A stretch of 64,000 nt of DNA from SAR202 cluster bacterium Io17-Chloro-G4 (GCA_002816455.1 MUCR01000018.1:1855-65854); one strand, 5' to 3'. Counted from the stretch's first letter, positions 1-64,000 are shown. The notes: generated from the sequence alone by a model not told the origin. Translations and numbers: made by a program.

Positions 1-25
1 TGTTTAGCTATTTAGGTCCCTAACG

Positions 26-949
26 CTAGCGGCCTACCGTCTTAATGGAATCACAACCCTCAAGCGCATCTCCGTCTTTGGTTAGTCCGCTGAGGCAGGC
101 CTCGGTATCCCCTTGCTGGATTCCGGTGTCTTGAGTGCGGAAATGGAGGACCATATCGGTGTCCCCATCTTTGTCCACATCCTCCAAATGGGCCTTGTTG
201 TGGGCTTCTGACGCCCCGTCCGGACCAAACAGTACGGTGGAAGCATCAATTGTGGTAGCGTCGAAATCGTCCATGGTGAGGACGGCTACCGGTATGACAC
301 CCTTGCCCCTGGGATTAATCGGATTGGTGTTGCTGCCCGGCTTAACATCGATATCTGCTTCAATAGATCCGCCGCCATCTGGCTCGTACTCCACCACGAA
401 GCCCTTGACGAGGTTGGTCACATCGTTCCAGTGACCGTCCCACACAAAAGACTCCTCTGGCGTAGACTGAGGCCCGCTGTGCCAGAAGTGTGCGTAGTCT
501 TCCCCACAGTTCGGACCGCATGAGTTGTTCGGCTCGCCCGACGACCAATTCGTGTAACTCCAGGCCTCACCCGTTACCCACTCCCATCCTCCATCGGCGG
601 TTCCATCCCCGCCCCCGGGCTGGTGGGCACCTATGTAGGCGCCTCCTTCGAATACACCATCAGCGTTTTCTATTGCTGTCGGCAAATGCTCCACGATAAA
701 AGCGGTCTCAGCTGCGGACGTGATGGTGGCCAAATGCCCACCCATCGCTTCAGCAGCGAGTTTCGCGTCAGTCCAGGTCAGCTTGTCATCTCCTCCCAAG
801 TACTCGTAGCAATGGCCAGTCGCATCGTCGCAGACGGGAATCGCGGTACTATGAGATGCTCCGGCGCTGCCTTCTAAAAATAGTGCCATCACTGCGACGA
901 TTGCCAGCAAAAGAGCGAAATACCTAGGCCTCGGGATGATTCCGGTCAT
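26..949 (-). CDS. secreted C-type lectin domain protein with C-terminal Asp-rich (Ca-binding-like) domain
   Basis: ORF 26..985. AAGGAGG just upstream of the ATG at 949 favours this internal start. Hydrophobic signal YFALLLAIVAVMALFLEGSAGA. CTLD hallmarks WTDAKLAAEAMGGHLATI, GEPNN (EPN) and HWNDV (WND). C-terminal DVDKDGDTD loop. Confidence 0.8.
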   Translation of the reverse strand: MTGIIPRPRYFALLLAIVAVMALFLEGSAGASHSTAIPVCDDATGHCYEYLGGDDKLTWTDAKLAAEAMGGHLATITSAAETAFIVEHLPTAIENADGVFEGGAYIGAHQPGGGDGTADGGWEWVTGEAWSYTNWSSGEPNNSCGPNCGEDYAHFWHSGPQSTPEESFVWDGHWNDVTNLVKGFVVEYEPDGGGSIEADIDVKPGSNTNPINPRGKGVIPVAVLTMDDFDATTIDASTVLFGPDGASEAHNKAHLEDVDKDGDTDMVLHFRTQDTGIQQGDTEACLSGLTKDGDALEGCDSIKTVGR

Positions 950-1131
950 AATTCCTCCTTCGATTTGGACGGAGCCTCTAAACACCGTGCCCCTGAGAAT
1001 CCTCCATAGCCAACCTGTTCGTTTTCATTATGTGTGATAAATTTGCCGCACACGAGTGGTAGAGTTCTATATTTATCCTCTAGAACATACGATCTTGATT
1101 TCGGGGAGGACGGGGAAACTAACAGTCGATA

Positions 1132-1268
1132 ACTGGACAGAAAGTGGAGGGATTCGTAACTACTCAAGCACAGCGTTGAGGTAAGGATGCATGCAATCCG
1201 CGTGCTCTCCCGCTGCGCTACACCCCGGCTGGGAATCCTGTGTGGATTTTGCGGAGTGAGTGTTCAAC
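1132..1268 (-). repeat. conserved 137-nt upstream element, copy A (promoter-like 5' end plus tRNA-like block), 5' of the lectin gene
   Basis: Aligns end to end with 2393..2530 at roughly two-thirds identity. Perfectly shared blocks: ACTGGACAGAAA, GTGCTCTCCCG, GGATGCA, TTTGCGG. The minus strand reads GGGGUGUAGCGCAGCGGGAGAGCAC...GUUACGAAUCCCUCCAC. Confidence 0.6.
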
Positions 1269-1358
1269 CGAGGGGCGCAACGTTCGTAGCGGGATAGAGG
1301 CTACAAATCCCCAACAGGACTAGTTCAACTAAATTGCCGTTCTCGGCGGGCAATTCCC

Positions 1359-2339
1359 TCACTGGATGTTGGTCAGGTCCACTTTGTTCAAGCCAGTCAA
1401 ATCGCCTAAACCGGCAGGCAATGCCGTCATCTGGTTATTTAGCAGTTTCAGCCAAGTCAACTCAGCCAAGTTGGCAATTTCGGCTGGCAATGCTGTCAGT
1501 TGGTTGTTAGTCAGGTCCAGGGTGGTAATTGCGCTCAGGTCGCCGATCTCAGGCGGCAACGCCGTGAGCCGATTGGAAGGAAGATCGAGCCTGGTTAAGC
1601 TGGCCAATTTGCCTATCTCTGGTGGCAACTCGGTCAACTGGTTGTGTTGCAAGTCCAGATTTATCAAGCTGGTCAGATTTCCTATCTCTAGGGGCAACAC
1701 CGACAGCCGGTTGTGACCCAAGCTCAGATGGGTGAGGGTGGTGAGGTGTCCGATCTCGGGAGGCAGTGACCTCAGCTGATTGCGTGACAGGCCCAGACTT
1801 GTCAGGCTGCCGAGGTTTCCTATCTCTGGTGGCAACTCGGTCAATTGGTTGTTAGCGAGGTGCAGCCTGGTCAAATTGCCTAGCACGCCTATTTCTGAAG
1901 GCAATACGGTCAACTGGTTGTTGGTCAGGAGCAGAATGGTCAGTCCGGTCAGGTTGCTAAGCTCCGGAGGCAATGCCGTCAACTGGTTGCGTTGCAGTTC
2001 CAACTCGGTCAGACCGGTCAGTTTACCTATCTCGGGGGGCAACTCCGTTAACTGGTTGTTGCTCAGGTCTAGCCTGGTGAAGCCAGTCAGGTTGCCTATC
2101 TCGGGCGGTAATGCCGACAACCGGTTGTATGACAGGTCCAACTTAGTCAAGTTCGTCAAGTTCCCGATGTCTGGGGGCAATGCCGTCAACTGGTTGTAAC
2201 GCAAGTCGAGTTCGGTCAGGCTGGTCAAGTCGCCTATCTCAGCGGGCAAGGTCTCCAAGTCTGCCCCGCCCAGCGATAGAATAGTCGTCCCATTACTCCG
2301 AGCTCTGATTATTATTTCGGCGAGTCTATCTTGGTCCAT
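1359..2339 (-). CDS. leucine-rich repeat (LRR) protein, about 13 tandem 23-aa repeats
   Basis: 326-aa ORF with repeating LxxLxxLxLxxNQLTxLPPEIGxL units (69-bp DNA period). No signal peptide or other domain is visible. Confidence 0.9.
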   Translation of the reverse strand: MDQDRLAEIIIRARSNGTTILSLGGADLETLPAEIGDLTSLTELDLRYNQLTALPPDIGNLTNLTKLDLSYNRLSALPPEIGNLTGFTRLDLSNNQLTELPPEIGKLTGLTELELQRNQLTALPPELSNLTGLTILLLTNNQLTVLPSEIGVLGNLTRLHLANNQLTELPPEIGNLGSLTSLGLSRNQLRSLPPEIGHLTTLTHLSLGHNRLSVLPLEIGNLTSLINLDLQHNQLTELPPEIGKLASLTRLDLPSNRLTALPPEIGDLSAITTLDLTNNQLTALPAEIANLAELTWLKLLNNQMTALPAGLGDLTGLNKVDLTNIQ

Positions 2340-2392
2340 ATCGGATCCTATTTCTTTGAACTTATAATCGCAAAGATTTTTAACCGCGTCTG

Positions 2393-2530
2393 ACTGGACA
2401 GAAAATGGAGTGGTGCGTAGCTACGGAGGCGCAGCGTGTAAGCCGGGATGCACGCAAACTAGGTGCTCTCCCGATGAGCAGCGCCCCCAGCGAAAAACCA
2501 GTGTAGAAATTTGCGGTGTGGGTTGTCAAC
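2393..2530 (-). repeat. conserved upstream element, copy B, 54 nt 5' of the LRR gene start
   Basis: Homologous to 1132..1268. The minus strand begins GTTGACA-N18-TACACT (sigma70-like). It then reads GGGGGCGCUGCUCAUCGGGAGAGCACCUAGUUUGCGUGCAUCC, which resembles the 5' half of tRNA-Ala(UGC). Confidence 0.6.
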
Positions 2531-2601
2531 AAAAATAAGGCCATTCTCCCGAGTCAAAGGGGCACCAAAGCAAGCTGTGGGCCATTTTGACTGACTCTGG
2601 A

Positions 2602-2898
2602 TTACGCCGCTGCGCCCTCACTGAGAAACGCGGCCGTAGTTTCCTGGTCCATTAAGGGATGGATCTCAAACTCCGCTGGCACCAATTCGAGCCAATGGCT
2701 TAACAGCCGATGCAATTCTTCAATCGACTCTACATCGAAAAGCGCTATGGCGCCCCGGCCAACTTTGGCGTACAACGTCCGGTCTTTTATCACCCCCTGT
2801 TCCATTAGAGGCCGCGCCCATTCCCACAACCGTTGTCGATTCGACCGTGCCTCCGAAGGGCGAGTTGGCGCTGGATTAGTGATTACCAGAAAGAGCAT
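2602..2898 (-). CDS. small muconolactone-isomerase-like / DUF3303-like protein
   Basis: GGAGGA lies 6 nt upstream of the ATG at 2898; the ORF track's longer 5' extension has no support. The pattern MLFLVI...ALFDVESIEELHRLL...PAEFEIHPL is typical of the small dimeric alpha/beta-barrel family. Confidence 0.6.
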   Translation of the reverse strand: MLFLVITNPAPTRPSEARSNRQRLWEWARPLMEQGVIKDRTLYAKVGRGAIALFDVESIEELHRLLSHWLELVPAEFEIHPLMDQETTAAFLSEGAAA

Positions 2899-3005
2899 AT
2901 TATCCTCCAATATCGTTCCATTCAGTCGCCGGGGGGTTCTGGAACCGCGTTGGATATAAATACCAAATACGGAGCTAGGTAAGGACAGAGCTGAAGGAGT
3001 GATAC

Positions 3006-3048
3006 ATGAAAATAGGAGGGCCAGCTCAGCTAGCCCTCCCATTTTCAT
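3006..3048. terminator. 16-bp hairpin, probable terminator after the rhodanese gene
   Basis: ATGAAAATAGGAGGGC-N11-GCCCTCCCATTTTCAT (15/16 complementary). A GC core is flanked by U-rich segments on either strand. Confidence 0.6.
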
Positions 3049-3152
3049 GTACATGGCCTGAGTGACGGGTGAAAATTGAATTAGTTAGGTCAACCGACGC
3101 CAAGATGGACTTTCCAACCGTCATTCCGCCATTCGAATAGCTTACTCTTCAC

Positions 3153-3545
3153 CTATGCCTGGGTCGGCAACCCAGCTTCCTTCCAACCCTTCATACCGCC
3201 GTCTATGTAGGTTACGTTTGTGAATCCCATCTCTTTGAGCGCTTGTGCCCCAAGCGAAGCCATGTGGCCAAGCCCTCAAGTCGTGATGATTTTTCGTGAA
3301 CGGTCTTGTAATCTTGGGTTGCGCAAGGGCTCGGGTACCTCCAAGTCTGCGCGTATGGGGAGAGTGCCCAGAGAAATCATCAAAACGTCAGGGGCCCTAT
3401 CGGTCTCTGGTACAGATTCCGCATCTCGGACTTCAATGAGAATAGCTTCCTCGTCATCTTGAAGGCTTTGGTAGGCCTCCATAGGGGTAACTCCGGTCAC
3501 TTCGGCTTTCGCCTCATTCACCATGTCCATCCAGCTTTTTGCCAT
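3153..3545 (-). CDS. single-domain rhodanese (sulfurtransferase) with in-frame TGA at the catalytic Cys position; candidate selenoprotein
   Basis: GAGGAGG lies 8 nt upstream of the ATG at 3545. The frame reads through TGA 3276..3278 into GLGHMASLGAQALKEMGFTNVTYIDGGMKGWKEAGLPTQA and ends at TAG 3153..3155. Total length is about 130 aa, typical for a rhodanese. Confidence 0.65.
3240..3256 (-). promoter_or_regulatory. SECIS-like hairpin downstream of the rhodanese UGA
   Basis: CGCUUG-GGGCA-CAAGCG starts 19 nt 3' of the UGA and has a G-rich apical loop. Confidence 0.45.
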
Positions 3546-3697
3546 GGCCAATTTCCTCCTCACCGGGGATCTCCCGGACCATATCGACTCACCTGAGCGC
3601 GTTTAGCCCAGGAATGCCAAGAACTATAGAGCGGTAATATGCCCTCGTCAACCAGAGGATCGGGTTGATGACAACGGGTCGAGATCTTGGGCTCATG

Positions 3698-4237
3698 TCA
3701 TTTGTTGTCATCAGTTGGAGACGCCTCCAACGACAACCTCCAGAGGAGTGGGGCCAAATCCACAGTTTTATCTCCAGGCAGGTGCAACGAGAATTTACTG
3801 GAATTTTTCGACACATTTAATACCCACAAAAACTGGCCGGGATTTGCTAAGGTGTCGATTATTGGAGCGAACGCTATTAGGTCTCTGCGCCCGTTTTCAT
3901 CGATGACCGACACTTGGTCCAACCATGTTTGGTTTATGGACGTTAGGCCCGTAGAACCCGCACCGCTGATCACCAGCAACATATCCTGTGGACTTGAAGC
4001 CAATATTTCGTCGTAGAAGAATTGCTTTTTGGCGAAACTGAACGTCACTTCCACCCCATCAACACACAACGGAGCGCCGATGCCCGGGATGGGTGTTGAG
4101 GTTGGTGAGGGTATAGATGTCGCCGCAAGCGTAGGTAGAGGGGTCACCGAAGGCGCCGCAGTGGTCGGTGCGGGAGTTGGTGCCGCACTAGCTCCGCAAG
4201 CCGCCAACGCGAATGCCAAGAAGATGCCGAGGAGCAA
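3698..4237 (-). CDS. lipoprotein with Thr/Pro-rich linker, function unknown
   Basis: TTG start with a TGA stop 8 codons upstream in frame. Lipobox LAAC in MLLGIFLAFALAACG, followed by a PT-rich linker. No strong SD is visible. Confidence 0.6.
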   Translation of the reverse strand: MLLGIFLAFALAACGASAAPTPAPTTAAPSVTPLPTLAATSIPSPTSTPIPGIGAPLCVDGVEVTFSFAKKQFFYDEILASSPQDMLLVISGAGSTGLTSINQTWLDQVSVIDENGRRDLIAFAPIIDTLANPGQFLWVLNVSKNSSKFSLHLPGDKTVDLAPLLWRLSLEASPTDDNK

Positions 4238-4318
4238 GGTACCGTTTGGAGGGCCGAGGTAGTCATGATTGCGGGTCCTTCACTCGCACCAAATACAGCG
4301 CATGGAGAACTTCTCCAA

Positions 4319-4756
4319 CTAGCCCTTAGCTTCAGCAATAAAGACCGGGATGGTTCGGTCAGTTTTATCTTGGTATTCTTGATAAGGCGGGTATGCCGCC
4401 ACCGCAATATCCCAGAGCCGTTGTCTCTCGCCGGCATCTACCACTTCCCGTACCCGCATCCAGTAGACTTTAGCCTCGTCCCGAATCTCCACTTCCGGGT
4501 CCGACTTTAGATTGTGGTACCACAGGGGATGTTCCGGCGCTCCACCTCTAGATGCCACTAGTATGTAGTTGTTTCCGTCCACTGCTCTCATTAACGGTGT
4601 CTTGCGGATGGCCCCTGTCTTCCGGCCTCGATTGGTCACAATTATGACCGGCAATCCTGTATCCCTCAAAGTCAAACCTTGAGTTCCTCCGCTCCCTTCA
4701 TACAGTTCAACTTGGTCTGCCACCCATTGCGAGGGGCTGGGAATATATTCGCTCAT
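4319..4756 (-). CDS. deazaflavin (F420)-dependent nitroreductase/quinone reductase family protein (DDN-like)
   Basis: GGAGGA RBS. Motifs VIIVTNRGRKTGAIRKTPL, GGAPEHPLWYHNL and IPVFIAE are typical of PF04075-type proteins. Confidence 0.85.
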   Translation of the reverse strand: MSEYIPSPSQWVADQVELYEGSGGTQGLTLRDTGLPVIIVTNRGRKTGAIRKTPLMRAVDGNNYILVASRGGAPEHPLWYHNLKSDPEVEIRDEAKVYWMRVREVVDAGERQRLWDIAVAAYPPYQEYQDKTDRTIPVFIAEAKG

Positions 4757-4878
4757 GGTTCCTCCTAGTTGGGGTTAGTATGGCTACTATACCAAAACAA
4801 GCTGATGCGATGCTCAAGCGGACATACCACTAAATCAAGAGTTGGTCTTCCAAAAGTGGGCTTAAATCTAGTCCGCGT

Positions 4879-7800
4879 CTAATCGGACAGAAAGCGGGGC
4901 AGCTTGAAAGGCTTTTCCTCAGGAGGAGGCGGAGGAGTGACCGAAACGGAGCGCACCCCTGTGGCAGGAGTATCCGCTGGTTTTCGATCAGTTGCAGGCT
5001 GGGACCTGGGGGCTGGTTTTTGGGATCCAGCATTTTTGGATCTGCCCAAAAGACGCTTCAATAGTTGGCCGATACCCTGGCCTACACCCTGGCCGTTACT
5101 TTTAGCCTTTTCTTTTGCTCCGTTATCCGCCTGGCTCCGCTCGTCTGAGGTGGCGATCTCCGGCGCACTCCTCCTTCGGGAAGCCCTCGGCTGGATTTCT
5201 ATTTCAGCTTTTGCTTTCTCTGCCGCTTCGGCCCGTGCTCCAATCTGCTCCACTTCTCGAGCTCGGTCCGAGAGTTGCTGTTCGAGTTCGGTTGTCTGTT
5301 GGGAGGCGTCTTCTAGTTGTTTAGTAAGCTGGAAATACAGGGTGGTCAGTCTCTTCCTATCTTTCTCCACCGTTTCAGACCTGGTCTGTAAGCCTTGGAC
5401 CGCTTGAGACTGGTCCGCAACCTGCCGCTCCAGGTGCGCTATCCGTTGGCTGCTTTCTTCAATCTGAGCGTGAAGCGCTGCCGCTCTTTCTTCTGCTTCT
5501 TCCTTCTGCCTCTGGAGATTGGTAATCTCTTGAGTGCGGGCCGAAAGCTGCCGATTCAAATCTGCTGTCTGTTGGCGGCCTTCTTCCAACTGGCCGCTTA
5601 AGACTTCTTTTTCCTTATCAGATGCTTCGGCCTGAGATTGGTGGTCTTGAATTTCTTGGCTGCGTGTCGAGAGTTCTTGTTCCAGTTGGGATACCCTTTG
5701 ACGCCCCTCTTCCAGTTGGGTATCCAGATTTTCCGACCTTTCTTCGGCCGCCAAAGCTCTCATTTCGAGGCTTTGAAACTCCTGACTTTGCTCCGATAGC
5801 CGCTGCTCCAGTTCCGTCACCGTCTGCTGTGCTTGTTCTAACTGGCTGGTGAGACTGAAATACTGGCTGGTCAGGTTGTCCCGCTCTCTCTCCGAAGCGA
5901 CAGTACGGGCCTCTAAGCTTTGAACGTCCTGAGCGCGGGCTGCTAGCTGCTGTTCCAACTCGGTGATACGCCTGCTGGCTTCTTCCGATTGGGCGCCCAA
6001 GGATTCGGCTTTTTCTTCAGCGGCGTTGGAACGGAGTTGGAGTTGCTTGACTTCTTGGTCACGGGCAGCCAGTTGCTGGTCTAATTCCGCGCTACGCTGC
6101 CGGGAAACTTCCAGTAATGCGCCCAAGTCGTCTCTGCTTTGCTCGGCGTCCAGTGCGCGTGCTTCAAGGTCTTGTACCTGTTGGCTGCGGTCCGCGAGTT
6201 GTTGGTCCAACTCGGTGACTCGTCGCCGGGTCGCGTCCAACTGGGTGTTTAGGTTGTCCCGTTCTTGCTGAACGCCTTCGGCACGGAGCTCGAGGTTTTG
6301 GATTTCTTCACTCCGCGCTGCGAGTTGTTGGTCCAATTCAGCCGCACGCTGGCGACCTTCATCTAATTGGCGGTTTAGGTCGTCCCTGTCTTTGTCGCTG
6401 GCCACTGCCCGTAATTCATGGCCCTGCACTTCCTGGATTCGAGCGATCAACTGTTGGTCTAGCTCGGACGCCCTCTGCCGCCCTTCTTCTATTTGCCGGG
6501 TCAGGTTATCCCGGTCTTTTTCTGCGGCTACGGCCCGAAGTTCCAGGGCTTGAATCTCCGTGACTCGGGTGGAGAGTTGTTGGTTCAGGTCGGTAGCCCG
6601 CTGAACTGTCTCCTCCAATTGGATGCTCAGTGTTTCCGAGCCTTCTTCCGCAGCAGATGCCCGTCGCTATAAAACTTGAATTTCCTGAATTCGAGCCGAA
6701 AGTTGCTCGTCCAGTTCCGTGGCACGCTGACGTCTTTCAGCAAGCTGGCTGTTGAGATTGTCCCGGTCCTTCTCAGAGGCTACGGCATGCAGTTCATGCT
6801 CCCGGATTTCTTGGCTTCGGGTCAGGAGTTGCTGGTCCAACTCAGTGGCGCTTTGGCGTCCTTCTTCCAACTGGACGGCGAGATTATCCCGGTCCCTCTC
6901 CGCCGCAACAACGCGCCGTTCCAGTCCTTGAATTTCCTGGGACTGGTTGGAACTCTGTTGGCCTATCTCTGTGGACCGTTGCAGCGCGTCCTCTAGTTGG
7001 GCGCTGAGAGCCTCAGAGGCTTCTTCCGCAGCAGATGCCCGCTGTTCGAGACCTTGGATTTCTTGAATGCAGACGAGAGCTGGTCGTCTAGCTCGGTTGC
7101 CCGTTGGCGTCTCTCGGAAAGTTGACTATTTAGGTTATCCCTGTCCTTCTCGGCGGCCACCGCCTGTAGCTCAAGGTCCCTGATTTCTTGATTGCGGACG
7201 GCAAGTTGCTGATCCAAGTCTTTGAGACGCTGGCCTCCGTCCTCAACCTGGCCGGAGAGACTGTCTTTGTCCTTTTCGGCGCCGGCGGCGCGTCGCTCCA
7301 GGCTCTGGAGTTCTTGGTTTCGGTCCGAGAGTTGTTGCTCCAGCCCGGCCAGCCGCTGTCGGCCTTCTTCCAATTGGGCGCCCAAATTTTCCGACGAGTC
7401 TTCCGCCGCACTGGCCCGCAGTTCAAGCCCCTGCACTTCTTGAGTTCGTTCCGAGAGTTGCTGGTCTAACTCGGTTGCTCTCTGGCGCCTTTCATCAAGC
7501 TGGCTGCTCAGATTATCCCGGTCTTTCTCGACGGCTACCGCATCCAGTTCTAGCGTTTGTATTCGCTGACCGCGTTCGGCTAACTGTTGCTCCAACGTCC
7601 CGATGCGTTGCCGGCCTTCCTCGGCAACGTTGTCCTTATCCCTCTCGGCCGCGACCGCTCGCTTATCCAAATCCTGCACTTCTTGCGTGCGTTCTGAGAG
7701 TTGCTGGTCAAGTTCGGCCACCCGTTGGCGTCTTTCGGAGAGTTGGCTGTTCAAGTTCTCTTGGTCTCTGCCATGAGCCACCGCTCGTAGCTCGTGCTCC

Positions 7801-7946
7801 CGAATCTGCTGGGTGAGTTCCAATATCTGTTGACCCAACTGTTCTTCGCGCTGGCGAAGAGCGTCCAGTTGACTTCTAAGGACTTCCGGGTCTTCGTGTT
7901 GCTCTGTCAAAGTGGTTCCCTGACGACCTGACGCATTAGCGGTCAT
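4879..7946 (-). pseudogene. giant 42-aa-repeat coiled-coil protein, interrupted by one in-frame TAG (6667..6669) and one 1-nt frameshift (about 7068..7073)
   Basis: Three track ORFs (6993..7946, 6667..6870, 4879..6618) carry the same ELDQQLSxRxQEIQxLELRAVAAEKDRDNLxxQLEEGRQRAx repeat. ORFs 2 and 3 share a frame across the TAG. ORF 1 rejoins if one base is restored in ..CTCTCGTCT^GCATTCAAGAAATCCAA.. Confidence 0.75.
5210..7840 (-). repeat. about 21 tandem coding repeats of 126 bp (42 aa, six heptads), with occasional 49-aa variants
   Basis: I counted 42 residues between successive (E/D)L(D/N/E)QQL motifs in several units. Confidence 0.8.
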
Positions 7947-7963
7947 CGAATACTTCGCATACT

Positions 7964-7977
7964 CAGGGTATACCCTG
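7964..7977. promoter_or_regulatory. perfect 14-bp palindrome CAGGGTATACCCTG upstream of the coiled-coil gene (possible operator)
   Basis: Lies 18 to 31 nt upstream of the ATG at 7946, next to a CATAAT-like box. No SD is present. Confidence 0.35.
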
Positions 7978-8310
7978 GCAATTATTATGGTAAAAGCTTG
8001 GCGTTTACGCCCGTGAGCTAATCTTCAGGAGCTTCAAATGGAATTGGGACTCCCTTTGTCAGCGAGGCACGACTGAAGGTATGCGAACCAACCCAGCCAA
8101 TAATGTCGATATTCCTCCACTGACACCCAAAGTAAGGGTAGGATTCGAGCAATGTGGTTGTCAACGAGTGTGACTAGTACCCTATCCCGAGTTTGACGCA
8201 GACAATGCGTCGCCGAGCGTAGTTGCTGGAGAAGGAGCATAAATTAGTAACGCCTCGGACATCACGTTCGGGGCGTTACTAGTCTCTCGGTCCCGCTAAG
8301 TCGCTCGTGA

Positions 8311-9138
8311 TTAGCCCAGGCTTCCGAGCAACCGCCCAAAGCCTGGTATCGGCTCGGTCCAACCCACTTCCCGCAAGGCCATCCAAATGGTCGCCTGGTT
8401 CACTGTGATTACCGTCTTTCCCAGCTTTTGCTCCAGTTCCTCCGCAGCGTCCAGGGCTCGCCAAGCAGTGCCAGGCAAGAACACTGTATCCGCGTCGTCC
8501 TTCACCACAGTGGGCACAAAATCGGCTATTACCTGAGGGTCCTCGGCTTCGATGTCCAGGGGATTCATAGAATCCTGCAGCCAAGGTTCGCCGTCGGCAC
8601 TGAGCACGGTGAATCCCGCTTCTTCCAAGAATGGCTTTAACCGGTTTCGCAGGTGGAAGTTGCGGTAGGGGCCAGCGATGCTTATCCTTTGTGACCCCAT
8701 GTGCTTCATTGCTTCAACGCAGGAGTTCACCGCCGTGATTGCAGGCACACCGCTGGCGGAAGACATGGTTTCGGATATTTGCCGGTCGAAAGCCAAGTTG
8801 CCTTTGTGCCACGTCCCTGATGTGCAGGCATATACCAAGATGTCCGGCTCGATGTTGGCGAGGGACCGGGCGCCTCGTTCCACATCCTCGTTCATCTTGT
8901 TCGCGCTGAACCCAAACAGGGCCCAATCGACTTCGTTGGCTTCATCGCTGGTCAGGGAAATCCGGTGCCCCTCGTCCTCAGCCCCGTTTCCTGATTGGGG
9001 CATCTGTCCGCCCCACCGGCCGTTCCACATGCGTTCGAAATGCACTGTGATTTCTTTGGGAATCACCCGGTAAAAGTCGGGCTCCACAACTGGGTTGGTC
9101 GCTGGCAGCAGAGCGCCGATGCGCTTGGTCTTGGCCAT
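8311..9138 (-). CDS. Asp/Glu racemase superfamily protein (maleate isomerase / arylmalonate decarboxylase-like)
   Basis: Motifs IGALLPATNPVVEPDF, VYACTSGTW, ISIAGPY, FLPGTAWRAL and VITVNQATIW. TAGGAG RBS. Confidence 0.8.
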   Translation of the reverse strand: MAKTKRIGALLPATNPVVEPDFYRVIPKEITVHFERMWNGRWGGQMPQSGNGAEDEGHRISLTSDEANEVDWALFGFSANKMNEDVERGARSLANIEPDILVYACTSGTWHKGNLAFDRQISETMSSASGVPAITAVNSCVEAMKHMGSQRISIAGPYRNFHLRNRLKPFLEEAGFTVLSADGEPWLQDSMNPLDIEAEDPQVIADFVPTVVKDDADTVFLPGTAWRALDAAEELEQKLGKTVITVNQATIWMALREVGWTEPIPGFGRLLGSLG

Positions 9139-9294
9139 GTTGAAGACTCCTAGGATTGCTATTTATCACTATTTTTAGCTGCGATCGGGTAAAGGTTCGG
9201 AAGAACATGTCATTCAGGAAGATAACACGATACTAGAGGAGCGGCTACTATATCAGAGGCCAGCGAAATTAGCTCCTCGCTCAGGAAAGACCCA

Positions 9295-9696
9295 TTAATT
9301 CTCGCTGATAACCAAGTTGGCGTTCTCAACAAACCGGGCGTCCAGCGCCGGAATGATGGTCACCGAGTCGGTTCTGATTTCAGATCCTGAGGCCCAAACA
9401 GTAGCAGTGCCTACGCTGTCTCCGACTACCACGTTGATGGTGTAGCTGCCGCTGGCTTTGGGAGTCCAGGTGACCTTCGTGCCGCTGACCTGAGTCCGGT
9501 CCAGTTCCCAGCCGATGGACGGTGGGGTTAATGATGGAGAGTTGACGGAAACGGTCCCAGCACCAGTGGCGTCGACAGAACCGGCCTTGGCTTCCGTGGC
9601 TAGCAGAGTAAATATCCCGATTAAAAGAGCTATTGCGAAAATCCAAGGAATCGGGTTGAAGACTGACCGCTTGGCTGTACGACTCTGAGAAACCAT
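9295..9696 (-). CDS. small signal-anchored/secreted protein, unknown function
   Basis: N-terminal TM/signal IPWIFAIALLIGIFTLLATEAKA followed by a beta-rich Ser/Thr/Val sequence. G-rich RBS. Confidence 0.6.
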   Translation of the reverse strand: MVSQSRTAKRSVFNPIPWIFAIALLIGIFTLLATEAKAGSVDATGAGTVSVNSPSLTPPSIGWELDRTQVSGTKVTWTPKASGSYTINVVVGDSVGTATVWASGSEIRTDSVTIIPALDARFVENANLVISEN

Positions 9697-9842
9697 CCTG
9701 CCCCCCTGTTCTCCCCTCGGTTATCTGATGTACCTAGGTTACCCAAGGGAGGGCAGGGGTTCCGTGACATTATTCAATTATTAAATGTGACGTTGCTCAC
9801 ATGTTTGAGACCCATTCGCCAGGATGGGGTCTTAAAATCCCC

Positions 9843-9930
9843 CGTAGGGGCAGACCCATGTGTCTGCCCCGGTATTGGGCGCACACACTGGTGCGCCATG
9901 CATATTATTACAACGGGTGCGCCCCTACGT
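9843..9930. repeat. nested GC-rich palindromic hairpins (GTAGGGGC...GCCCCTAC type)
   Basis: GGGGCAGAC-CCATGT-GTCTGCCCC (9847..9870) and GGCGCAC-ACACTG-GTGCGCC (9878..9897). The outer CGTAGGGG (9844..9851) pairs with CCCCTACG (9922..9929). Confidence 0.6.
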
Positions 9931-9996
9931 ACACATAATATGTGGCGTTATCAAACAGAATCGGTATAAAAGAAATTTGGCACCGGCAGGAGCGCG

Positions 9997-10845
9997 TCAG
10001 CGCCCTTTAAATGATGGCGCCCGCTTTTCCAAAAAAGCCAACCGGGCCTCTTCGGCGTCTTCTGAACCGCCCAGGATCCCACCGGCGTTGGAGGTTAGCA
10101 CTGTGGTGGTTTCCAAAGAGCCGTCCATAGCGGCGCGCATGATGCGCTTGCTTACCCACTGCACCATGGGCGGTGTCCGCATGATCCGGTCGCACAAATC
10201 TCGAGTGGTCTGCTCCAATTCCTCGGCGGAAACTAGGTAGTTGAGCAGTCCCCAATCGTAGGCCCGTTGGGCGTCGAGATGCCCAGTGTAGGCGAACTCC
10301 AGGGCACGACCCAGGCCCGCCATCTTTGGCAGGTAGTAGCTTCCGCCATTTTCGAAAATCTGTCCCAGTTGCTGATAGCCGATGAAGCGGGTGTTTTCGC
10401 AACCCAGGCGAATGTCGCAGTGTAGGGCCATGTCCATGCCGGACCCCACGGCGGGCCCGTTAATCATGGCGATGGTGGGCTTTCGCACCTGAGAAATGTC
10501 CCGGTGGAGCTTGGTAAATCCGTGGAAGAAGTGCTCCCTAGCTGCATCCGGTCCTTCTTCGGAACCTCGGTTGCCAATGAAATTCTCGCCGGTGACGGAT
10601 GGGTCGTTGTCCCGCCGCATGTCTGCCCCGGAGCAGAATCCCCGGCCCACGCCGGTTAAGACGATAACCCGTATGTTGGGGTCGTCGTCCCCAGCCCGCA
10701 TGTACTCGCCGACTTTGGCCACAGTGCCGTTTTCCTGGGAGTTGCCAACCAAAGCATTCATCCTCTCGGGGCGGTTGAATTTTATCCAGAGAATGCCGTT
10801 GTCCTCGGGCTCATAAAGTAGGTAGTCCACCAATTTAGGCGCCAT
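9997..10845 (-). CDS. enoyl-CoA hydratase/isomerase (crotonase) family protein
   Basis: Motifs VIVLTGVGRGFCSGADM and KPTIAMINGPAVGSGMDMALHCDIR. AAGGAG RBS. Confidence 0.9.
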   Translation of the reverse strand: MAPKLVDYLLYEPEDNGILWIKFNRPERMNALVGNSQENGTVAKVGEYMRAGDDDPNIRVIVLTGVGRGFCSGADMRRDNDPSVTGENFIGNRGSEEGPDAAREHFFHGFTKLHRDISQVRKPTIAMINGPAVGSGMDMALHCDIRLGCENTRFIGYQQLGQIFENGGSYYLPKMAGLGRALEFAYTGHLDAQRAYDWGLLNYLVSAEELEQTTRDLCDRIMRTPPMVQWVSKRIMRAAMDGSLETTTVLTSNAGGILGGSEDAEEARLAFLEKRAPSFKGR

Positions 10846-11110
10846 TTTTGCTCTCCTTGGGGATCATCGGATTAACGATATTACCAAGGATTTTATACCT
10901 CATCCGTCCACAGGCACTACTTGGGTCAGCTTTGGGCCTGTACCCAATCCCACGGTGTCGTGGATCAAGCCTAAAACCCAAATCAGATTCTGCTTGGCAT
11001 TCGGGCTCCAAGAATCGACACGGCTAGCATCAAGGTTTATCATATCTGCTGACCTCCGAGTAAACCGAATAAACCAACCCAGATTACTAGGGAAACAAAA
11101 GGAGACACCG

Positions 11111-12307
11111 ATGCGAGAAGTTGCGATAGTTTCACCTGTGCGCACCGCCGTGGGTAGCTTTGGGGGCACCTTGCGCGGCGTTTCCGCAGCCGACTTGGCC
11201 ACCACTGTCATCACTGAAACTCTGGACCGCAGCGGCCTGGACCCGGCCAAGGTTGACGACGTTATTCTGGGTCACGGCTATCCCAGCGGCGAGAACCCGG
11301 CAATAGGCCGCCTGGCTGGACTTAAAGCCGGCCTTCCGATCGAGGTGCCCGGTTACCAGCTGGACCGTCGCTGCTCCTCCGGCCTCCAAGCAATCCTCAA
11401 CGCCTCTATGCTGGTGCAGACTGAAAATGCCGACGTGGTAATCGCCGGCGGAGTGGAGAGCATGAGCAATGCCGAATATTATGTAAACGAGTCCCGCTGG
11501 GGCGCTCGGTTCGGCTCGATGACCCTGCACGACCGTTTAGCCAGGGCCAGGGAAACCATCTCCCCCGAAGAGCGGTTCGGCTTCATTTCCGGCATGATCG
11601 AAACGGCCGAGAACCTGGCCAAACAGTACGAGATTTCCAGAGAAGAGCAGGACGAATACTCCTTGCGCAGCCACCAGCGGGCTGTGGCCGCCGTTGAAGG
11701 CGGTAATTTCGATTCCCAAGTGGTGGGCGTGCCGGTGCCACAACGCCGAGGAGACCCGATCCCCTTTGATAAAGACGAAGGTCCCCGGGGCGACACCACA
11801 TTGGAAGCTTTGGGCAAATTGCGTCCCATTTCGACAGACGGCACCGTAACGGCCGGCAACGCCAGCAGCCAGAATGACGCAGCTTCGGTCTGCCTGGTCG
11901 TTGCTGCGGACAAGCTGGAAGAATTGGGGCTAACGGCCATGGGTTATCTCCGTGGTTGGGCCGTCACCGGTTGCCATCCGGCCTACATGGGCATCGGCCC
12001 CGTATCGGCGGTAGCCAAAGTAATGGACAAAGTTGGCATGTCTCTGGGGGACATGGACTTGATCGAGTTAAACGAAGCTTTCGCCGCACAAGTATTGGCC
12101 GTCTTGCGAGAGTGGAAGCTGCCCAATGAGGACAATTTGAACGTCAACGGCTCTGGCATTTCCCTGGGCCATCCCATCGCCGCCACAGGCGCTCGCATTC
12201 TGACAACCCTGCTCCACGAAATGGAGCGCCGGGATGTCCAGTTCGGCTTGGAAACCATGTGCGTTGGAGGCGGCCAAGGCGTGGCCGCCCTGTTCGAGAG
12301 AAAGTAG
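11111..12307 (+). CDS. acetyl-CoA acetyltransferase (thiolase)
   Basis: AAAGGAG RBS before the ATG at 11111. Motifs MREVAIVSPVRTAVGSFGG, QLDRRCSSGLQAI, NGSGISLGHPIAATG and CVGGGQG. Confidence 0.9.
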   Translation: MREVAIVSPVRTAVGSFGGTLRGVSAADLATTVITETLDRSGLDPAKVDDVILGHGYPSGENPAIGRLAGLKAGLPIEVPGYQLDRRCSSGLQAILNASMLVQTENADVVIAGGVESMSNAEYYVNESRWGARFGSMTLHDRLARARETISPEERFGFISGMIETAENLAKQYEISREEQDEYSLRSHQRAVAAVEGGNFDSQVVGVPVPQRRGDPIPFDKDEGPRGDTTLEALGKLRPISTDGTVTAGNASSQNDAASVCLVVAADKLEELGLTAMGYLRGWAVTGCHPAYMGIGPVSAVAKVMDKVGMSLGDMDLIELNEAFAAQVLAVLREWKLPNEDNLNVNGSGISLGHPIAATGARILTTLLHEMERRDVQFGLETMCVGGGQGVAALFERK

Positions 12308-12410
12308 GCCCTGGCGGGCCTGCCCCGTTTTCGGGTCCGCAAAAGAGCGCCACATTCAACGTATTAACTGAAAGTTCTAACACAGGCAAATAAATCTATG
12401 GGAGGATCAC

Positions 12411-13355
12411 ATGCCCGAAGTTTTTGGCAGCGGAGAATTTACTTATACATTTGTTGATGGCTGGGCCAAGTTGCCCGGCGGAGTGACGTTCAAGGAGTGC
12501 CCAGGAGTGGCGGTGGACTCCAGAGATAACGTCTATGTTCTAACACGGGGTGACCATCCTATCATCGTCCTAGACAAAGACGGCAACTACATCCGGTCCT
12601 TCGGTCAGGGGCTTTTTAGCGATGACCGCACCCACGGATTATACATCGGCCATGATGACTCGCTGATGGTTGCCGACGACGGCATTCATACAATTCAGAA
12701 GTTTAACTCTGAGGGCGAGAAGACCATGGAAATCGGTGAGCGCAACCACCCAGCGCCCCGGTGGAGTGGACAGCCCTTTAACCGACCCACGTCGGCCGCC
12801 ATCATGCCCAGTAACGGCGACGTTTATGTCTCCGACGGCTACGGCAACTCCCGCATCCACGTCTACACCGGCTCGGGAGAGTACAAGTTCTCTTGGGGCA
12901 GCCCGGGAATCGACGCCGGCCAGTTCATCCGGCCTCACAACATCGCCGTTGACGCCGATGACAAAGTCTACGTGGTGGACCGGGAAGCCCACAGGATTCA
13001 GATTTTCGACCCCAAAGGCAACTTCATCACCATGTGGAACAACATTCACCGGCCCGACTCCATGGTTCTCTGGAAGGACCACATTTACGTGGGCGAGTTG
13101 AACGGCATGGGCGGCGTGGACGATGCGCCTGGGCTGGGACACCGGGTAACTGTTTACGACCTCAACGGCAATCGGGTCTGCATGTTCGGCTCCGATGAAG
13201 AAGGAGAAGGCCCGGGGCAGTTCATTGCGCCCCACGGCATCGCCGTCGACTCAAAAGGCGACATTTACGTGTCCGAAGTTTCCTACACGATCCGCGGCCG
13301 CCACTTGGACCCGCCTCGGGAGATGCGCAGCTTGTCCAAGTACGCAGCGAAGTAA
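12411..13355 (+). CDS. NHL-repeat six-bladed beta-propeller protein (peptidyl-hydroxyglycine lyase-like)
   Basis: Repeated GQFxxPHxIAVDxxxxVYVxD motifs and SDGYGNSRIHVY. GGGAGGA RBS. Confidence 0.85.
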   Translation: MPEVFGSGEFTYTFVDGWAKLPGGVTFKECPGVAVDSRDNVYVLTRGDHPIIVLDKDGNYIRSFGQGLFSDDRTHGLYIGHDDSLMVADDGIHTIQKFNSEGEKTMEIGERNHPAPRWSGQPFNRPTSAAIMPSNGDVYVSDGYGNSRIHVYTGSGEYKFSWGSPGIDAGQFIRPHNIAVDADDKVYVVDREAHRIQIFDPKGNFITMWNNIHRPDSMVLWKDHIYVGELNGMGGVDDAPGLGHRVTVYDLNGNRVCMFGSDEEGEGPGQFIAPHGIAVDSKGDIYVSEVSYTIRGRHLDPPREMRSLSKYAAK

Positions 13356-13368
13356 ACGACGACTAAGT

Positions 13369-13460
13369 CCCCCTTAATCCCCCTTTACAAAGGGGGAATT
13401 ACCATTCCGCCAGTTATATTGGGAGCCATTAGCCCCCCTTTGTAAAGGGGGGTTGGGGGA
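13369..13460. repeat. pair of inverted about 30-nt repeats, each containing a C5-6TTT(A/G)(C/T)AAAG5-6 hairpin
   Basis: CCCCCTTTACAAAGGGGG (13379..13396) and CCCCCCTTTGTAAAGGGGGG (13433..13452). The flanks CCCCCTTAATCC and GGTTGGGGGA are also inverted. Confidence 0.6.
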
Positions 13461-13495
13461 TTTCGGACCCTTAGACCTAACGGAGGAAATCCCTT

Positions 13496-14554
13496 TTGCA
13501 AGACCTTGGCGAGACAACGACTGTCCAATGGGACTCAGCCTTAGAGGCCATCGAGCGGTGCTATGAACTGGGCTGGACCGACGGCCTGCCCGTGGTGCCG
13601 CCCACGGTGGACCTAGTTAACCAATTCATAAACGCCGCAAAAAGGGCCTCTTCAGAAGTTGTTGGGCAAATTCCCGAGCGCCGACGGGACATCACCGTGG
13701 GAAAAGTAGCAGCCAACGCAGCGATGGCCGGTTGTTTGCCGGAATACATGCCGGTGTTGCTGGCGGCGGTGGAAGCGATGCTGGACCCCGTGTTCAACCT
13801 GGTAGGGCCATCCTCTAGCATGGGCGGTTCGGCCATACTCTCCATCGTCAATGGCCCCGTCGCCAAGGAGATCGGCCTGAATTCCCGGAACAATCTCTTC
13901 GGTCCGGGCAACCGGGCCAACGCCACCATTGGCCGGGCGGTGCGCTTAGTTCTGATGAACGCCTGCGCCGCTGTTCCCGGTCTGTATGACCGCAGCGTTA
14001 TCGGCCATCCCGGCAAGTACACCTACTGCATTGCCGAAGCGGATACAGAAACCCACTGGACACCCCTTCACGTGGAACGGGGCTACTCCCTGGACCAGAG
14101 CACAGTGACCGTGTTTGCTGGCGAGAGCCCGAGGCAAATCCGGGCGGTGGGCAAGCCCGAAGCGATTCTCTACGCCATCGCCGACGTGAGCTCGACCTTG
14201 GGCACCAACATGTCCACTTCGGGCTCCGTGGGAGACACGGACGTTGGAATTCGGCAAGGGCAAATCGTAGTGACCATAGCCGGGAACTCGGACCTTTGGA
14301 AGGACTGGACCAAGGAGCAAGTCCGAGGCTACTTGCACGCCAACATCCGGCGCTCCGTGGCCGACCTGAAAAACGCTCAAGTGCTGGCCGGGGATGTGGA
14401 ACCGGAAGACGCTGAAAAATTTCTGCCTCTGGTGCCTGAACCGGAAGACATACTTCTGGTCTTTGCTGGTGGCGAGGAGTCCAACATGTCCTCGGTTATA
14501 CCCAGTTGGGGTCCTAAAGTCGCTTGCACTGCCGTTACCAAACAGGTACGCTAA
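13496..14554 (+). CDS. conserved hypothetical protein (GWTDGLPVVPPT motif), partner of the UGSC gene
   Basis: TTG start with GGAGGA 8 nt upstream. 352 aa with coding-like composition. I recognise no domain. Confidence 0.75.
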   Translation: MQDLGETTTVQWDSALEAIERCYELGWTDGLPVVPPTVDLVNQFINAAKRASSEVVGQIPERRRDITVGKVAANAAMAGCLPEYMPVLLAAVEAMLDPVFNLVGPSSSMGGSAILSIVNGPVAKEIGLNSRNNLFGPGNRANATIGRAVRLVLMNACAAVPGLYDRSVIGHPGKYTYCIAEADTETHWTPLHVERGYSLDQSTVTVFAGESPRQIRAVGKPEAILYAIADVSSTLGTNMSTSGSVGDTDVGIRQGQIVVTIAGNSDLWKDWTKEQVRGYLHANIRRSVADLKNAQVLAGDVEPEDAEKFLPLVPEPEDILLVFAGGEESNMSSVIPSWGPKVACTAVTKQVR

Positions 14555-14620
14555 ATAGGCTATCACCCACTGGCCGCAACGAATGACATGGTCAGCCCAA
14601 CCGGATTTTTAGGAGAGAAC

Positions 14621-15163
14621 ATGGCACAGGGAACAGACCACGAGTTAGTCAACCCTACTACCCAAGCCATCGTGGCGCCTTTCGACGGCGCTCCCCGTTT
14701 GCCTTCTTTGGCCGGCACCAGGCTGGGCATCATAGACGACAGTAAGCGGAACGCCGACGTGCTGTTGGAGGAGCTGGCCGAGTTGCTCCGCACGTGGTAC
14801 GAGATCTCCGAAGTGAGGTGGCACCGCAAGCCCAGCGCCTCCAAGCCAGCCGACCCAGAGGCAATTAGGGAACTGGTGGAGAATTGCGACTCGGTGATTG
14901 TTGCGGTGGGTGATTGAGGGTCCTGCAGTGCGTGCAGTGTGCACGACGGAATCCACGTTGAGAACGCAGGCATCCCTTCCGCCACCATCTGCACGGACCG
15001 GTTCGTTCCCACAGCCGCCGGTATGGCCAAGATGTGGGGAGCGCCCGACTACCCGACGATCTTCACGGCCCATCCCATCGAAAACCTGAGCCGGGAGCAG
15101 CTCCGGGCTCGGGCCGAGGAGTTGGCCCCCCAAGTTGTTCAGGTATTGATCGGCGACGTCTAA
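14621..15163 (+). CDS. UGSC-family (seleno)protein with in-frame TGA at 14915..14917
   Basis: AGGAGAG RBS before the ATG at 14621. Track ORFs 14588..14917 and 14939..15163 share a frame. The junction reads VIVAVGD-U-GSCSACSVHDGIHVENAG. Confidence 0.75.
14931..14945 (+). promoter_or_regulatory. SECIS-like hairpin downstream of the UGSC UGA
   Basis: CGUGCA-GUG-UGCACG starts 13 nt after the UGA. An alternative is CUGCA-GUGCG-UGCAG at 14923..14937. Confidence 0.4.
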
Positions 15164-15185
15164 CTAGCATTTTTACCGGGATTTA

Positions 15186-15244
15186 GCCACGGAGATACAG
15201 AGCTTTTTTTAAATTAGCTCCGTGTTCTCTGTGCCTCTGTGGCA
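15186..15244. terminator. imperfect hairpin between convergent genes, member of the CRCAGAGGCRCAGAG repeat family
   Basis: GCCACGGAGATACAGAGC ... TCTCTGTGCCTCTGTGGC (14/18 complementary) with a T7 run in the loop. Confidence 0.5.
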
Positions 15245-15253
15245 ACCTCGTCC

Positions 15254-15421
15254 TTAAGTCCGTATTTGAGGCGGCAGCAGGTTGGGAATGGCGTCCTCTA
15301 TGGGGTAGGTTTCGTCGCACTTACCGCAGAATAAGGAGCCGGTAATAACTTCCTCACCCTCTTCTGCCTCGACCTTCAGTTCCAGGTCCCCCTTGCACAT
15401 CGGACAAGCCAGGATTTCCAT
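15254..15421 (-). CDS. Trm112-family small zinc-ribbon protein
   Basis: MEILACPMCKGDL...LFCGKCDETYPIEDAIPNLL. The start at M22 of the track ORF is chosen from typical family length; the upstream extension is not excluded. Confidence 0.7.
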   Translation of the reverse strand: MEILACPMCKGDLELKVEAEEGEEVITGSLFCGKCDETYPIEDAIPNLLPPQIRT

Positions 15422-15489
15422 TAAGCTTTTCTTCAAGTTTCCACCTGTTCTGTTAGCTTTCATCCACAAGCGTTCAGGTATCAACCTTA

Positions 15490-15969
15490 TTAGCCTAGGC
15501 TGTCCTCGAACAGGGCGCTTAGGACATCAGCCAACCCGAATACGACCAAGCCGATTATCAACACCGCAGCGGTACCCGTCAAGCTGGACCTTGCTTTCCC
15601 GAGCCATCCGCTTGAGGTGGGAAGGTCTTCCGGGTAACTCCGCGGGTTCAGAAACCTGACGATGTAGAACATGTAGCAGGCCAAGACGATTTTTACCACC
15701 AACACAGCGACATAGGCTAAAGTTATGTTATCTTCCGTCAGCCTGGCTACCGAGAGAATAACGCCGGTTAGTAGCAAAACGCTAATGGCCGTGTTGACCA
15801 GACCCCGGTACTCCACGCCCATGAACCGGCCTGTCTGCTCCGGCGCCGGCGCCTGCCGGTTGGCAGGCCGCCAGACCATCAGGTAAAAAATACCGCCGCC
15901 GACCCATGCGACAGCGCCAATGGCATGGCCCCAGCGAATAGCAACCAAAATCCAGTCTAAGGGGTTCAT
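15490..15969 (-). CDS. integral membrane protein (4 TM, CopD/DUF-like), unknown function
   Basis: Four hydrophobic segments, WGHAIGAVAWVGGGIFY, TAGGAAA RBS. Confidence 0.7.
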   Translation of the reverse strand: MNPLDWILVAIRWGHAIGAVAWVGGGIFYLMVWRPANRQAPAPEQTGRFMGVEYRGLVNTAISVLLLTGVILSVARLTEDNITLAYVAVLVVKIVLACYMFYIVRFLNPRSYPEDLPTSSGWLGKARSSLTGTAAVLIIGLVVFGLADVLSALFEDSLG

Positions 15970-16023
15970 AATTTCCTAGTCATCTTTTTTTCGGTTCGTC
16001 CCGTTGAGCGACTTTCAATGACT

Positions 16024-16173
16024 ACCGTTCGCGGTGAACCCTGCAGTTCCGCTCGTGGTGGGCCCCCAGCTCCGCTCCTGGTGAGCCCCTAGCCTCCGCT
16101 CGCGGTGCAACCTTTGCGCTCCACTGATGGTGAGCACCTCGGCTCCGCTCGTGGTGAGCTTGTCGAACCATTC
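16024..16173. repeat. six tandem degenerate 23 to 25-nt repeats (consensus CTCCGCTCGTGGTGAGC-N7)
   Basis: Units start at 16024, 16047, 16070, 16094, 16119 and 16143. The last unit extends into CCGCTCGTGGTGAGCTTGTCGAACCA, which recurs at 24496..24521. Confidence 0.8.
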
Positions 16174-16261
16174 TCTGGCTGATGTACAGTTAGGTTAGCT
16201 CAGGGTGAACGGCTAAAGAGCAATCGTGTTTGGTGGGCTCAACCTAAGCGCTCCTCACATC

Positions 16262-16328
16262 GGTGGCCCTTCGACAAGTCCGATTGTATCGAGACTCTCG
16301 ACCTTCGGTCGGAGCTCAGGACGAACGG
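16262..16328 (+). repeat. mosaic intergenic repeat (modules M1+M2+M4)
   Basis: The 29 nt at 16268..16296 are identical to 23801..23829. TCGACCTTCGGTCGGAGCTCAGGACGAACGG recurs at 23867..23897 and, inverted, at 39520..39549. Confidence 0.8.
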
Positions 16329-16368
16329 AAGAGTGCCAGCAGAGTATTCGAGCCTATCCGGCTCAGCG

Positions 16369-16926
16369 TTAGCCGCCGGACATTTCATCAACTATGCCGA
16401 TTATCGTTTCCTCGTCTAGGACGCTAATCTGTGTTTTAAAAACTCTACCAGATTTGTCGATGAACACAGTGGTCGGATAAACCTCTACCTGGTACATCTC
16501 GGCTATCCGGGCGTGCAGGTCGGTTGCAAAACCGTAGGTCAAGCCCAACTCGGCAACGAAACCCCTGGCATCCTGCTCGCTGTCAAATCCTTGGGGCACA
16601 AATAGGCCCAAGAATTTTACCTCCTGATTTTCGGATTGCAGCCGCTGCCAAGCCGCTTCGAAGCTGGGCATCTCTTCCCGGCACGGCGGGCAAGTGGGAT
16701 ACCAGAAGTTGAGCACCGTCATGTTCTCTCCGGCTTGGCTGGAAAGCCGGAACTCGCTTCCGTCGAACTGGGTGAGTTGAAAATCCGGGGCCTTCGGTTC
16801 GTTGTCACCGCCGCACGCCAACATGAGCAGTGTAGTGGCCGCCAATATGGCAACTAGGAGCCATAGCGAGTGTTTCCGGAGGGTGGACCAAAGGTCTAGA
16901 AAGGGTTTGATGTGGGGGAAGGTCAT
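16369..16926 (-). CDS. membrane-anchored TlpA/ResA-like thiol:disulfide oxidoreductase
   Basis: N-terminal TM LWLLVAILAATTLLMLA and thioredoxin motif FWYPTCPPCREEMP. Confidence 0.85.
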   Translation of the reverse strand: MTFPHIKPFLDLWSTLRKHSLWLLVAILAATTLLMLACGGDNEPKAPDFQLTQFDGSEFRLSSQAGENMTVLNFWYPTCPPCREEMPSFEAAWQRLQSENQEVKFLGLFVPQGFDSEQDARGFVAELGLTYGFATDLHARIAEMYQVEVYPTTVFIDKSGRVFKTQISVLDEETIIGIVDEMSGG

Positions 16927-17049
16927 TTAACGCTGGTGGAAATCCGCGATCGCGCGAAACTTTTTTGAAGTTGACTGCTGATGCCATTCTATAGTTGGCC
17001 TGATGCCCGGTCAATTGAGTACTCTCGGTCAGTCCTTCCGAGTACTAAT

Positions 17050-17098
17050 CGTCATTCCGGCCCTTCCCCTTCCGCCGAAGGGCGAGCAGCGGAAGGAT
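17050..17098 (+). repeat. about 50-nt intergenic repeat CGTCATTCCGGCCCTTCCCCTTCC..AAGGGCGAGCAGCG.AAGG (copy 1)
   Basis: Near-identical copy at 42705..42755. Confidence 0.7.
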
Positions 17099-17226
17099 GC
17101 CGGTTGCGGCTTCCAAATACCTCATCTTTCAATCCAAATTCGCTTTCGGCGCTCAAATAGACACAGGTTGCTCTGGAACCAGCATCAGGCATATGATTCC
17201 CCAAGAATATTCCAGGGAGCGAATGT

Positions 17227-17979
17227 ATGCGGTTGGAGAACAAGGTTGCGTTAATCAGCGGCGGCGCCAGGGGCATGGGTGCGGTTGAGGCCAAGCTGTT
17301 TGCTAAAGAGGGAGCCAAAGTGGTTATCGCCGACGTGCTTGAAGATGAGGGCAAGCAGACCGAGGCTGAGATAATCGAGGCCGGCGGTCAGTGTTTGTCC
17401 GTCAAGTTGGACGTCACCAGCGAAGAAACCTGGGTCCAGGCTGTGTCGGCCACTGTAACCCGCTTTGGGAAACTGGACATTCTGGTGAACAACGCCGGGA
17501 TTTTCCCTTTGGGCAACGTGGAGGAAACCACCGTTGAGATCTGGGACCGGGTGATGGCTATTAACGGAAAAGGGGTGTTCCTGGGCACCAAGGCGGCGAT
17601 CCCCGAGATGAGAAAGGCTGGAGGCGGGTCGATAATCAACCTGTCCTCTGTGGCCGGGCTGATTGGCAGCGCCAGGGCAGCCGCCTACGGCGCAACCAAA
17701 GGGGCGGTGCGCATTTTCACCAAGTCCACGGCAGTCCAGTACGCCAAGGACGGTATCCGGGCCAACTCGATCCATCCGGGGATAATCGACACACCTATGA
17801 CCGCTCCGACCATACTTACCGACGAATCCAGCCGCCAAGCGCAGATGGCCCGAACGCCTCTGGGGCGCCTAGGACAATCGGAGGACGTGGCATACGGCGT
17901 CCTGTTTTTGGCTTCGGACGAATCGTCCTTCATGACCGGCAGCGAGTTGGTCATCGACGGCGGCTTAACCGCCCAGTGA
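17227..17979 (+). CDS. SDR family oxidoreductase (hydroxysteroid/3-oxoacyl reductase-like)
   Basis: Motifs TGGARGMG, NNAG and YGATKGA; 250 aa. Confidence 0.9.
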   Translation: MRLENKVALISGGARGMGAVEAKLFAKEGAKVVIADVLEDEGKQTEAEIIEAGGQCLSVKLDVTSEETWVQAVSATVTRFGKLDILVNNAGIFPLGNVEETTVEIWDRVMAINGKGVFLGTKAAIPEMRKAGGGSIINLSSVAGLIGSARAAAYGATKGAVRIFTKSTAVQYAKDGIRANSIHPGIIDTPMTAPTILTDESSRQAQMARTPLGRLGQSEDVAYGVLFLASDESSFMTGSELVIDGGLTAQ

Positions 17980-17986
17980 TCTTCAC

Positions 17987-18048
17987 CGCAGAGGCGCAGA
18001 GAGCGCAGAGAATTTATTTTTGAACTCAGCGTACGCTGCGCCTCTGCG
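17987..18048. repeat. 13-bp perfect-stem hairpin between the tandem SDR genes (CRCAGAGGCRCAGAG family)
   Basis: CGCAGAGGCGCAG (17987..17999) pairs with CTGCGCCTCTGCG (18036..18048). Confidence 0.6.
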
Positions 18049-18075
18049 ATGAAAAATCATTTAGGAGGGATACCC

Positions 18076-18822
18076 ATGAGACTTGAAAATAAAGTGGCTT
18101 TCATCAGCGGCGGCGGCAGGGGAATGGGCGAGGTGATGGCTAGGCTTTTTGTTCAGGAAGGCGCCAAGGTGGTCATCGGCGACGTGCTGGAGGCTGAAGG
18201 CAAACAGGTGGAGGCGGCAATAAACGAGACTGGAGGCGAGTGCATTTTTGTACCTTTGGACGTGACTGACGAGGCTCAGTGGCAACAGGCCGTGGCGGCT
18301 ACCGTGGCCCGGTTTGACAAGCTGGACATCCTGATTAACAACGCCGGAATCTACCGCACGCGCCGGGTTGAAGACACTCCCTCCGAAGAGTGGGACCAGG
18401 TTTTGGCCATCAACGGCAAAGGGGTGTTCCTAGGCACCAAGGCGGCGATTCCCGAGATGCGCAAGGCCGGAGGAGGCTCGATTATCAATCTATCGTCGGT
18501 CGCCGGGCTGGTGGGCAGCGCCGATTCCGCCGCCTACAATGCGTCAAAGGGCGCAGTGCGGATTTTCACCAAGTCCACCGCAGTCCAGTACGCCCAGGAA
18601 GGCATCCGGGCCAACTCCATACACCCGGGAACTATAGAAACACCAATGACGGCGGACCTATTGGCTGGGGCGGGCCGTCAAGACCGCATGAACCGCACGC
18701 CTCTGGGCCGCTTAGGCCGAGCCGAGGACGTGGCCTACGGGGCTCTTTACTTGGCATCGGACGAGGCGTCCTTCGTAACTGGCAGCGAACTGGTCATCGA
18801 CGGCGGCAGGACAGCGGAGTAA
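18076..18822 (+). CDS. SDR family oxidoreductase, tandem paralogue of 17227..17979
   Basis: AGGAGGG RBS before the ATG at 18076. The sequence is collinear with the upstream SDR over most positions. Confidence 0.9.
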   Translation: MRLENKVAFISGGGRGMGEVMARLFVQEGAKVVIGDVLEAEGKQVEAAINETGGECIFVPLDVTDEAQWQQAVAATVARFDKLDILINNAGIYRTRRVEDTPSEEWDQVLAINGKGVFLGTKAAIPEMRKAGGGSIINLSSVAGLVGSADSAAYNASKGAVRIFTKSTAVQYAQEGIRANSIHPGTIETPMTADLLAGAGRQDRMNRTPLGRLGRAEDVAYGALYLASDEASFVTGSELVIDGGRTAE

Positions 18823-18836
18823 CTATGAGCAAGTAG

Positions 18837-20579
18837 CTACCGCCCCATGGCGTATCCGTCTCGCCTGGGGTCGGCGCCAGCGCTTAGGCCGCCCCGCTCT
18901 TGGTCCACCTGGATGGCGCACAGACAGCCCATCTTGGACGTGAAGTCGTCCCAGATATCAACTTTGTGTCCGCGCCGCTCTAGCTCGGCAACGGTGTGGG
19001 CGGATATTCGGCCTTCCACTCCCACCAAGCCGGGATAGTAGGCGTGGGGCCAGAAGGAGTTGGGGAAGCTCCAAGTGGATACCCTAGGCGCTTCCACGGC
19101 CTGCTGAACGTCCATGCCGAATTCAGCCACGTTCAAGAACAACTGGACCATCGACTGAGGCTGAACGTCGCCGCCCGGCGTGCCGAAGGGCATCCAGGCT
19201 TTGCCGTCCTTAAAGGCCATGGCCGGGTTGGGCGTTAACCTAGGGCGTTTCCCCGGCGCCAACGATGCCGGATGGTCTGCGTCCAACCAAGATTGGGAAC
19301 CTCTCGGTGACATCACAAACCCAAGGCCCTTGGCCACCGGAGCGCCGCCGCCAGAATCACTGGGAGTCGCTGAGAATGCGTTGCCCCATTGGTCGACCAC
19401 GCAGACGTAACTGGTGTCCGCCTCCAACCTGCCGCCCACCGGCTCCGGATGGGCCGCCTTTACGGCATTCACGCTGCCGCTCTGAAATTGATAAGGGTCT
19501 CCGGCATAGGGCATAGCCGGAGATGCCCGGTTAGGGTCTATTGTGTCACGCCTCTGGGCTGCGTAGGCCTTGGAAAGCAGTCCGTCTAAAGGCACGTCCA
19601 CAAAGTCGGGGTCGCCATAATAGGCGTGACGGTCGGCAAAGGCCAGCTTCATGGCTTCCAAGAAAGTGTGGAGGTACTCGGCGCTGTTATGTCCCATGCC
19701 TTTTAGATCAAACTCTTCCAGAATGTGCAGCGCCTGGATGCTCACCGGGCCCTGGCACCAAGTGCCGCAGGTGTATACGTCGATGCCTTTGTAATTCCCC
19801 ACCGCCGGCGCCTCCAGTTTGGCATTAAAGTCCGCCAAGTCCTCCATGGAAAGGAGCCCGCCTTGCTCCTGGTTAAAGCGGACCATCTCCTCCGCGATTT
19901 CACCTTTGTAGAATAAATCCCGGGCCGCTTGAAGAGCGTCTTCCCTTCCCTTGGAGGCGTTCTCACGCTCGACTTGGATAAGCCGTTGGAAGGTCCGAGC
20001 CAAATCAGGTTGTACGAGAACGTCGCCTATGGCAAGCGGATTACCGCCGGGGAAGAACGTGTCCAAGGTGCTGGTCCAACCCTTGGCCGTGGCCTGAGCG
20101 AACAAACCAGCCATTGGACGGTGCAAGCTGGCGGGAATTGGAAAGCCCTTCTCAGCCAGCTCCAAGGCAGGTGTCACTACTTGCTCGAAACTCATGGTAC
20201 CGTACAGCTTCAGCGCCGTGATCCAGGCGTCGGCCGCAGCGGGCGTGACGGTGCGCAGTATCCCTTGCGGCAAGTCGCCCTCGGCGTGCTGCTGAAAATA
20301 ATCTATGCTGGCGGTCTTGGGCCACCGTCCGAGACCGGCGATGGTTGCTGTCTCTTGGCGTTGGGCATCATGGACGATAATCGGCGCAACTCCACCGAAG
20401 CTGGTGTATTGAGGAAGCGTCACGTTGATAACGATGCCAGCGGCCACACCGGCGTCGGTAGCGTTTCCTCCCTGTTCCAAAATACGGTATCCCGCTGCTG
20501 TCGCCAGGTAGTGCCCGGAAGAAACCATGTGGATGGTGCCGGTTATGAGGGGACGATAACTCCTAACGCCGATGGCCAC
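18837..20579 (-). CDS. gamma-glutamyltransferase family protein
   Basis: GTG start with AGAGGTG RBS. Catalytic Thr context DTSYVCVVDQWGN and GGDVQPQ. No obvious signal peptide. Confidence 0.9.
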   Translation of the reverse strand: MAIGVRSYRPLITGTIHMVSSGHYLATAAGYRILEQGGNATDAGVAAGIVINVTLPQYTSFGGVAPIIVHDAQRQETATIAGLGRWPKTASIDYFQQHAEGDLPQGILRTVTPAAADAWITALKLYGTMSFEQVVTPALELAEKGFPIPASLHRPMAGLFAQATAKGWTSTLDTFFPGGNPLAIGDVLVQPDLARTFQRLIQVERENASKGREDALQAARDLFYKGEIAEEMVRFNQEQGGLLSMEDLADFNAKLEAPAVGNYKGIDVYTCGTWCQGPVSIQALHILEEFDLKGMGHNSAEYLHTFLEAMKLAFADRHAYYGDPDFVDVPLDGLLSKAYAAQRRDTIDPNRASPAMPYAGDPYQFQSGSVNAVKAAHPEPVGGRLEADTSYVCVVDQWGNAFSATPSDSGGGAPVAKGLGFVMSPRGSQSWLDADHPASLAPGKRPRLTPNPAMAFKDGKAWMPFGTPGGDVQPQSMVQLFLNVAEFGMDVQQAVEAPRVSTWSFPNSFWPHAYYPGLVGVEGRISAHTVAELERRGHKVDIWDDFTSKMGCLCAIQVDQERGGLSAGADPRRDGYAMGR

Positions 20580-20736
20580 TTCGCACCTCTAACAATAATC
20601 GTCGAATCCGGGTTTCAGCCTTAGATGCACGGAATGATACCGGCGGCCCGTTTGAGTGTCAACGAACGAGGCTGGGCCAAGAAGTCCGGAATCGTAATGA
20701 AATAGACGTACTACTCGTGCTCAGCCCAGATTCCGC

Positions 20737-21945
20737 CTACTGGGTCACTTCGCGCTGCTTGAAGTCATTAACTTGGTCCATGCTATAACCCAAGCCGAGC
20801 AAGACGTCTTGGGTATGCTGGCCGGTGACGGAGCCGACATGGCGCGCTTTCCCCGGTGTGTCCGACATGTGGAATGGGATGCCTATCTGGGAAACTTTCC
20901 CTTGAGGAGCCCCAGGCGCTTCAACCTCCACCACCATGCCCCGGTGGACTGTGTGAGGGTCGTTCAGCGCTTCTTCCATGCTATATACCTTACCCACGGA
21001 GATGTTCTGGTCTTTCAAGTACTCAAACCAATCGTCCCTGGTGCGGGTGACAAAGGTTTCCTCAAGGAACTTGGTGATTTCGTCCCGCTCTGGACCTTCC
21101 GCTTCTTGGCTGTCAACCAGGTCCTCACGGCCTAGAACCTTACAAAGATTTACCCAGAACCAAGGCTCTATAGCTGCGATTGTCAGATATTTGTTGTCCT
21201 TGGTGCGGTAGACGTTGTAATAGGTGGCCCCCCCGTTAAGGCGGCTCATGCCCCGTTTGGGAGACCGTCCCTCGCTATAAAACCCGGATACTACCGCCGC
21301 CAACATATACATCACACCTTCGGTCATGGCAATGTCCAGGTATTGGCCCCTCCCCGTGTTGTGACGCGCCATCAGGGCGGAGAGCACCGCAATAGCTCCG
21401 CATAGGCCGCCTCCGGCATAGTCGGCCAACAGGTTCAGTGGAATGGCTGGCTTTTCTTCCTCCGAATAGCCGATCATGCTCAACACACCGGAAAAGGAAA
21501 TATAGTTGATGTCGTGGCCAGCCATATCGGCATACGGACCGGTTTGGCCGTATCCGGACACCGAGCAATAAACTGCCCTGGGATTAATCTCTTTGACCTT
21601 TTCGTAGCCCGCCCCAAGCCGGTCCATGACCCCTGGTCTAAATCCCTCCACAATCACATCAGCGTCCTTAGCCAGGCTGTAGAAAATCTCCCTGGCTTCC
21701 GGCTCTTTCAAGTTCAGGGCCAGGCTGCGTTTGTTCCGGCGCAAAGCGTCGTAGGTTGCGTGCTTACGCTCATCTTCCGGGGTGGCAATGCCGCTGACGA
21801 CTTTTTCATAAGCGGCGCGCTCTCCGGTCATGGGACGTTCCAGCATCAGGACATCGGCGCCCAAGTCCCCTAAAATCATGGTGCAGAACATGCCCGGGGC
21901 GTTGCGGCAAAAGTCCAGGACCTTGATACCCTCTAGAGCTTGCAT
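20737..21945 (-). CDS. family III (CaiB/BaiF) CoA-transferase, stand-alone
   Basis: AAGGAG RBS before the ATG at 21945. Motifs KVLDFCRNAPGMFCTMILGDLGADV and GYGQTGPYADMAGHDINY, with the catalytic Asp present. Confidence 0.85.
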   Translation of the reverse strand: MQALEGIKVLDFCRNAPGMFCTMILGDLGADVLMLERPMTGERAAYEKVVSGIATPEDERKHATYDALRRNKRSLALNLKEPEAREIFYSLAKDADVIVEGFRPGVMDRLGAGYEKVKEINPRAVYCSVSGYGQTGPYADMAGHDINYISFSGVLSMIGYSEEEKPAIPLNLLADYAGGGLCGAIAVLSALMARHNTGRGQYLDIAMTEGVMYMLAAVVSGFYSEGRSPKRGMSRLNGGATYYNVYRTKDNKYLTIAAIEPWFWVNLCKVLGREDLVDSQEAEGPERDEITKFLEETFVTRTRDDWFEYLKDQNISVGKVYSMEEALNDPHTVHRGMVVEVEAPGAPQGKVSQIGIPFHMSDTPGKARHVGSVTGQHTQDVLLGLGYSMDQVNDFKQREVTQ

Positions 21946-22164
21946 AGGGAGGCTCCTTGGTAATATTTGAATGAAAGAGGCAATGTGAGAGACATTATAG
22001 CGGAGATAATGGCAGAGTTGAGTGTAGCCACCGCATGCTGTTGGCTGCCATGATGCATCGCCCATTGCGAGGGGCTATAATCTCTTTGCCTCGAAGAGAG
22101 CCGGGCAATCGCCGGCATAACTAATCCATCTTTTTGATTAATTTAGCTTGGACAGGAGTGCACC

Positions 22165-22941
22165 ATGGACCTGGGATTGACCGGCAAAGTAGCAATGATT
22201 ACCGGCGGTAGCCACGGACTTGGTAAACAGGCGGCGGATTGTCTGGCCAGGGAAGGTTGTAAAGTGTCGATCTGCGCCCGCGGCCAAGAGCAGCTAGACG
22301 CCACAGCGGCGGAGTTACGGGCTAAAGGTTATCAGGTCCACGCCACCCAAGCCGATGTGACTAATGAAGAAGAATCGGTCCGTTTTCACAACGAGACCAT
22401 TGCCAACTTGGGCCAGCCGGACATTTTGGTCAACAACGTGGGCGGCCGCAGGGGGTCTACGCTCCTCAGCGAGACCACAATGGAGCAGTTCCGGGACGGT
22501 ATGGAGTTTAACCTGTTTAGCGCCGTACGGCTGATGATGCTTGTGCTTCCTCACATGGAGAGCCAGGGCTGGGGCAGGATCATCAACATTGCTTCGATTT
22601 ACGGAAGGGAGCACGGCGGCTCCATAGATTACATGACGGCCAAGGCCGGGATGATCGCTTTCTCGAAGCACTTGGCGCTCCAACTAGCGCCCACCAACAT
22701 ACGGGTTAACAGCATTGCCCCGGGCTCCATCGATTTTCCCGGCAGCAGTTGGGACCGTTTCCAGCAGAACAATACCCCCGAGGTGGTGGCTGAGTTTATT
22801 GGCCGGAACCTGCCTGCCGGGAAGTTCGGTTGGCCGGAGCCCATCGGGGAGATGGTAGCGTTCTTGGCTTCGGACCGGGCCGACCTCATCACCGGCACTT
22901 GCATCAACATAGACGGTGGCCAGTCAAAGTCGCTGTTTTAG
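22165..22941 (+). CDS. SDR family oxidoreductase
   Basis: Motifs TGGSHGLG, NNVG and YMTAKAG. Confidence 0.9.
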   Translation: MDLGLTGKVAMITGGSHGLGKQAADCLAREGCKVSICARGQEQLDATAAELRAKGYQVHATQADVTNEEESVRFHNETIANLGQPDILVNNVGGRRGSTLLSETTMEQFRDGMEFNLFSAVRLMMLVLPHMESQGWGRIINIASIYGREHGGSIDYMTAKAGMIAFSKHLALQLAPTNIRVNSIAPGSIDFPGSSWDRFQQNNTPEVVAEFIGRNLPAGKFGWPEPIGEMVAFLASDRADLITGTCINIDGGQSKSLF

Positions 22942-22951
22942 GAGCTATCAG

Positions 22952-23758
22952 CTACTTGTGGCTCAGCAGGCCGATAAACTCGCGCCATGCGGTGACGCAT
23001 TTTTCCGGCGCCGAGTGTTGCACGTAGCCGGTTGTGCCGGGTATGGCCAACAATTGAGCGTTGGGCATCAATTGGGCCATGCCGTAGGTACGGTCCGGAT
23101 TGTTGGCCACGCTGTCTTCCGCCACCATGATCAAAGCGGGCGTGTTGATTCGGGGCAAAATTCCGGCAAGGTCTTGGTTGGCCAAGTAGGCTAAAGTTTC
23201 CAGCACCACCCGTTGGGAGGTCTGAGACATCTGGTCTATGTACCACTGGTGGTGCTCCGGTTCGGCTTTGGGGTCCACCCTCCGGTCTGCCGTCTTACGC
23301 ACCCAACTTTCAACCCCTTCTTCTTGAACCAGTTTGTAATAATCCCGGTAAGTAGCCACTCCAGCGAACTTGTAAGGAGACGAGCATACCGCCAAGGAAT
23401 GCAGTCGCTCCGGGTGTTCATAAGCAAACTGGAGGGAAATGGTGCCTCCCACCGTTTCGCCAATCAGATGCACCTTGTCCAATTCCAGGTGGTCCAACAG
23501 ATGCAATATATCTGTGGCGAAATTGCTGAGGGACCAATCGTAACCTTCCGGCGGAAGAGAGGACCGGCCGAATCCTCGGGTGTCAAGGCGAATTACCCGG
23601 TACTGACGGGCCAGCAGCGGCACCCAGGCGTACCACAGGCGGGTGTTCTTGGCGTTGCCGTGGTGCAACACTACAGTTTCCGCGTGGCGCCACGGGTCTG
23701 CAAACAGGTCGTCCTCATAAAACATTTCCAGAGTGTCGTCCAGCTTGGCGAAAGGCAT
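22952..23758 (-). CDS. alpha/beta-fold hydrolase (enol-lactonase-like) with Thr at the nucleophile elbow
   Basis: HHGN oxyanion region, elbow HLIGETVGG, and a C-terminal His in GYVQHS. TAGGAG RBS. Confidence 0.85.
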   Translation of the reverse strand: MPFAKLDDTLEMFYEDDLFADPWRHAETVVLHHGNAKNTRLWYAWVPLLARQYRVIRLDTRGFGRSSLPPEGYDWSLSNFATDILHLLDHLELDKVHLIGETVGGTISLQFAYEHPERLHSLAVCSSPYKFAGVATYRDYYKLVQEEGVESWVRKTADRRVDPKAEPEHHQWYIDQMSQTSQRVVLETLAYLANQDLAGILPRINTPALIMVAEDSVANNPDRTYGMAQLMPNAQLLAIPGTTGYVQHSAPEKCVTAWREFIGLLSHK

Positions 23759-23800
23759 TTTAGGCTCCTATAAGCCATCTTATTGGTGATTTAGCAGCGT

Positions 23801-23897
23801 CCTTCGACAAGTCCGATTGTATCGAGACTTCCCGGCTTTGCCGAGGATGCTCGATGAAATCGGCACTCGATCTTCGGTTTGAGCTTATGACGAGCGG
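23801..23897 (+). repeat. mosaic intergenic repeat (M1 + 34-nt insert M3 + M2)
   Basis: Same as 16268..16328 but with GGCTTTGCCGAGGATGCTCGATGAAATCGGCACT inserted. The insert core recurs at 40459..40485. Confidence 0.8.
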
Positions 23898-23916
23898 TCG
23901 GCTTGATACCGCCTGA

Positions 23917-24267
23917 CTATTCGGTCAGAGGAACGAAAATCGACACTCTGGGCTCAGGACTCACAACCTCGGTGGTGTGGCCCCGGCCTGTGAGGTCGTC
24001 GGCGAAAAGCACTTCTCCAACCCCGAATGTATGGGAACTGCCGTCACCGATGGTGATTTTGGACTGGCCCTGCAGGATAATCACGTACTGCCGGGCTGGA
24101 GCGGGGTGCCAGCTTATGAAATGGCCTGGGGGAGAATGCCGGAACTGGATTCCTGAAGCTCCCCGCATAGCAGTTACTTCAGCATTAGCGATGGGCGTGT
24201 AAGGTAAATCCAATTCCTCGAAGTGGGACTCTCCGTCCTCTCCGCTGTAAACCCTGATTACTTTCAT
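23917..24267 (-). CDS. small cupin-domain protein
   Basis: 116 aa. HFEELDL...WHPAPARQYVIILQG...GRGHTT; paralogue of 24599..24949. Confidence 0.8.
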   Translation of the reverse strand: MKVIRVYSGEDGESHFEELDLPYTPIANAEVTAMRGASGIQFRHSPPGHFISWHPAPARQYVIILQGQSKITIGDGSSHTFGVGEVLFADDLTGRGHTTEVVSPEPRVSIFVPLTE

Positions 24268-24374
24268 ACCCGCCCTTTAATGTCTGTCTTGCGGCCGTTC
24301 ACTTAGGTGCTATCCGGAAAGGATTACCGCTTTCCGTGAGATTGTATAACCACACCTAGGTTACCGGGTGAGTC

Positions 24375-24571
24375 TGGTCCTTCAACAAGTCCGAGCAAAA
24401 GATTCGTGTAGAACCAATGACTGTTGGAATCTCCGCCTAACTGGTATTAGTGATAGTGGCCCTTCGACGGGCTCAGGACGAACGGGGCTGCTCATCCGCT
24501 CATGGTGAGCTTGTCGAACCACTGCCATGTTTAACGTGTGTTAGGTAAGTCGCAGGCTCAGGACGAACGGG
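24375..24571 (+). repeat. cluster of mosaic repeat modules between the two cupin genes
   Basis: GTGGCCCTTCGACGGGCTCAGGACGAACGG (24456..24485), CCGCTCATGGTGAGCTTGTCGAACCA (24496..24521), GGCTCAGGACGAACGG (24555..24570). Confidence 0.75.
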
Positions 24572-24598
24572 ATGATGTCGAAAGTAGACGGAGTTGCG

Positions 24599-24949
24599 CT
24601 AACCCACCAATGGAATAGACACAGACACCCTGGCGTCGCCGCCTACGGCTTCTGTGGTGTGGCCTCGGCCAGTGAGATCATCGGCCAAGAGCACATCTCC
24701 GGGGTTAAACAGACGCTTGGTGCCGTCGCCGATTCCGACTTCCATCTGTCCTTGCAGGGTAATAACGTACTGTCGACGGGGCGCCTGGTGCCAATCGGAG
24801 AAGCTGCCGGCAGGCGTCTTCCGAAATTGGACACCGGAAGCTCCGCTCATGGCAGTCACTTGGGCGTCGGCAATGGCTTCATAGGGTAGGTCCAATTCTT
24901 CAAAATGGGTCTCACCGTCATCGCCGGTGTAAATCCTGACCACTTGCAT
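24599..24949 (-). CDS. small cupin-domain protein (paralogue)
   Basis: 116 aa, AGGAGA RBS, collinear with 23917..24267. Confidence 0.8.
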   Translation of the reverse strand: MQVVRIYTGDDGETHFEELDLPYEAIADAQVTAMSGASGVQFRKTPAGSFSDWHQAPRRQYVITLQGQMEVGIGDGTKRLFNPGDVLLADDLTGRGHTTEAVGGDARVSVSIPLVG

Positions 24950-25078
24950 GATTATTCTCCTAATTGATTGATAAGGGCTGGATGGGGCGAGTTGTCTGCC
25001 CTTAATTCATACCCAAGCGGGGTGCCCGGCCAATCATAACAATCGTCCCCAAGAGCGTCAATTAGCCAATTTCGGAGG

Positions 25079-25810
25079 CTAAATGGCGAGCCCGGTCGCG
25101 CAGACGTCATTTATGCAGCAAACTTGGCAATTGGGTGTTTTTTTGACGCAGACCTCTTTTGCGTGATGGTCCAAGAGCGCATGATACTCGTTGAACAGCG
25201 CCGGGTCGCGGGGAAGATTCTGTTGAAATAGCGCCTGACATGCCTGATACGTTACTGCCTTCTTTTGAGGAATTAATTCCATGCGCTGCAGTATTCGGCG
25301 GGTATAGGAGTCGATGACGAAGGAAGGCTTTTCGGCGGCGTAGACCAAAATATCGTCGGCGGTCTCTTCTCCGATACCGTGAATGGAAAGCAGTTCCTCT
25401 CTTAGCTTGGGCAATTCCTGGTCCAACATGGTCGCCAACTCGCCGCCGTAGAGGTCTACCACATGTTGGGCGAAGGCCTTTAGTTTTCGGGCTTTGGCGT
25501 TGAAGTACCCGCAGGAACGGATAATTGCGGCCAAGTCGTTTACAGGACGGGAGTAGATAGCCTGCCAGGACCAGCAATCCGCTTTTTTAAGACTTGCTAT
25601 CCCGCGTTCGACGTTCGTCCACGCTGCGGATTGAGTAAGTATCGCACCTACGACCACGTCAAAGGGCCCATCTCCCGGCCACCAACCTTGCGGACCGTAA
25701 CGGGTGTAGAGCCTGCGGTAAACTTTCTGAAGTAACGGACTTAATCCTTTCGAAGTCGGCGCCCATTGAGCCACTCGTTTGCGGCGAGGTTTACGTTTTT
25801 TTTCAGGCAT
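25079..25810 (-). CDS. endonuclease III-related HhH-GPD DNA glycosylase with Fe-S cluster loop
   Basis: Motifs ILTQSAAWTNVE, LLSIHGIGEETADDILVYA, and a C-terminal C-x6-C-x2-C-x5-C. Confidence 0.8.
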   Translation of the reverse strand: MPEKKRKPRRKRVAQWAPTSKGLSPLLQKVYRRLYTRYGPQGWWPGDGPFDVVVGAILTQSAAWTNVERGIASLKKADCWSWQAIYSRPVNDLAAIIRSCGYFNAKARKLKAFAQHVVDLYGGELATMLDQELPKLREELLSIHGIGEETADDILVYAAEKPSFVIDSYTRRILQRMELIPQKKAVTYQACQALFQQNLPRDPALFNEYHALLDHHAKEVCVKKTPNCQVCCINDVCATGLAI

Positions 25811-25837
25811 ATTTTATGTAAATTATTATCCTATTAT

Positions 25838-26551
25838 TCAGAGGTGAATCGGGAGATTCCGGCTAAGAGTTATCGACTTTTCCGTTACTCGGCAGCTATA
25901 AGCGTAAACTTCGACCCCTGCGGCGAAGCTGTCTCTCAGAGCGGCGCCGAACACGGGATCTGCAACGTCGTGGGTAGCGACGGCCTCGCAGTCGTCTCGT
26001 TGGACCACGAAAATCGCAGCGGCCCGATGGCCAGATTCCACTGCCTCTGCCAGGCTGTGCATGTGCTTAGCGCCCCGTAACGTTGGAGCGTCAGGAAACA
26101 GTCCTACACCGTCGACTACCAGAGTAACCGACTTCGTCTCCAGGTAGCAACGCCCTGCTGGGCTTTCCAGCATGAAATCAAGGCGGCTCTCACCGAAGGT
26201 CACTTCCCGGCGAACGTCCGGGTACTCGGCGAATTGGTCAAGATGGCCTTGGACCAGCGCTTCTTCCACTAGGGTATTGGGCAACCTGGCGTCGGCGGAA
26301 GCAAGAGTAGTACCCAAGTCCACCAACGCAAGGTCGAATTTTGTCTTGCGGTGTTCTCCTGGTTGAGGCTTGAGGAGCACCCGATAGCCCGGCACCAGTA
26401 ATTCGCGCATGCGGCCCGAGTTGGCCACATGGACTCCGGTTTCCTTTCCGTTTACGTCCACCAAGGCCAGGAACCGGTTCAGCCTTGCTTTGAACCTGCC
26501 TTCCACCAAATCGCCGGGATAGTCCAACAGCATCACTCTCGGCATGAGCAA
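25838..26551 (-). CDS. sfsA: SfsA family nuclease / sugar fermentation stimulation protein
   Basis: GRFKARLNRFLALVDVNG...VHVANSGRM. TTG at 26551 or ATG at 26545 could be the start. Confidence 0.85.
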   Translation of the reverse strand: MLMPRVMLLDYPGDLVEGRFKARLNRFLALVDVNGKETGVHVANSGRMRELLVPGYRVLLKPQPGEHRKTKFDLALVDLGTTLASADARLPNTLVEEALVQGHLDQFAEYPDVRREVTFGESRLDFMLESPAGRCYLETKSVTLVVDGVGLFPDAPTLRGAKHMHSLAEAVESGHRAAAIFVVQRDDCEAVATHDVADPVFGAALRDSFAAGVEVYAYSCRVTEKSITLSRNLPIHL

Positions 26552-26793
26552 GTATAAGGCGCATATCTAGGAGCGCTGGCTCCCGACGCCGATTCATGGT
26601 AACAAGGGCCAAGTCCGGCGGGCAACTCACGTGTGGGCGCAATTTACCCGCTCGGCGAAGGACATTGACGGGCCAAAAAATCTAGCTTCCACACGATGAC
26701 TTAATGCTATCATTGGAACCGTAGACGGCGGGAAGCGTAAAGGGCGGGAACCGTAATTATCGCGCTCGGACTTCCGCGCCCAGGATTGACGAA

Positions 26794-27630
26794 ATGGTCC
26801 AGTTTTCAACACGTTTGGAGCAAGCCAGTGAAGCCACCCAGAGCTTGGTGTGCGTTGGTCTCGACCCAGACGCGAGCCGCATGCCGGTAGACGACGTTTT
26901 CGAGTTTAACCGGGCTATTGTGGACGCCACCAAGGACTTGGTATGCGCATACAAGCCCAATGCCGCATTTTACGAGGCGTTGGGTTTGCCAGGTCTGGAT
27001 GCAATGGCGCGCACCGTTGCTTACATCCACGAAACCGCTCCACAGGCGGTGGTTATCGGCGACGTGAAACGGGGGGACATTGGCCCATCGGGTCAATCCT
27101 ATGCCAAAGCCTCATTCGAAGTGTGGGGTTTTGACGCCGTAACCGTTAATGCTTGGGGCGGCCTGGATTCGGTGGAACCTTTCATCTCGGACGGGGAGCT
27201 CGGAATCTTTGTCTGGTGCCGTGGCTCCAATCCCGGCTCCGCAGACATACAAGACTTGATGGTGGACACTCCTCAGGGCAAGATCCCCCTATATCAGCAT
27301 CTGGCGGGATCCTGCCGGGAGTGGAACACTGCACAGAATGTAGGATTAGTAGTTGGCGCCACTTACCCGGATCAACTAGAAGCTGTCCGCAATATCTGCC
27401 CTGACATGCCCATACTCATACCCGGCGTGGGGGCTCAGGGCGGCGACTTAGAGTCGGCCGTACGTTTGGGCACCGACAATAGGGGGAGGCTGGCCGTGAT
27501 CAGCTCTTCCAGGGGAATAATTTACGCCTCCAGCGGCCGCGACTTTGCCGAGCGGGCGAGAGCTGAAGCCGCGGCGATGCGCCTAAAGATAAACGAGACA
27601 CTGACGATTGAAGGCTTGGGATGGCCTTAA
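26794..27630 (+). CDS. pyrF: orotidine 5'-phosphate decarboxylase (type 2)
   Basis: Motifs LVCVGLDPD, AYKPNAAFYEA, IGDVKRGDIG and PGVGAQGG. Confidence 0.9.
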   Translation: MVQFSTRLEQASEATQSLVCVGLDPDASRMPVDDVFEFNRAIVDATKDLVCAYKPNAAFYEALGLPGLDAMARTVAYIHETAPQAVVIGDVKRGDIGPSGQSYAKASFEVWGFDAVTVNAWGGLDSVEPFISDGELGIFVWCRGSNPGSADIQDLMVDTPQGKIPLYQHLAGSCREWNTAQNVGLVVGATYPDQLEAVRNICPDMPILIPGVGAQGGDLESAVRLGTDNRGRLAVISSSRGIIYASSGRDFAERARAEAAAMRLKINETLTIEGLGWP

Positions 27631-27839
27631 ACATAAAAATCGGCGACGTCCTGCGCATGAAGAAAGCTCATCCCTGTGGGGGACACCTGTGGGAAGTTGG
27701 GAGATTGGGGGCGGATATCGGCATCACCTGCCAGACCTGCCACCGCCACCTGCTGCTGGCCAGGTCCTACCTGGAGCGCCGGGTGCGTGAAGTCCTGCCT
27801 CGATCAGTGGCAGACAGGGATAGCTCCCAGGTGGAATGA
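27621..27839 (+). CDS. DUF951-family small protein
   Basis: IGDVLRMKKAHPCGGHLWEV...ITCQTCHRHLLL. Overlaps the pyrF stop by 10 nt. Confidence 0.75.
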   Translation: MALNIKIGDVLRMKKAHPCGGHLWEVGRLGADIGITCQTCHRHLLLARSYLERRVREVLPRSVADRDSSQVE

Positions 27840-27906
27840 ATTGTCTCCGCAGAAATTAGAAATGTAATATCGGAAGAAAAAAACCAGGCAAGGTCATCGG
27901 CCACCT

Positions 27907-28863
27907 TTACGGCTCTCGGCTTGCAGGGGCCATTTCTCCTTCACCAGTTTGCGGTCCCTGCCAAACCCACGGCTCCGGATGGAAACGCCGAAGGTCCTCT
28001 TCCATGGTGTCGATAAAGTTTCTCACGGCTCGGCCCAAGAACTTACCCCTTAGCGTGCACACCCCTATTTCCGAGCTTGGGAAGATATGGTCCAAACGCA
28101 CGACCCCAAACCGGTAATGGTCTTCGGCGTGAAGGGTGAAGTCGTTACTGACGGCCACACCCATGCCAATTTCCACATATCTCTTTATCGACTCGCTATC
28201 GTCCATTGCAAGAATTACGTCGAAGTTGACGCCTTCGACTTTCAACGCTTGCTCCACCTTCATCCTGGTCAAAGCGCCGGGACCTGGCAAAATCATAGGG
28301 AATTCAGCTATATCCTTTAGTTCGATGCCGGATTTATTTATCAACGGGTGTCCAGGAGGGGTGAGCAATATCACATTGTAGGTAAATAGCTGTTCGAATT
28401 CGAGGGCTACCTCATCGGGTGGCGGTGGCGAACATAACGCCAAGTCAATTTCACCAGACCTGACGAGCTGTATCAGCGGTGTATAGGAACGGGCCAAAAG
28501 CCGAAGCCGGACATCGGGGTACTCTGCATTGAAAGTCTGGATACTCTTTGGTAAGTGATGCAAGACCAGATCGGGATAAGCTCCGACCACAAACGAGCCT
28601 CGCCGCTCGGAATAGTTCATCTGGGTCTTTAGCGTGTCAACAGCTTCCACCACCGGTGTGACCAACTCCAGTAAGGTCATGCCTTCTGAGGTCAACTGAA
28701 TAGGCCGCTTAATCCGGTCGAAAAGCGTAACTCCGAACTCATCTTCCAGTTTCCGCAGGTGGGTGGTCACGGTAGGCTGGCCCAACTCCAGATTCCGTGC
28801 TGCCTTGGAGACGCTTCGTAGCCGGGCTACGTGGTAAAAGCTAACCAATTCGCGAAGTTCCAT
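27907..28863 (-). CDS. LysR-family transcriptional regulator
   Basis: N-terminal wHTH LRSVSKAARNLELGQPTVTTHLRKLE followed by a substrate-binding domain. Confidence 0.9.
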   Translation of the reverse strand: MELRELVSFYHVARLRSVSKAARNLELGQPTVTTHLRKLEDEFGVTLFDRIKRPIQLTSEGMTLLELVTPVVEAVDTLKTQMNYSERRGSFVVGAYPDLVLHHLPKSIQTFNAEYPDVRLRLLARSYTPLIQLVRSGEIDLALCSPPPPDEVALEFEQLFTYNVILLTPPGHPLINKSGIELKDIAEFPMILPGPGALTRMKVEQALKVEGVNFDVILAMDDSESIKRYVEIGMGVAVSNDFTLHAEDHYRFGVVRLDHIFPSSEIGVCTLRGKFLGRAVRNFIDTMEEDLRRFHPEPWVWQGPQTGEGEMAPASREP

Positions 28864-28888
28864 GCGGTCTGCCCCCCAGCGTATCGCC

Positions 28889-28913
28889 GTGTTTGATATA
28901 ATATATCACACAC
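28889..28913. promoter_or_regulatory. 25-bp near-perfect palindrome, probable LysR-type operator
   Basis: GTGTTTGATATA-A-TATATCACACAC (11/12 per half-site), located in the divergent LysR-ferredoxin intergenic region. Confidence 0.5.
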
Positions 28914-29033
28914 TATAACTTGACAAAATACCATAGTAAAAATAAGAATTGGGGTAAGGGTCGAGTCCCATGTGAGACGCGTCGGCCTTTTGTGGAGCGC
29001 CGGGGAATACCAAGTTCCCGCATATTGGACAGC

Positions 29034-29285
29034 ATGCCGTTCATCATTACTGAACCTTGCATCGATGTAAAAGATGCCACCTGTGTGGACGTATGTCCGG
29101 TGGACTGCATACACACAACCGACGAAGACAAAATGTTTTTCATTGATCCGGTGGCTTGCATAGATTGTGCCTACTGCGAGTCGGTTTGCCCGGTCAATGC
29201 CATTTTCGACGAGTTCACCGTTCCCGCCAAATGGCGGGAATACATCCGTAAGAATAGGGAGTTCTTTGCCAACGGTAAACGTTAG
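29034..29285 (+). CDS. ferredoxin (two Fe-S cluster motifs)
   Basis: MPFIITEPCIDVKDATCVDVCPVDCI...CIDCAYCESVCPVNAI. The start at 29034 is set by family N-terminus; the RBS is weak. Confidence 0.8.
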   Translation: MPFIITEPCIDVKDATCVDVCPVDCIHTTDEDKMFFIDPVACIDCAYCESVCPVNAIFDEFTVPAKWREYIRKNREFFANGKR

Positions 29286-29540
29286 TCACCTCCCTCTCCC
29301 ACACCTAAGATCGGATTTCATTTTTAGTTCCCCCAACTGGCTTTCCTCTTCAACTTTTTGGGTCGTCTTCCTATGCCCACGCCTAGAAGCGGTCCGAATC
29401 GCCATGCCATGGTTTCGGTCAGATAGTTTAGCTGCCAGTTGGTACCGTAAGCGAAGGCGATTATTGCCAGTGGCAAGGCCCCAAGATACACTAAGGCCCG
29501 GTATCCGCAGCATGTTCGATCCCCGGAGGTCTAGAGAATA

Positions 29541-30494
29541 ATGGCTTTATTTTTAAAAGACGATGACGTGCGCCAATGCGTTTCGATGGACGAAATGCTT
29601 GATGCAATCGAAACGATGCAGCGGCATTACGGCAACGGAGAAGCTTACAACTTGCCCCGGCGCAAGATTATCGCAAGCGGTGGCATGCTTTCTGTAATGG
29701 GCGGAGGCCTTTACTACCAAGGCCTGCTTGGAGTAAAAACCTACACGGTGGTCAAAGGGACTTATTCTTTTCAAGTCAGCTTATATGACGCCGAGACGGG
29801 CAAACTCGTTTGCTACACCCAGGCCAATAGGTTAGGCCAGTTACGGACCGGCGCCACTTCCGGGGTGGCTGTAAGGCACCTAGCCAAATCCCACGCAACA
29901 ACCATCGGCATCATAGGGACAGGCGGTCAAGCCCCGACACAGCTTGAGGCGGTATCCAAAGTCCGAAACATCAAGAAAGTGCTAGCTTATAGTCGCAATA
30001 CCGAACGGCGGGAAGCTTTCGCTCGCTCTGCTAGCGAAACTTTGGGAATCGACGTCGAAGCTGCCGAAAGCAATCGTGAAGCGATTGAGGGCGCCGACAT
30101 CATTATCTGCATAGCCGCGACCACGACGCCGGTATTGGAAGGCGACTGGCTATCCGATGGGAGCACTGTCATCGGCGCCGGACCCACCAGTTGGCGCCAC
30201 CAGGAAGTAGACGACGCCACGTTCTCCAAGGCCGACAAGATTTTCGTCGATTCTCCCGAACAGGCCACCGTGGAGGCGGGCGACATGGCCAGCGCTGTAG
30301 ACCGGGGCCTGCTGCAGTGGAGTCAATTATTGGAGTTGCGCCATGCCGTGGCTGGCAAGGTCAAGGGCCGGGAAAACGACCAGCAGATTGTCTACGCCAA
30401 GCTCATGGGCACGGGTGTTGCGGATGTGGCGGCGGCTGCCCTAGCCTACGAGAAGGCCAAGGCTAAAGGAGTTGGAATGGAGATGGACTGGTAG
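29541..30494 (+). CDS. ornithine cyclodeaminase / mu-crystallin family protein
   Basis: Motifs LRTGATSGVA and IGIIGTGGQA; 317 aa. Confidence 0.85.
   Translation: MALFLKDDDVRQCVSMDEMLDAIETMQRHYGNGEAYNLPRRKIIASGGMLSVMGGGLYYQGLLGVKTYTVVKGTYSFQVSLYDAETGKLVCYTQANRLGQLRTGATSGVAVRHLAKSHATTIGIIGTGGQAPTQLEAVSKVRNIKKVLAYSRNTERREAFARSASETLGIDVEAAESNREAIEGADIIICIAATTTPVLEGDWLSDGSTVIGAGPTSWRHQEVDDATFSKADKIFVDSPEQATVEAGDMASAVDRGLLQWSQLLELRHAVAGKVKGRENDQQIVYAKLMGTGVADVAAAALAYEKAKAKGVGMEMDW
30433..30491 (+). repeat. left copy of a about 60-bp imperfect direct repeat (3' end of the OCD gene)
   Basis: Encodes AAALAYEKAKAKGVGMEMDW. It aligns with 31230..31289, which encodes AAALAYEKAKGMRVGLEMDW. Confidence 0.75.
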
Positions 30495-30516
30495 GTAGCG
30501 CTCTGAAAACCTTGCT

Positions 30517-30545
30517 TTGACATATTTATGTCATCTATATATGAT
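30517..30545 (+). promoter_or_regulatory. vapBC promoter with operator palindrome, probably giving a leaderless mRNA
   Basis: TTGACA-N17-TATGAT, with the ATG 7 nt after the -10 box. The palindrome TGACAT-ATTT-ATGTCA overlaps the -35 box. Confidence 0.55.
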
Positions 30546-30552
30546 TTGATAT

Positions 30553-30807
30553 ATGAGAACCACAATTAGATTGGACGACCAGCTTCTCACCGAAGCTAAG
30601 TTACTCGCCGCCTCCACAGGGCGTAGCCTCACATCGGTTATCGAAGACGCTCTGCGGGAGATGTTAGCACGTAGGCAAAAATCAGGCCGCCAGGAACCGA
30701 TCAAGTTGAAGACCGTCCCTGGGAAGCTTCTGCCGGGAATCGACCTAGACGATTCGGCGGCACTGCTTGATATCATGGAACAGAACGATGGACCTGCTCG
30801 ACGTTAA
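30553..30807 (+). CDS. vapB: VapB-type ribbon-helix-helix antitoxin
   Basis: MRTTIRLDDQLLTEAKLLAASTGRSLTSVIEDALREML. Confidence 0.8.
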   Translation: MRTTIRLDDQLLTEAKLLAASTGRSLTSVIEDALREMLARRQKSGRQEPIKLKTVPGKLLPGIDLDDSAALLDIMEQNDGPARR

Positions 30808-31219
30808 CGTATTGGTCTATGCCCACAAACAGGGCTCGCCAAACCATCGAGACTACCGCCTTTGGTTGGAAGAGTTAGTCCAGGGCGATGAGGCTTATGG
30901 AATATCCGATATTGTGTTGAGCGGTTTTCTTCGCATAGTTACTCATCCAAGCATTTTCCGCCCTCCCAGTGATATAGGCTCGGCATTGGAGTTCGCGACC
31001 CGGGTGCGGGAGCGGCCCAACTGCGTGCAAATATATCCAGGCCCCCGCCATTGGTCAATCTTCACCAGGCTTTGCCAACACGTTAGCGCCAAAGGCAACC
31101 TGGTTCCCGACGCCTACTTTGCCGCACTGGCGATTGAATCGGGCAGCGTATGGGTCACATCAGACAGGGACTACGGCAAATTCCCCGGCCTGAAGTGGCG
31201 GCATCCTCTCGGAAGCTGA
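30788..31219 (+). CDS. vapC: VapC PIN-domain toxin
   Basis: MDLLDVNVLVYA...VPDAYFAALAIESGSVWVTSDRDY. Overlaps the vapB stop. Confidence 0.85.
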   Translation: MDLLDVNVLVYAHKQGSPNHRDYRLWLEELVQGDEAYGISDIVLSGFLRIVTHPSIFRPPSDIGSALEFATRVRERPNCVQIYPGPRHWSIFTRLCQHVSAKGNLVPDAYFAALAIESGSVWVTSDRDYGKFPGLKWRHPLGS

Positions 31220-31229
31220 AAAAGCCTCG

Positions 31230-31289
31230 GCAGCCGCGCTAGCCTACGAGAAAGCCAAGGGTATGCGTGTTGGATTGGAGATGGACTGG
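31230..31289 (+). repeat. right copy of the direct repeat (relic OCD C-terminus)
   Basis: See 30433..30491. Here there is no stop after MDW, so the relic is non-functional. Confidence 0.75.
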
Positions 31290-31354
31290 AAGGCGGGGGT
31301 GGAATCTAACTGGAATCTACCTGTTATAGGCTGTGCAGACAAAAAGGATCGGGA

Positions 31355-31567
31355 TCATAGCAAATCTCTAAACTGTTCCTCAGATAAGCCGGCGTCACGC
31401 ACGATCCCACCCATCGTATACGCGTTTAGCGGATTATTGCGGGGAATGGTGAGGAATCGAACGCCATCGCTCATTATTATGTGCTTGCTCTGCCGTAAGA
31501 CTTGAAAGCCGGCTTTTTCCAACGCTTGCACGGCCCGGAGATGATTGACGCCGGGGATTCTTGGCAT
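31355..31567 (-). CDS. hicA: HicA-like mRNA interferase toxin
   Basis: 70 aa, AVQALEKAGFQVLRQSKHIIM...GGIVRDAGLSEEQFRDLL. Confidence 0.75.
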   Translation of the reverse strand: MPRIPGVNHLRAVQALEKAGFQVLRQSKHIIMSDGVRFLTIPRNNPLNAYTMGGIVRDAGLSEEQFRDLL

Positions 31568-31569
31568 AG

Positions 31570-31767
31570 CTAAACCGAGACTTCAACCTCTCTAACTTCT
31601 GCGCCATCTAAGGAATCTGTGATCGCCGCCAGATACTCCTGGATGGCATCCTTGATGTTTTCAATAGCTTCCAGCTCGCTTTCCCCCTGGGACCAACAGC
31701 CAGGCAAACCCGGGCAAGACACGCTGAAACCTTCGTCGGATTCCTGCAAAACGACTTTGTACCGCAT
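31570..31767 (-). CDS. hicB: HicB-like antitoxin (UPF0150 fold)
   Basis: AGAGGTG RBS. MRYKVVLQESDEGFSVSCPGLPGCWSQGESELEAIENIKDAI. Confidence 0.75.
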   Translation of the reverse strand: MRYKVVLQESDEGFSVSCPGLPGCWSQGESELEAIENIKDAIQEYLAAITDSLDGAEVREVEVSV

Positions 31768-31804
31768 TGTGTCACCTCTGCCCAATTATAACTGATGTTC
31801 CTGC

Positions 31805-34800
31805 CTAACCCCCGTCCAGGTACTCATCAATGCACTGCACGCTGTAGTTGCTGTGTTCCATTAGCAGGCTCTGCACAGCCGCTCGGGCTGTGTCCAGAGA
31901 CGTGAAGCAAGGCACCTGGCGTTCGGCGGCTGACCGGCGAATTAGGTAGCCATCCCGCAGTACCGAGCTCACTTCAGAGATGGTATTTATCACGGCCCCC
32001 ACGTTGCCGTCTTCGATTACATCCACTACGTTCGGATGGCCCTCTCCCATCTTTTTCGTGGTCATAGTGACCGGGACTCCCATTGCCGAGATCATGGCGG
32101 CAGTACCTTCAGTGGCGTAGAGTTGACAGCCAGCTTGGTCCAGTTCCAGAACCAGCGACGCAACCTCAGCCTTATGCTGGTCGGCTATGCTCAAAAGCAC
32201 CCCCATACCTGTTTCCAAACTGAGACCGGCGGCCATCAACGCCTTGGTGAGTGCATTGGGAAAGTCCCTGTCGATGCCCATGACTTCCCCGGTAGACTTC
32301 ATTTCCGGCCCAAGGTGCCAGTCCACGCCCACCAGCTTCACCATGGAAAACACCGGCGCCTTGATGCCAACCAGGTTTTGGGTAGGCCACAGCCCTCCCT
32401 CATAACCCTGCTCTTCCAGGCTTTGGCCCAGCATCACTCGAGTGGCAATGCGAACCACGGGGACCCCGGTAACTTTCGATATGAAGGGGATAGTCCTGCT
32501 GCCTCTAGGATTGACCTCCAGGACGTACACGGTGGTTGATTGACGCCCGTCGTTGCTCAAGAAAGGGCTCCGGTAAGGCGCACCGCCTTGAATCACAAAT
32601 TGGACGTTCATCAGGCCTCGCACTCCCAAGGCTACGCCGATTTGCGTTGTGTAATCAACAATGGCCGCGATCTCTTCATCGCTGAGGTTCAATCCCGGAT
32701 ATGTAGCCATGGAGTCGCCACTATGCACTCCAGCCCGCTCAATATGCTCCATGATGCCCGGAATCAACACCCGCTGGCCGTCGCAGATTGCGTCAACCTC
32801 GCACTCTTTGCCCTCCATATAATGGTCGATGAGTACCGGTTTATCCGAGGCTATTTCAGAAGCGACCGTTAAATAGCGAATTAATTCGGTGGCGTTTTGG
32901 ACGATCTCCATGGCCCTGCCTCCCAGCACATAGCTGGGCCGGACAACAGCGGGGTAGCCAATATTCTGGGCGACCGTGAGCGCCTCTTGCACCGAGCTCA
33001 CAGTGGCGCCCGGAGGCTGAGGGATACCCAAGCCGACCATGAACTCTTCAAACTTCTTCCGGTCCGAAGCTATGTCTATTGCCTCGGCGCTGGAACCTAA
33101 AATGGGCAGGCCGGCATTGCCAAGGGACTGGGACAGGTCGATGGCCGTTTGGCCGCCAAATTGCACCACCACAGGCGGCGGCTGGTCGTCTCCGGCCTCG
33201 TTATCCAGAATGTCTCTCAGTGCCTCTTCATCCAGAGGTTCAAAGTAGAGCCGGTCACTGGCGTCAAAGTCTGTTGATACCGTTTCGGGATTGGAGTTGA
33301 CCATGATGCTGGAATATCCTTCCTGGGAAAGAGCCCATGCGGCATGGACGCTACAGTAATCGAACTCAATTCCTTGACCGATTCTTATGGGGCCACTGCC
33401 TATGACCACCGCTTTTTTGCCGGGTAAAGGCGGCGCTTCATTTTCTTGGTCGTAGGTGCTGTAGTAATAGGGCGTAACTGCCTCGAATTCAGCGGCGCAG
33501 GTATCCACCATTTTGTAAACTGGGCGGATGTCCCACTGCAGGCGCTGGGTGCGCACCTGCTCCGGCAACATGTCCGCCAGGGTGCCCACCTGCTCGTCCG
33601 AGAAGCCCATGCGTTTGGCCCTCAGCAGCAAGTCGGGAGTCAGCGCCTCGGACAGCAATCGCCGCTCCATGGCCACGATGCGGGCCAAAGCATTGATGAA
33701 CCACGAGTCAACATGGGTTTTCCGGACCAGGGTTCCGGGACTCACATCCCGGCGGAGGGCCGCCATGAGGGCCCACACCCGAAGGTCGTTGGGCCCGATG
33801 GGCAGATCGTCCAAGGAGAATTTCTCCCGGGCGCTCCACGACTGGTCTTCCCACAGTAGGCTGCGGCCTCCCAGTTCCAAGGACCTGGTCGCTTTTTGCA
33901 AGGCGGCCTCGAAAGAACGGTCGATGACCATCACCTCTCCGGTGGCCTTCATTTGGGTGGTAGTTCTACGGTCGCCGTGGGGGAATTTGTCGAAGGGCCA
34001 ACGGGGGAACTTGACCACGCAGTAATCAAGGGCAGGTTCAAAGGCGGCCTGGGTCATGCCGGTGACCGCATTTGGGATTTCGTCTAGCCGCTTGCCCACC
34101 GCAATCTTTGCGGCGACCCTGGCGATTGGGTATCCCGTGGCTTTGCTGGCAAGGGCCGAGCTCCGGCTGACCCGTGGATTGACTTCAATAACGTAGTAAG
34201 GAGATTGGTGCTGGTCACCCATCCCCAAAGCTTCGTTCACCAAGGTGTGGGGTTGCAACGCAAACTGGACGTTGCAACCTCCCTCTATGCCCAGTCCGCG
34301 GATAATCCTCAGGCTGGCCGAGCGCAGCATCTGATAATCTTTGTCGGTCAAGGTCTGGCTGGGTGCGACCACGATGCTGTCCCCGGTGTGCACGCCCATT
34401 GGGTCCAGGTTTTCCATGTTGCATACGGTGATGCAGTTGTCGGCGCTATCCCGCATCACTTCGTACTCGATTTCCTTCCAGCCAACGAGGGACTGCTCCA
34501 GCAAGACTTGGGAAATGGGGCTTCGGGCCAATCCGTTGGCAGCGATTGTCTCAAACTCTTCCCAAGTCTCGGCTATGCCTCCCCCGGTGCCGCCCAAAGT
34601 GTAGGCGGGGCGAATCACCAAAGGCAAACCTAAATCTTTAGCTCGAATCCGGGCTTCTTCGATGGTGGACACCGACACGTTGTTGGGCTCGGGCTCGCCC
34701 AGTTCGTGGAGGAACTGGCGGAAGAATTCCCGGTCTTCGGACTTGCGGATTGTTTCCAGAGGAGTACCCAACATGCGGACGTTGTATTTTTCCAAAACGC

Positions 34801-35110
34801 CAGCGTCGGCCAATGCGACTGCCAAATTGAGGCCCGTCTGTCCGCCCAAGGTGGGCAAGATTCCGTCGGGCCGCTCTGTCTGGATGACCCGTTCTAAGAC
34901 TTCCACAGTGAGGGGTTCTATGTAGACCCGGTCGGCAATGCCTTGGTCGGTCATGATGGTCGCCGGGTTGGAATTTACGAGGACGGTGATGACGCCTTCT
35001 TCGCGAAGGGCTTTGCAGGCTTGGGTTCCGGCGTAGTCGAATTCGGCCGCTTGGCCAATAACAATAGGTCCGGAGCCAATGACTAGCACTTTTTCCGGCC
35101 TATCGGCCAA
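31805..35110 (-). CDS. carB: carbamoyl-phosphate synthase large subunit
   Basis: 1101 aa with duplicated ATP-grasp halves. [24 protein letters not shown] and [22 protein letters not shown] start with GAGGAG RBS. Confidence 0.97.
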
Positions 35111-35152
35111 CGCTCAACTCCTCTAGCGCCCCAAGATTGGTGGACTAAACAT

Positions 35153-35192
35153 CCTAAAACCAGCTCGTACGTGAGCTGGTTTTAGGTTTTTT
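35153..35192 (+). terminator. 14-bp perfect hairpin plus T6 between the unknown gene and carB
   Basis: CCTAAAACCAGCTC-GTACGT-GAGCTGGTTTTAGG-TTTTTT. The T-run follows the stem only on the plus strand, which is antisense to the operon. Confidence 0.7.
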
Positions 35193-35262
35193 GGCTATCT
35201 AATCGGTCCGGTCACGGGCTGGATACCATAACAGCCAATCCATACTAGCTCCGCGCTTTGGA

Positions 35263-35697
35263 TCACTCCACCGGTAGAGCGCCGGGCAGATTGATAAGCC
35301 TGTGACGCTGAAGCGTGTTCAGCGTTTGCGAGACGAACGAGCCGAAAATGCGACCATCGGGGTCGTTTTCGTTCACTAATGCGACTTCTTCCCGGGAAGA
35401 AGATTCCGCGCCGCACCGGGGTGGAATCCTAATACTGACGTATTGGCCGTCCAGCTTTTCCAACTCGACTCGCCCAACGGGAAATAGCGCATGGTCGCCA
35501 CTGGCATGGTTTCCTGATTTGATCATCAGTTCCCAGCGCTTGCCAACAGTTCCCTTTCCCGATGTCACGCTGTAGTTATATCCATTGCAAGAAAAATAAG
35601 GGACCTCGCGGTCTAAGAGAGAAATAATTGCTGTGAGATCCGATGGCACCTCCACCTCCACACCCTCCTCCAACATACTCATGATGAAGGAAGACAT
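35263..35697 (-). CDS. hypothetical protein inserted between carA and carB
   Basis: 144-aa ORF with GGAGGT RBS 5 nt upstream. I recognise no domain. Flanked by about 300 nt and about 150 nt of non-coding DNA. Confidence 0.6.
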   Translation of the reverse strand: MSSFIMSMLEEGVEVEVPSDLTAIISLLDREVPYFSCNGYNYSVTSGKGTVGKRWELMIKSGNHASGDHALFPVGRVELEKLDGQYVSIRIPPRCGAESSSREEVALVNENDPDGRIFGSFVSQTLNTLQRHRLINLPGALPVE

Positions 35698-35999
35698 TGC
35701 CTACCTCCGAAAATTAAGACTATTGCGTCGGGGTTATAAAATCTCCAAAAACCGATCTGTTCATGGGCCTGTCAGATTTGGCCCCTCTTGGCCTGAGGCT
35801 GTGCCCTTTGAGCCCACTGCCGAAGAAATGAACTCAGACAGCATATCAAGGCTATTGGCTCTAGTTCCATCTCTGGGAAAACCAAAACGTCCCAATAATC
35901 GCGCTACTGACCAACTCTTGTCATAACCTGCCCTTTTTATCCTGCCCCGCCGCCAAATGTCGTCTTAAACTAAAAGCTTCGAAAAAATCTATACTTGGA

Positions 36000-37109
36000 T
36001 TAATTGGCTTCTTCCAGCATTTGAACGAATCTATCGAAAAGATACTCGTTGTCCTGAGGACCCGGGGAAGCCTCCGAGTGATACTGGATGGTAAATAAGG
36101 GCATCTGTGTGTGTTTCAGCCCTTCAATTGTCCCATCGTTCAAGTTCAGATGGGAAATTTCCAAACCGGCTGGAAGGGAGTCTGGGTCAACGGCGTAACC
36201 GTGATTTTGAGCCGTTATGTAAACGCGTTCGGAGGCCAGATCCTTGACTGGGTGATTGGCGCCTCGGTGCCCGAACTTCAACTTGTAGGTCTTGGCACCC
36301 AGTGCCCTGGCCGCAATCTGGTGTCCCAGGCAGATTCCCATCACCGGCACTTGGCCCAACAATTTACTCAGGTTGCTCACCAGATAATCCAGCAGTTGGG
36401 GGTCTCCCGGTCCCGGTGAAAAGAGGATCCCCGAGGGATTCATGGCCAGCATGTCTTCCGCAGGGGTGGTCGCCGGTACCGCAATGACCTGGCAACCGCG
36501 CTGGCGTAGCAATCGCAGGATGTTGTATTTCAGACCGCAGTCCGTGACCAATATTTTATATTTGGCAGGATCGAGTTCCGTCTCACTAGATAGATCATCC
36601 CAGTCATAAATTTCTTCGGTGGTGACTGTGCGAACGTAGTCCGTATCATCATAGCGCGCCCGTTGGGCCAGTTTTTTCAGCGCAACTTCGGGCTGTTCCT
36701 GAGTGATAGCGCCCATCATCACGCCCTGGCTCCGCAGCCGACGAGTGATGGCCCTGGTGTCCACGCCGCTTATTCCGGGGATCCCTTGGGACCGAAGGAA
36801 TTCGTGAAGCGTATGCTCGCTTTGCCCGTGGCTGGGAAGGTCGCAGTGCTCCCTGACGATTAGTCCTGATACCTGTATGCGTTTAGACTCGAAGTCGTTC
36901 TTGTTTATTCCGTAGTTTCCCGCCAGGGGATATGTGAGGTTAACCAACTGGCCTGCGTAAGACGGGTCGGTCAGCACTTCCTGATAGCCGGTCATGCTGG
37001 TGTTAAAGACCACCTCTCCGTGGCCTTCGATTTCGGCGCCGAAGGACTCACCCGGATGCACCGAGCCGTCTTCCAAAACCAAATATGCTTTTGCGTAGCT
37101 ATCGGCCAT
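36000..37109 (-). CDS. carA: carbamoyl-phosphate synthase small (glutaminase) subunit
   Basis: Motifs GICLGHQ and IQYHSEASPGP; 369 aa. Confidence 0.95.
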   Translation of the reverse strand: MADSYAKAYLVLEDGSVHPGESFGAEIEGHGEVVFNTSMTGYQEVLTDPSYAGQLVNLTYPLAGNYGINKNDFESKRIQVSGLIVREHCDLPSHGQSEHTLHEFLRSQGIPGISGVDTRAITRRLRSQGVMMGAITQEQPEVALKKLAQRARYDDTDYVRTVTTEEIYDWDDLSSETELDPAKYKILVTDCGLKYNILRLLRQRGCQVIAVPATTPAEDMLAMNPSGILFSPGPGDPQLLDYLVSNLSKLLGQVPVMGICLGHQIAARALGAKTYKLKFGHRGANHPVKDLASERVYITAQNHGYAVDPDSLPAGLEISHLNLNDGTIEGLKHTQMPLFTIQYHSEASPGPQDNEYLFDRFVQMLEEAN

Positions 37110-37115
37110 CAGGGG

Positions 37116-38462
37116 TCAGCTTTCAGCATTCGTATACACTACTTTTCCTTCCACTATCGTCGTAACCACGCCGCCTTTTAGGGTCGTTCCCCGCAGGGGG
37201 GTGTTTTTGCCTTTGGACTCGAACTTTGAGGGATCGACCTCCCACTCCAAGTCCGAGTCGAAGACCACTATGTCAGCCGGCGTTCCCGGTTCAAGGGTAG
37301 CCAGTTCATCGAAAGTGGGACCCAAGACCCGGGCAGGACCAACGGTCATGCGATCGACTAGCGAGTTAAGGGTCATTCTGCCCGCGTGCACCAGTTGGAG
37401 GGACGACCCCAGGGCGGTCTCAAGGACGCTGATACCGAATGCCGCTTCGTTATAGGTCACCTGCTTGCTGACCGGCTCGTGGGGCGCGTGGTCCGTGGCG
37501 ATGCAATCTATCAGTCCGTCGGCCAATCCCTCAATTAATGCTTCCACGTCACTGCCACCCCGCAGCGGCGGATAGACCTTGGTTGAGGTGTCATAGGCGT
37601 TTGTGGATGCGCCGCTGGACTCAATCCCTCTGGTACCCAGCACCCACTTGTCGGTGATCGTAAGGTGATGGGGACAGACTTCCGCTGTTACGTTAAGGCC
37701 TTTTCCCTTGGCTTGACGCAAGAGAGGCACCGCTCCGGAAGTGGTGATGTGGGCCAGATGCAGGCGCCCGCCGGTTAGTTCCGCTAAGGAAATGTCCCTG
37801 GCAATCATGGCTTCTTCGGCGGCAGCGGGAATGCCCGGCAGGCCCAATCGCGTGGCTATCCAGCCCTCCGCCATCACACCGTTCCTAGACAATGCGTGCT
37901 CTTCGCAGTGGTTGGTGATTGGTATCCCCAAGTCGGCGCTGTAGCTTAAAGCCAGACGCATTATGTTTGCGTCGTAAACCGGGTCTCCATCGTCGCTAAA
38001 AGCCACGACTCCGGCGGAGGCCAACTCTTCCATCTCGGCCAAAGCCTTGCCCTTTCGGCCCTTGGTCACGCAGCCTACGGGATGAACGCGGACCACGGCG
38101 TCTTCCCGGCTGCGGCGGCGTATTAGGTCCACCACCGCGGCATTATCAATGGGTGGCTCAGTGTTAGGCATGCAACACAGAGAGGTAAAGCCTCCCCGGG
38201 CGCCAGCACGGGTTCCTGTGGCGATAGTTTCTTTGTACTCGAATCCGGGCTCCCGCAGGTGGCAATGGATGTCAATGAATCCGGGGCTGACAACCAGCCC
38301 GGTCGCATCGATAACTTGGCAGCCCTGGGGAATTTGGTCCGCGGGGACTTCGCCCACAATGGAAATTCGCCCATCACGTACCAAGACACTGGCCACTTGG
38401 TCGAAATTTCGGCCCGGGTCGATAACCCGGCCGTTTTTGATTAGCAATGCTCCAGACGCCAT
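37116..38462 (-). CDS. pyrC: dihydroorotase
   Basis: Motifs GFIDIHCHLREPG and CIATDHAPH; 448 aa. Confidence 0.93.
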   Translation of the reverse strand: MASGALLIKNGRVIDPGRNFDQVASVLVRDGRISIVGEVPADQIPQGCQVIDATGLVVSPGFIDIHCHLREPGFEYKETIATGTRAGARGGFTSLCCMPNTEPPIDNAAVVDLIRRRSREDAVVRVHPVGCVTKGRKGKALAEMEELASAGVVAFSDDGDPVYDANIMRLALSYSADLGIPITNHCEEHALSRNGVMAEGWIATRLGLPGIPAAAEEAMIARDISLAELTGGRLHLAHITTSGAVPLLRQAKGKGLNVTAEVCPHHLTITDKWVLGTRGIESSGASTNAYDTSTKVYPPLRGGSDVEALIEGLADGLIDCIATDHAPHEPVSKQVTYNEAAFGISVLETALGSSLQLVHAGRMTLNSLVDRMTVGPARVLGPTFDELATLEPGTPADIVVFDSDLEWEVDPSKFESKGKNTPLRGTTLKGGVVTTIVEGKVVYTNAES

Positions 38463-38463
38463 A

Positions 38464-39480
38464 TTATTTCGGCCCCGTGCAGAGTTGGTAGAGCAGCGCC
38501 ATGCGTATTGCTACCCCGTTAGTCACCTGCTCTTCGATGACCGAGTTGCCTCCGTGGGCAATGCTTGAACTGATTTCGATACCTTCGTTCATTGGGCCTG
38601 GATGCATCACCAGTGCGCCGGGCTTGGCCTTGGCCAAACGCTCGTCGGTTACCTGCCAGCGCCGGATGTACTCCCGCAGGCTGGGCAGGAAACCGGCGTC
38701 TTGCCGCTCCGACTGCAACCGCAAGGCCATCACCACATCGGCGTCCTGTATTGCCAAGTCTAGGTCTGTGACCACCTCGATCGAGGCCAATTCCTCCGGC
38801 AAGGCATCTCCTCCGTTTCGGTGGAGCAGGTCTAACGGCAACAACGTGGCGGGACCGCAAATCACCACCTTTGCCCCCATTTTAGAGAATCCCCAAATGT
38901 TGGAACGAGCCACCCGGCTGTGTAAGACATCGCCCACTATGACTACTTTCAGGCCGCTTATGCTCCCCAACTTATCTTGAACCGTGTATAGGTCCAGCAG
39001 CGCTTGAGTGGGATGGGCGTGTATCCCGTCGCCGGCGTTAATAATTCCCACCCGGTCCAATTGTTGGGCCAGCAGGTACGGGGCCCCGGAGTAAGCATGG
39101 CGCACGACTATCACGTCAACTCCCATAGCTTGGAGGGTCAAGCCGGTGTTCAGCAGTGACTCGCCCTTCTCCACGCTGCTGGCGGAAGCCGTCATGTTGA
39201 TGACGTCGGCGCTCAGCACCTTTCCGGCCTCTTCGAAAGAGATGCGGGTGCGGGTGCTGGACTCGTAAAACAGGGTCACAACCACTCTTCCCCGAAGTGT
39301 GGGAACCTTTTTGATGTCCCGGCCCAGGACTTCGGCCATGCCCTTCGCCGACTCGATTACCGCCAAGATCTCCTCGGACGAGAAATCGTCCAAATCCAGC
39401 ACATGCTTTCTGGGCGGCAAATGGGGCGAATCCGTTGGTACGACTAACGAAGCGGTCTCAATCGCTTGGGACGTACTCAT
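38464..39480 (-). CDS. pyrB: aspartate carbamoyltransferase catalytic subunit
   Basis: GGAGGA lies 9 nt upstream of the ATG at 39480. Motifs ESSTRTR, HPTQALLD and MHPGPMN. Confidence 0.93.
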   Translation of the reverse strand: MSTSQAIETASLVVPTDSPHLPPRKHVLDLDDFSSEEILAVIESAKGMAEVLGRDIKKVPTLRGRVVVTLFYESSTRTRISFEEAGKVLSADVINMTASASSVEKGESLLNTGLTLQAMGVDVIVVRHAYSGAPYLLAQQLDRVGIINAGDGIHAHPTQALLDLYTVQDKLGSISGLKVVIVGDVLHSRVARSNIWGFSKMGAKVVICGPATLLPLDLLHRNGGDALPEELASIEVVTDLDLAIQDADVVMALRLQSERQDAGFLPSLREYIRRWQVTDERLAKAKPGALVMHPGPMNEGIEISSSIAHGGNSVIEEQVTNGVAIRMALLYQLCTGPK

Positions 39481-39519
39481 GCTTCCTAGTCCTCCATCCA
39501 ATCGTTGCCGATTATAGAA

Positions 39520-39549
39520 CCGCTCGTGAAGAGCTCCGACCGAAGGTCA
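39520..39549 (-). repeat. inverted copy of mosaic repeat module M2 in the pyrR-pyrB spacer
   Basis: The minus strand reads TGACCTTCGGTCGGAGCTCTTCACGAGCGG; compare 16298..16328. Confidence 0.7.
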
Positions 39550-39561
39550 AGTGCCGGATTC

Positions 39562-40164
39562 TCATCGGGAATCCTTAAAATCGTCAGAGCGCACGATAGT
39601 CACTCTATCCACCCCATCGGTCTCTTCCATGCGGACTTTCACAACCTCGTCGGTGGCTGTGGGGATGTTCTGCCCAACGTAGTCGGCCCTAATGGGCAAC
39701 TCCCGGTGTCCCCGGTCCAACAAAATGGCTAATTGGACTTGCTTGGGGCGCCCAAAGTCGTTCAGCGCGTCCATGGCGGCTCGAATGGTCCTTCCCGTGT
39801 AAAGCACGTCGTCCACCAGCACCACTCTCTTGTCGTTGATGGCCACCGGTATGTTGGTGGGACGCAAAACAGGCCGGGAGCGCTCTTGCAGGTCGTCTCG
39901 GTAAAGGTTTATGTCCAACGCTCCCACCGGGACTTCACTCCCCTCAAACTGGCCGATATTGGCCGCCAAACGATTGGCAAGCAACACACCCCGCGTGTAG
40001 ATGCCCACCAGCACCAACTCTTGAGCCCCCCGGTTGCGCTCCAATATTTCATGGGCCACCCGGGCCAATGCCCGGCGGATGTCGTCCTGGCTCATTATTT
40101 GGCGCTCTGAGGTTGTCTTCCGGGTCATGGCGTGCTTAAACCGGTCCCGTTTGTACGCCGTCAT
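39562..40164 (-). CDS. pyrR: PyrR, bifunctional pyr mRNA-binding attenuation protein / uracil phosphoribosyltransferase
   Basis: Motifs [18 protein letters not shown] and [17 protein letters not shown]. An alternative start is the ATG at 40128. Confidence 0.9.
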
Positions 40165-40181
40165 TGATTGATTTAGACATC

Positions 40182-40291
40182 AAAAAACCCCTTGCCTCAA
40201 GCTGGCAAGGGGCTCCGAAGTCAGGGGCCGTTAAATTTCGGCTACCCAGACCTGACTTAGGGTACGCTACTTTGCCAGCCTCACTGGACTG
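40182..40291 (-). promoter_or_regulatory. PyrR-dependent transcription attenuator (binding loop, antiterminator, terminator)
   Basis: The minus-strand RNA contains AGUCCAGUGAGGCUGG, matching the PyrR box ARUCCAGAGAGGYU at 13/14. GCUGGCAA can pair with UUGCCAGC of the terminator arm. The terminator is CCCCUUGCC-AGCUUGA-GGCAAGGGG-U6 at 40212..40182. Confidence 0.75.
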
Positions 40292-40539
40292 TCTTAAAAG
40301 CTGGGCCATCCTCTCGGGAACGGCCTTGGGACCCTGGTCAATCCAAGTCTGTTTTAAACCACGGCTATCTTATCAGGAAATTTGGCCGCTGGGAAGGGTG
40401 TTATGTAAAGTCGGTCCTGTCACCAATTAGTGCCCCACCCCAGATGTCCCTACCGGGTCGAGGATGCCCTATGAAATCGGCACTTCGCCGCTGAGGCTGG
40501 CTCAGCATGACATTTGCGGCGACCCATGGTCACCAACGG

Positions 40540-42570
40540 TTACGCCGCTATTCGCTTGCGCCGGTTAGTTACGTAGTCGACCAGCATGAACTCACCTATG
40601 TTGGCGGCGCTGGTGTAAAATGCCCGGCCCTGGTTGATGCGGGTCATCCGGTCAACGAAGTTCACCAACTGGTAGTTGTTCTCCAGCATGAAGGTGTTAA
40701 TGAGAATATCTTCTTGGGTGCAGCGTTTAACCTCTTTCAAGGTTTCCTGCTCGGTTCTATAACTGGGCGGGTAGCTGAAAAAGGCCTTTTCTCCTTCCAG
40801 GTGGGCCGTGGGTTCTCCATCAGTGATGCACAGAATCTGGCGGGTGCCGCCTTTCTCCTTGGACAGGAGCTTCCGGGAAAGCATCAGAGCATGATGAAGG
40901 TTGGTGCCCGACACCCACGAGTTCCAACTGGTCTTAGCCAACTCATCCTCTTTGATCTCTCTGGCATAATCGGAGAATCCGATGATACACAAGGTGTCTC
41001 TGGGATATTGAGTGCGGATGAGCGCCATCAGTGCAAGGGTGACTTTCTTAGCGGCTTGGAAGTTGTTGAACAGGCCCATGGACCTGCTTTGGTCCAACAG
41101 AACCACCGTGGACGTGCGGGTCATATGCTCGGTGCGGAAGACTTCGAAGTCTTGCGGACTCAGCTTCACCGGCACTTGGGGCCCGGAGCGCAGTACAGCG
41201 TTCTTTACAGTCGTTTGCAGGTCAATCTGGAACGGGTCGCCGAACTCATAGGCTTTGGTTTCGCCCAGCAAGTCGCCATTGGCGCCCCGGGTATCCATAA
41301 GGTGGTTGCCCATGCGGTCTTTTTTCAGGTGGACGAATACTTCCCGAAGGGCCTTTTGGCCGATGCGGCGGATGCCCCTGGCGGTCAGGTCCATCTTGTC
41401 GTCGTCGGTAACGTAGCCAGCGTCCTTCAATAGCTGGCGCAGTCGTTCCATTTCCTCCCAGGCTTTCCTTGCCTCATCCCCCAAAATCTCGGCCAGTTTA
41501 TCCGGGTCCACATCGTCTAAGTTCCCGGTGCGCATGGCCTGGCGCAGGGCTTCCTCCAGTTGGTCCTGCTCTTGAAGCTTGCGCATCATTTCCATGGCTT
41601 GGTCCATGGTTAGGCTGTCGTCGCCCAAGAAAGGATACTGGCGGCGCATATCGTCCATGGGCATCATTTGTTCCATGAGTGATGCCAGCTGGGCCATGGC
41701 ACGCTGTGTTTCCGGGTCCAAGGCCGCGTTCATGGCATCTTCCAGTTCGCGGCGCATTTCCGGAGACATACTCTCAAGCATAGACTGCATCTGACCGAGC
41801 TGCTGCTGCAGGTGCTCCATTAGCTCATCAAAGCTTTGGGGTGGGTTCGGGCCGAACATGGAGCCGAACGGTTGCATGAAACCGTCGAAATCCGGCTCAC
41901 GGCCATCCATCTTGTCCTTCATCATCTGGCCAAGCTGGTTCATCATCTCCCGCATTGCGGCCATGTCCTCAGGAGACATACCTTGCATCTGTTGCTGCAT
42001 CTGCTGGGAGAAGTTTTGGGCCATTTGGGACTTGAGCATGTCCAGCAACTCTTGGAACTTCTGCTGGGCGTCCGGATCCATGAAGTCGTATTCCATTAGC
42101 TGCTGAATCTGCCCGCCGACGCTTTCGGGGAGGTCGTCCAAGCGCTCCCGATTCCGCTGGGCCCTTTGCTCCAGCAGTTGCAGAAGGTTCTCGTGCTGTT
42201 GCCGCTCTTCGCTGTGGTCTTCCTCCACCTGCCCTTGGGCTTCATGCAGGCGACGGTCAATGCCCTCCCGCTCCGTGCGGACAATGTCTTCAAGGCGCTC
42301 CTTCAGGTCGTCAACAACCGAATCCATGTTGTACTGTTGAAGCTGCTCTCTGCGCCGGTTCTTCAGCTGATCAATCAGGTCCTTGAGGCTGGTGAGTTGC
42401 TGTCCGTTTTGGTCCATAGCGCCGTTACGAAACAGCTCCCGCAGGGCCTTCATCATATCGCCCTGCTTTAACAACTCATCAGAGAGTTGGTCCATCAACG
42501 CATCGGCGTCGATGTCGAAAATTCGCTGAGTGCCATCCCATTGGGAGTAACGATAGGTGCGGTAGAGCAT
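40540..42570 (-). CDS. von Willebrand factor A (VWA) domain protein with long Met/Gln/Glu-rich helical N-terminal region
   Basis: C-terminal MIDAS VVLLDQSRSM...ILCITDGEPT. The N-terminus is YSQWDGTQ. GAGGAAG RBS. Confidence 0.85.
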   Translation of the reverse strand: MLYRTYRYSQWDGTQRIFDIDADALMDQLSDELLKQGDMMKALRELFRNGAMDQNGQQLTSLKDLIDQLKNRRREQLQQYNMDSVVDDLKERLEDIVRTEREGIDRRLHEAQGQVEEDHSEERQQHENLLQLLEQRAQRNRERLDDLPESVGGQIQQLMEYDFMDPDAQQKFQELLDMLKSQMAQNFSQQMQQQMQGMSPEDMAAMREMMNQLGQMMKDKMDGREPDFDGFMQPFGSMFGPNPPQSFDELMEHLQQQLGQMQSMLESMSPEMRRELEDAMNAALDPETQRAMAQLASLMEQMMPMDDMRRQYPFLGDDSLTMDQAMEMMRKLQEQDQLEEALRQAMRTGNLDDVDPDKLAEILGDEARKAWEEMERLRQLLKDAGYVTDDDKMDLTARGIRRIGQKALREVFVHLKKDRMGNHLMDTRGANGDLLGETKAYEFGDPFQIDLQTTVKNAVLRSGPQVPVKLSPQDFEVFRTEHMTRTSTVVLLDQSRSMGLFNNFQAAKKVTLALMALIRTQYPRDTLCIIGFSDYAREIKEDELAKTSWNSWVSGTNLHHALMLSRKLLSKEKGGTRQILCITDGEPTAHLEGEKAFFSYPPSYRTEQETLKEVKRCTQEDILINTFMLENNYQLVNFVDRMTRINQGRAFYTSAANIGEFMLVDYVTNRRKRIAA

Positions 42571-42704
42571 TCTTCCTCACATTCCCATCGACTTAAGAAC
42601 CTGGCAATTCTGGGCCACCAAAGGATAACACCACCATGATACCGCCTAGGTTTACTTCATATCAAGGAGGCATGTATGTGTTTGGTATGAAGATCTTACT
42701 CTTC

Positions 42705-42755
42705 CGTCATTCCGGCCCTTCCCCTTCCTCCTAAGGGCGAGCAGCGCAAGGGGAA
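42705..42755 (+). repeat. about 50-nt intergenic repeat, copy 2 (see 17050..17098)
   Basis: CGTCATTCCGGCCCTTCCCCTTCCTCCTAAGGGCGAGCAGCGCAAGG. Confidence 0.7.
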
Positions 42756-42961
42756 TCCATGAATCGTCTCGACCAAGAAATTTACTGGACACTGGCCTTC
42801 GCCGGTGTAACGGCAACGTGTCACGGTGGATGCTAGCTTCAAGTTAATGGACCCGCTTCAGGCGGCCATTAGGCCTGGGTCCTATGCTATAATCGGCCCA
42901 CTTTCAGCCCGGATTTTGCTGGGCCCGGATCTAGCTGGGCAATAAGGAACCACAGCCGAAT

Positions 42962-44185
42962 ATGCTCAGTCCTTACACAGTTTTAGACCTTACCGATGAC
43001 AAAGGTGAGTTCGCCGGCATGCTCCTTGGAGACTTGGGCGCAGACGTCATCAAGATAGAGCCGCCGGAAGGCTCAAATAGCCGCAAGATGGAGCCATTCT
43101 TGGACGGGGCGCCAGACTCCGAACGCAGCCTTCGTTATTTTGCGTTCAACCGTAACAAGCGGGGCGTTACCCTAGACTTGAACAGCGATGACGGCAAGCT
43201 AGCTCTCAGGTCCCTGGCAGAGAAGGCGGACTTCATCATCGAATCGGCTCCACCGGGCGAGATGGACCGTCTAGGTGTTGGATTTGACGTTCTCAGGCAG
43301 GTCAACCCCCGCATAGTGCATGTGGCGATAACACCCTTTGGCCAGGATGGCCCGTACGCCAATTTCGCCGCCAATGATTTGACCCTGGCCGCCATGAGCG
43401 GGCAAATGAGCGTTCAAGGTGACCCAAATAGACCCCCGGTGCGCATCACAGTACCCCAGGTGTGGTTGCACGCCTCGGCCGAAGCAGTGGTGGGAGCGCT
43501 CACCGCCCACGCTAGGATGCTGGCGACGGGAGAGGCGCAGTTTGTGGACGTATCCGCCCAGACCGCCATGTTCTGGTCCATGTTGCACGCCCGGCTTGCT
43601 CATCCGATTCAGGGGTCCAATTTCAACCGGGGTGGATCTGTACTCCAATTGGGAACTTTAAGCGTGCCGGTCGTGTACGAGTGCGCCGACGGTCACATCG
43701 TAGCGCTTCCCTCGGGCGCCACGATGGTCAAGATGGTCCACTGGCTGGTGGCCGACGGAGTTGTGCCCGAAGAATGGATAGAAGGCGAAGACTGGCCCAT
43801 CTACGAAAGGAACCTATTCCAGGAAAACGCCGTGCGATACCCCATGGAAGAAGTTGTGGATGCCGTTAGCCGTTATATAAAGAGACGCACCAAAGCTGAA
43901 CTCTTGGAGTTGGGTCTTCGGGAAGGCGTGACGCTGGCGCCGGTGAGCACCGCAGAGGACTTGGTCCGCTTTCGGCATTTGGAGGAGCGGGGATACTGGC
44001 TCACAGCTCCGTTACCAAACGGCAGCGAGGTGCGAGCGCTAGGAGTCTTAGCGAGGCCTACGGCGACTCCCATGAGCGTCCGCCTTTGGGCGCCGGCATT
44101 GGGCCAACACAATCAGGAAGTCCTAGGAGACATGCTGGGGCTGTCGCCAGCGTCAGCCGCCGCCGCCAGCGGCCGGAAGGGGTAG
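42962..44185 (+). CDS. family III CoA-transferase, subunit type A (copy 1, catalytic Asp present)
   Basis: Motifs VLDLTDDKGEFAGMLLGDLGADV and GQDGPYANFAANDLTLAAMSG. Confidence 0.85.
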   Translation: MLSPYTVLDLTDDKGEFAGMLLGDLGADVIKIEPPEGSNSRKMEPFLDGAPDSERSLRYFAFNRNKRGVTLDLNSDDGKLALRSLAEKADFIIESAPPGEMDRLGVGFDVLRQVNPRIVHVAITPFGQDGPYANFAANDLTLAAMSGQMSVQGDPNRPPVRITVPQVWLHASAEAVVGALTAHARMLATGEAQFVDVSAQTAMFWSMLHARLAHPIQGSNFNRGGSVLQLGTLSVPVVYECADGHIVALPSGATMVKMVHWLVADGVVPEEWIEGEDWPIYERNLFQENAVRYPMEEVVDAVSRYIKRRTKAELLELGLREGVTLAPVSTAEDLVRFRHLEERGYWLTAPLPNGSEVRALGVLARPTATPMSVRLWAPALGQHNQEVLGDMLGLSPASAAAASGRKG

Positions 44186-44188
44186 TAC

Positions 44189-45412
44189 ATGGCCTCATCA
44201 GACAAGTTGCCATTTGATGGCGTGAAAATTGCGGACTTTTCTTGGGTGTGGGTCGGCCCTACCAGCACCAAATACCTGGCGGACCACGGCGCCACCGTTG
44301 TGAGGGTGGAATCCCTGAGCCGGCCTGATATCCTGTATAGCCTCGGTCCGTTCAAAGACCGGGAGGCCGGACCCACCAGGACCCATGCTTTCAGCGACTT
44401 CAATACGTCCAAGCTTGGCCTTACTTTGAATTTAAAGACTCCCGAAGCCACTGAAATCGCCAAACGCTTGATTTCCTGGACCGACGTTTACGTTGAAAGT
44501 TTCACTCCTGGGACGATGGCCGGATTGGGCATAGATTATGAAGTAGCCAGGAAAGTTAACCCGTCAATAATCATGGTCAGCACTTGTCTTATGGGGCAGA
44601 GCGGCCCGGCATCGGCCTTCGCTGGCTATGGGTTTCATGCCGGGGCAGTGGCTGGATTTTACGACATTACGGGCTGGCCTGATCTTGCCCCAGATGGACC
44701 CTGGGTGGCCTACACCGATGTGGTCACTCCTAGAATTCTGTCGGCCATTATAATGGCGGCCGTGGACCATAAACGCCGTACCGGCCAAGGCCAATATATC
44801 GACGCCAGCCAATTGGAGATGGGACTGCAGTTCTTGGCGCCCCAGATCCTCGATTACACTGCTAACGATCACTTGACCACACGCAACGGAAACCGATCCA
44901 ACTTTGCTGCCCCGCAGGGAGCGTATTCCTGCGCCGGTGATGACCAATGGTGCGCCATTGCCGTCGAAAGTGACGAAGAGTGGGCTGGCTTGGTCAAGGT
45001 ACTAGGAAACCCCGGTTTGGCTACGGACGGCCGTTTCGCCACAAACTCAGGTCGTCTACAAAACCACGACGAGATTGACGCTCAAATCTCTCAGTGGACT
45101 GCCGCCAAGACGCCGCAAGAAGTGATGAGGCTCTGCCAAGCAGAGGGTGTGCCGGCGGGAGTAGTCCAGCGAAGCAGTGACTTGTTTGAGGACCCGCAAC
45201 TGGCTCACCGGAGAATGTTTCCTCAGCTCGACGATCCACAAGTGGGACCGGTTCCTCACACCGGTCATCTGTTTGACATTCGCGGCTACGACCATGGGCC
45301 GCGGTCCCCCTCTCCGTTAATAGGCCAGCACAACGAGCAGATATTGAAAGAATTCCTGGGCATGACTGATGACGAAATCACCGAAGCCGTAATAGCGGGC
45401 GCCCTGGAATAA
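44189..45412 (+). CDS. family III CoA-transferase-like, subunit type B (copy 1, Asp replaced by Gly)
   Basis: Motifs KIADFSWVWVGPTSTKYLADHGATV and GQSGPASAFAGYGFHAGAVAG. Starts 3 nt after A1 ends. Confidence 0.85.
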   Translation: MASSDKLPFDGVKIADFSWVWVGPTSTKYLADHGATVVRVESLSRPDILYSLGPFKDREAGPTRTHAFSDFNTSKLGLTLNLKTPEATEIAKRLISWTDVYVESFTPGTMAGLGIDYEVARKVNPSIIMVSTCLMGQSGPASAFAGYGFHAGAVAGFYDITGWPDLAPDGPWVAYTDVVTPRILSAIIMAAVDHKRRTGQGQYIDASQLEMGLQFLAPQILDYTANDHLTTRNGNRSNFAAPQGAYSCAGDDQWCAIAVESDEEWAGLVKVLGNPGLATDGRFATNSGRLQNHDEIDAQISQWTAAKTPQEVMRLCQAEGVPAGVVQRSSDLFEDPQLAHRRMFPQLDDPQVGPVPHTGHLFDIRGYDHGPRSPSPLIGQHNEQILKEFLGMTDDEITEAVIAGALE

Positions 45413-45454
45413 ATTAAATCATGGTAATCAAGAACCGGGCGTGAAAGGACCTAA

Positions 45455-46681
45455 ATGCTCAGTCCCTACACAGTATTGGACCTGACGGATGAAAAAGGCG
45501 AGTTGGCCAGCATGGTGCTGGGCGACTTGGGCGCGGACGTAATCAAGGTGGAGCCGCCCGGTGGCTCGCCGAGCCGGGCCATGGGGCCATATTTGGAACA
45601 CGCTCCAGAGGCGGAACGTAGCCTCCAATACTTTGCTTTCAACCGAAACAAACGTAGCGTAACTCTGGACCTGGAAACGGAAACGGGGCGCACCGCATTG
45701 TTCTCTTTGGTGGAAAAAGCCGATTTCATCATCGAGTCGGCCCAGGCGGGGGCGATGGCCGGGAAGGGGCTGGGATTTGAAGCCATGCGGCAAGCGAATC
45801 CCCGTATCGTTTACGTGGCTATAACACCATTTGGGCAAGATGGGCCTCATGCGAATTTCCCCGCCAGCGACCTGACTGTTGCCGCAATGGGCGGCCCCAT
45901 GAGCCTGCAGGGGGTTCCAGACCGCGCTCCCGTGCGATTGTCCCTGCCCCAAGCTTGGCTACATGCTTCGGTGGAAGCATCAGTCGGAGCTTTGACCGCC
46001 CACGCCCTGATGCTACGCACTAACCAAGCCCAATTTGTGGATGTGTCCGCTCAGACTGCCATGATTTGGACCATGATGCAGGGGATGTCAGCTCACTCGG
46101 TCCAAGGCCGGGACTTCAACCGGAGCGGCAACACAATCCAGTTGGGAACGGTCAACCTCCGTTTGGTCCACGAATGCGCTGACGGCTACGTGGTGATATT
46201 TCCCATTGGGGGCGCCCTGTTTAAGCTAGTCGAATGGTGCGTTCAGGATGGCATTATTCCCGAAGATTGGCTCACTGCCGAAGATTGGCCCATGTACCAT
46301 TTCAAAGTGCTCCAACAGCAACCGGTGGCCCATACGATTGACGAAGTTTTGGAAACTGTCAGCGCCTATGTTCGGGACAAAACTAAAAACCAATTGCTAG
46401 AGCATGGTCTCGCCGAGGGAGTGTCCATGGCTCCGGTGAGCAACATGGAAGATTTGACCCGATTCCGTCACTTGGAGGAGCGCGGTTATTGGCTTACGGC
46501 CCCGTTGCCCAATGGAAGCGAAGCCCAAGTGCCGGGCATTTTCGCCAACCTCACCGGAACGCCTTTGAGTGTACGCCGTTGGCCCCCCAAACTGGGTGAG
46601 CACACCGACGAAGTATTGGGGGACCTATTAGGGCTGTCGTCAAGCCAGATCGCGGACGCGTCTGGCCATGGGCCAGGTTAA
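45455..46681 (+). CDS. family III CoA-transferase, subunit type A (copy 2)
   Basis: Collinear with 42962..44185. GQDGPHANFPASDLTVAAMGG. Confidence 0.85.
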   Translation: MLSPYTVLDLTDEKGELASMVLGDLGADVIKVEPPGGSPSRAMGPYLEHAPEAERSLQYFAFNRNKRSVTLDLETETGRTALFSLVEKADFIIESAQAGAMAGKGLGFEAMRQANPRIVYVAITPFGQDGPHANFPASDLTVAAMGGPMSLQGVPDRAPVRLSLPQAWLHASVEASVGALTAHALMLRTNQAQFVDVSAQTAMIWTMMQGMSAHSVQGRDFNRSGNTIQLGTVNLRLVHECADGYVVIFPIGGALFKLVEWCVQDGIIPEDWLTAEDWPMYHFKVLQQQPVAHTIDEVLETVSAYVRDKTKNQLLEHGLAEGVSMAPVSNMEDLTRFRHLEERGYWLTAPLPNGSEAQVPGIFANLTGTPLSVRRWPPKLGEHTDEVLGDLLGLSSSQIADASGHGPG

Positions 46682-46698
46682 TACGATTCTCTCATTAT

Positions 46699-46815
46699 GT
46701 CATTCTGAAAGAGCGCAGCGACAGAAGCTCCCCCGATGGCATCGGGGCGAGTCCTCGACAACGTCGGGAAATCTCGTGTGTTTAGCATCAGATCCTTCAC
46801 TTCACACAGAATGAC
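46699..46815. mobile_element. MITE-like about 117-bp insertion between A2 and B2
   Basis: Terminal inverted repeats GTCATTCTG (46699..46707) and CAGAATGAC (46807..46815), with an internal hairpin CCCCGAT-GGC-ATCGGGG. The A1-B1 junction has only a 3-nt spacer. Confidence 0.55.
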
Positions 46816-46873
46816 ACTCCGTAAATGGAGAGTACCAAATTTGAGGCCGTCTAAGACAAGAGTAGAGGTTTAG

Positions 46874-48094
46874 ATGCCGGATACGCTGCCGTTTGAAGGG
46901 TTAAAAATCGCCGACTTTTCGTGGGTCGGAGTGGGTCCCATTACCACCAAATACCTGGCCGACCACGGGGCAACCGTAGTGCGGGTGGAGACTACCAGCC
47001 CTCTGGATATTCTACGGGTCGCCGGCCCCTTCAAAGACAGTGTGCCGGGCCCAAACCGCAGCCAGTTCTTCGCCGACTACAATACTTCCAAATACGGAAT
47101 CACCTTAGACCTAAAAAACGCAGCCGCAGTCGAGGTGGCTCACCGCCTGATTGCCTGGGCCGATGTTCTTGCTGAGAGTTTTACCCCCGGCACCGTGGAC
47201 AGCCTGGGCATCGGGTACGAAACCGCTCGTGCCATTAACCCTTCAATAATAATGGCCAGCACTTGCTTGATGGGGCAGACCGGCCCCGCCGCTAGCTTTG
47301 CCGGCTTCGGATTTCATGCCGGTTCCATCGCTGGCTATTATGAGATCACCGGATGGCCCGACCTTCCACCGGACGGTCCTTGGACCGCCTACACCGACAC
47401 GGTATCACCTCGATTTTTAGCCGCGATATTAATGGCCGCTCTGGACCACCGGCGTAGAACCGGTGAAGGCCAACACATCGATGCTGCTCAGTTGGAGATG
47501 AGCCTTCACTTCCTTGCGCCTCAATTGATTGATTACAACGTCAGCGGACGGTCGATCACCCGAAACGGCAACCGTTCCGAGTTTATGGCGCCTCACGGGG
47601 CTTTTCCTTGCCAAGGTGAGGACCAATGGTGCGCCGTGGCCGTGGAAAACGACCAGCAATGGGCTGGGCTGCAAAGGGCCATGGGTGAGCCTGACTGGGC
47701 CAAAGACCAGAGATTCGCCCATGTGGAGGGCCGTCTAGCAAACCAGGACGAAATAGAAAGCAAGCTAGGCGAGTGGACAAAGTCCATGCCGCCGAAAGCG
47801 GTTATGGAAGCTTTGCATGGGCAAGGCGTTCCAGCCGGCATCGTTCAGCGGAGCAGTGACCTGCAGCAAGACCCTCAATTGGCTCACCGAGGGTTTTTCC
47901 GGGACCTGGACCACCAAGAAATGGGCACCGTACCTTACGCTGGCCACCAGTTCCGCATCAGCGGCTACGACAGCGCCCCCAGGTCAGCGGCGCCTGTGCT
48001 GGGCCAGCACAACGACGAGGTGCTGCGGGATATCTTGGAAATGACCGAGGAAGAGATTACCGAAGCCATAATTGCCGGAGCCTTGGGCGGCTAA
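46874..48094 (+). CDS. family III CoA-transferase-like, subunit type B (copy 2, Asp replaced by Gly)
   Basis: Collinear with 44189..45412. GQTGPAASFAGFGFHAGSIAG. Confidence 0.85.
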   Translation: MPDTLPFEGLKIADFSWVGVGPITTKYLADHGATVVRVETTSPLDILRVAGPFKDSVPGPNRSQFFADYNTSKYGITLDLKNAAAVEVAHRLIAWADVLAESFTPGTVDSLGIGYETARAINPSIIMASTCLMGQTGPAASFAGFGFHAGSIAGYYEITGWPDLPPDGPWTAYTDTVSPRFLAAILMAALDHRRRTGEGQHIDAAQLEMSLHFLAPQLIDYNVSGRSITRNGNRSEFMAPHGAFPCQGEDQWCAVAVENDQQWAGLQRAMGEPDWAKDQRFAHVEGRLANQDEIESKLGEWTKSMPPKAVMEALHGQGVPAGIVQRSSDLQQDPQLAHRGFFRDLDHQEMGTVPYAGHQFRISGYDSAPRSAAPVLGQHNDEVLRDILEMTEEEITEAIIAGALGG

Positions 48095-48097
48095 GCC

Positions 48098-49303
48098 TTA
48101 CTCTTCTCCGAAGAAACGCCGTTTTGTATTTTCATCCATCGCTGGGAGGGGCCCGCTGAGCAGCACGTCCAACTGCCGGGTTCGGTCTTCTCTCCAAGCC
48201 GCAAAGGCCTTTGCCCGGCGAGCGTCCGCCTTCTGTCCGGTTTCCATTAATAAATCGGTTTCCCAAAGCTCGACGTCGTGTAAGACCTTGTAGTACCGGT
48301 CACGCTCTTCAGCATAGGCGTTGCCCGCCCCTTCCCAGTCGTTATGCTGCAGCAGCGCATCCCGTAGAACACGTACATCCCTCAGGGTCAGCGACAATCC
48401 CTGTCCCCAAGTTGGGTCTGGTGCGCCTCCCGCTGCGCCGATCAGAGCGATGCCATTGCGATAAGGATGGTCCACCCAAGAGGCCGCTCCGTCGAAGGTC
48501 GCCAGCGGTCCCGACGGCTTGGCATTGGCATAGCAGGATTCGGGCATACCCGCTTTAATGGACTCTTCAATAAAACGGGGCACGTCCTCTTCGCCGGTCA
48601 ATCGAAATCCGGCCGCTTCCCCGTAACAAACGTAACCCCTAACCCGGCCGCCGCCTTGGGGAAAAATCAATACCCAAAGACCCAGTTCGGGATTTAGCCA
48701 AGCGTGGGAAGTGTCATCGGCGACTGGGACATCGTCCAACAAGAGACCCGCCACCAGCGTATGGCCGGGGTCCCGCTGAACGTCAAAGCCAGCCCATCTC
48801 CGAAAAGGCGTATCGCGCCCGTCAGCGCCGACGACCAACCGCGCCCGAAACTCAGTGTCGCATCCATCTACCTCGGCCACCACCTTTGGCGACCCATCAG
48901 TCTGGACGCCAACCACCCTTACGCCTCGCCGGATTTCCGCTCCGGCGTCAGCAGCTGCCTGCATCAAGCATTCTTGAACAGTTGGGTGATAGAAAGCAGT
49001 CACTGCCTCTTTAGGGGTAGTGGTGGCGGTCAGGTCGCGGTGGCTTGTCCTCTCAGAACCCTGGTAGCCGTCCCACCAGGGCAGGTCGCGTCCTCCGGAA
49101 GCCATGATGCAATCATATATCCCCAATTCCTTAGCTTCCGCCGTGCCCCAAGGCATAATGGCCTCACCCCGTACTCTATCTCTGAATACGGAGTCCCGTT
49201 CCAAGACGAGCACTTTTGCGCCCTGCTCAGCCATGGCCTTGGCAAGGGAAGAGCCAGCAATCCCTCCGCCAACAGTGATGATGTCATAGGTTACGGTAAC
49301 CAC
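48098..49303 (-). CDS. FAD-dependent monooxygenase (aromatic-ring hydroxylase/UbiH-like)
   Basis: GTG start. Motifs DIITVGGGIAGSSLA and ALIGAAGGAPDPTWGQG. Confidence 0.85.
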   Translation of the reverse strand: MVTVTYDIITVGGGIAGSSLAKAMAEQGAKVLVLERDSVFRDRVRGEAIMPWGTAEAKELGIYDCIMASGGRDLPWWDGYQGSERTSHRDLTATTTPKEAVTAFYHPTVQECLMQAAADAGAEIRRGVRVVGVQTDGSPKVVAEVDGCDTEFRARLVVGADGRDTPFRRWAGFDVQRDPGHTLVAGLLLDDVPVADDTSHAWLNPELGLWVLIFPQGGGRVRGYVCYGEAAGFRLTGEEDVPRFIEESIKAGMPESCYANAKPSGPLATFDGAASWVDHPYRNGIALIGAAGGAPDPTWGQGLSLTLRDVRVLRDALLQHNDWEGAGNAYAEERDRYYKVLHDVELWETDLLMETGQKADARRAKAFAAWREDRTRQLDVLLSGPLPAMDENTKRRFFGEE

Positions 49304-49339
49304 AGGTCACCTTCTCAGAGATCGCCGTTATGCACGTCC

Positions 49340-49368
49340 GTAGGGGCGGGTTTGAAACCCGCCCCTAC
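49340..49368. repeat. perfect GC-rich palindromic hairpin GTAGGGGCGGGTTTGAAACCCGCCCCTAC
   Basis: Same GTAGGGGC...GCCCCTAC family as 9843..9930. Overlaps the stop codon of the upstream gene. Confidence 0.6.
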
Positions 49369-49685
49369 TCTTTGTCAATTTCCATGCCGTGTTCAGTAAG
49401 CTTCCGTCGGGCTTCTTCAAGCTCCCGTTTTGTAAAGAGCAGCGCGTATCTAGGCATCGCTACATGCGCTTCCAACTTAAGGTCCAATGTAAGGTCCAAC
49501 CTGCCTTGCTGCCACAATTCTGTGAACCCTCGCTGCAACTCATTGTGTAGAAGCTCCTTGGCCGCATTGACCCCTCTAAGTCGACCAACCATTTCGAAAA
49601 ACCACCTAGGATTGCATGCGCGACATTCAGAGACAACCCGGTGATACATTTCTAATAGTTTGTCGTGGAACTCGTCCCCCGGCAT
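49365..49685 (-). CDS. hypothetical protein
   Basis: 106-aa ORF with helical composition (GFTELWQQGRLDLTLD...FTKRELEEARRKLTEHG). No family recognised. Confidence 0.55.
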   Translation of the reverse strand: MPGDEFHDKLLEMYHRVVSECRACNPRWFFEMVGRLRGVNAAKELLHNELQRGFTELWQQGRLDLTLDLKLEAHVAMPRYALLFTKRELEEARRKLTEHGMEIDKE

Positions 49686-49696
49686 TATCAGCCAGC

Positions 49697-50218
49697 CTAG
49701 AGCACTTTAGCTCCCAAGATTTTTTCCAGGTGCTCCAATGCCCAACGGTGAGCTTCATTGTCGAATGACGCCACGCACCCTGCGGGCACCTCCACGGGGT
49801 AGTCCCGGTTGCGAGCATCGGACGTAGTGTGCATGACGCAGATATCTGTGCAGACGCCACAGACGACCAGTTTGCCGGGTTGGAGTAGCTCCAAGCGCCG
49901 CTCAAGGTCTGTATTGAAGAACCCGCTATAGCGGTTCTTGGGTACCACGTTGTCTCCGGTCACGAACTGGGAAAGTTCGGGAATCACATTGGGCTCTTCG
50001 GTCCCTTTGACACAGTGGACCGGGAATATCTGGAACTCCAAATCGTCTGGATCGTGGTGGTCGGAAATAAACAAAACGTGAGACCCGGCCTGGGTCTCAC
50101 GTTTTAGCAAATCAAGCACATTGGGAACGATTTTCCGGGCTTCGTCACCGCAATACAGGTTGTGCCCCGGCTCCAAAAAGCCCCGCACCATGTCGATTAC
50201 CAGCACCACGTTGGCCAT
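49697..50218 (-). CDS. isochorismatase-family cysteine hydrolase (nicotinamidase-like)
   Basis: Motifs VVLVIDMVRGF and LVVCGVCTDICV. Confidence 0.85.
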   Translation of the reverse strand: MANVVLVIDMVRGFLEPGHNLYCGDEARKIVPNVLDLLKRETQAGSHVLFISDHHDPDDLEFQIFPVHCVKGTEEPNVIPELSQFVTGDNVVPKNRYSGFFNTDLERRLELLQPGKLVVCGVCTDICVMHTTSDARNRDYPVEVPAGCVASFDNEAHRWALEHLEKILGAKVL

Positions 50219-50268
50219 GATTGACCCCGCCGGTTAGTTTAGCTCTTGCGTTCAAGAAATTCGGCCGC

Positions 50269-51165
50269 TTAAAACAGATACAAAACTGCCTGAGTTTCCG
50301 CAGTGTAAGAAGCGTCCTTGGACAGCATGGCGTCCAAGCCCACGATGTTAAAGCACTCTTCCACGTTTACCATATTGTCCAAGAGGTGGGATGTAGTCCC
50401 TTTCTGCTTTAGCTCTTGCATCACGTCTGTAACCACCCGGCAGACGGTGAGCAGGGCGCTGACCGGGAAGATGACGATTTTGAACCCCAGTTTTTCCAGT
50501 TCGGAAGCGGGTATTAGCGGTGATTTTCCGGTTTCCACGTAGTTATAAAGCAGCGGCACACCCAAACTCTTGGTAGCCCGCTCGGCCTCTTCAGGGGTTC
50601 GCAAGGCCTCGACAAACAGCACGTCGGCGCCCGCCTTTATGTAATCATCGCAGCGTCGCATGGAATCGTCCCAACCGGTCACCGCCAAAGCGTCGGTGCG
50701 CACGATGATCGTGAAATCGGGGTCGGTGCGAGCGTCAACGGCGGCCCGGATTTTCTGCACCATGTCTTCGACTGGAATTACCCGTTTGCCATCCAAGTGA
50801 CCGCACCGCTTGGGAAACTCTTGGTCTTCGATATGGATGGCTGCAACACCAGAGCGTTCGTATTGGCGCACCGTGCGCTGCACGTTGAGGATACCCCCGT
50901 AGCCCGTGTCGGCGTCGGCGATAACCGGGACATCGACCACGCTGGCAATTTCAGCGGCATTGCCCAGCATCTCCGACATGGTGGCGAGGGCTAAATCAGG
51001 GTAGCCCAGGCGGGCCACCGAGGTGCCGGCGCCGGTCATGTAGACGGCGGAAAACCCGGTGTTTTGGATAATCGTGGCCGTCAGGCAGTCATATGCCCCC
51101 GGCGCAACAATGATTCCCGGCTGGGACAATAATTTCTTTAAATTTGCTGTGGCAATAAAGGCCAT
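50269..51165 (-). CDS. isocitrate lyase/PEP mutase family enzyme (2-methylisocitrate lyase / carboxyvinyl-carboxyphosphonate phosphorylmutase-like)
   Basis: Motifs GAYDCLTATI, ADADTGYG and IHIEDQEFPKRCGHLDGK. GGAGGA RBS. Confidence 0.85.
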   Translation of the reverse strand: MAFIATANLKKLLSQPGIIVAPGAYDCLTATIIQNTGFSAVYMTGAGTSVARLGYPDLALATMSEMLGNAAEIASVVDVPVIADADTGYGGILNVQRTVRQYERSGVAAIHIEDQEFPKRCGHLDGKRVIPVEDMVQKIRAAVDARTDPDFTIIVRTDALAVTGWDDSMRRCDDYIKAGADVLFVEALRTPEEAERATKSLGVPLLYNYVETGKSPLIPASELEKLGFKIVIFPVSALLTVCRVVTDVMQELKQKGTTSHLLDNMVNVEECFNIVGLDAMLSKDASYTAETQAVLYLF

Positions 51166-51259
51166 GTCTTCCTCCAGTTAGGCGGCGTCGGATTTTAATT
51201 ACTGGTAGACAAATGGTCCCAAGCTGTTATGTCGATTATAATATATTTTACGGCTCAAG

Positions 51260-51547
51260 TTAGAGATTGAGTTTGGCTTTGACTTCTTCCCAAGAGCGGG
51301 TCCGTCCTTCCTCAATGTCCTTCATACCCTTTCGAATCTGGTCTACCAACTCCGAGTCAGACAATATAGCGATTGTCTCCGAAAGCGACTCGAACAAGTC
51401 CCAAGTCATAATCGCCAGAACAGGCTTGCCGTGGCGGGTCAATGGAACCACCCCTTGACCTTCGCCAAGCATCTCAGGGAAATGGGTCAAGACAGCCCGA
51501 GCGTCGGTTAGGGAAACCCCATCTTGCATGTCAAATATAGTGGCCAT
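51260..51547 (-). CDS. Phd/YefM-family antitoxin
   Basis: LTDARAVLTHFPEML...VPLTRHGKPVLAIMTWDLFESL. Confidence 0.8.
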   Translation of the reverse strand: MATIFDMQDGVSLTDARAVLTHFPEMLGEGQGVVPLTRHGKPVLAIMTWDLFESLSETIAILSDSELVDQIRKGMKDIEEGRTRSWEEVKAKLNL

Positions 51548-51569
51548 GATTCATCCCTGCCTATTCTGT

Positions 51570-51878
51570 TCAGAGCAATCCTAGTCTGGCAAGTCGCTCA
51601 GCCAAGACGTACACGTCGTTTCGGTCCCCCGCTCGCCTGAGTCCCACTGCTACAACAATCACTACTGTTTCGTCAATCCGATAGATTATTCGATATCGCT
51701 GACCCACTGCCCGACAACTTCGCCTTCCAGTCAACTCTCCACCAAGTGGTCGGCCCTGCCTGTCAGGTTCATTCGCCAACCGATCAATGCGTGATGCCAA
51801 GAGTCTGCGAATTCTACGGTCACGCATGCCGGTTAGCATCTGAGCTGCGGTGTCCGTAATTTCGACTGAATAATCCAT
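51570..51878 (-). CDS. RelE/ParE-family toxin
   Basis: LANEPDRQGRPLGGELTGRRSCRVGQRYRIIYRIDETVVIVVAVGLR-type pattern. Lies upstream of its antitoxin. Confidence 0.8.
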   Translation of the reverse strand: MDYSVEITDTAAQMLTGMRDRRIRRLLASRIDRLANEPDRQGRPLGGELTGRRSCRAVGQRYRIIYRIDETVVIVVAVGLRRAGDRNDVYVLAERLARLGLL

Positions 51879-52099
51879 CAGTTATGTACCAGTTACTGTA
51901 CAGAATTAATTGAGCGTTTTCAAGCGTCTGGATGATTTAATCGTGAGTTAAAAGGGAGCAGAAAATATACAGAAATTACTCTATGACTACTCAACGCAAC
52001 AAGCGGTATAGAGCAAGATATGAGCGTGTGACACATCAGAATAGGAAAGACTTGGAAGTGGTGTCAGAAAATTGAGTAGAGCAGCGGTCGCGGAAGAAC

Positions 52100-52852
52100 C
52101 TAAGCGATCATGCCGCCGTCTATGGTCAGCACCTGGCCGGTGATGTAACTGGCTCCGTCTCCACAAAGGAAGAGCACTGCCTGGGACACGTCTTCCGCCG
52201 TCCCAAACCGGCCCATGGGTATCCTACCCAGAATCTGTTTCTGGGTCTCTTCGGATAGCTCTTCCACCATGCCGGTAGTGACGAACCCGGGCGCTACTGC
52301 GTTCACGGTCACATTACGGGAGGCGACTTCCCGGGCCACCGCCTTGGTGAAGCCAATCAGGCCCGCTTTTGCGGCGGCATAGTTGGCTTGGCCCGGATTA
52401 CCGCTCAGACCTACCACCGAGGAAATATTAACAATCCGGCCCTTCCGCTGTTTAATCATCTGGGGCATAACAAACTTGGAGCACAGGAAAGTGCCCCGCA
52501 GGTTCACATCCAGCACTTGGTCCCAGTCCTCCAGGTTCATGCGCAACAGCAACCGGTCCCGGTTGATACCGGCATTATTAATTAGGATGTCGATTCGGCT
52601 CCACCGCTCTAAGACCTGGCTGACCACGGCCTCGGCGGAACCTTCTTCGGAGACGTCTCCTTCCACAATCAGGGCTTCCCCTCCACTCTCGGTGATCTTC
52701 TGGACAACTTTTTCGGCGGCTTCCCGGCTGGTGTGGTAGTTAACCCCGACCTTGGCGCCGGCCATAGCAAGGTTAAGGGCGATGGAAGCGCCTATGCCCC
52801 GGGAAGCCCCGGTAACTAGCGCTATTCTTCCGTCTAAATCAGATCCAGTCAT
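52100..52852 (-). CDS. fabG: 3-oxoacyl-[ACP] reductase
   Basis: Motifs TGASRGIG, NNAG and YAAAKAG, ending IDGGMIA. Confidence 0.9.
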   Translation of the reverse strand: MTGSDLDGRIALVTGASRGIGASIALNLAMAGAKVGVNYHTSREAAEKVVQKITESGGEALIVEGDVSEEGSAEAVVSQVLERWSRIDILINNAGINRDRLLLRMNLEDWDQVLDVNLRGTFLCSKFVMPQMIKQRKGRIVNISSVVGLSGNPGQANYAAAKAGLIGFTKAVAREVASRNVTVNAVAPGFVTTGMVEELSEETQKQILGRIPMGRFGTAEDVSQAVLFLCGDGASYITGQVLTIDGGMIA

Positions 52853-52967
52853 AGGGAGAGCCAGTTTGAGAGGCAGATGGAGTCAACCTTGGTCTGGATT
52901 CGCATAGTCACTAACCCTGGGTGGGCTAATAGGGGAATCATGGAGGACATGGTAACAGGTTAAGCGT

Positions 52968-54008
52968 TTAGCTAGGATTGGAGGGTGTCTCTTGCCGGTT
53001 CATTTTCGATAACTCCTCCCGCATGCTTTCGACCATTCCTAAATTTACGTACCTGGTGGCAGTGTTAATGGCGCCGGCCACCTCGCCGCCTTTGCAGGAG
53101 CCATGACCCAGTACAACGGCGCCGTTGACCCCGAATAAAGGACCACCCATGGTCCTGGGAAGGTTCATCATCTGCCACAAAGAAGCAGCGAAGGACCGGA
53201 CATCCTCAGGCGCCATGCGGGACGAGAGCTCCCTTTCCAAGAAGGGGAACAGGGCACTGCCCAAACCCTCGGTGTACTTCATCAAGATATTACCCACAAA
53301 ACCGTCGCATACAATGACGTCTGCTTTCTGGGTAAAAAAGTCCATTCCTTCGACGTTGCCCACAAAATTCAGGTGGCTGTCCGCGAATAATTGATGGCTC
53401 TCTTGCACTTGCTTGTTCCCCTTAGCGGTCTCGGCGCCAACGCTAAGGAGGCCCACCTTGGGATCAGGAATCTCCAGGAACTTGCGTGAGAATACCATGC
53501 CCAATGCAGCAAAATTCAGGAGCATGCCGGGACGGCAATCGATGTTGCTGCCCATGTCCACCAAGACTGTACGGGGAGCCAATCCAAGGAATGGGCCGCC
53601 GATGCAAGGGCGGTCCAGGCCCTCCAGCAATCCCAATGCCAGCACTGCACCGGCCATGGAAGCCCCGGTGGAACCCATGGACACTAGAACGTCCGCTTCA
53701 CCGCTCTTTAGCAATTTGTTAGCTATTAGAATGGACGAATCGGGCTTGCTCCGCATCGCCCGCACCGGATGTTCGTCGTCCCCAATTTTCCCTTCCGAAG
53801 GTACGATGCGCACCGGTTTACCGGCTAAATCGTAATTGGCGAGTTCAGCTTCCACCGAGTCTTTCTCGCCCACCAGAATTACTTCTATATTCCCGGATTC
53901 CAGCGCTCGCATTGCGCCTTTAACCGTCTCCACGGGTCCATAATCTCCGCCCATGGCGTCGAGGACTACCCGTACGGTTGAGCCGTTCTGGTCATTTTCG
54001 GCGGACAT
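52968..54008 (-). CDS. plsX: phosphate acyltransferase
   Basis: Motifs LDAMGGDYGP and VVCDGFVGNILMK. Confidence 0.93.
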   Translation of the reverse strand: MSAENDQNGSTVRVVLDAMGGDYGPVETVKGAMRALESGNIEVILVGEKDSVEAELANYDLAGKPVRIVPSEGKIGDDEHPVRAMRSKPDSSILIANKLLKSGEADVLVSMGSTGASMAGAVLALGLLEGLDRPCIGGPFLGLAPRTVLVDMGSNIDCRPGMLLNFAALGMVFSRKFLEIPDPKVGLLSVGAETAKGNKQVQESHQLFADSHLNFVGNVEGMDFFTQKADVIVCDGFVGNILMKYTEGLGSALFPFLERELSSRMAPEDVRSFAASLWQMMNLPRTMGGPLFGVNGAVVLGHGSCKGGEVAGAINTATRYVNLGMVESMREELSKMNRQETPSNPS

Positions 54009-54060
54009 ACAATTCTTCCTTGAAACCTTTAGCTTGGTACCTTTTACTTGTGCCTGATCC

Positions 54061-54903
54061 TTAATTTAACGCGTTCAACAGCGTGGCTGTGCCGCTAATC
54101 AGAACCTGGCCGCTTTGGCCGGATACGCCTACCGCACACGTCAGGTAATTGCCGCTCGGTCGGGTTTCTTCTTTTTCGATACGGCCGTTAGTCTCAACCG
54201 AGTCCCCAACGTAAGCGGCGCCCTTAAAGCGGACCCGAAGGGCACCGCTCTCTAGCCACGGTCTCTGGAACTCGGAGGCCATCATTTCGGAAACAAAAGC
54301 CAATGTCAACATACCGTGAGCGATAATACCGCCGAATTGTGTTGTTGCGGCGAACTGGGCGTCTAAGTGCAAGGGATTTCGGTCGCCCGATACTTCGGCG
54401 TAGGCGTTTAGTTGGTTTTGGGTAATCGTTTTGGCCACTACTGGCAGCGTTTTGGAAGCGTCTATGGACCTCGAATGCTCTTGCTTACTTCGGCTGTTTT
54501 CTGAGGAGCTATTATCACCGCCGGTCTCTGAAGAATTTTGAGAAGCAGGATCAACCACCAGCACCGTGCTCTTGCTGCTGAGAACATCCGTGCCGGTTTT
54601 GTCGGTGACACAAACGGCTGCTGTGATGAACTCCATACCTCCTCGATGCCTGGGATCTCCCACCGACGCCCTGGCGGTGACTGCTTGCCCGACAGCGACC
54701 GGCTTAATGGCAGCGACGTCCTGGAGGCTGTGGATTGCCCCTGGCGGCAACTCCAAGTGCTCCAAAAGAGAACCTAAAGCACGGGCGGCCAATGCCACCG
54801 GCGGGACCAAGCCGTGGTTGGTGTATAAGGGCAAGCTGTCGCCAACTGCCCCCAAATAATCTTGGACAAATTCTTCAGTTAGTTCCCAGCTACCAAGCTC
54901 CAC
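54061..54903 (-). CDS. double hot-dog MaoC-like (R)-hydratase/dehydratase
   Basis: The C-terminal half has YAEVSGDRNPLHLD...IAHGML. The N-terminal half is a degenerate hot-dog. The two halves are joined by a Ser-rich linker. Confidence 0.8.
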   Translation of the reverse strand: MELGSWELTEEFVQDYLGAVGDSLPLYTNHGLVPPVALAARALGSLLEHLELPPGAIHSLQDVAAIKPVAVGQAVTARASVGDPRHRGGMEFITAAVCVTDKTGTDVLSSKSTVLVVDPASQNSSETGGDNSSSENSRSKQEHSRSIDASKTLPVVAKTITQNQLNAYAEVSGDRNPLHLDAQFAATTQFGGIIAHGMLTLAFVSEMMASEFQRPWLESGALRVRFKGAAYVGDSVETNGRIEKEETRPSGNYLTCAVGVSGQSGQVLISGTATLLNALN

Positions 54904-55098
54904 GGCTTCCCCTTAGCCACACGCTCTGGTTCGTCCGGACATTGGATCATAAGTTCCGGCATCGGGCTTTTAACATCTTTTATAGCATTACTTGGGGTCG
55001 AACAACGGTAGATTATATCCACCCATATCTTCAAGTAGCAACATGCAGTTCAACCGCATTAGGCCAGAATTCTCGGGCGATTCGGCAGGCCATAAAAC

Positions 55099-56316
55099 TC
55101 AAGCCGCTCCCTCGAATGCCTCAACAGCCAATTCCGCTATATGGGAGCCGATGGCCAGAGATGAGGTCGCTCCGGGTGAAGGCGCATTGAGGACATGAAC
55201 CGCATCTTTTCCTCTTAAGATAGAAAAATCGTCCAGCAGAGCGCCGGAACGCGCGACTGCTTGGGCCCGTACGCCGGACCCGCCTGGCGCCAAGTCTTCC
55301 GCCTCAATCTCCGGTAGCAGCTTCTTCAAGTCCCGAACAAATATGCTTTTGCTGTAGGAACGGCGCATTTCTTGCATGCCGATCTTCCAGAACTTGGCCG
55401 CCATTTTCCAGAAGCCGGGGTAAGTGAAAGTCCCCATGGACTCGGCCAGGTTCCAGTCCGATTTCTTGTAACCTTCTCTTTTTAGAGCCAAAACCGCATT
55501 GGGGCCCGCTTCCACCTGACCGTGGATGTTGCGGGTGTAGTGGACGCCCAAGAAGGGGAACCGGGGGTCGGGGACCGGGTAAATTAGGCCCTTGACCAAG
55601 TGGTGGCTTTCCGGGCGCAGGGTAAAATACTCACCCCGGAATGGAATGATGCGGACATCCACGTCCTCGCCCATCATGGTCGCCACCCGGTCCGCATAAA
55701 GGCCGGCGCAATTGATGATGTGCTTGGCTTGCAGTTCCGCGGAAGGAGTTTCGACCACCATGCTATCGGAACGACGTGCGATCTTGCTCACCGGCGCGTC
55801 GGTAAAGATGTCGCCACCGGCTTGCTGGAAGCGATTGGCGTACGCTAAAGCAACCTTGCGGTAATCGATGATGCCGGTATAGGGAGCCCACAGAGCCTGG
55901 ATACCGGCAGCGTGGGGCTCTATTTCCTTAAGCCGCTCCGGACCGATCATCTCCAAGCCCTTAACCCCGTTGGCTACGCCACGTTCCTGTAAGGTCTCTA
56001 AGCGGCCTACCTCCTCCTGATTGAGGGCCACAATGACTTTGCCGCATTGCTCGTATTCGATTTCGTTCTCATCACAGAAAGTGAGCAAGGCCTGTAAACC
56101 AGCCACACAGAATTTGGCTTTTTGAGAGTCGGGACGGTAGTAAATTCCCGAGTGTATAACCCCGCTATTATGGCCGGTCTGGTGCCCGGCCAGTTCCGAT
56201 TCCTTTTCCACCACGGCTATGCGCCAGTTGGGAGACCTCTCCTTGAGTTGCATGGCGGTGGAAAGACCGACAATCCCGCCGCCGATAATGACTACGTCAT
56301 ATACTTTGGAATCCAT
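55099..56316 (-). CDS. lhgO: L-2-hydroxyglutarate oxidase/dehydrogenase (FAD)
   Basis: Motifs YDVVIIGGGIVG, HQTGHNSGVIHSGIYY, FRGEYF..LIYPVPDPRFPFLGVH and NAPSPGATSS. Confidence 0.85.
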   Translation of the reverse strand: MDSKVYDVVIIGGGIVGLSTAMQLKERSPNWRIAVVEKESELAGHQTGHNSGVIHSGIYYRPDSQKAKFCVAGLQALLTFCDENEIEYEQCGKVIVALNQEEVGRLETLQERGVANGVKGLEMIGPERLKEIEPHAAGIQALWAPYTGIIDYRKVALAYANRFQQAGGDIFTDAPVSKIARRSDSMVVETPSAELQAKHIINCAGLYADRVATMMGEDVDVRIIPFRGEYFTLRPESHHLVKGLIYPVPDPRFPFLGVHYTRNIHGQVEAGPNAVLALKREGYKKSDWNLAESMGTFTYPGFWKMAAKFWKIGMQEMRRSYSKSIFVRDLKKLLPEIEAEDLAPGGSGVRAQAVARSGALLDDFSILRGKDAVHVLNAPSPGATSSLAIGSHIAELAVEAFEGAA

Positions 56317-56735
56317 GGAATCCTCCCCAAGGACATGGACCTTCAGGCGGTGCCTTAGACGCTAGGTCAGGCCCGACTAACTCGAATGATACCATCGGCA
56401 ACCAGAAAATAGACGCTTCAGCCCTTTTTATTATGTCAATCGGGCAACGGCATTGCCGACAGCCGGTTCGAAGCAATTTGTTATCCGGTTCTTAGATTGA
56501 ATTGACCCTGGTATACCTCTATGCTTAACTGTAGCCGTTTCGCCTATCAGCTAGTATCTTGGTAGATACACCCTCCCATTGGTGCGAACAACCACGATCT
56601 CTCTGACCTAAATATTCGGGGTTGAAGCGGTTGACCCGGCAGTTGGACGCTGCGCTTGGCTCTGTAGTAATACCAGCACATATTAATGCATGCTGGTTTG
56701 GATTAACCAATCGACCGAGTGGAGGTAAGTCTGGG

Positions 56736-57728
56736 ATGAAAATTGCTGTTCTGGATGATTATCAAGGCGTCGCCCAAGACATGGCGGACTGGGGCGGCCA
56801 GCTACCCAAGGACTGCGAGTTGTCGTTTTTCCAAGATCACATCTCCAACGAAGACGAGTTGGTGGCCAGGCTCAAAGAGTTCCAAGTGGTGATGGGGATG
56901 CGGGAGCGCACCCCATTTCCTCGCTCGGTACTAGAGCGCCTTCCCGAATTGCGGCTTTTGATTACCACCGGGGCCAGGAACGCAGTTTTTGATGAGTCTG
57001 CCGCCACCGAGCTGGGCATCGCGATTTGCGGCACACAGGGTGCCGGTGAAGGTCCAACCGAGCTCACGTGGGGCTTGATTATCGGCATGCTGCGCCACAT
57101 ACCAGAAGAGGACCAGCGGACTCGGCAGGGCAAATGGGGGACCGAAATCGGCGTCGGGCTACAGGGGAAAACCCTGGGCCTATTGGGCTTAGGGCACATT
57201 GGGTCATTGATGGCCAGAGTGGCCATCGCCTTCGACATGAAGGTCATCGCATGGAGCCAGAACCTGACTTCGGAGCGGGCGGCGGAATACGGAGCTTCCT
57301 ACGTGGACAAAGACACTTTATTCCGAGATTCGGACATCGTTTCCGTCCACGTGCGCCTCAGCGACCGGACCAAGGGCTTGGTGGGTACAAGGGAGCTAGC
57401 GTTGATGAAGCCCACCAGTTACCTGGTCAATATCTCGCGGGGACCCATAGTGGACGAAGCAGCCTTAATTGACGCCCTGCAGCGCCGCGCGATTGCCGGG
57501 GCGGCCTTGGATACGTTTGACGTGGAGCCGCTTCCGGAGGACCATCCGTTTTTAAAGTTGCCAAATACCATCATCGCCCCTCATAACGGCTACGTGACCC
57601 AAGAGTGCTATGAGGTATTTTATGGCGGAGTGCTTGAAGACATCCGGGCCTTCGCCAGCGGCGAGTCTATCCGGGTGGTAAACTCGGAAGTGCTAATGTC
57701 GCCTCAGTTCAGGGGACCGGGAGAATAA
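56736..57728 (+). CDS. D-isomer-specific 2-hydroxyacid dehydrogenase
   Basis: GGAGGT RBS before the ATG at 56736. Motifs GLLGLGHIGS, NISRGPIVDE and APHNGY. Confidence 0.85.
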   Translation: MKIAVLDDYQGVAQDMADWGGQLPKDCELSFFQDHISNEDELVARLKEFQVVMGMRERTPFPRSVLERLPELRLLITTGARNAVFDESAATELGIAICGTQGAGEGPTELTWGLIIGMLRHIPEEDQRTRQGKWGTEIGVGLQGKTLGLLGLGHIGSLMARVAIAFDMKVIAWSQNLTSERAAEYGASYVDKDTLFRDSDIVSVHVRLSDRTKGLVGTRELALMKPTSYLVNISRGPIVDEAALIDALQRRAIAGAALDTFDVEPLPEDHPFLKLPNTIIAPHNGYVTQECYEVFYGGVLEDIRAFASGESIRVVNSEVLMSPQFRGPGE

Positions 57729-57759
57729 TCAGCGGGGAATAATCACGGGAGAGTAAACA

Positions 57760-58725
57760 ATGAAAGCGGTCAGAATTAACGAATTCGGCGGCGTGGACGT
57801 GCTCAAATGGGAAGACGCGGCCGAGCCCAAGGCTAGGCCGGATTATGTGGTGATAAAGGTGGAGTCGGCGGGAGTTAATTACGCCGATATTATGCGCCGG
57901 GCCGGCGGTTATCCCGGCCCGGACTTGCCGTCGTCATTGGGGTTGGAAGCGGCAGGCACCGTGGTGGAGGTTGGCGAGAACGTCAGCGGAATCACGGTGG
58001 GACAGCGGGTGATGGCCATGGGACCTCAAGGCCAAGCCGAATTCGTCGCGGTCAACGGAAACTTCGTTTTTCCCTACCCTGAGACATTGGACCCGATACA
58101 TGCCGGCGGTATGCCCATCGTGTTTTTAACGTCTTACCACTTGCTGAAGACACGGGGCCAGATGCAGGCCGGAGACACCGTTTTGATTCAAGCTGGGGCC
58201 TCAGGAGTGGGCACGGTGGCAATCCAGATGGCCAAAGCATGGGGCGCGAAGGTGATCGCCACCGCTTCCACCCAAGAAAAGCTGGACTTGGCAACATCTC
58301 TGGGCGCAGACTCGGTTATCAACTACACGGAAACGGACTTTGAAACCGAGATTCAGGAGCAAACCGGCGGAAAGGGAGTCGAACTGATTCTGGAGTGCGT
58401 CGGTGGCCCGGTTTTGGAAAAAAGCGTGCGCTGCATTGCGGCCTACGGAAGGTTGATAACCTATGGCAACGCCTCTGGCGCAGTTGCCAACTTGGCGGCA
58501 GCGGATATATTCGGCGCCAACCGGACAGTCATAGGCTTCAGCATGGGCCGTTCCCCGGCGGGCACGTTGGACCACAAATCGGCCATGGCCGAGATATTCC
58601 CATTGATTTCCAGCGGTAAAACCCGGTTGGTGGTCGACAAAGTCATGCCCATGTCTCAAGTAGCAGAGGCCCACCGCCACTTAGCGGCCAGAGGGACCAA
58701 AGGCAAAGTGATTCTGACGCCTTAG
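57760..58725 (+). CDS. NADPH:quinone oxidoreductase / MDR-family zinc-type dehydrogenase
   Basis: Motifs GVNYADIMRRAG, QAGASGVGTVAIQ and GKVILTP. Confidence 0.85.
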   Translation: MKAVRINEFGGVDVLKWEDAAEPKARPDYVVIKVESAGVNYADIMRRAGGYPGPDLPSSLGLEAAGTVVEVGENVSGITVGQRVMAMGPQGQAEFVAVNGNFVFPYPETLDPIHAGGMPIVFLTSYHLLKTRGQMQAGDTVLIQAGASGVGTVAIQMAKAWGAKVIATASTQEKLDLATSLGADSVINYTETDFETEIQEQTGGKGVELILECVGGPVLEKSVRCIAAYGRLITYGNASGAVANLAAADIFGANRTVIGFSMGRSPAGTLDHKSAMAEIFPLISSGKTRLVVDKVMPMSQVAEAHRHLAARGTKGKVILTP

Positions 58726-58743
58726 CGAGCTCTCAGCGGTCAG

Positions 58744-61700
58744 CTACTCATACCTCAGCGCCTCGGCGGGATAAATCCTGGAGGCCTGGCGAGCCGGCAG
58801 AAAGGTAGTTAATAGGGAGAACAGGTAGGCTATGCCGACTATTACTCCTATCTGAATCCACGGAATCTTAAACCTGATCGTCTCAATGTTGTCCCGTATG
58901 TCGTTGACAATGTTGTAGGACAGGATTGTTCCCAGGCCAACGCCGATGGCGATTCCCAACAAAGCGATAAAGGACGACTCTAAAAGGAAGCTAAGCTGGA
59001 TCATGCGCCGCCGGTAACCAATGGCCCTCAGCACGCCTATCTGCTGTCGGCGTTCCACCACCGCCCTCAAGCTGATGACTCCCAAGGCGGCGATGCCAAC
59101 CATCAGCCCCATGCCCATGTAGCCGGTGAAAAGGTTGTTAAACGCTCTACTGGCTGCCCTCTGGTCTTCCACCACCTGGCGCAATTCCTCGGTCTCAAGA
59201 CCGTTTTCCCGGAATGCCACGTCCAGCTCACGGGCGACTCGGGCTACGTCAACCCCTTCCGCCACACGGAATCGGTATGTGGTGATGGGCACAGGAAACG
59301 GGAGCGTATCGTCCAGATTAGCCTTTGAAGTGAACATGCCAAGGCCCATGTTTCCGAAGTTGTCGGTCTGAACGTCCAAGACGCCGACGACCGTTATCGG
59401 GAAAATGTTGCCAGACAGCGGGTCTCTGACTTCGATATCAATTGGAGACATGGTGTCATCTTCGTAATGCAGCCCCTCCAACTCGAATTCCACCAGATTG
59501 TCATCGAAGCCTCCCCTGGTGGGTACCACGGAAATATCCACCACCGCAAGTCGCGGGTCTTCTTTTAGGGCCCGCCACACGTCGGTGTCCGTTGGCCCGT
59601 AGCCGTCGGCGATCAGCTTGAGACGGTGACCGGTGTTGTCGAAGAAGGCGTCGTTAGCAGCTCGGGCGGCGTAAAAATTCCAACGCCCGTCTTTGACACC
59701 TACCTGACGGGCTTCGATGGGAACCGTGGTGAAGCCCCCTATGGCAGCGAAGTCGGCTGGAGTCAACAGTTCCGAATTCTCGATTGCGCCGTTTATGTCG
59801 TCTATCGGCGTCGTGGAGTTAACCCGGCTCTCTATATCCCAATTCCCGGTGGCCAAGTCGATATTCTCGGAAGATGTCCCGAAAGCCTCGGTGAGAATGG
59901 AAACGACGATCAAAGTAAAAATTACCAGCGCGAACATCGCCAACGTCAAGCCGGTGCGGAACTTGGCGCTCATCGGATAAGCCACGGCGGTAATAACCAC
60001 GGGCCGCAACCTTCCGGACTTGCCGAAAATCGCGGTTAGTCCTCTGAGGAGCAGGTCCGAGTTGTTCATCACCGTCCAAACCGTGGCCGCAACCATAGCC
60101 ACGCCGGAGATAAAGAACATCTCGGGGCCGCCGTCCAGTTCTCCGGCAACTGCCCGTAGGCTGCTAAAGGGAAGGACCCAGAAGGCCACCAACAATATTC
60201 CTGTAGCCGTGAAAGCCAAGCGGTCCGCCGACTCGGGCCGCATAGATGTCCGCCGCAGGACCAGCCGGGCCATCAGTCCTATCCCCAAAATTGCCAGGGA
60301 GGTGCCAATCCTAAAAGGGGCGGCTTGGTCTGAGGAAGTGCCTACCCTGGTTAACAGCAGGCCAAGCAATAGGGCCAGCCAGCCTTGCAGGAAGTAGGGC
60401 CAAGCCAAGCGAACAAGGGCTGCGAAAACGTCCGCAATCCAAATGGGAAAACCTATTACCCAAACGAACATCAGGAGAATATTTCCCAGTGCACTAGACC
60501 CCCTTCCCCTAAATGCTAGCCTAACTCCGGCACTACCAAAAATAATGGGCCGGACCAAGGACCTGCCTACTCCGAAAGCTCGGCGGGCCAACCGGCTATC
60601 TTCTTGGGCGGTTACGATTTCAGGCAACCCGCGGATGGCCACCACTATGTTCATTCTGCTGACCCGGTAGGCGGAGAAGGCCACGGTGCCCAGGGTGATT
60701 ACCATTCCCAAGCAATAAGCAACGACGGCGCTACGGGGCTCAAAGTGGTGAGTGAATTGAAGATCTTCCTCGAAACTTTGAATAAACTGGTTAGCCACCA
60801 AGACTATGACGGCGCTAACTCCTAGGCCTACGCCAACGCCCACGGCGGCCGACACCACCGCATAGGACGTTCCTTCGAACACAAACATCTGCACCAAGTG
60901 GCGCCGGGTGGCACCCACGGCGCGGGCCATGCCCATTTCTGAACGCCGCGCCGCAGCCAGCATTACGAAAATAAGGAAAATCAGCAGCACGCCCACTAGG
61001 ATGGAAAATAGCCCCAAAACTATAAAAATGGTGGTAACTTGGCTGGCGGCTTCATCCGCAATTTCCAAGACCTGTTTCTTTATGTCAATTACCCGGAACT
61101 CTTCCAATCCGGAAAACAGGGTATCCGCCTTTCTGGCGCCCTCTTCCAGTCCTTCCCGGTTCAAGGCCGCCACTACCTCTTCAGCCACATCCTCGTCGGC
61201 GAGCAATCCCAGCAACTCTTCGTTGACTTGGACGGATCTCAAGAGTTCCGTTAGCCTTGATAGGTCTCGGCCCGAATCGCCGCCTTGGTCCTTACCATAT
61301 GTTTCAATAGCGGCCAGCGCTTCCGGTTGAGACAAAAGTTGGCTCAATTCGCCAGCAACCTCAGTATCAGCGAAATATGCCCGGAGGCGCATGGTAACTT
61401 GGTCGCTAAATTCGGCGCCGCTGGTTTCGTCGCCCAGATTAGACACGACGATGGAATTTACCTGGCCGGGCCTGTCAAACAAGTCTTGAGCTCGGTCCAA
61501 TGGCAAGATGACCGTTGGCTGGTCACCGGCCAATCCACCTCTGGCAACCACTCCTTTCACCGTCAAGATTTGGGTGTCGCCAGCGATCACCAGTCTAATG
61601 CTATCCCCTATTTGGGCGTCTAATTCTTCGGCCGCTTTTTGGTTGATGAACGCTTCCCCGGGCGCAAACCCGACCAATCCCACTTCCTCGCCGGTTTCGG

Positions 61701-62217
61701 ACCAAATGCTGCCCAGCGCCTCCAAAGAGGTAGGGTCAACGCCGGCTACCCGCATGCGGCCTTCCCCTTTGAAGTTCCGCATGTTTACGGCCGGTACTTC
61801 TTCTCCGATTCCGGCGGCCAGCCCGTCGATGCTCTCCAAGGCTTGAAACTCGGCCTCGAGCTCCTTGTACCGGCTGTAAGGGAAGTAGGGATTGCTGCCG
61901 AAGCTGTCTTGGGCGGTGGTGCGGGAAAATACGACGATTTCATCTATGGGGCCGAGGGCGTCCACCGCTTGGGCGCGGATGGAGAAGTTAATGGTGTCCC
62001 CGGTGCCGAAAGCCGCCGCCATGATCAGGGTGCTGATCATTATGCCCACGATGATTAATGCGGTCTGAGCTTTTCTTCGGGGGATGTTTCGAAGGCCCAG
62101 CTTCAACATCACCGGGTTGCGCCAGCCCATAACTGCAATCACGGCTAGAGCGGGCAGCAAGATGGCCAGCAAGCCCACCATGATCCAGTTCATGGAAAGG
62201 CCGAAGAGTTCTTCCAT
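58744..62217 (-). CDS. very large FtsX/MacB-type ABC transporter permease (two 4-TM FtsX modules with large extracytoplasmic domains)
   Basis: 1157 aa with many TM segments. The C-terminal FtsX signature is LPARQASRIYPAEALRYE. The ATG overlaps the ATPase stop (TAATG). Confidence 0.85.
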   Translation of the reverse strand: MEELFGLSMNWIMVGLLAILLPALAVIAVMGWRNPVMLKLGLRNIPRRKAQTALIIVGIMISTLIMAAAFGTGDTINFSIRAQAVDALGPIDEIVVFSRTTAQDSFGSNPYFPYSRYKELEAEFQALESIDGLAAGIGEEVPAVNMRNFKGEGRMRVAGVDPTSLEALGSIWSETGEEVGLVGFAPGEAFINQKAAEELDAQIGDSIRLVIAGDTQILTVKGVVARGGLAGDQPTVILPLDRAQDLFDRPGQVNSIVVSNLGDETSGAEFSDQVTMRLRAYFADTEVAGELSQLLSQPEALAAIETYGKDQGGDSGRDLSRLTELLRSVQVNEELLGLLADEDVAEEVVAALNREGLEEGARKADTLFSGLEEFRVIDIKKQVLEIADEAASQVTTIFIVLGLFSILVGVLLIFLIFVMLAAARRSEMGMARAVGATRRHLVQMFVFEGTSYAVVSAAVGVGVGLGVSAVIVLVANQFIQSFEEDLQFTHHFEPRSAVVAYCLGMVITLGTVAFSAYRVSRMNIVVAIRGLPEIVTAQEDSRLARRAFGVGRSLVRPIIFGSAGVRLAFRGRGSSALGNILLMFVWVIGFPIWIADVFAALVRLAWPYFLQGWLALLLGLLLTRVGTSSDQAAPFRIGTSLAILGIGLMARLVLRRTSMRPESADRLAFTATGILLVAFWVLPFSSLRAVAGELDGGPEMFFISGVAMVAATVWTVMNNSDLLLRGLTAIFGKSGRLRPVVITAVAYPMSAKFRTGLTLAMFALVIFTLIVVSILTEAFGTSSENIDLATGNWDIESRVNSTTPIDDINGAIENSELLTPADFAAIGGFTTVPIEARQVGVKDGRWNFYAARAANDAFFDNTGHRLKLIADGYGPTDTDVWRALKEDPRLAVVDISVVPTRGGFDDNLVEFELEGLHYEDDTMSPIDIEVRDPLSGNIFPITVVGVLDVQTDNFGNMGLGMFTSKANLDDTLPFPVPITTYRFRVAEGVDVARVARELDVAFRENGLETEELRQVVEDQRAASRAFNNLFTGYMGMGLMVGIAALGVISLRAVVERRQQIGVLRAIGYRRRMIQLSFLLESSFIALLGIAIGVGLGTILSYNIVNDIRDNIETIRFKIPWIQIGVIVGIAYLFSLLTTFLPARQASRIYPAEALRYE

Positions 62218-62984
62218 TACTCTCCGGCGGCCTCGTCGGCAATTCTTGAAAAATCCTCTAAAGAGCCAGATTCCTGATTCCCATCTGAGCCGTCCCGTAA
62301 GGACCCGTCGTCCTCGATTTGACCGTCTCTCATCCGAACGATGCGGTGTGCGCGGCTGCCCACTTCCTCAGAGTGGGTAACCAGCACGAAGCTCTGGCCA
62401 TTGGTCTGGTTGAGCTGGCACATGAGGTCGATGATCTCGCCAGCAGTCTCGCTGTCCAGGTCTCCGGTGGGTTCGTCCGCCCATATTATGGACGGCTCGT
62501 TAACCAAGGCCCTGGCGATGGTCACCCGCTGCCTTTGCCCTCCGGATAGTTCTGCGGGTAGGTGACGGGCTCTATCGCTTAACCCCAACATGTCCAGCAT
62601 CTCCACAGCGCGGCGGTGGGATTCGGAGGGACTCACTCCTGAAACCAGCAAGGGCAGCTCCACGTTCTCCACGGCGCTCAGCACCGGGAGCAAATTGTAG
62701 AGTTGGAAAACGAATCCCATGCGGCGCGCGCGGTAATCGCTGCGTTCGTCATCAGGCATGGCATGAAGGAGGACACCGTCGATAAGGACCTGCCCGGCGT
62801 CGATTTCGTCCAGGCCGGACAAGCAGTTGAGGAGGGTCGTCTTGCCGCAACCGCTGGGCCCCATGATGGCCACCATTTCACCGGAGCGGACGTCCAAGTT
62901 AACGCCCTTTAGAGCTTGGACTTTTAACTTGCCTGTATCGTAGGTCTTGTGGATGCCGGTAGCATTAACTATTAGCTCGGCCAT
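62217..62984 (-). CDS. ABC transporter ATP-binding protein (MacB/LolD-like) with acidic C-terminal tail
   Basis: GGAGG RBS before the ATG at 62984. Walker [10 protein letters not shown], signature LSGGQRQRV, Walker [13 protein letters not shown]. Confidence 0.9.
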
Positions 62985-63147
62985 CCGGCCTCCGGAGTGT
63001 CGTATGCCGCTCCGCAAATGCACGGCGGACCGAGAAGCGAGTTACTACGCCGTAAGCAAACGGTATCTTCGCGATTAAAGAAAGCGCTGAGGCAAGTAGC
63101 GGATGGGTCCGCGTAAGAAAGGCCCTTCTTATAACCTCCCTGTCCAT

Positions 63148-63369
63148 TCACAGAATCTCCAAGAATTCATCCACCGATAACCCTGCGCCGTCCAAAATTG
63201 AAGCTAAGGTCCCTGTATCGATACTTCGGTGCGATGGATCTATCACCTGTGCGAAGGGCTCATCGCGGCGCATTACTATGTGGCTGCCTCGTTGGCGCCG
63301 ACGATAGAAACCAACACGCTGCAACGCCCGCACTACCTCGGATCCAGAAAGGCTGCGAGGCAGTCTCAC
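63148..63369 (-). CDS. hicA: HicA-family toxin
   Basis: SGSEVVRALQRVGFYRRRQRGSHIVM...GTLASILDGAGLSVDEFLEIL. Confidence 0.8.
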   Translation of the reverse strand: MRLPRSLSGSEVVRALQRVGFYRRRQRGSHIVMRRDEPFAQVIDPSHRSIDTGTLASILDGAGLSVDEFLEIL

Positions 63370-63590
63370 CCTGCGCCGCTGATCTCAATCTCAACCGATT
63401 CCCTGCCAACCTCAGAGGGAACGGGCAAGCCGTCTTCCACTAATGCCTCGATATAACCCTCTATGGCCTCTTTAATGTTGGACATCGTTTCTGTTTTGTC
63501 GGCACCTTGTGACACACAACCCTTGAGAGCCGGGCAGTATGCCACGTAGCCGGATTCACGACCCTTTTCGATTATGACCGTATACTTCAT
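63366..63590 (-). CDS. hicB: HicB-family antitoxin
   Basis: MKYTVIIEKGRESGYVAYCPALKGCVSQGADKTETMSNIKEAIEGYI. Overlaps hicA by 4 nt. Confidence 0.8.
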   Translation of the reverse strand: MKYTVIIEKGRESGYVAYCPALKGCVSQGADKTETMSNIKEAIEGYIEALVEDGLPVPSEVGRESVEIEISGAG

Positions 63591-63706
63591 GCGGAGTTTC
63601 CTCGGGAAGATCTGGAGTTAAGCGCAGCAAATTCGAAAATCGAAAACCGATAGGTGGCAGGAAGTCCGGGGCCTGACTTTCCGAACAAGAACAGCGTTCA
63701 AGCCGG

Positions 63707-63910
63707 TCAGCCACCTCCCACCGGGCGCACAATCTCCAGGACATCACCGTCGCTTAGGCTAACTTTGGAATATTCCTCTTTCTTGATGACCTCGCCGTTG
63801 TACCCAACCGCAACGTGGTCCAGCTTAACGCCAAAGGACAATAGATAATCTTTAAGCGGAATGCTTTCTTCGACAGACCTGGGTTTGCCATTGACTGTTA
63901 GGTTTATCAA
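63707..63910 (-). CDS. thiS: ThiS/MoaD-type sulfur-carrier protein (C-terminal GG)
   Basis: (M)INLTVNGKP...DGDVLEIVRPVGGG. The TTG at 63910 gives a typical 67-aa length. The track's ATG at 63967 has no RBS. Confidence 0.65.
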   Translation of the reverse strand: MINLTVNGKPRSVEESIPLKDYLLSFGVKLDHVAVGYNGEVIKKEEYSKVSLSDGDVLEIVRPVGGG

Positions 63911-64000
63911 TTCCGGTCGGAACCTCCTCCGGCTTCCCGTGTAACAGCGGACAGTCTGTCTCGCCATGCATCCAGCATAGCATTTTTTAGCTTGCTGGCA

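Follow-up and report, generated by a model that had tools for sequence, protein, structure and literature searches.

The locus described here raises two questions: which subunit carries out catalysis when two divergent family III CoA-transferase genes stand side by side, and whether the products of such neighbours work as one enzyme. Four genes of this family lie on the plus strand, in the order A1-B1-A2-B2, in the genome of a marine SAR202 (Chloroflexota)/Dehalococcoidia bacterium, within a stretch of 64,000 nucleotides that was analysed as a whole and is referred to below as the window. A previous reading of the same DNA, made from the sequence alone, had described four CaiB/BaiF-type genes of 406–408 aa in this order, with A1 resembling A2, B1 resembling B2, and A far removed from B. 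The open reading frames and the PF02515 matches bear out this description:

42962-44185, plus strand: A1, 407 aa, BbsE-like subunit, nucleophile absent (ORF; PF02515, 5.7e-76)
44189-45412, plus strand: B1, BbsF-like predicted catalytic subunit, 407 aa (ORF; PF02515, 2.2e-96)
45455-46681, plus strand: A2, 408 aa, second BbsE-like subunit, nucleophile absent (ORF; PF02515)
46874-48094, plus strand: B2, second BbsF-like predicted catalytic subunit, 406 aa (ORF; PF02515)

In the profile search, all four proteins were full-length members of PF02515 (CoA_transf_3), with E-values of 1e-76 to 1e-99, scores of 256–331 bits against a cut-off of 23.3, and coverage of the profile from positions 2–5 to 366. 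The identities were 63% for A1/A2, 62% for B1/B2 and 23% for A versus B, as the earlier description would lead one to expect. Measured against the related locus L002, dN/dS was 0.06–0.09 in all four genes, which indicates purifying selection; the idea that A is a decaying pseudogene was rejected on its values of 0.075–0.085.

Position of the predicted nucleophile

Residue columns were assigned by alignment with the Frc sequence (checked to be identical to 1p5h_A), SUGCT and both BbsEF chains. The column of Frc/CaiB Asp169, the family III nucleophile, is occupied by Trp168 in A1 and A2, by Asp177 in B1 and by Asp175 in B2, and in BbsEF by Tyr171 in 9fn0_A and Asp178 in 9fn0_B. The G(Y/H)D-motif column lies approximately 30 residues upstream and corresponds to Frc Glu140; it holds Asp139 in A1 and A2, Gly148 in B1, Gly146 in B2, Asp in 9fn0_A and Gly149 in 9fn0_B. 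The codons concerned are as follows:

43376-43378, plus strand: A1 Asp139 (G(Y/H)D motif, Frc Glu140 column)
43463-43465, plus strand: A1 Trp168, codon TGG (nucleophile position)
44630-44632, plus strand: B1 Gly148 (Frc Glu140 column)
44717-44719, plus strand: B1 Asp177, predicted nucleophile, equivalent to Frc/CaiB Asp169 and BbsEF chain-B Asp178
45869-45871, plus strand: A2 Asp139 (Frc Glu140 column)
45956-45958, plus strand: A2 Trp168 (nucleophile position)
47309-47311, plus strand: B2 Gly146 (Frc Glu140 column)
47396-47398, plus strand: B2 Asp175, predicted nucleophile

The nucleophile characteristic of class III CoA-transferases is thus present in B1 and B2 and absent from A1 and A2. The sequence-only reading had rightly seen Asp in A and Gly in B at the motif column, but it had taken this Asp for the residue that forms the anhydride and had concluded that every B lacks the catalytic Asp. 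Alignment of the proteins gave the very result that this reading had itself named as refuting it, the Asp of B falling at the catalytic position, and it is every A that lacks this residue. Because the motif Asp had been mistaken for the nucleophile, the catalytic assignment was inverted, and with Asp in B and Trp in A at the nucleophile column, the roles of the subunits are reversed. Judged by these residues, A would be a member of the fold that is not a competent transferase alone.

The same distribution was found among about 240 homologues (120 A and 120 B). Trp stands at the nucleophile column in 119/120 A homologues and Asp at the Asp139 column in all 120; in B, Asp occupies the nucleophile column in 115/120 and Gly the motif column in 120/120, and five B homologues from elsewhere carry Asn at the nucleophile position. 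B1 D177 (D584 of the A1-B1 concatenate) is invariant in the 98 rows of an alignment of natural A-B fusions (98/98), and in split and fused forms the residue that replaces the nucleophile is, with hardly an exception, an aromatic one (W, Y, F or H). A nearby Glu of A (SAEA/SVEA) was considered as a stand-in for the missing Asp and rejected, being out of register with the Glu of 9fn0_A and having no conserved counterpart in the fusion consensus. The invariance of Asp139 and the conserved aromatic residue in the “dead” site of A hint at some retained function that a purely structural role of A leaves unexplained.

A stand-alone paralogue on the minus strand of the window (20737-21945) carries GQTGPYADMAGHDINY; taken as 20737-22065, it has both D145 and D175 and is of the canonical kind, like the homodimers that make up most of the characterised family III enzymes (PMC5592240). 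The A and B proteins share the PF02515 fold with Frc, YfdW, CaiB, SUGCT, YfdE and Mct, and by prediction an interlocked dimer as well; B also keeps the Asp169-type nucleophile of these enzymes. However, the homodimeric enzymes have identical subunits with both sites active, whereas in the present pairs A no longer has the nucleophile, nor B an acidic residue at the Frc-E140 column.

Relationship to BbsEF and to natural A-B fusions

The best PDB match of A1 was 9fn0_A (3e-55, versus 5e-29 for 9fn0_B), and that of B1 was 9fn0_B (5.6e-68, versus 2e-20 for 9fn0_A), so that A and B find their reciprocal best matches in different chains of the BbsEF crystal structure. Both systems consist of two different family III subunits from adjoining genes, and they agree in their residue pattern: in BbsEF, the Frc-E140 column is Asp in the E-type and Gly149 in the F-type chain, and the nucleophile column is aromatic (Tyr171) in the E-type and Asp178 in the F-type chain, the nucleophile being solely in the F-type subunit. 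The title of PDB entry 9fol, “BbsEF, D178-CoA adduct”, names the residue of the B-type chain that aligns with B1 D177. The BbsEF entries contain two chains of each type (a heterotetramer). At the same time, the dead-site residue is Trp here and Tyr there, identity to BbsEF is only about 35% for each subunit, and BbsEF comes from an anaerobic toluene degrader and the present genes from a marine SAR202 lineage.

Natural fusions point in the same direction. Among the best 150 representatives of 50% clusters, 102 were A-B fusions longer than 700 aa, with an A-like N-terminal domain in 99/102, a B-like C-terminal domain in 101/101 and the Asp of the C-terminal domain in 102/102; fused forms also occur in relatives about 71–72% identical to A1 (L010, L013). 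In the order of the genes as in the known two-domain relatives, the Asp-less half comes first and the Asp-bearing half second, and the N-domains of the fusions match A best, the C-domains B. One of these, PtmU4, needs the Asp of its C-terminal domain, and another, DddD, combines CoA-transferase with lyase activity (PMC6006322). Neither the lyase activity of DddD nor the sulfur transfer of PtmU4 can be read across to the A/B pairs, whose halves, unlike those of the fusions, are separate polypeptides, with TAG after A1 in the one pair and a spacer of 192 nt between A2 and B2 in the other. In 20 related loci, every A-type gene adjoins a B-type gene or is fused to one, a count that includes L017, whose downstream gene could not be aligned at the residue columns; the order is reversed in L016 (B, then A), and the adjacency extends to distant anaerobes at 36% identity.

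AlphaFold2 was run on A1 joined to B1 with the alignment of natural fusions, and the resulting model had a pLDDT of 95.2 and a pTM of 0.95, with only the linker (393–408) disordered; without an alignment, the concatenate gave a pLDDT of 35.5 and a pTM of 0.27. A large Rossmann domain, a small domain and an interlocked dimer are predicted, and A1 W168 and B1 D177 are both placed at the N-terminus of a long central helix (H167-189 in A1). Foldseek aligned the model with solved family III chains at TM 0.81–0.95, with 0.91–0.95 for the B/D chains of BbsEF and 0.85 for the A/C chains. As a fused chain and an alignment of fusions were used, the confident packing partly restates the architecture of the family.

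Junctions, origin of the two pairs and neighbouring genes

The regions between and around the four genes that bear on their expression and context are the following:

42571-42961, plus strand: upstream intergenic region, divergent from a VWA-domain gene
44160-44191, plus strand: A1-B1 junction, TAG, one codon and ATG in the same frame
46682-46873, plus strand: A2-B2 spacer, 192 nt
50269-51165, minus strand: PrpB-like gene (methylisocitrate-lyase-like, PEP-mutase/ICL family; TIGR02317, 312 bits, below the cut-off of 354)

The stop codon of A1, separated by one codon from an in-frame ATG, together with the SD-like GGAAGGGG within the 3′ end of A1, suggests translational coupling of A1 and B1. 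The A2-B2 spacer contains a perfect 10-nt inverted repeat (46698-46707/46807-46816) and a 24-nt terminal motif that occurs once in the window; its predicted fold showed no significant stability (z = −1.68), no Rfam family matched within 42000-49000, and the corresponding spacer in L002 is only 34 nt long. The promoter for all four genes presumably lies in the upstream intergenic region, although no convincing consensus site was found there. Since the scan for promoters and terminators stayed at the chance level, the operon boundaries were drawn from spacing only.

The sequence-only reading had proposed that a two-gene unit was duplicated in tandem. The syntenic locus L006 has one A gene, orthologous to A2 (74% identity), and a B gene orthologous to B2 (76%), and the syntenic locus in other SAR202 genomes has the A2B2 orthologue only. 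The tree of A runs parallel to that of B, so that each pair evolves as a unit. Sequence comparison upholds paralogous two-gene units, but “tandemly duplicated” does not describe them well: the two pairs are old paralogues with separate sets of orthologues, and not a recent tandem copy.

The flanks contain pyrR/B/C, carA/B and genes for VWA, FAD mono-oxygenase, isochorismatase-like, PrpB-like, FabG and PlsX proteins, and the same synteny was found in 12 related loci. That these neighbours hint at an acid-activation pathway, as had been supposed, finds little functional evidence, and they lie on the opposite strand; what survives of the idea is the PrpB-like lyase, which alone among the neighbours accompanies A/B pairs in two independent genomic contexts and is, for this reason, a weak candidate for a functional partner.

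Proposed working of the pairs

Taken together, the data make it very probable that the locus encodes two paralogous BbsEF-type two-subunit class III CoA-transferases with one working site, on B, per heterodimer. The obligate BbsEF-related heteromer of one catalytic and one non-catalytic subunit, already proposed from the sequence, agrees with the chain matches, the adjacency and the fusions. Each A would most likely pair with the B encoded directly downstream, and, of the two sites, only the one formed around B's large domain would have the nucleophilic Asp (B1 D177, B2 D175). This Asp would attack the donor acyl-CoA to give an acyl-aspartyl anhydride, which would be converted to an Asp-CoA thioester, from which CoA would pass to the acceptor acid. 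With Trp168 in place of Asp, the A-centred site should be dead for CoA transfer, and A would therefore be an obligatory structural partner, whose small domain contributes to the one working site of each heterodimer. We infer physical assembly of A with B, half-of-sites catalysis and co-transcription, the assembly being suggested by homology at about 35% identity, by the fusions and by the adjacency.

The heteromer could also have an A-centred site that is not inert and serves, through Asp139 and residue 168, a lyase/hydratase-type step on the CoA ester, as in bifunctional DddD, or regulatory (allosteric) or CoA-ester binding. On this reading, A1 might also combine with B2 and A2 with B1, which would widen the substrate range on refractory organic acids. 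The invariance of Asp139 (120/120), the nearly always aromatic replacement of the nucleophile, a constraint on A as strong as that on B (dN/dS 0.075–0.085), the CoA-transferase/lyase nature of the two-domain relative DddD (PMC6006322) and the speculation of Landry et al. on lyase functions of SAR202 paralogues (PMC5395668) would all fit such a site, but the structural needs of the dimer core explain the conservation equally, the residue being on the central interface helix, and we regard this possibility as unlikely.

It is more improbable still that A and B do not assemble and that the genes are mere neighbours, with B an active homodimer and A a separate homodimer in a non-transferase role. 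Homodimers are indeed the rule among characterised family III enzymes (PMC5592240), and one locus, L016, has the reversed order; against separate homodimers stand the A/B adjacency in all related loci, including those of distant anaerobes (36% identity), the parallel trees, the 102 natural fusions, the coupling of the B start to the A stop and the model pTM of 0.95, and the closest solved structure is a heteromer with both chain types. The reversed assignment, with A catalytic through the G(Y/H)D Asp and B as its non-catalytic partner, is hardly credible, for although Asp in A and Gly in B do stand at this column in all sequences, it aligns with Frc Glu140 and not with Asp169, whose column has Asp in B and Trp in A, the title of PDB 9fol puts the CoA adduct of BbsEF at D178, in the B-type chain, the fusions have Asp in the C-terminal B-like domain (102/102), and PtmU4 needs its C-terminal-domain Asp (PMC6006322).

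Substrate and significance

JGI labels on the homologues read BbsE and BbsF, but no bbs or bss genes were found near the A/B genes, which, unlike those of benzylsuccinate CoA-transferase proper (EC 2.8.3.15), are not part of a bbs beta-oxidation operon (bbsA-H), and none of the four proteins reached an NCBIfam equivalog cut-off (best 208 bits versus 750). Benzylsuccinate can almost certainly be set aside as the substrate. Dicarboxylates and succinyl-CoA are used by all of the nearest characterised relatives (BbsEF, SUGCT, Mct and SmtAB), and for this reason our best guess is that substituted dicarboxylic acids are activated in a succinyl-CoA-dependent reaction, perhaps in connection with the recurrent PrpB-like lyase. 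In the same phylum, SmtAB is likewise a class III heteromer, (alpha-beta)n, that acts on dicarboxylates (PMC5592240), and it may be a relative of the A/B pairs.

The architecture is already known from the BbsEF crystal structures and the two-domain relatives, so that it brings nothing new for the enzyme family, and the region is an ordinary new case of the BbsEF-type arrangement. The automatic “BbsE/BbsF benzylsuccinate” labels on the marine genes of this kind should not be taken as a sign of toluene metabolism. CaiB/BaiF “CoA-transferase paralogues” are known to be greatly expanded in SAR202 genomes, and this has been interpreted as a broad capacity to activate recalcitrant organic acids (PMC5395668). 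If the A site has a second function, every A/B pair of SAR202 would combine two functions in one machine. If many of the paralogues are A/B pairs with one working site, about half of those in pairs would be non-catalytic, and, with a non-catalytic partner in each, the functional unit would be the pair and not the gene. The enzyme repertoires of these abundant deep-ocean bacteria would then have to be counted, and expressed, otherwise.

Gene organization and position of the catalytic aspartate

The four adjacent CoA-transferase genes are arranged as two consecutive A/B pairs, in which A is BbsE-like and B is BbsF-like (BbsEF being benzylsuccinate CoA-transferase).

42962-44185, + strand: A1, ORF of 407 aa
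44189-45412, + strand: B1, ORF of 407 aa
45455-46681, + strand: A2, ORF of 408 aa
46682-46873: A2-B2 spacer, 192 nt
46874-48094, + strand: B2, ORF of 406 aa

Each product is a full-length match to Pfam PF02515 (CoA-transferase family III; E from 1e-76 to 1e-99), and none of the four reached an NCBIfam equivalog cut-off (the highest score was 208 bits, where 750 is required). The layout and the A/B distinction described from the sequence alone proved to be real, with identities of 63% for A1/A2 and 62% for B1/B2 against only 23% between A and B.

The same sequence-only reading had held that the B subunits lack the catalytic Asp, and this assignment had to be reversed. The four proteins were aligned with the stand-alone family III paralogue of the window (20737-21945, - strand), Frc, human SUGCT and both chain types of the solved BbsEF structure 9fn0, after the Oxalobacter formigenes Frc sequence had been confirmed to be identical to PDB 1p5h_A. 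At the G(Y/H)D motif, A does carry Asp and B Gly, exactly as had been described, and the motif corresponds to Frc Tyr139-Glu140. The acyl-aspartyl anhydride of family III is formed at Frc/CaiB Asp169 (PMC5592240, PMC9196870), to which the PDB titles of Asp169 mutants also point, and the column of this residue lies about 30 residues downstream of the motif.

Residues in the aligned Frc Glu140 and Asp169 columns

A1 and A2: Asp139; Trp168
B1: Gly148; Asp177
B2: Gly146; Asp175
Stand-alone paralogue: Asp145; Asp175
9fn0_A: Asp142; Tyr171
9fn0_B: Gly149; Asp178

The column register is secure, because A1 has no gaps relative to SUGCT between the GQxGP motif and the nucleophile column. An independent check on the assignment is provided by predicted secondary structure, in which A1 Trp168 and B1 Asp177 are each the second residue of a long central helix (in the A1-B1 concatenate, H167-189 and H583-605, respectively); the catalytic Asp of solved members is located similarly, MCT Asp165 lying on helix alpha7, residues 163-186 (PMC9196870). 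The B subunits thus possess the nucleophilic Asp and the A subunits do not, so the alignment, which the earlier reading had itself proposed as a check, refutes the claim of a non-catalytic B, and it is the first gene of such A/B pairs that is the non-catalytic one.

These residues are conserved. Among the best 120 homologues of A1, the Glu140 column holds Asp in 120 and the nucleophile column Trp in 119; among the best 120 of B1, the corresponding residues are Gly in all 120 and Asp in 115, with Asn in the remaining 5. The Asn-type proteins (AYTNTI/AYTNSI; P0177, P0194, P0208, P0222 and P0229) are about 64-66% identical to B1, and an A/B pair containing one of them would be without any canonical nucleophile.

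Strong purifying selection was found on all four window genes (dN/dS of 0.085, 0.056, 0.075 and 0.070 against the orthologues at the related locus L002, with dS above 1 and near saturation), which rules out A as a decaying copy.

In the stand-alone paralogue, whose ORF (20737-22065, - strand) has a possible start 40 codons upstream of that chosen originally (442 aa vs 402 aa), the acidic D145 and the nucleophile D175 are both present, which places it among the canonical, homodimer-type enzymes.

Relation to BbsEF

Among solved structures, A1 comes closest to 9fn0_A (E = 3e-55; 9fn0_B, 5e-29) and B1 to 9fn0_B (5.6e-68; 9fn0_A, 2e-20); the BbsEF entries contain two chains of each type. Identity to the BbsEF counterpart is about 35% for both A and B, whereas A and B share only 23%, and therefore the A/B split is older than the separation of these proteins from BbsEF. 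Another BbsEF entry, 9fol, was deposited as 'BbsEF, D178-CoA adduct + succinate'. By residue numbering, D178 belongs to the B-type chain, where it aligns with B1 Asp177, and the residues of the A-type chain are Ala178 and Tyr171; the covalent intermediate trapped by experiment is thus located on the B-type subunit. In JGI annotation, homologues of A are already called 'BbsE subunit' and those of B 'BbsF subunit'. At the same time, the neighbouring genes examined include no bbs or bss genes, and therefore the window pairs are almost certainly not benzylsuccinate enzymes.

Evidence for the A-B partnership

In 20 related loci, each A-type gene adjoins or is fused to a B-type gene, usually directly downstream and on the same strand; the reversed order, B then A, occurs in a single case (L016), and for the gene downstream of A in L017, the residue columns did not align. 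This set takes in 36%-identity pairs in Paradesulfitobacterium and an Adiutricales MAG. At the A1-B1 junction of the window, one codon separates the TAG stop from the ATG of B1, all in a single frame, and the Shine-Dalgarno-like GGAAGGGG lies within the 3' end of A1, which suggests that the two genes are translationally coupled.

Additionally, an exhaustive search of A1 against 50%-identity cluster representatives, of which the best 150 were analysed, yielded 102 fusion proteins longer than 700 aa. Their N-terminal domains are closest to A (99/102), with an acidic residue in the Glu140 column and, in most cases, F, Y, W or H in that of the nucleophile, and their C-terminal domains are closest to B (101/101), with Gly or Ala at the former column and Asp at the latter in 102/102. 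When A1+B1 and A2+B2 were aligned with 96 fusions, B1 Asp177 proved invariant.

In two loci, A and B form one ORF of 817-820 aa (L010, 6001-8463; L013, 250-2703), about 71-72% identical to A1, with a linker resembling a frame-shifted A C-terminal tail; these ORFs could be due either to a recent, genuine fusion or to an indel from assembly. L010 seems to be a long-read assembly, going by contig naming.

The AlphaFold2 model of A1 joined to B1, computed with the fusion alignment, had a mean pLDDT of 95.2 and a pTM of 0.95, only the junction 393-408 being disordered, and Foldseek gave its halves TM scores of 0.91-0.95 to the B/D chains of BbsEF and 0.85 to the A/C chains. Because its alignment consists of fusions, the model is to be taken as compatible with the family architecture rather than as independent proof.

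Age of the duplication

That the two genes were duplicated together, as originally described, held up, but the duplication is an old one and the copies have separate orthologues. A1 and B1 are closest (76% and 69% identity) to a pair in a different genomic context, L004, and A2 and B2 are orthologues (74% and 76%) of the sole pair at the syntenic locus L006/L007 of more distant SAR202 genomes. In the neighbour-joining tree of A, 121 of the 122 tips descend from the common ancestor of A1 and A2, and the tree of B is shaped alike; thus the pair was duplicated as a unit, but long ago. The four-gene block was also found in Io17-Chloro-G7 (L002/L003) and in a 2.4-Mb Dehalococcoidia chromosome (L008).

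At the A2-B2 junction, L002 has only 34 nt and L008 52 nt, and the 192-nt spacer of the window suggests a small insertion specific to the lineage, possibly of MITE- or REP-like type. A perfect 10-nt inverted repeat in the spacer, TGTCATTCTG / CAGAATGACA, flanks 99 nt. The motif is single-copy within the window, the fold of the spacer lacks significant stability (z = -1.68), and the spacer has no Rfam match.

Genomic context and possible substrate

Homologues of the four transferases come from SAR202/Dehalococcoidia marine metagenomes. The genes flanking them in the window are as follows.

Upstream, opposite strand: carB, carA, pyrC, pyrB, pyrR
40540-42570, - strand, upstream: VWA-domain gene, 676 aa
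Downstream, opposite strand: FAD mono-oxygenase
49697-50218, - strand, downstream: isochorismatase-like gene
50269-51165, - strand, downstream: PrpB-like (methylisocitrate-lyase-like) PEP-mutase/ICL gene (TIGR02317 312 bits, below the 354 cut-off)
Downstream, opposite strand: FabG, PlsX, MaoC-type dehydratase

A 308-aa ORF (40507-41433, + strand) described as lying wholly inside the VWA-domain gene on the opposite strand is probably spurious.

Flanking synteny is kept in 12 loci and reflects mostly chromosome order, not a pathway, with the exception of the PrpB-like gene. A close homologue of the latter (3e-156) is encoded on the same strand as the A1-like pair, 1.1 kb downstream of it, in the unrelated L004/L009 context (PrpB-like genes in L004 at 11531-12505 and 4800-5690, both +). 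This recurrence beside A/B pairs in two contexts of different origin weakly hints that the genes are functionally linked. The L004 context also contains two Amidohydro_2 genes, an amidase and a reductive-dehalogenase-family gene. Of the related loci, L002, L008, L011, L012, L014 and L015 carry the isochorismatase-like gene and L006/L007 and L010 lack it; it is therefore a variable insert inside otherwise conserved synteny.

The closest characterised relatives all use dicarboxylates and succinyl-CoA (PMC5592240), and by analogy dicarboxylates with succinyl-CoA may be offered as a low-confidence guess for the window pairs. The best sub-threshold NCBIfam name for A1, B1 and B2 (three of the four transferases) is succinate-glutarate CoA-transferase. 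About 7 kb from the pairs lies a gene of dicarboxylate metabolism, L-2-hydroxyglutarate oxidase (55099-56316, - strand; NF008726 558 bits vs a cut-off of 299).

Proposed mechanism and significance

In the proposed A:B heterodimer, a single competent site would be composed of the large domain of B (Asp177/175) and the small domain of A, and the other site would have Trp in the nucleophile's place. Half-of-sites catalysis would then follow the standard class III route, from acyl-aspartyl anhydride via an Asp-CoA thioester to transfer to the acceptor, with A as the obligatory partner of B. More speculatively, Gly at the Glu140 column of B may enlarge the acceptor pocket.

The expansion of CaiB/BaiF genes in SAR202, DddD-like matches included (PMC5395668), and two-domain type III enzymes with the catalytic Asp in the C-terminal part (PMC6006322) are known, and a structure of the BbsEF heteromer, carrying the adduct at D178, is already in the PDB (released December 2025). 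To these, the window contributes two further members of the BbsEF-like kind, together with corrected subunit roles.
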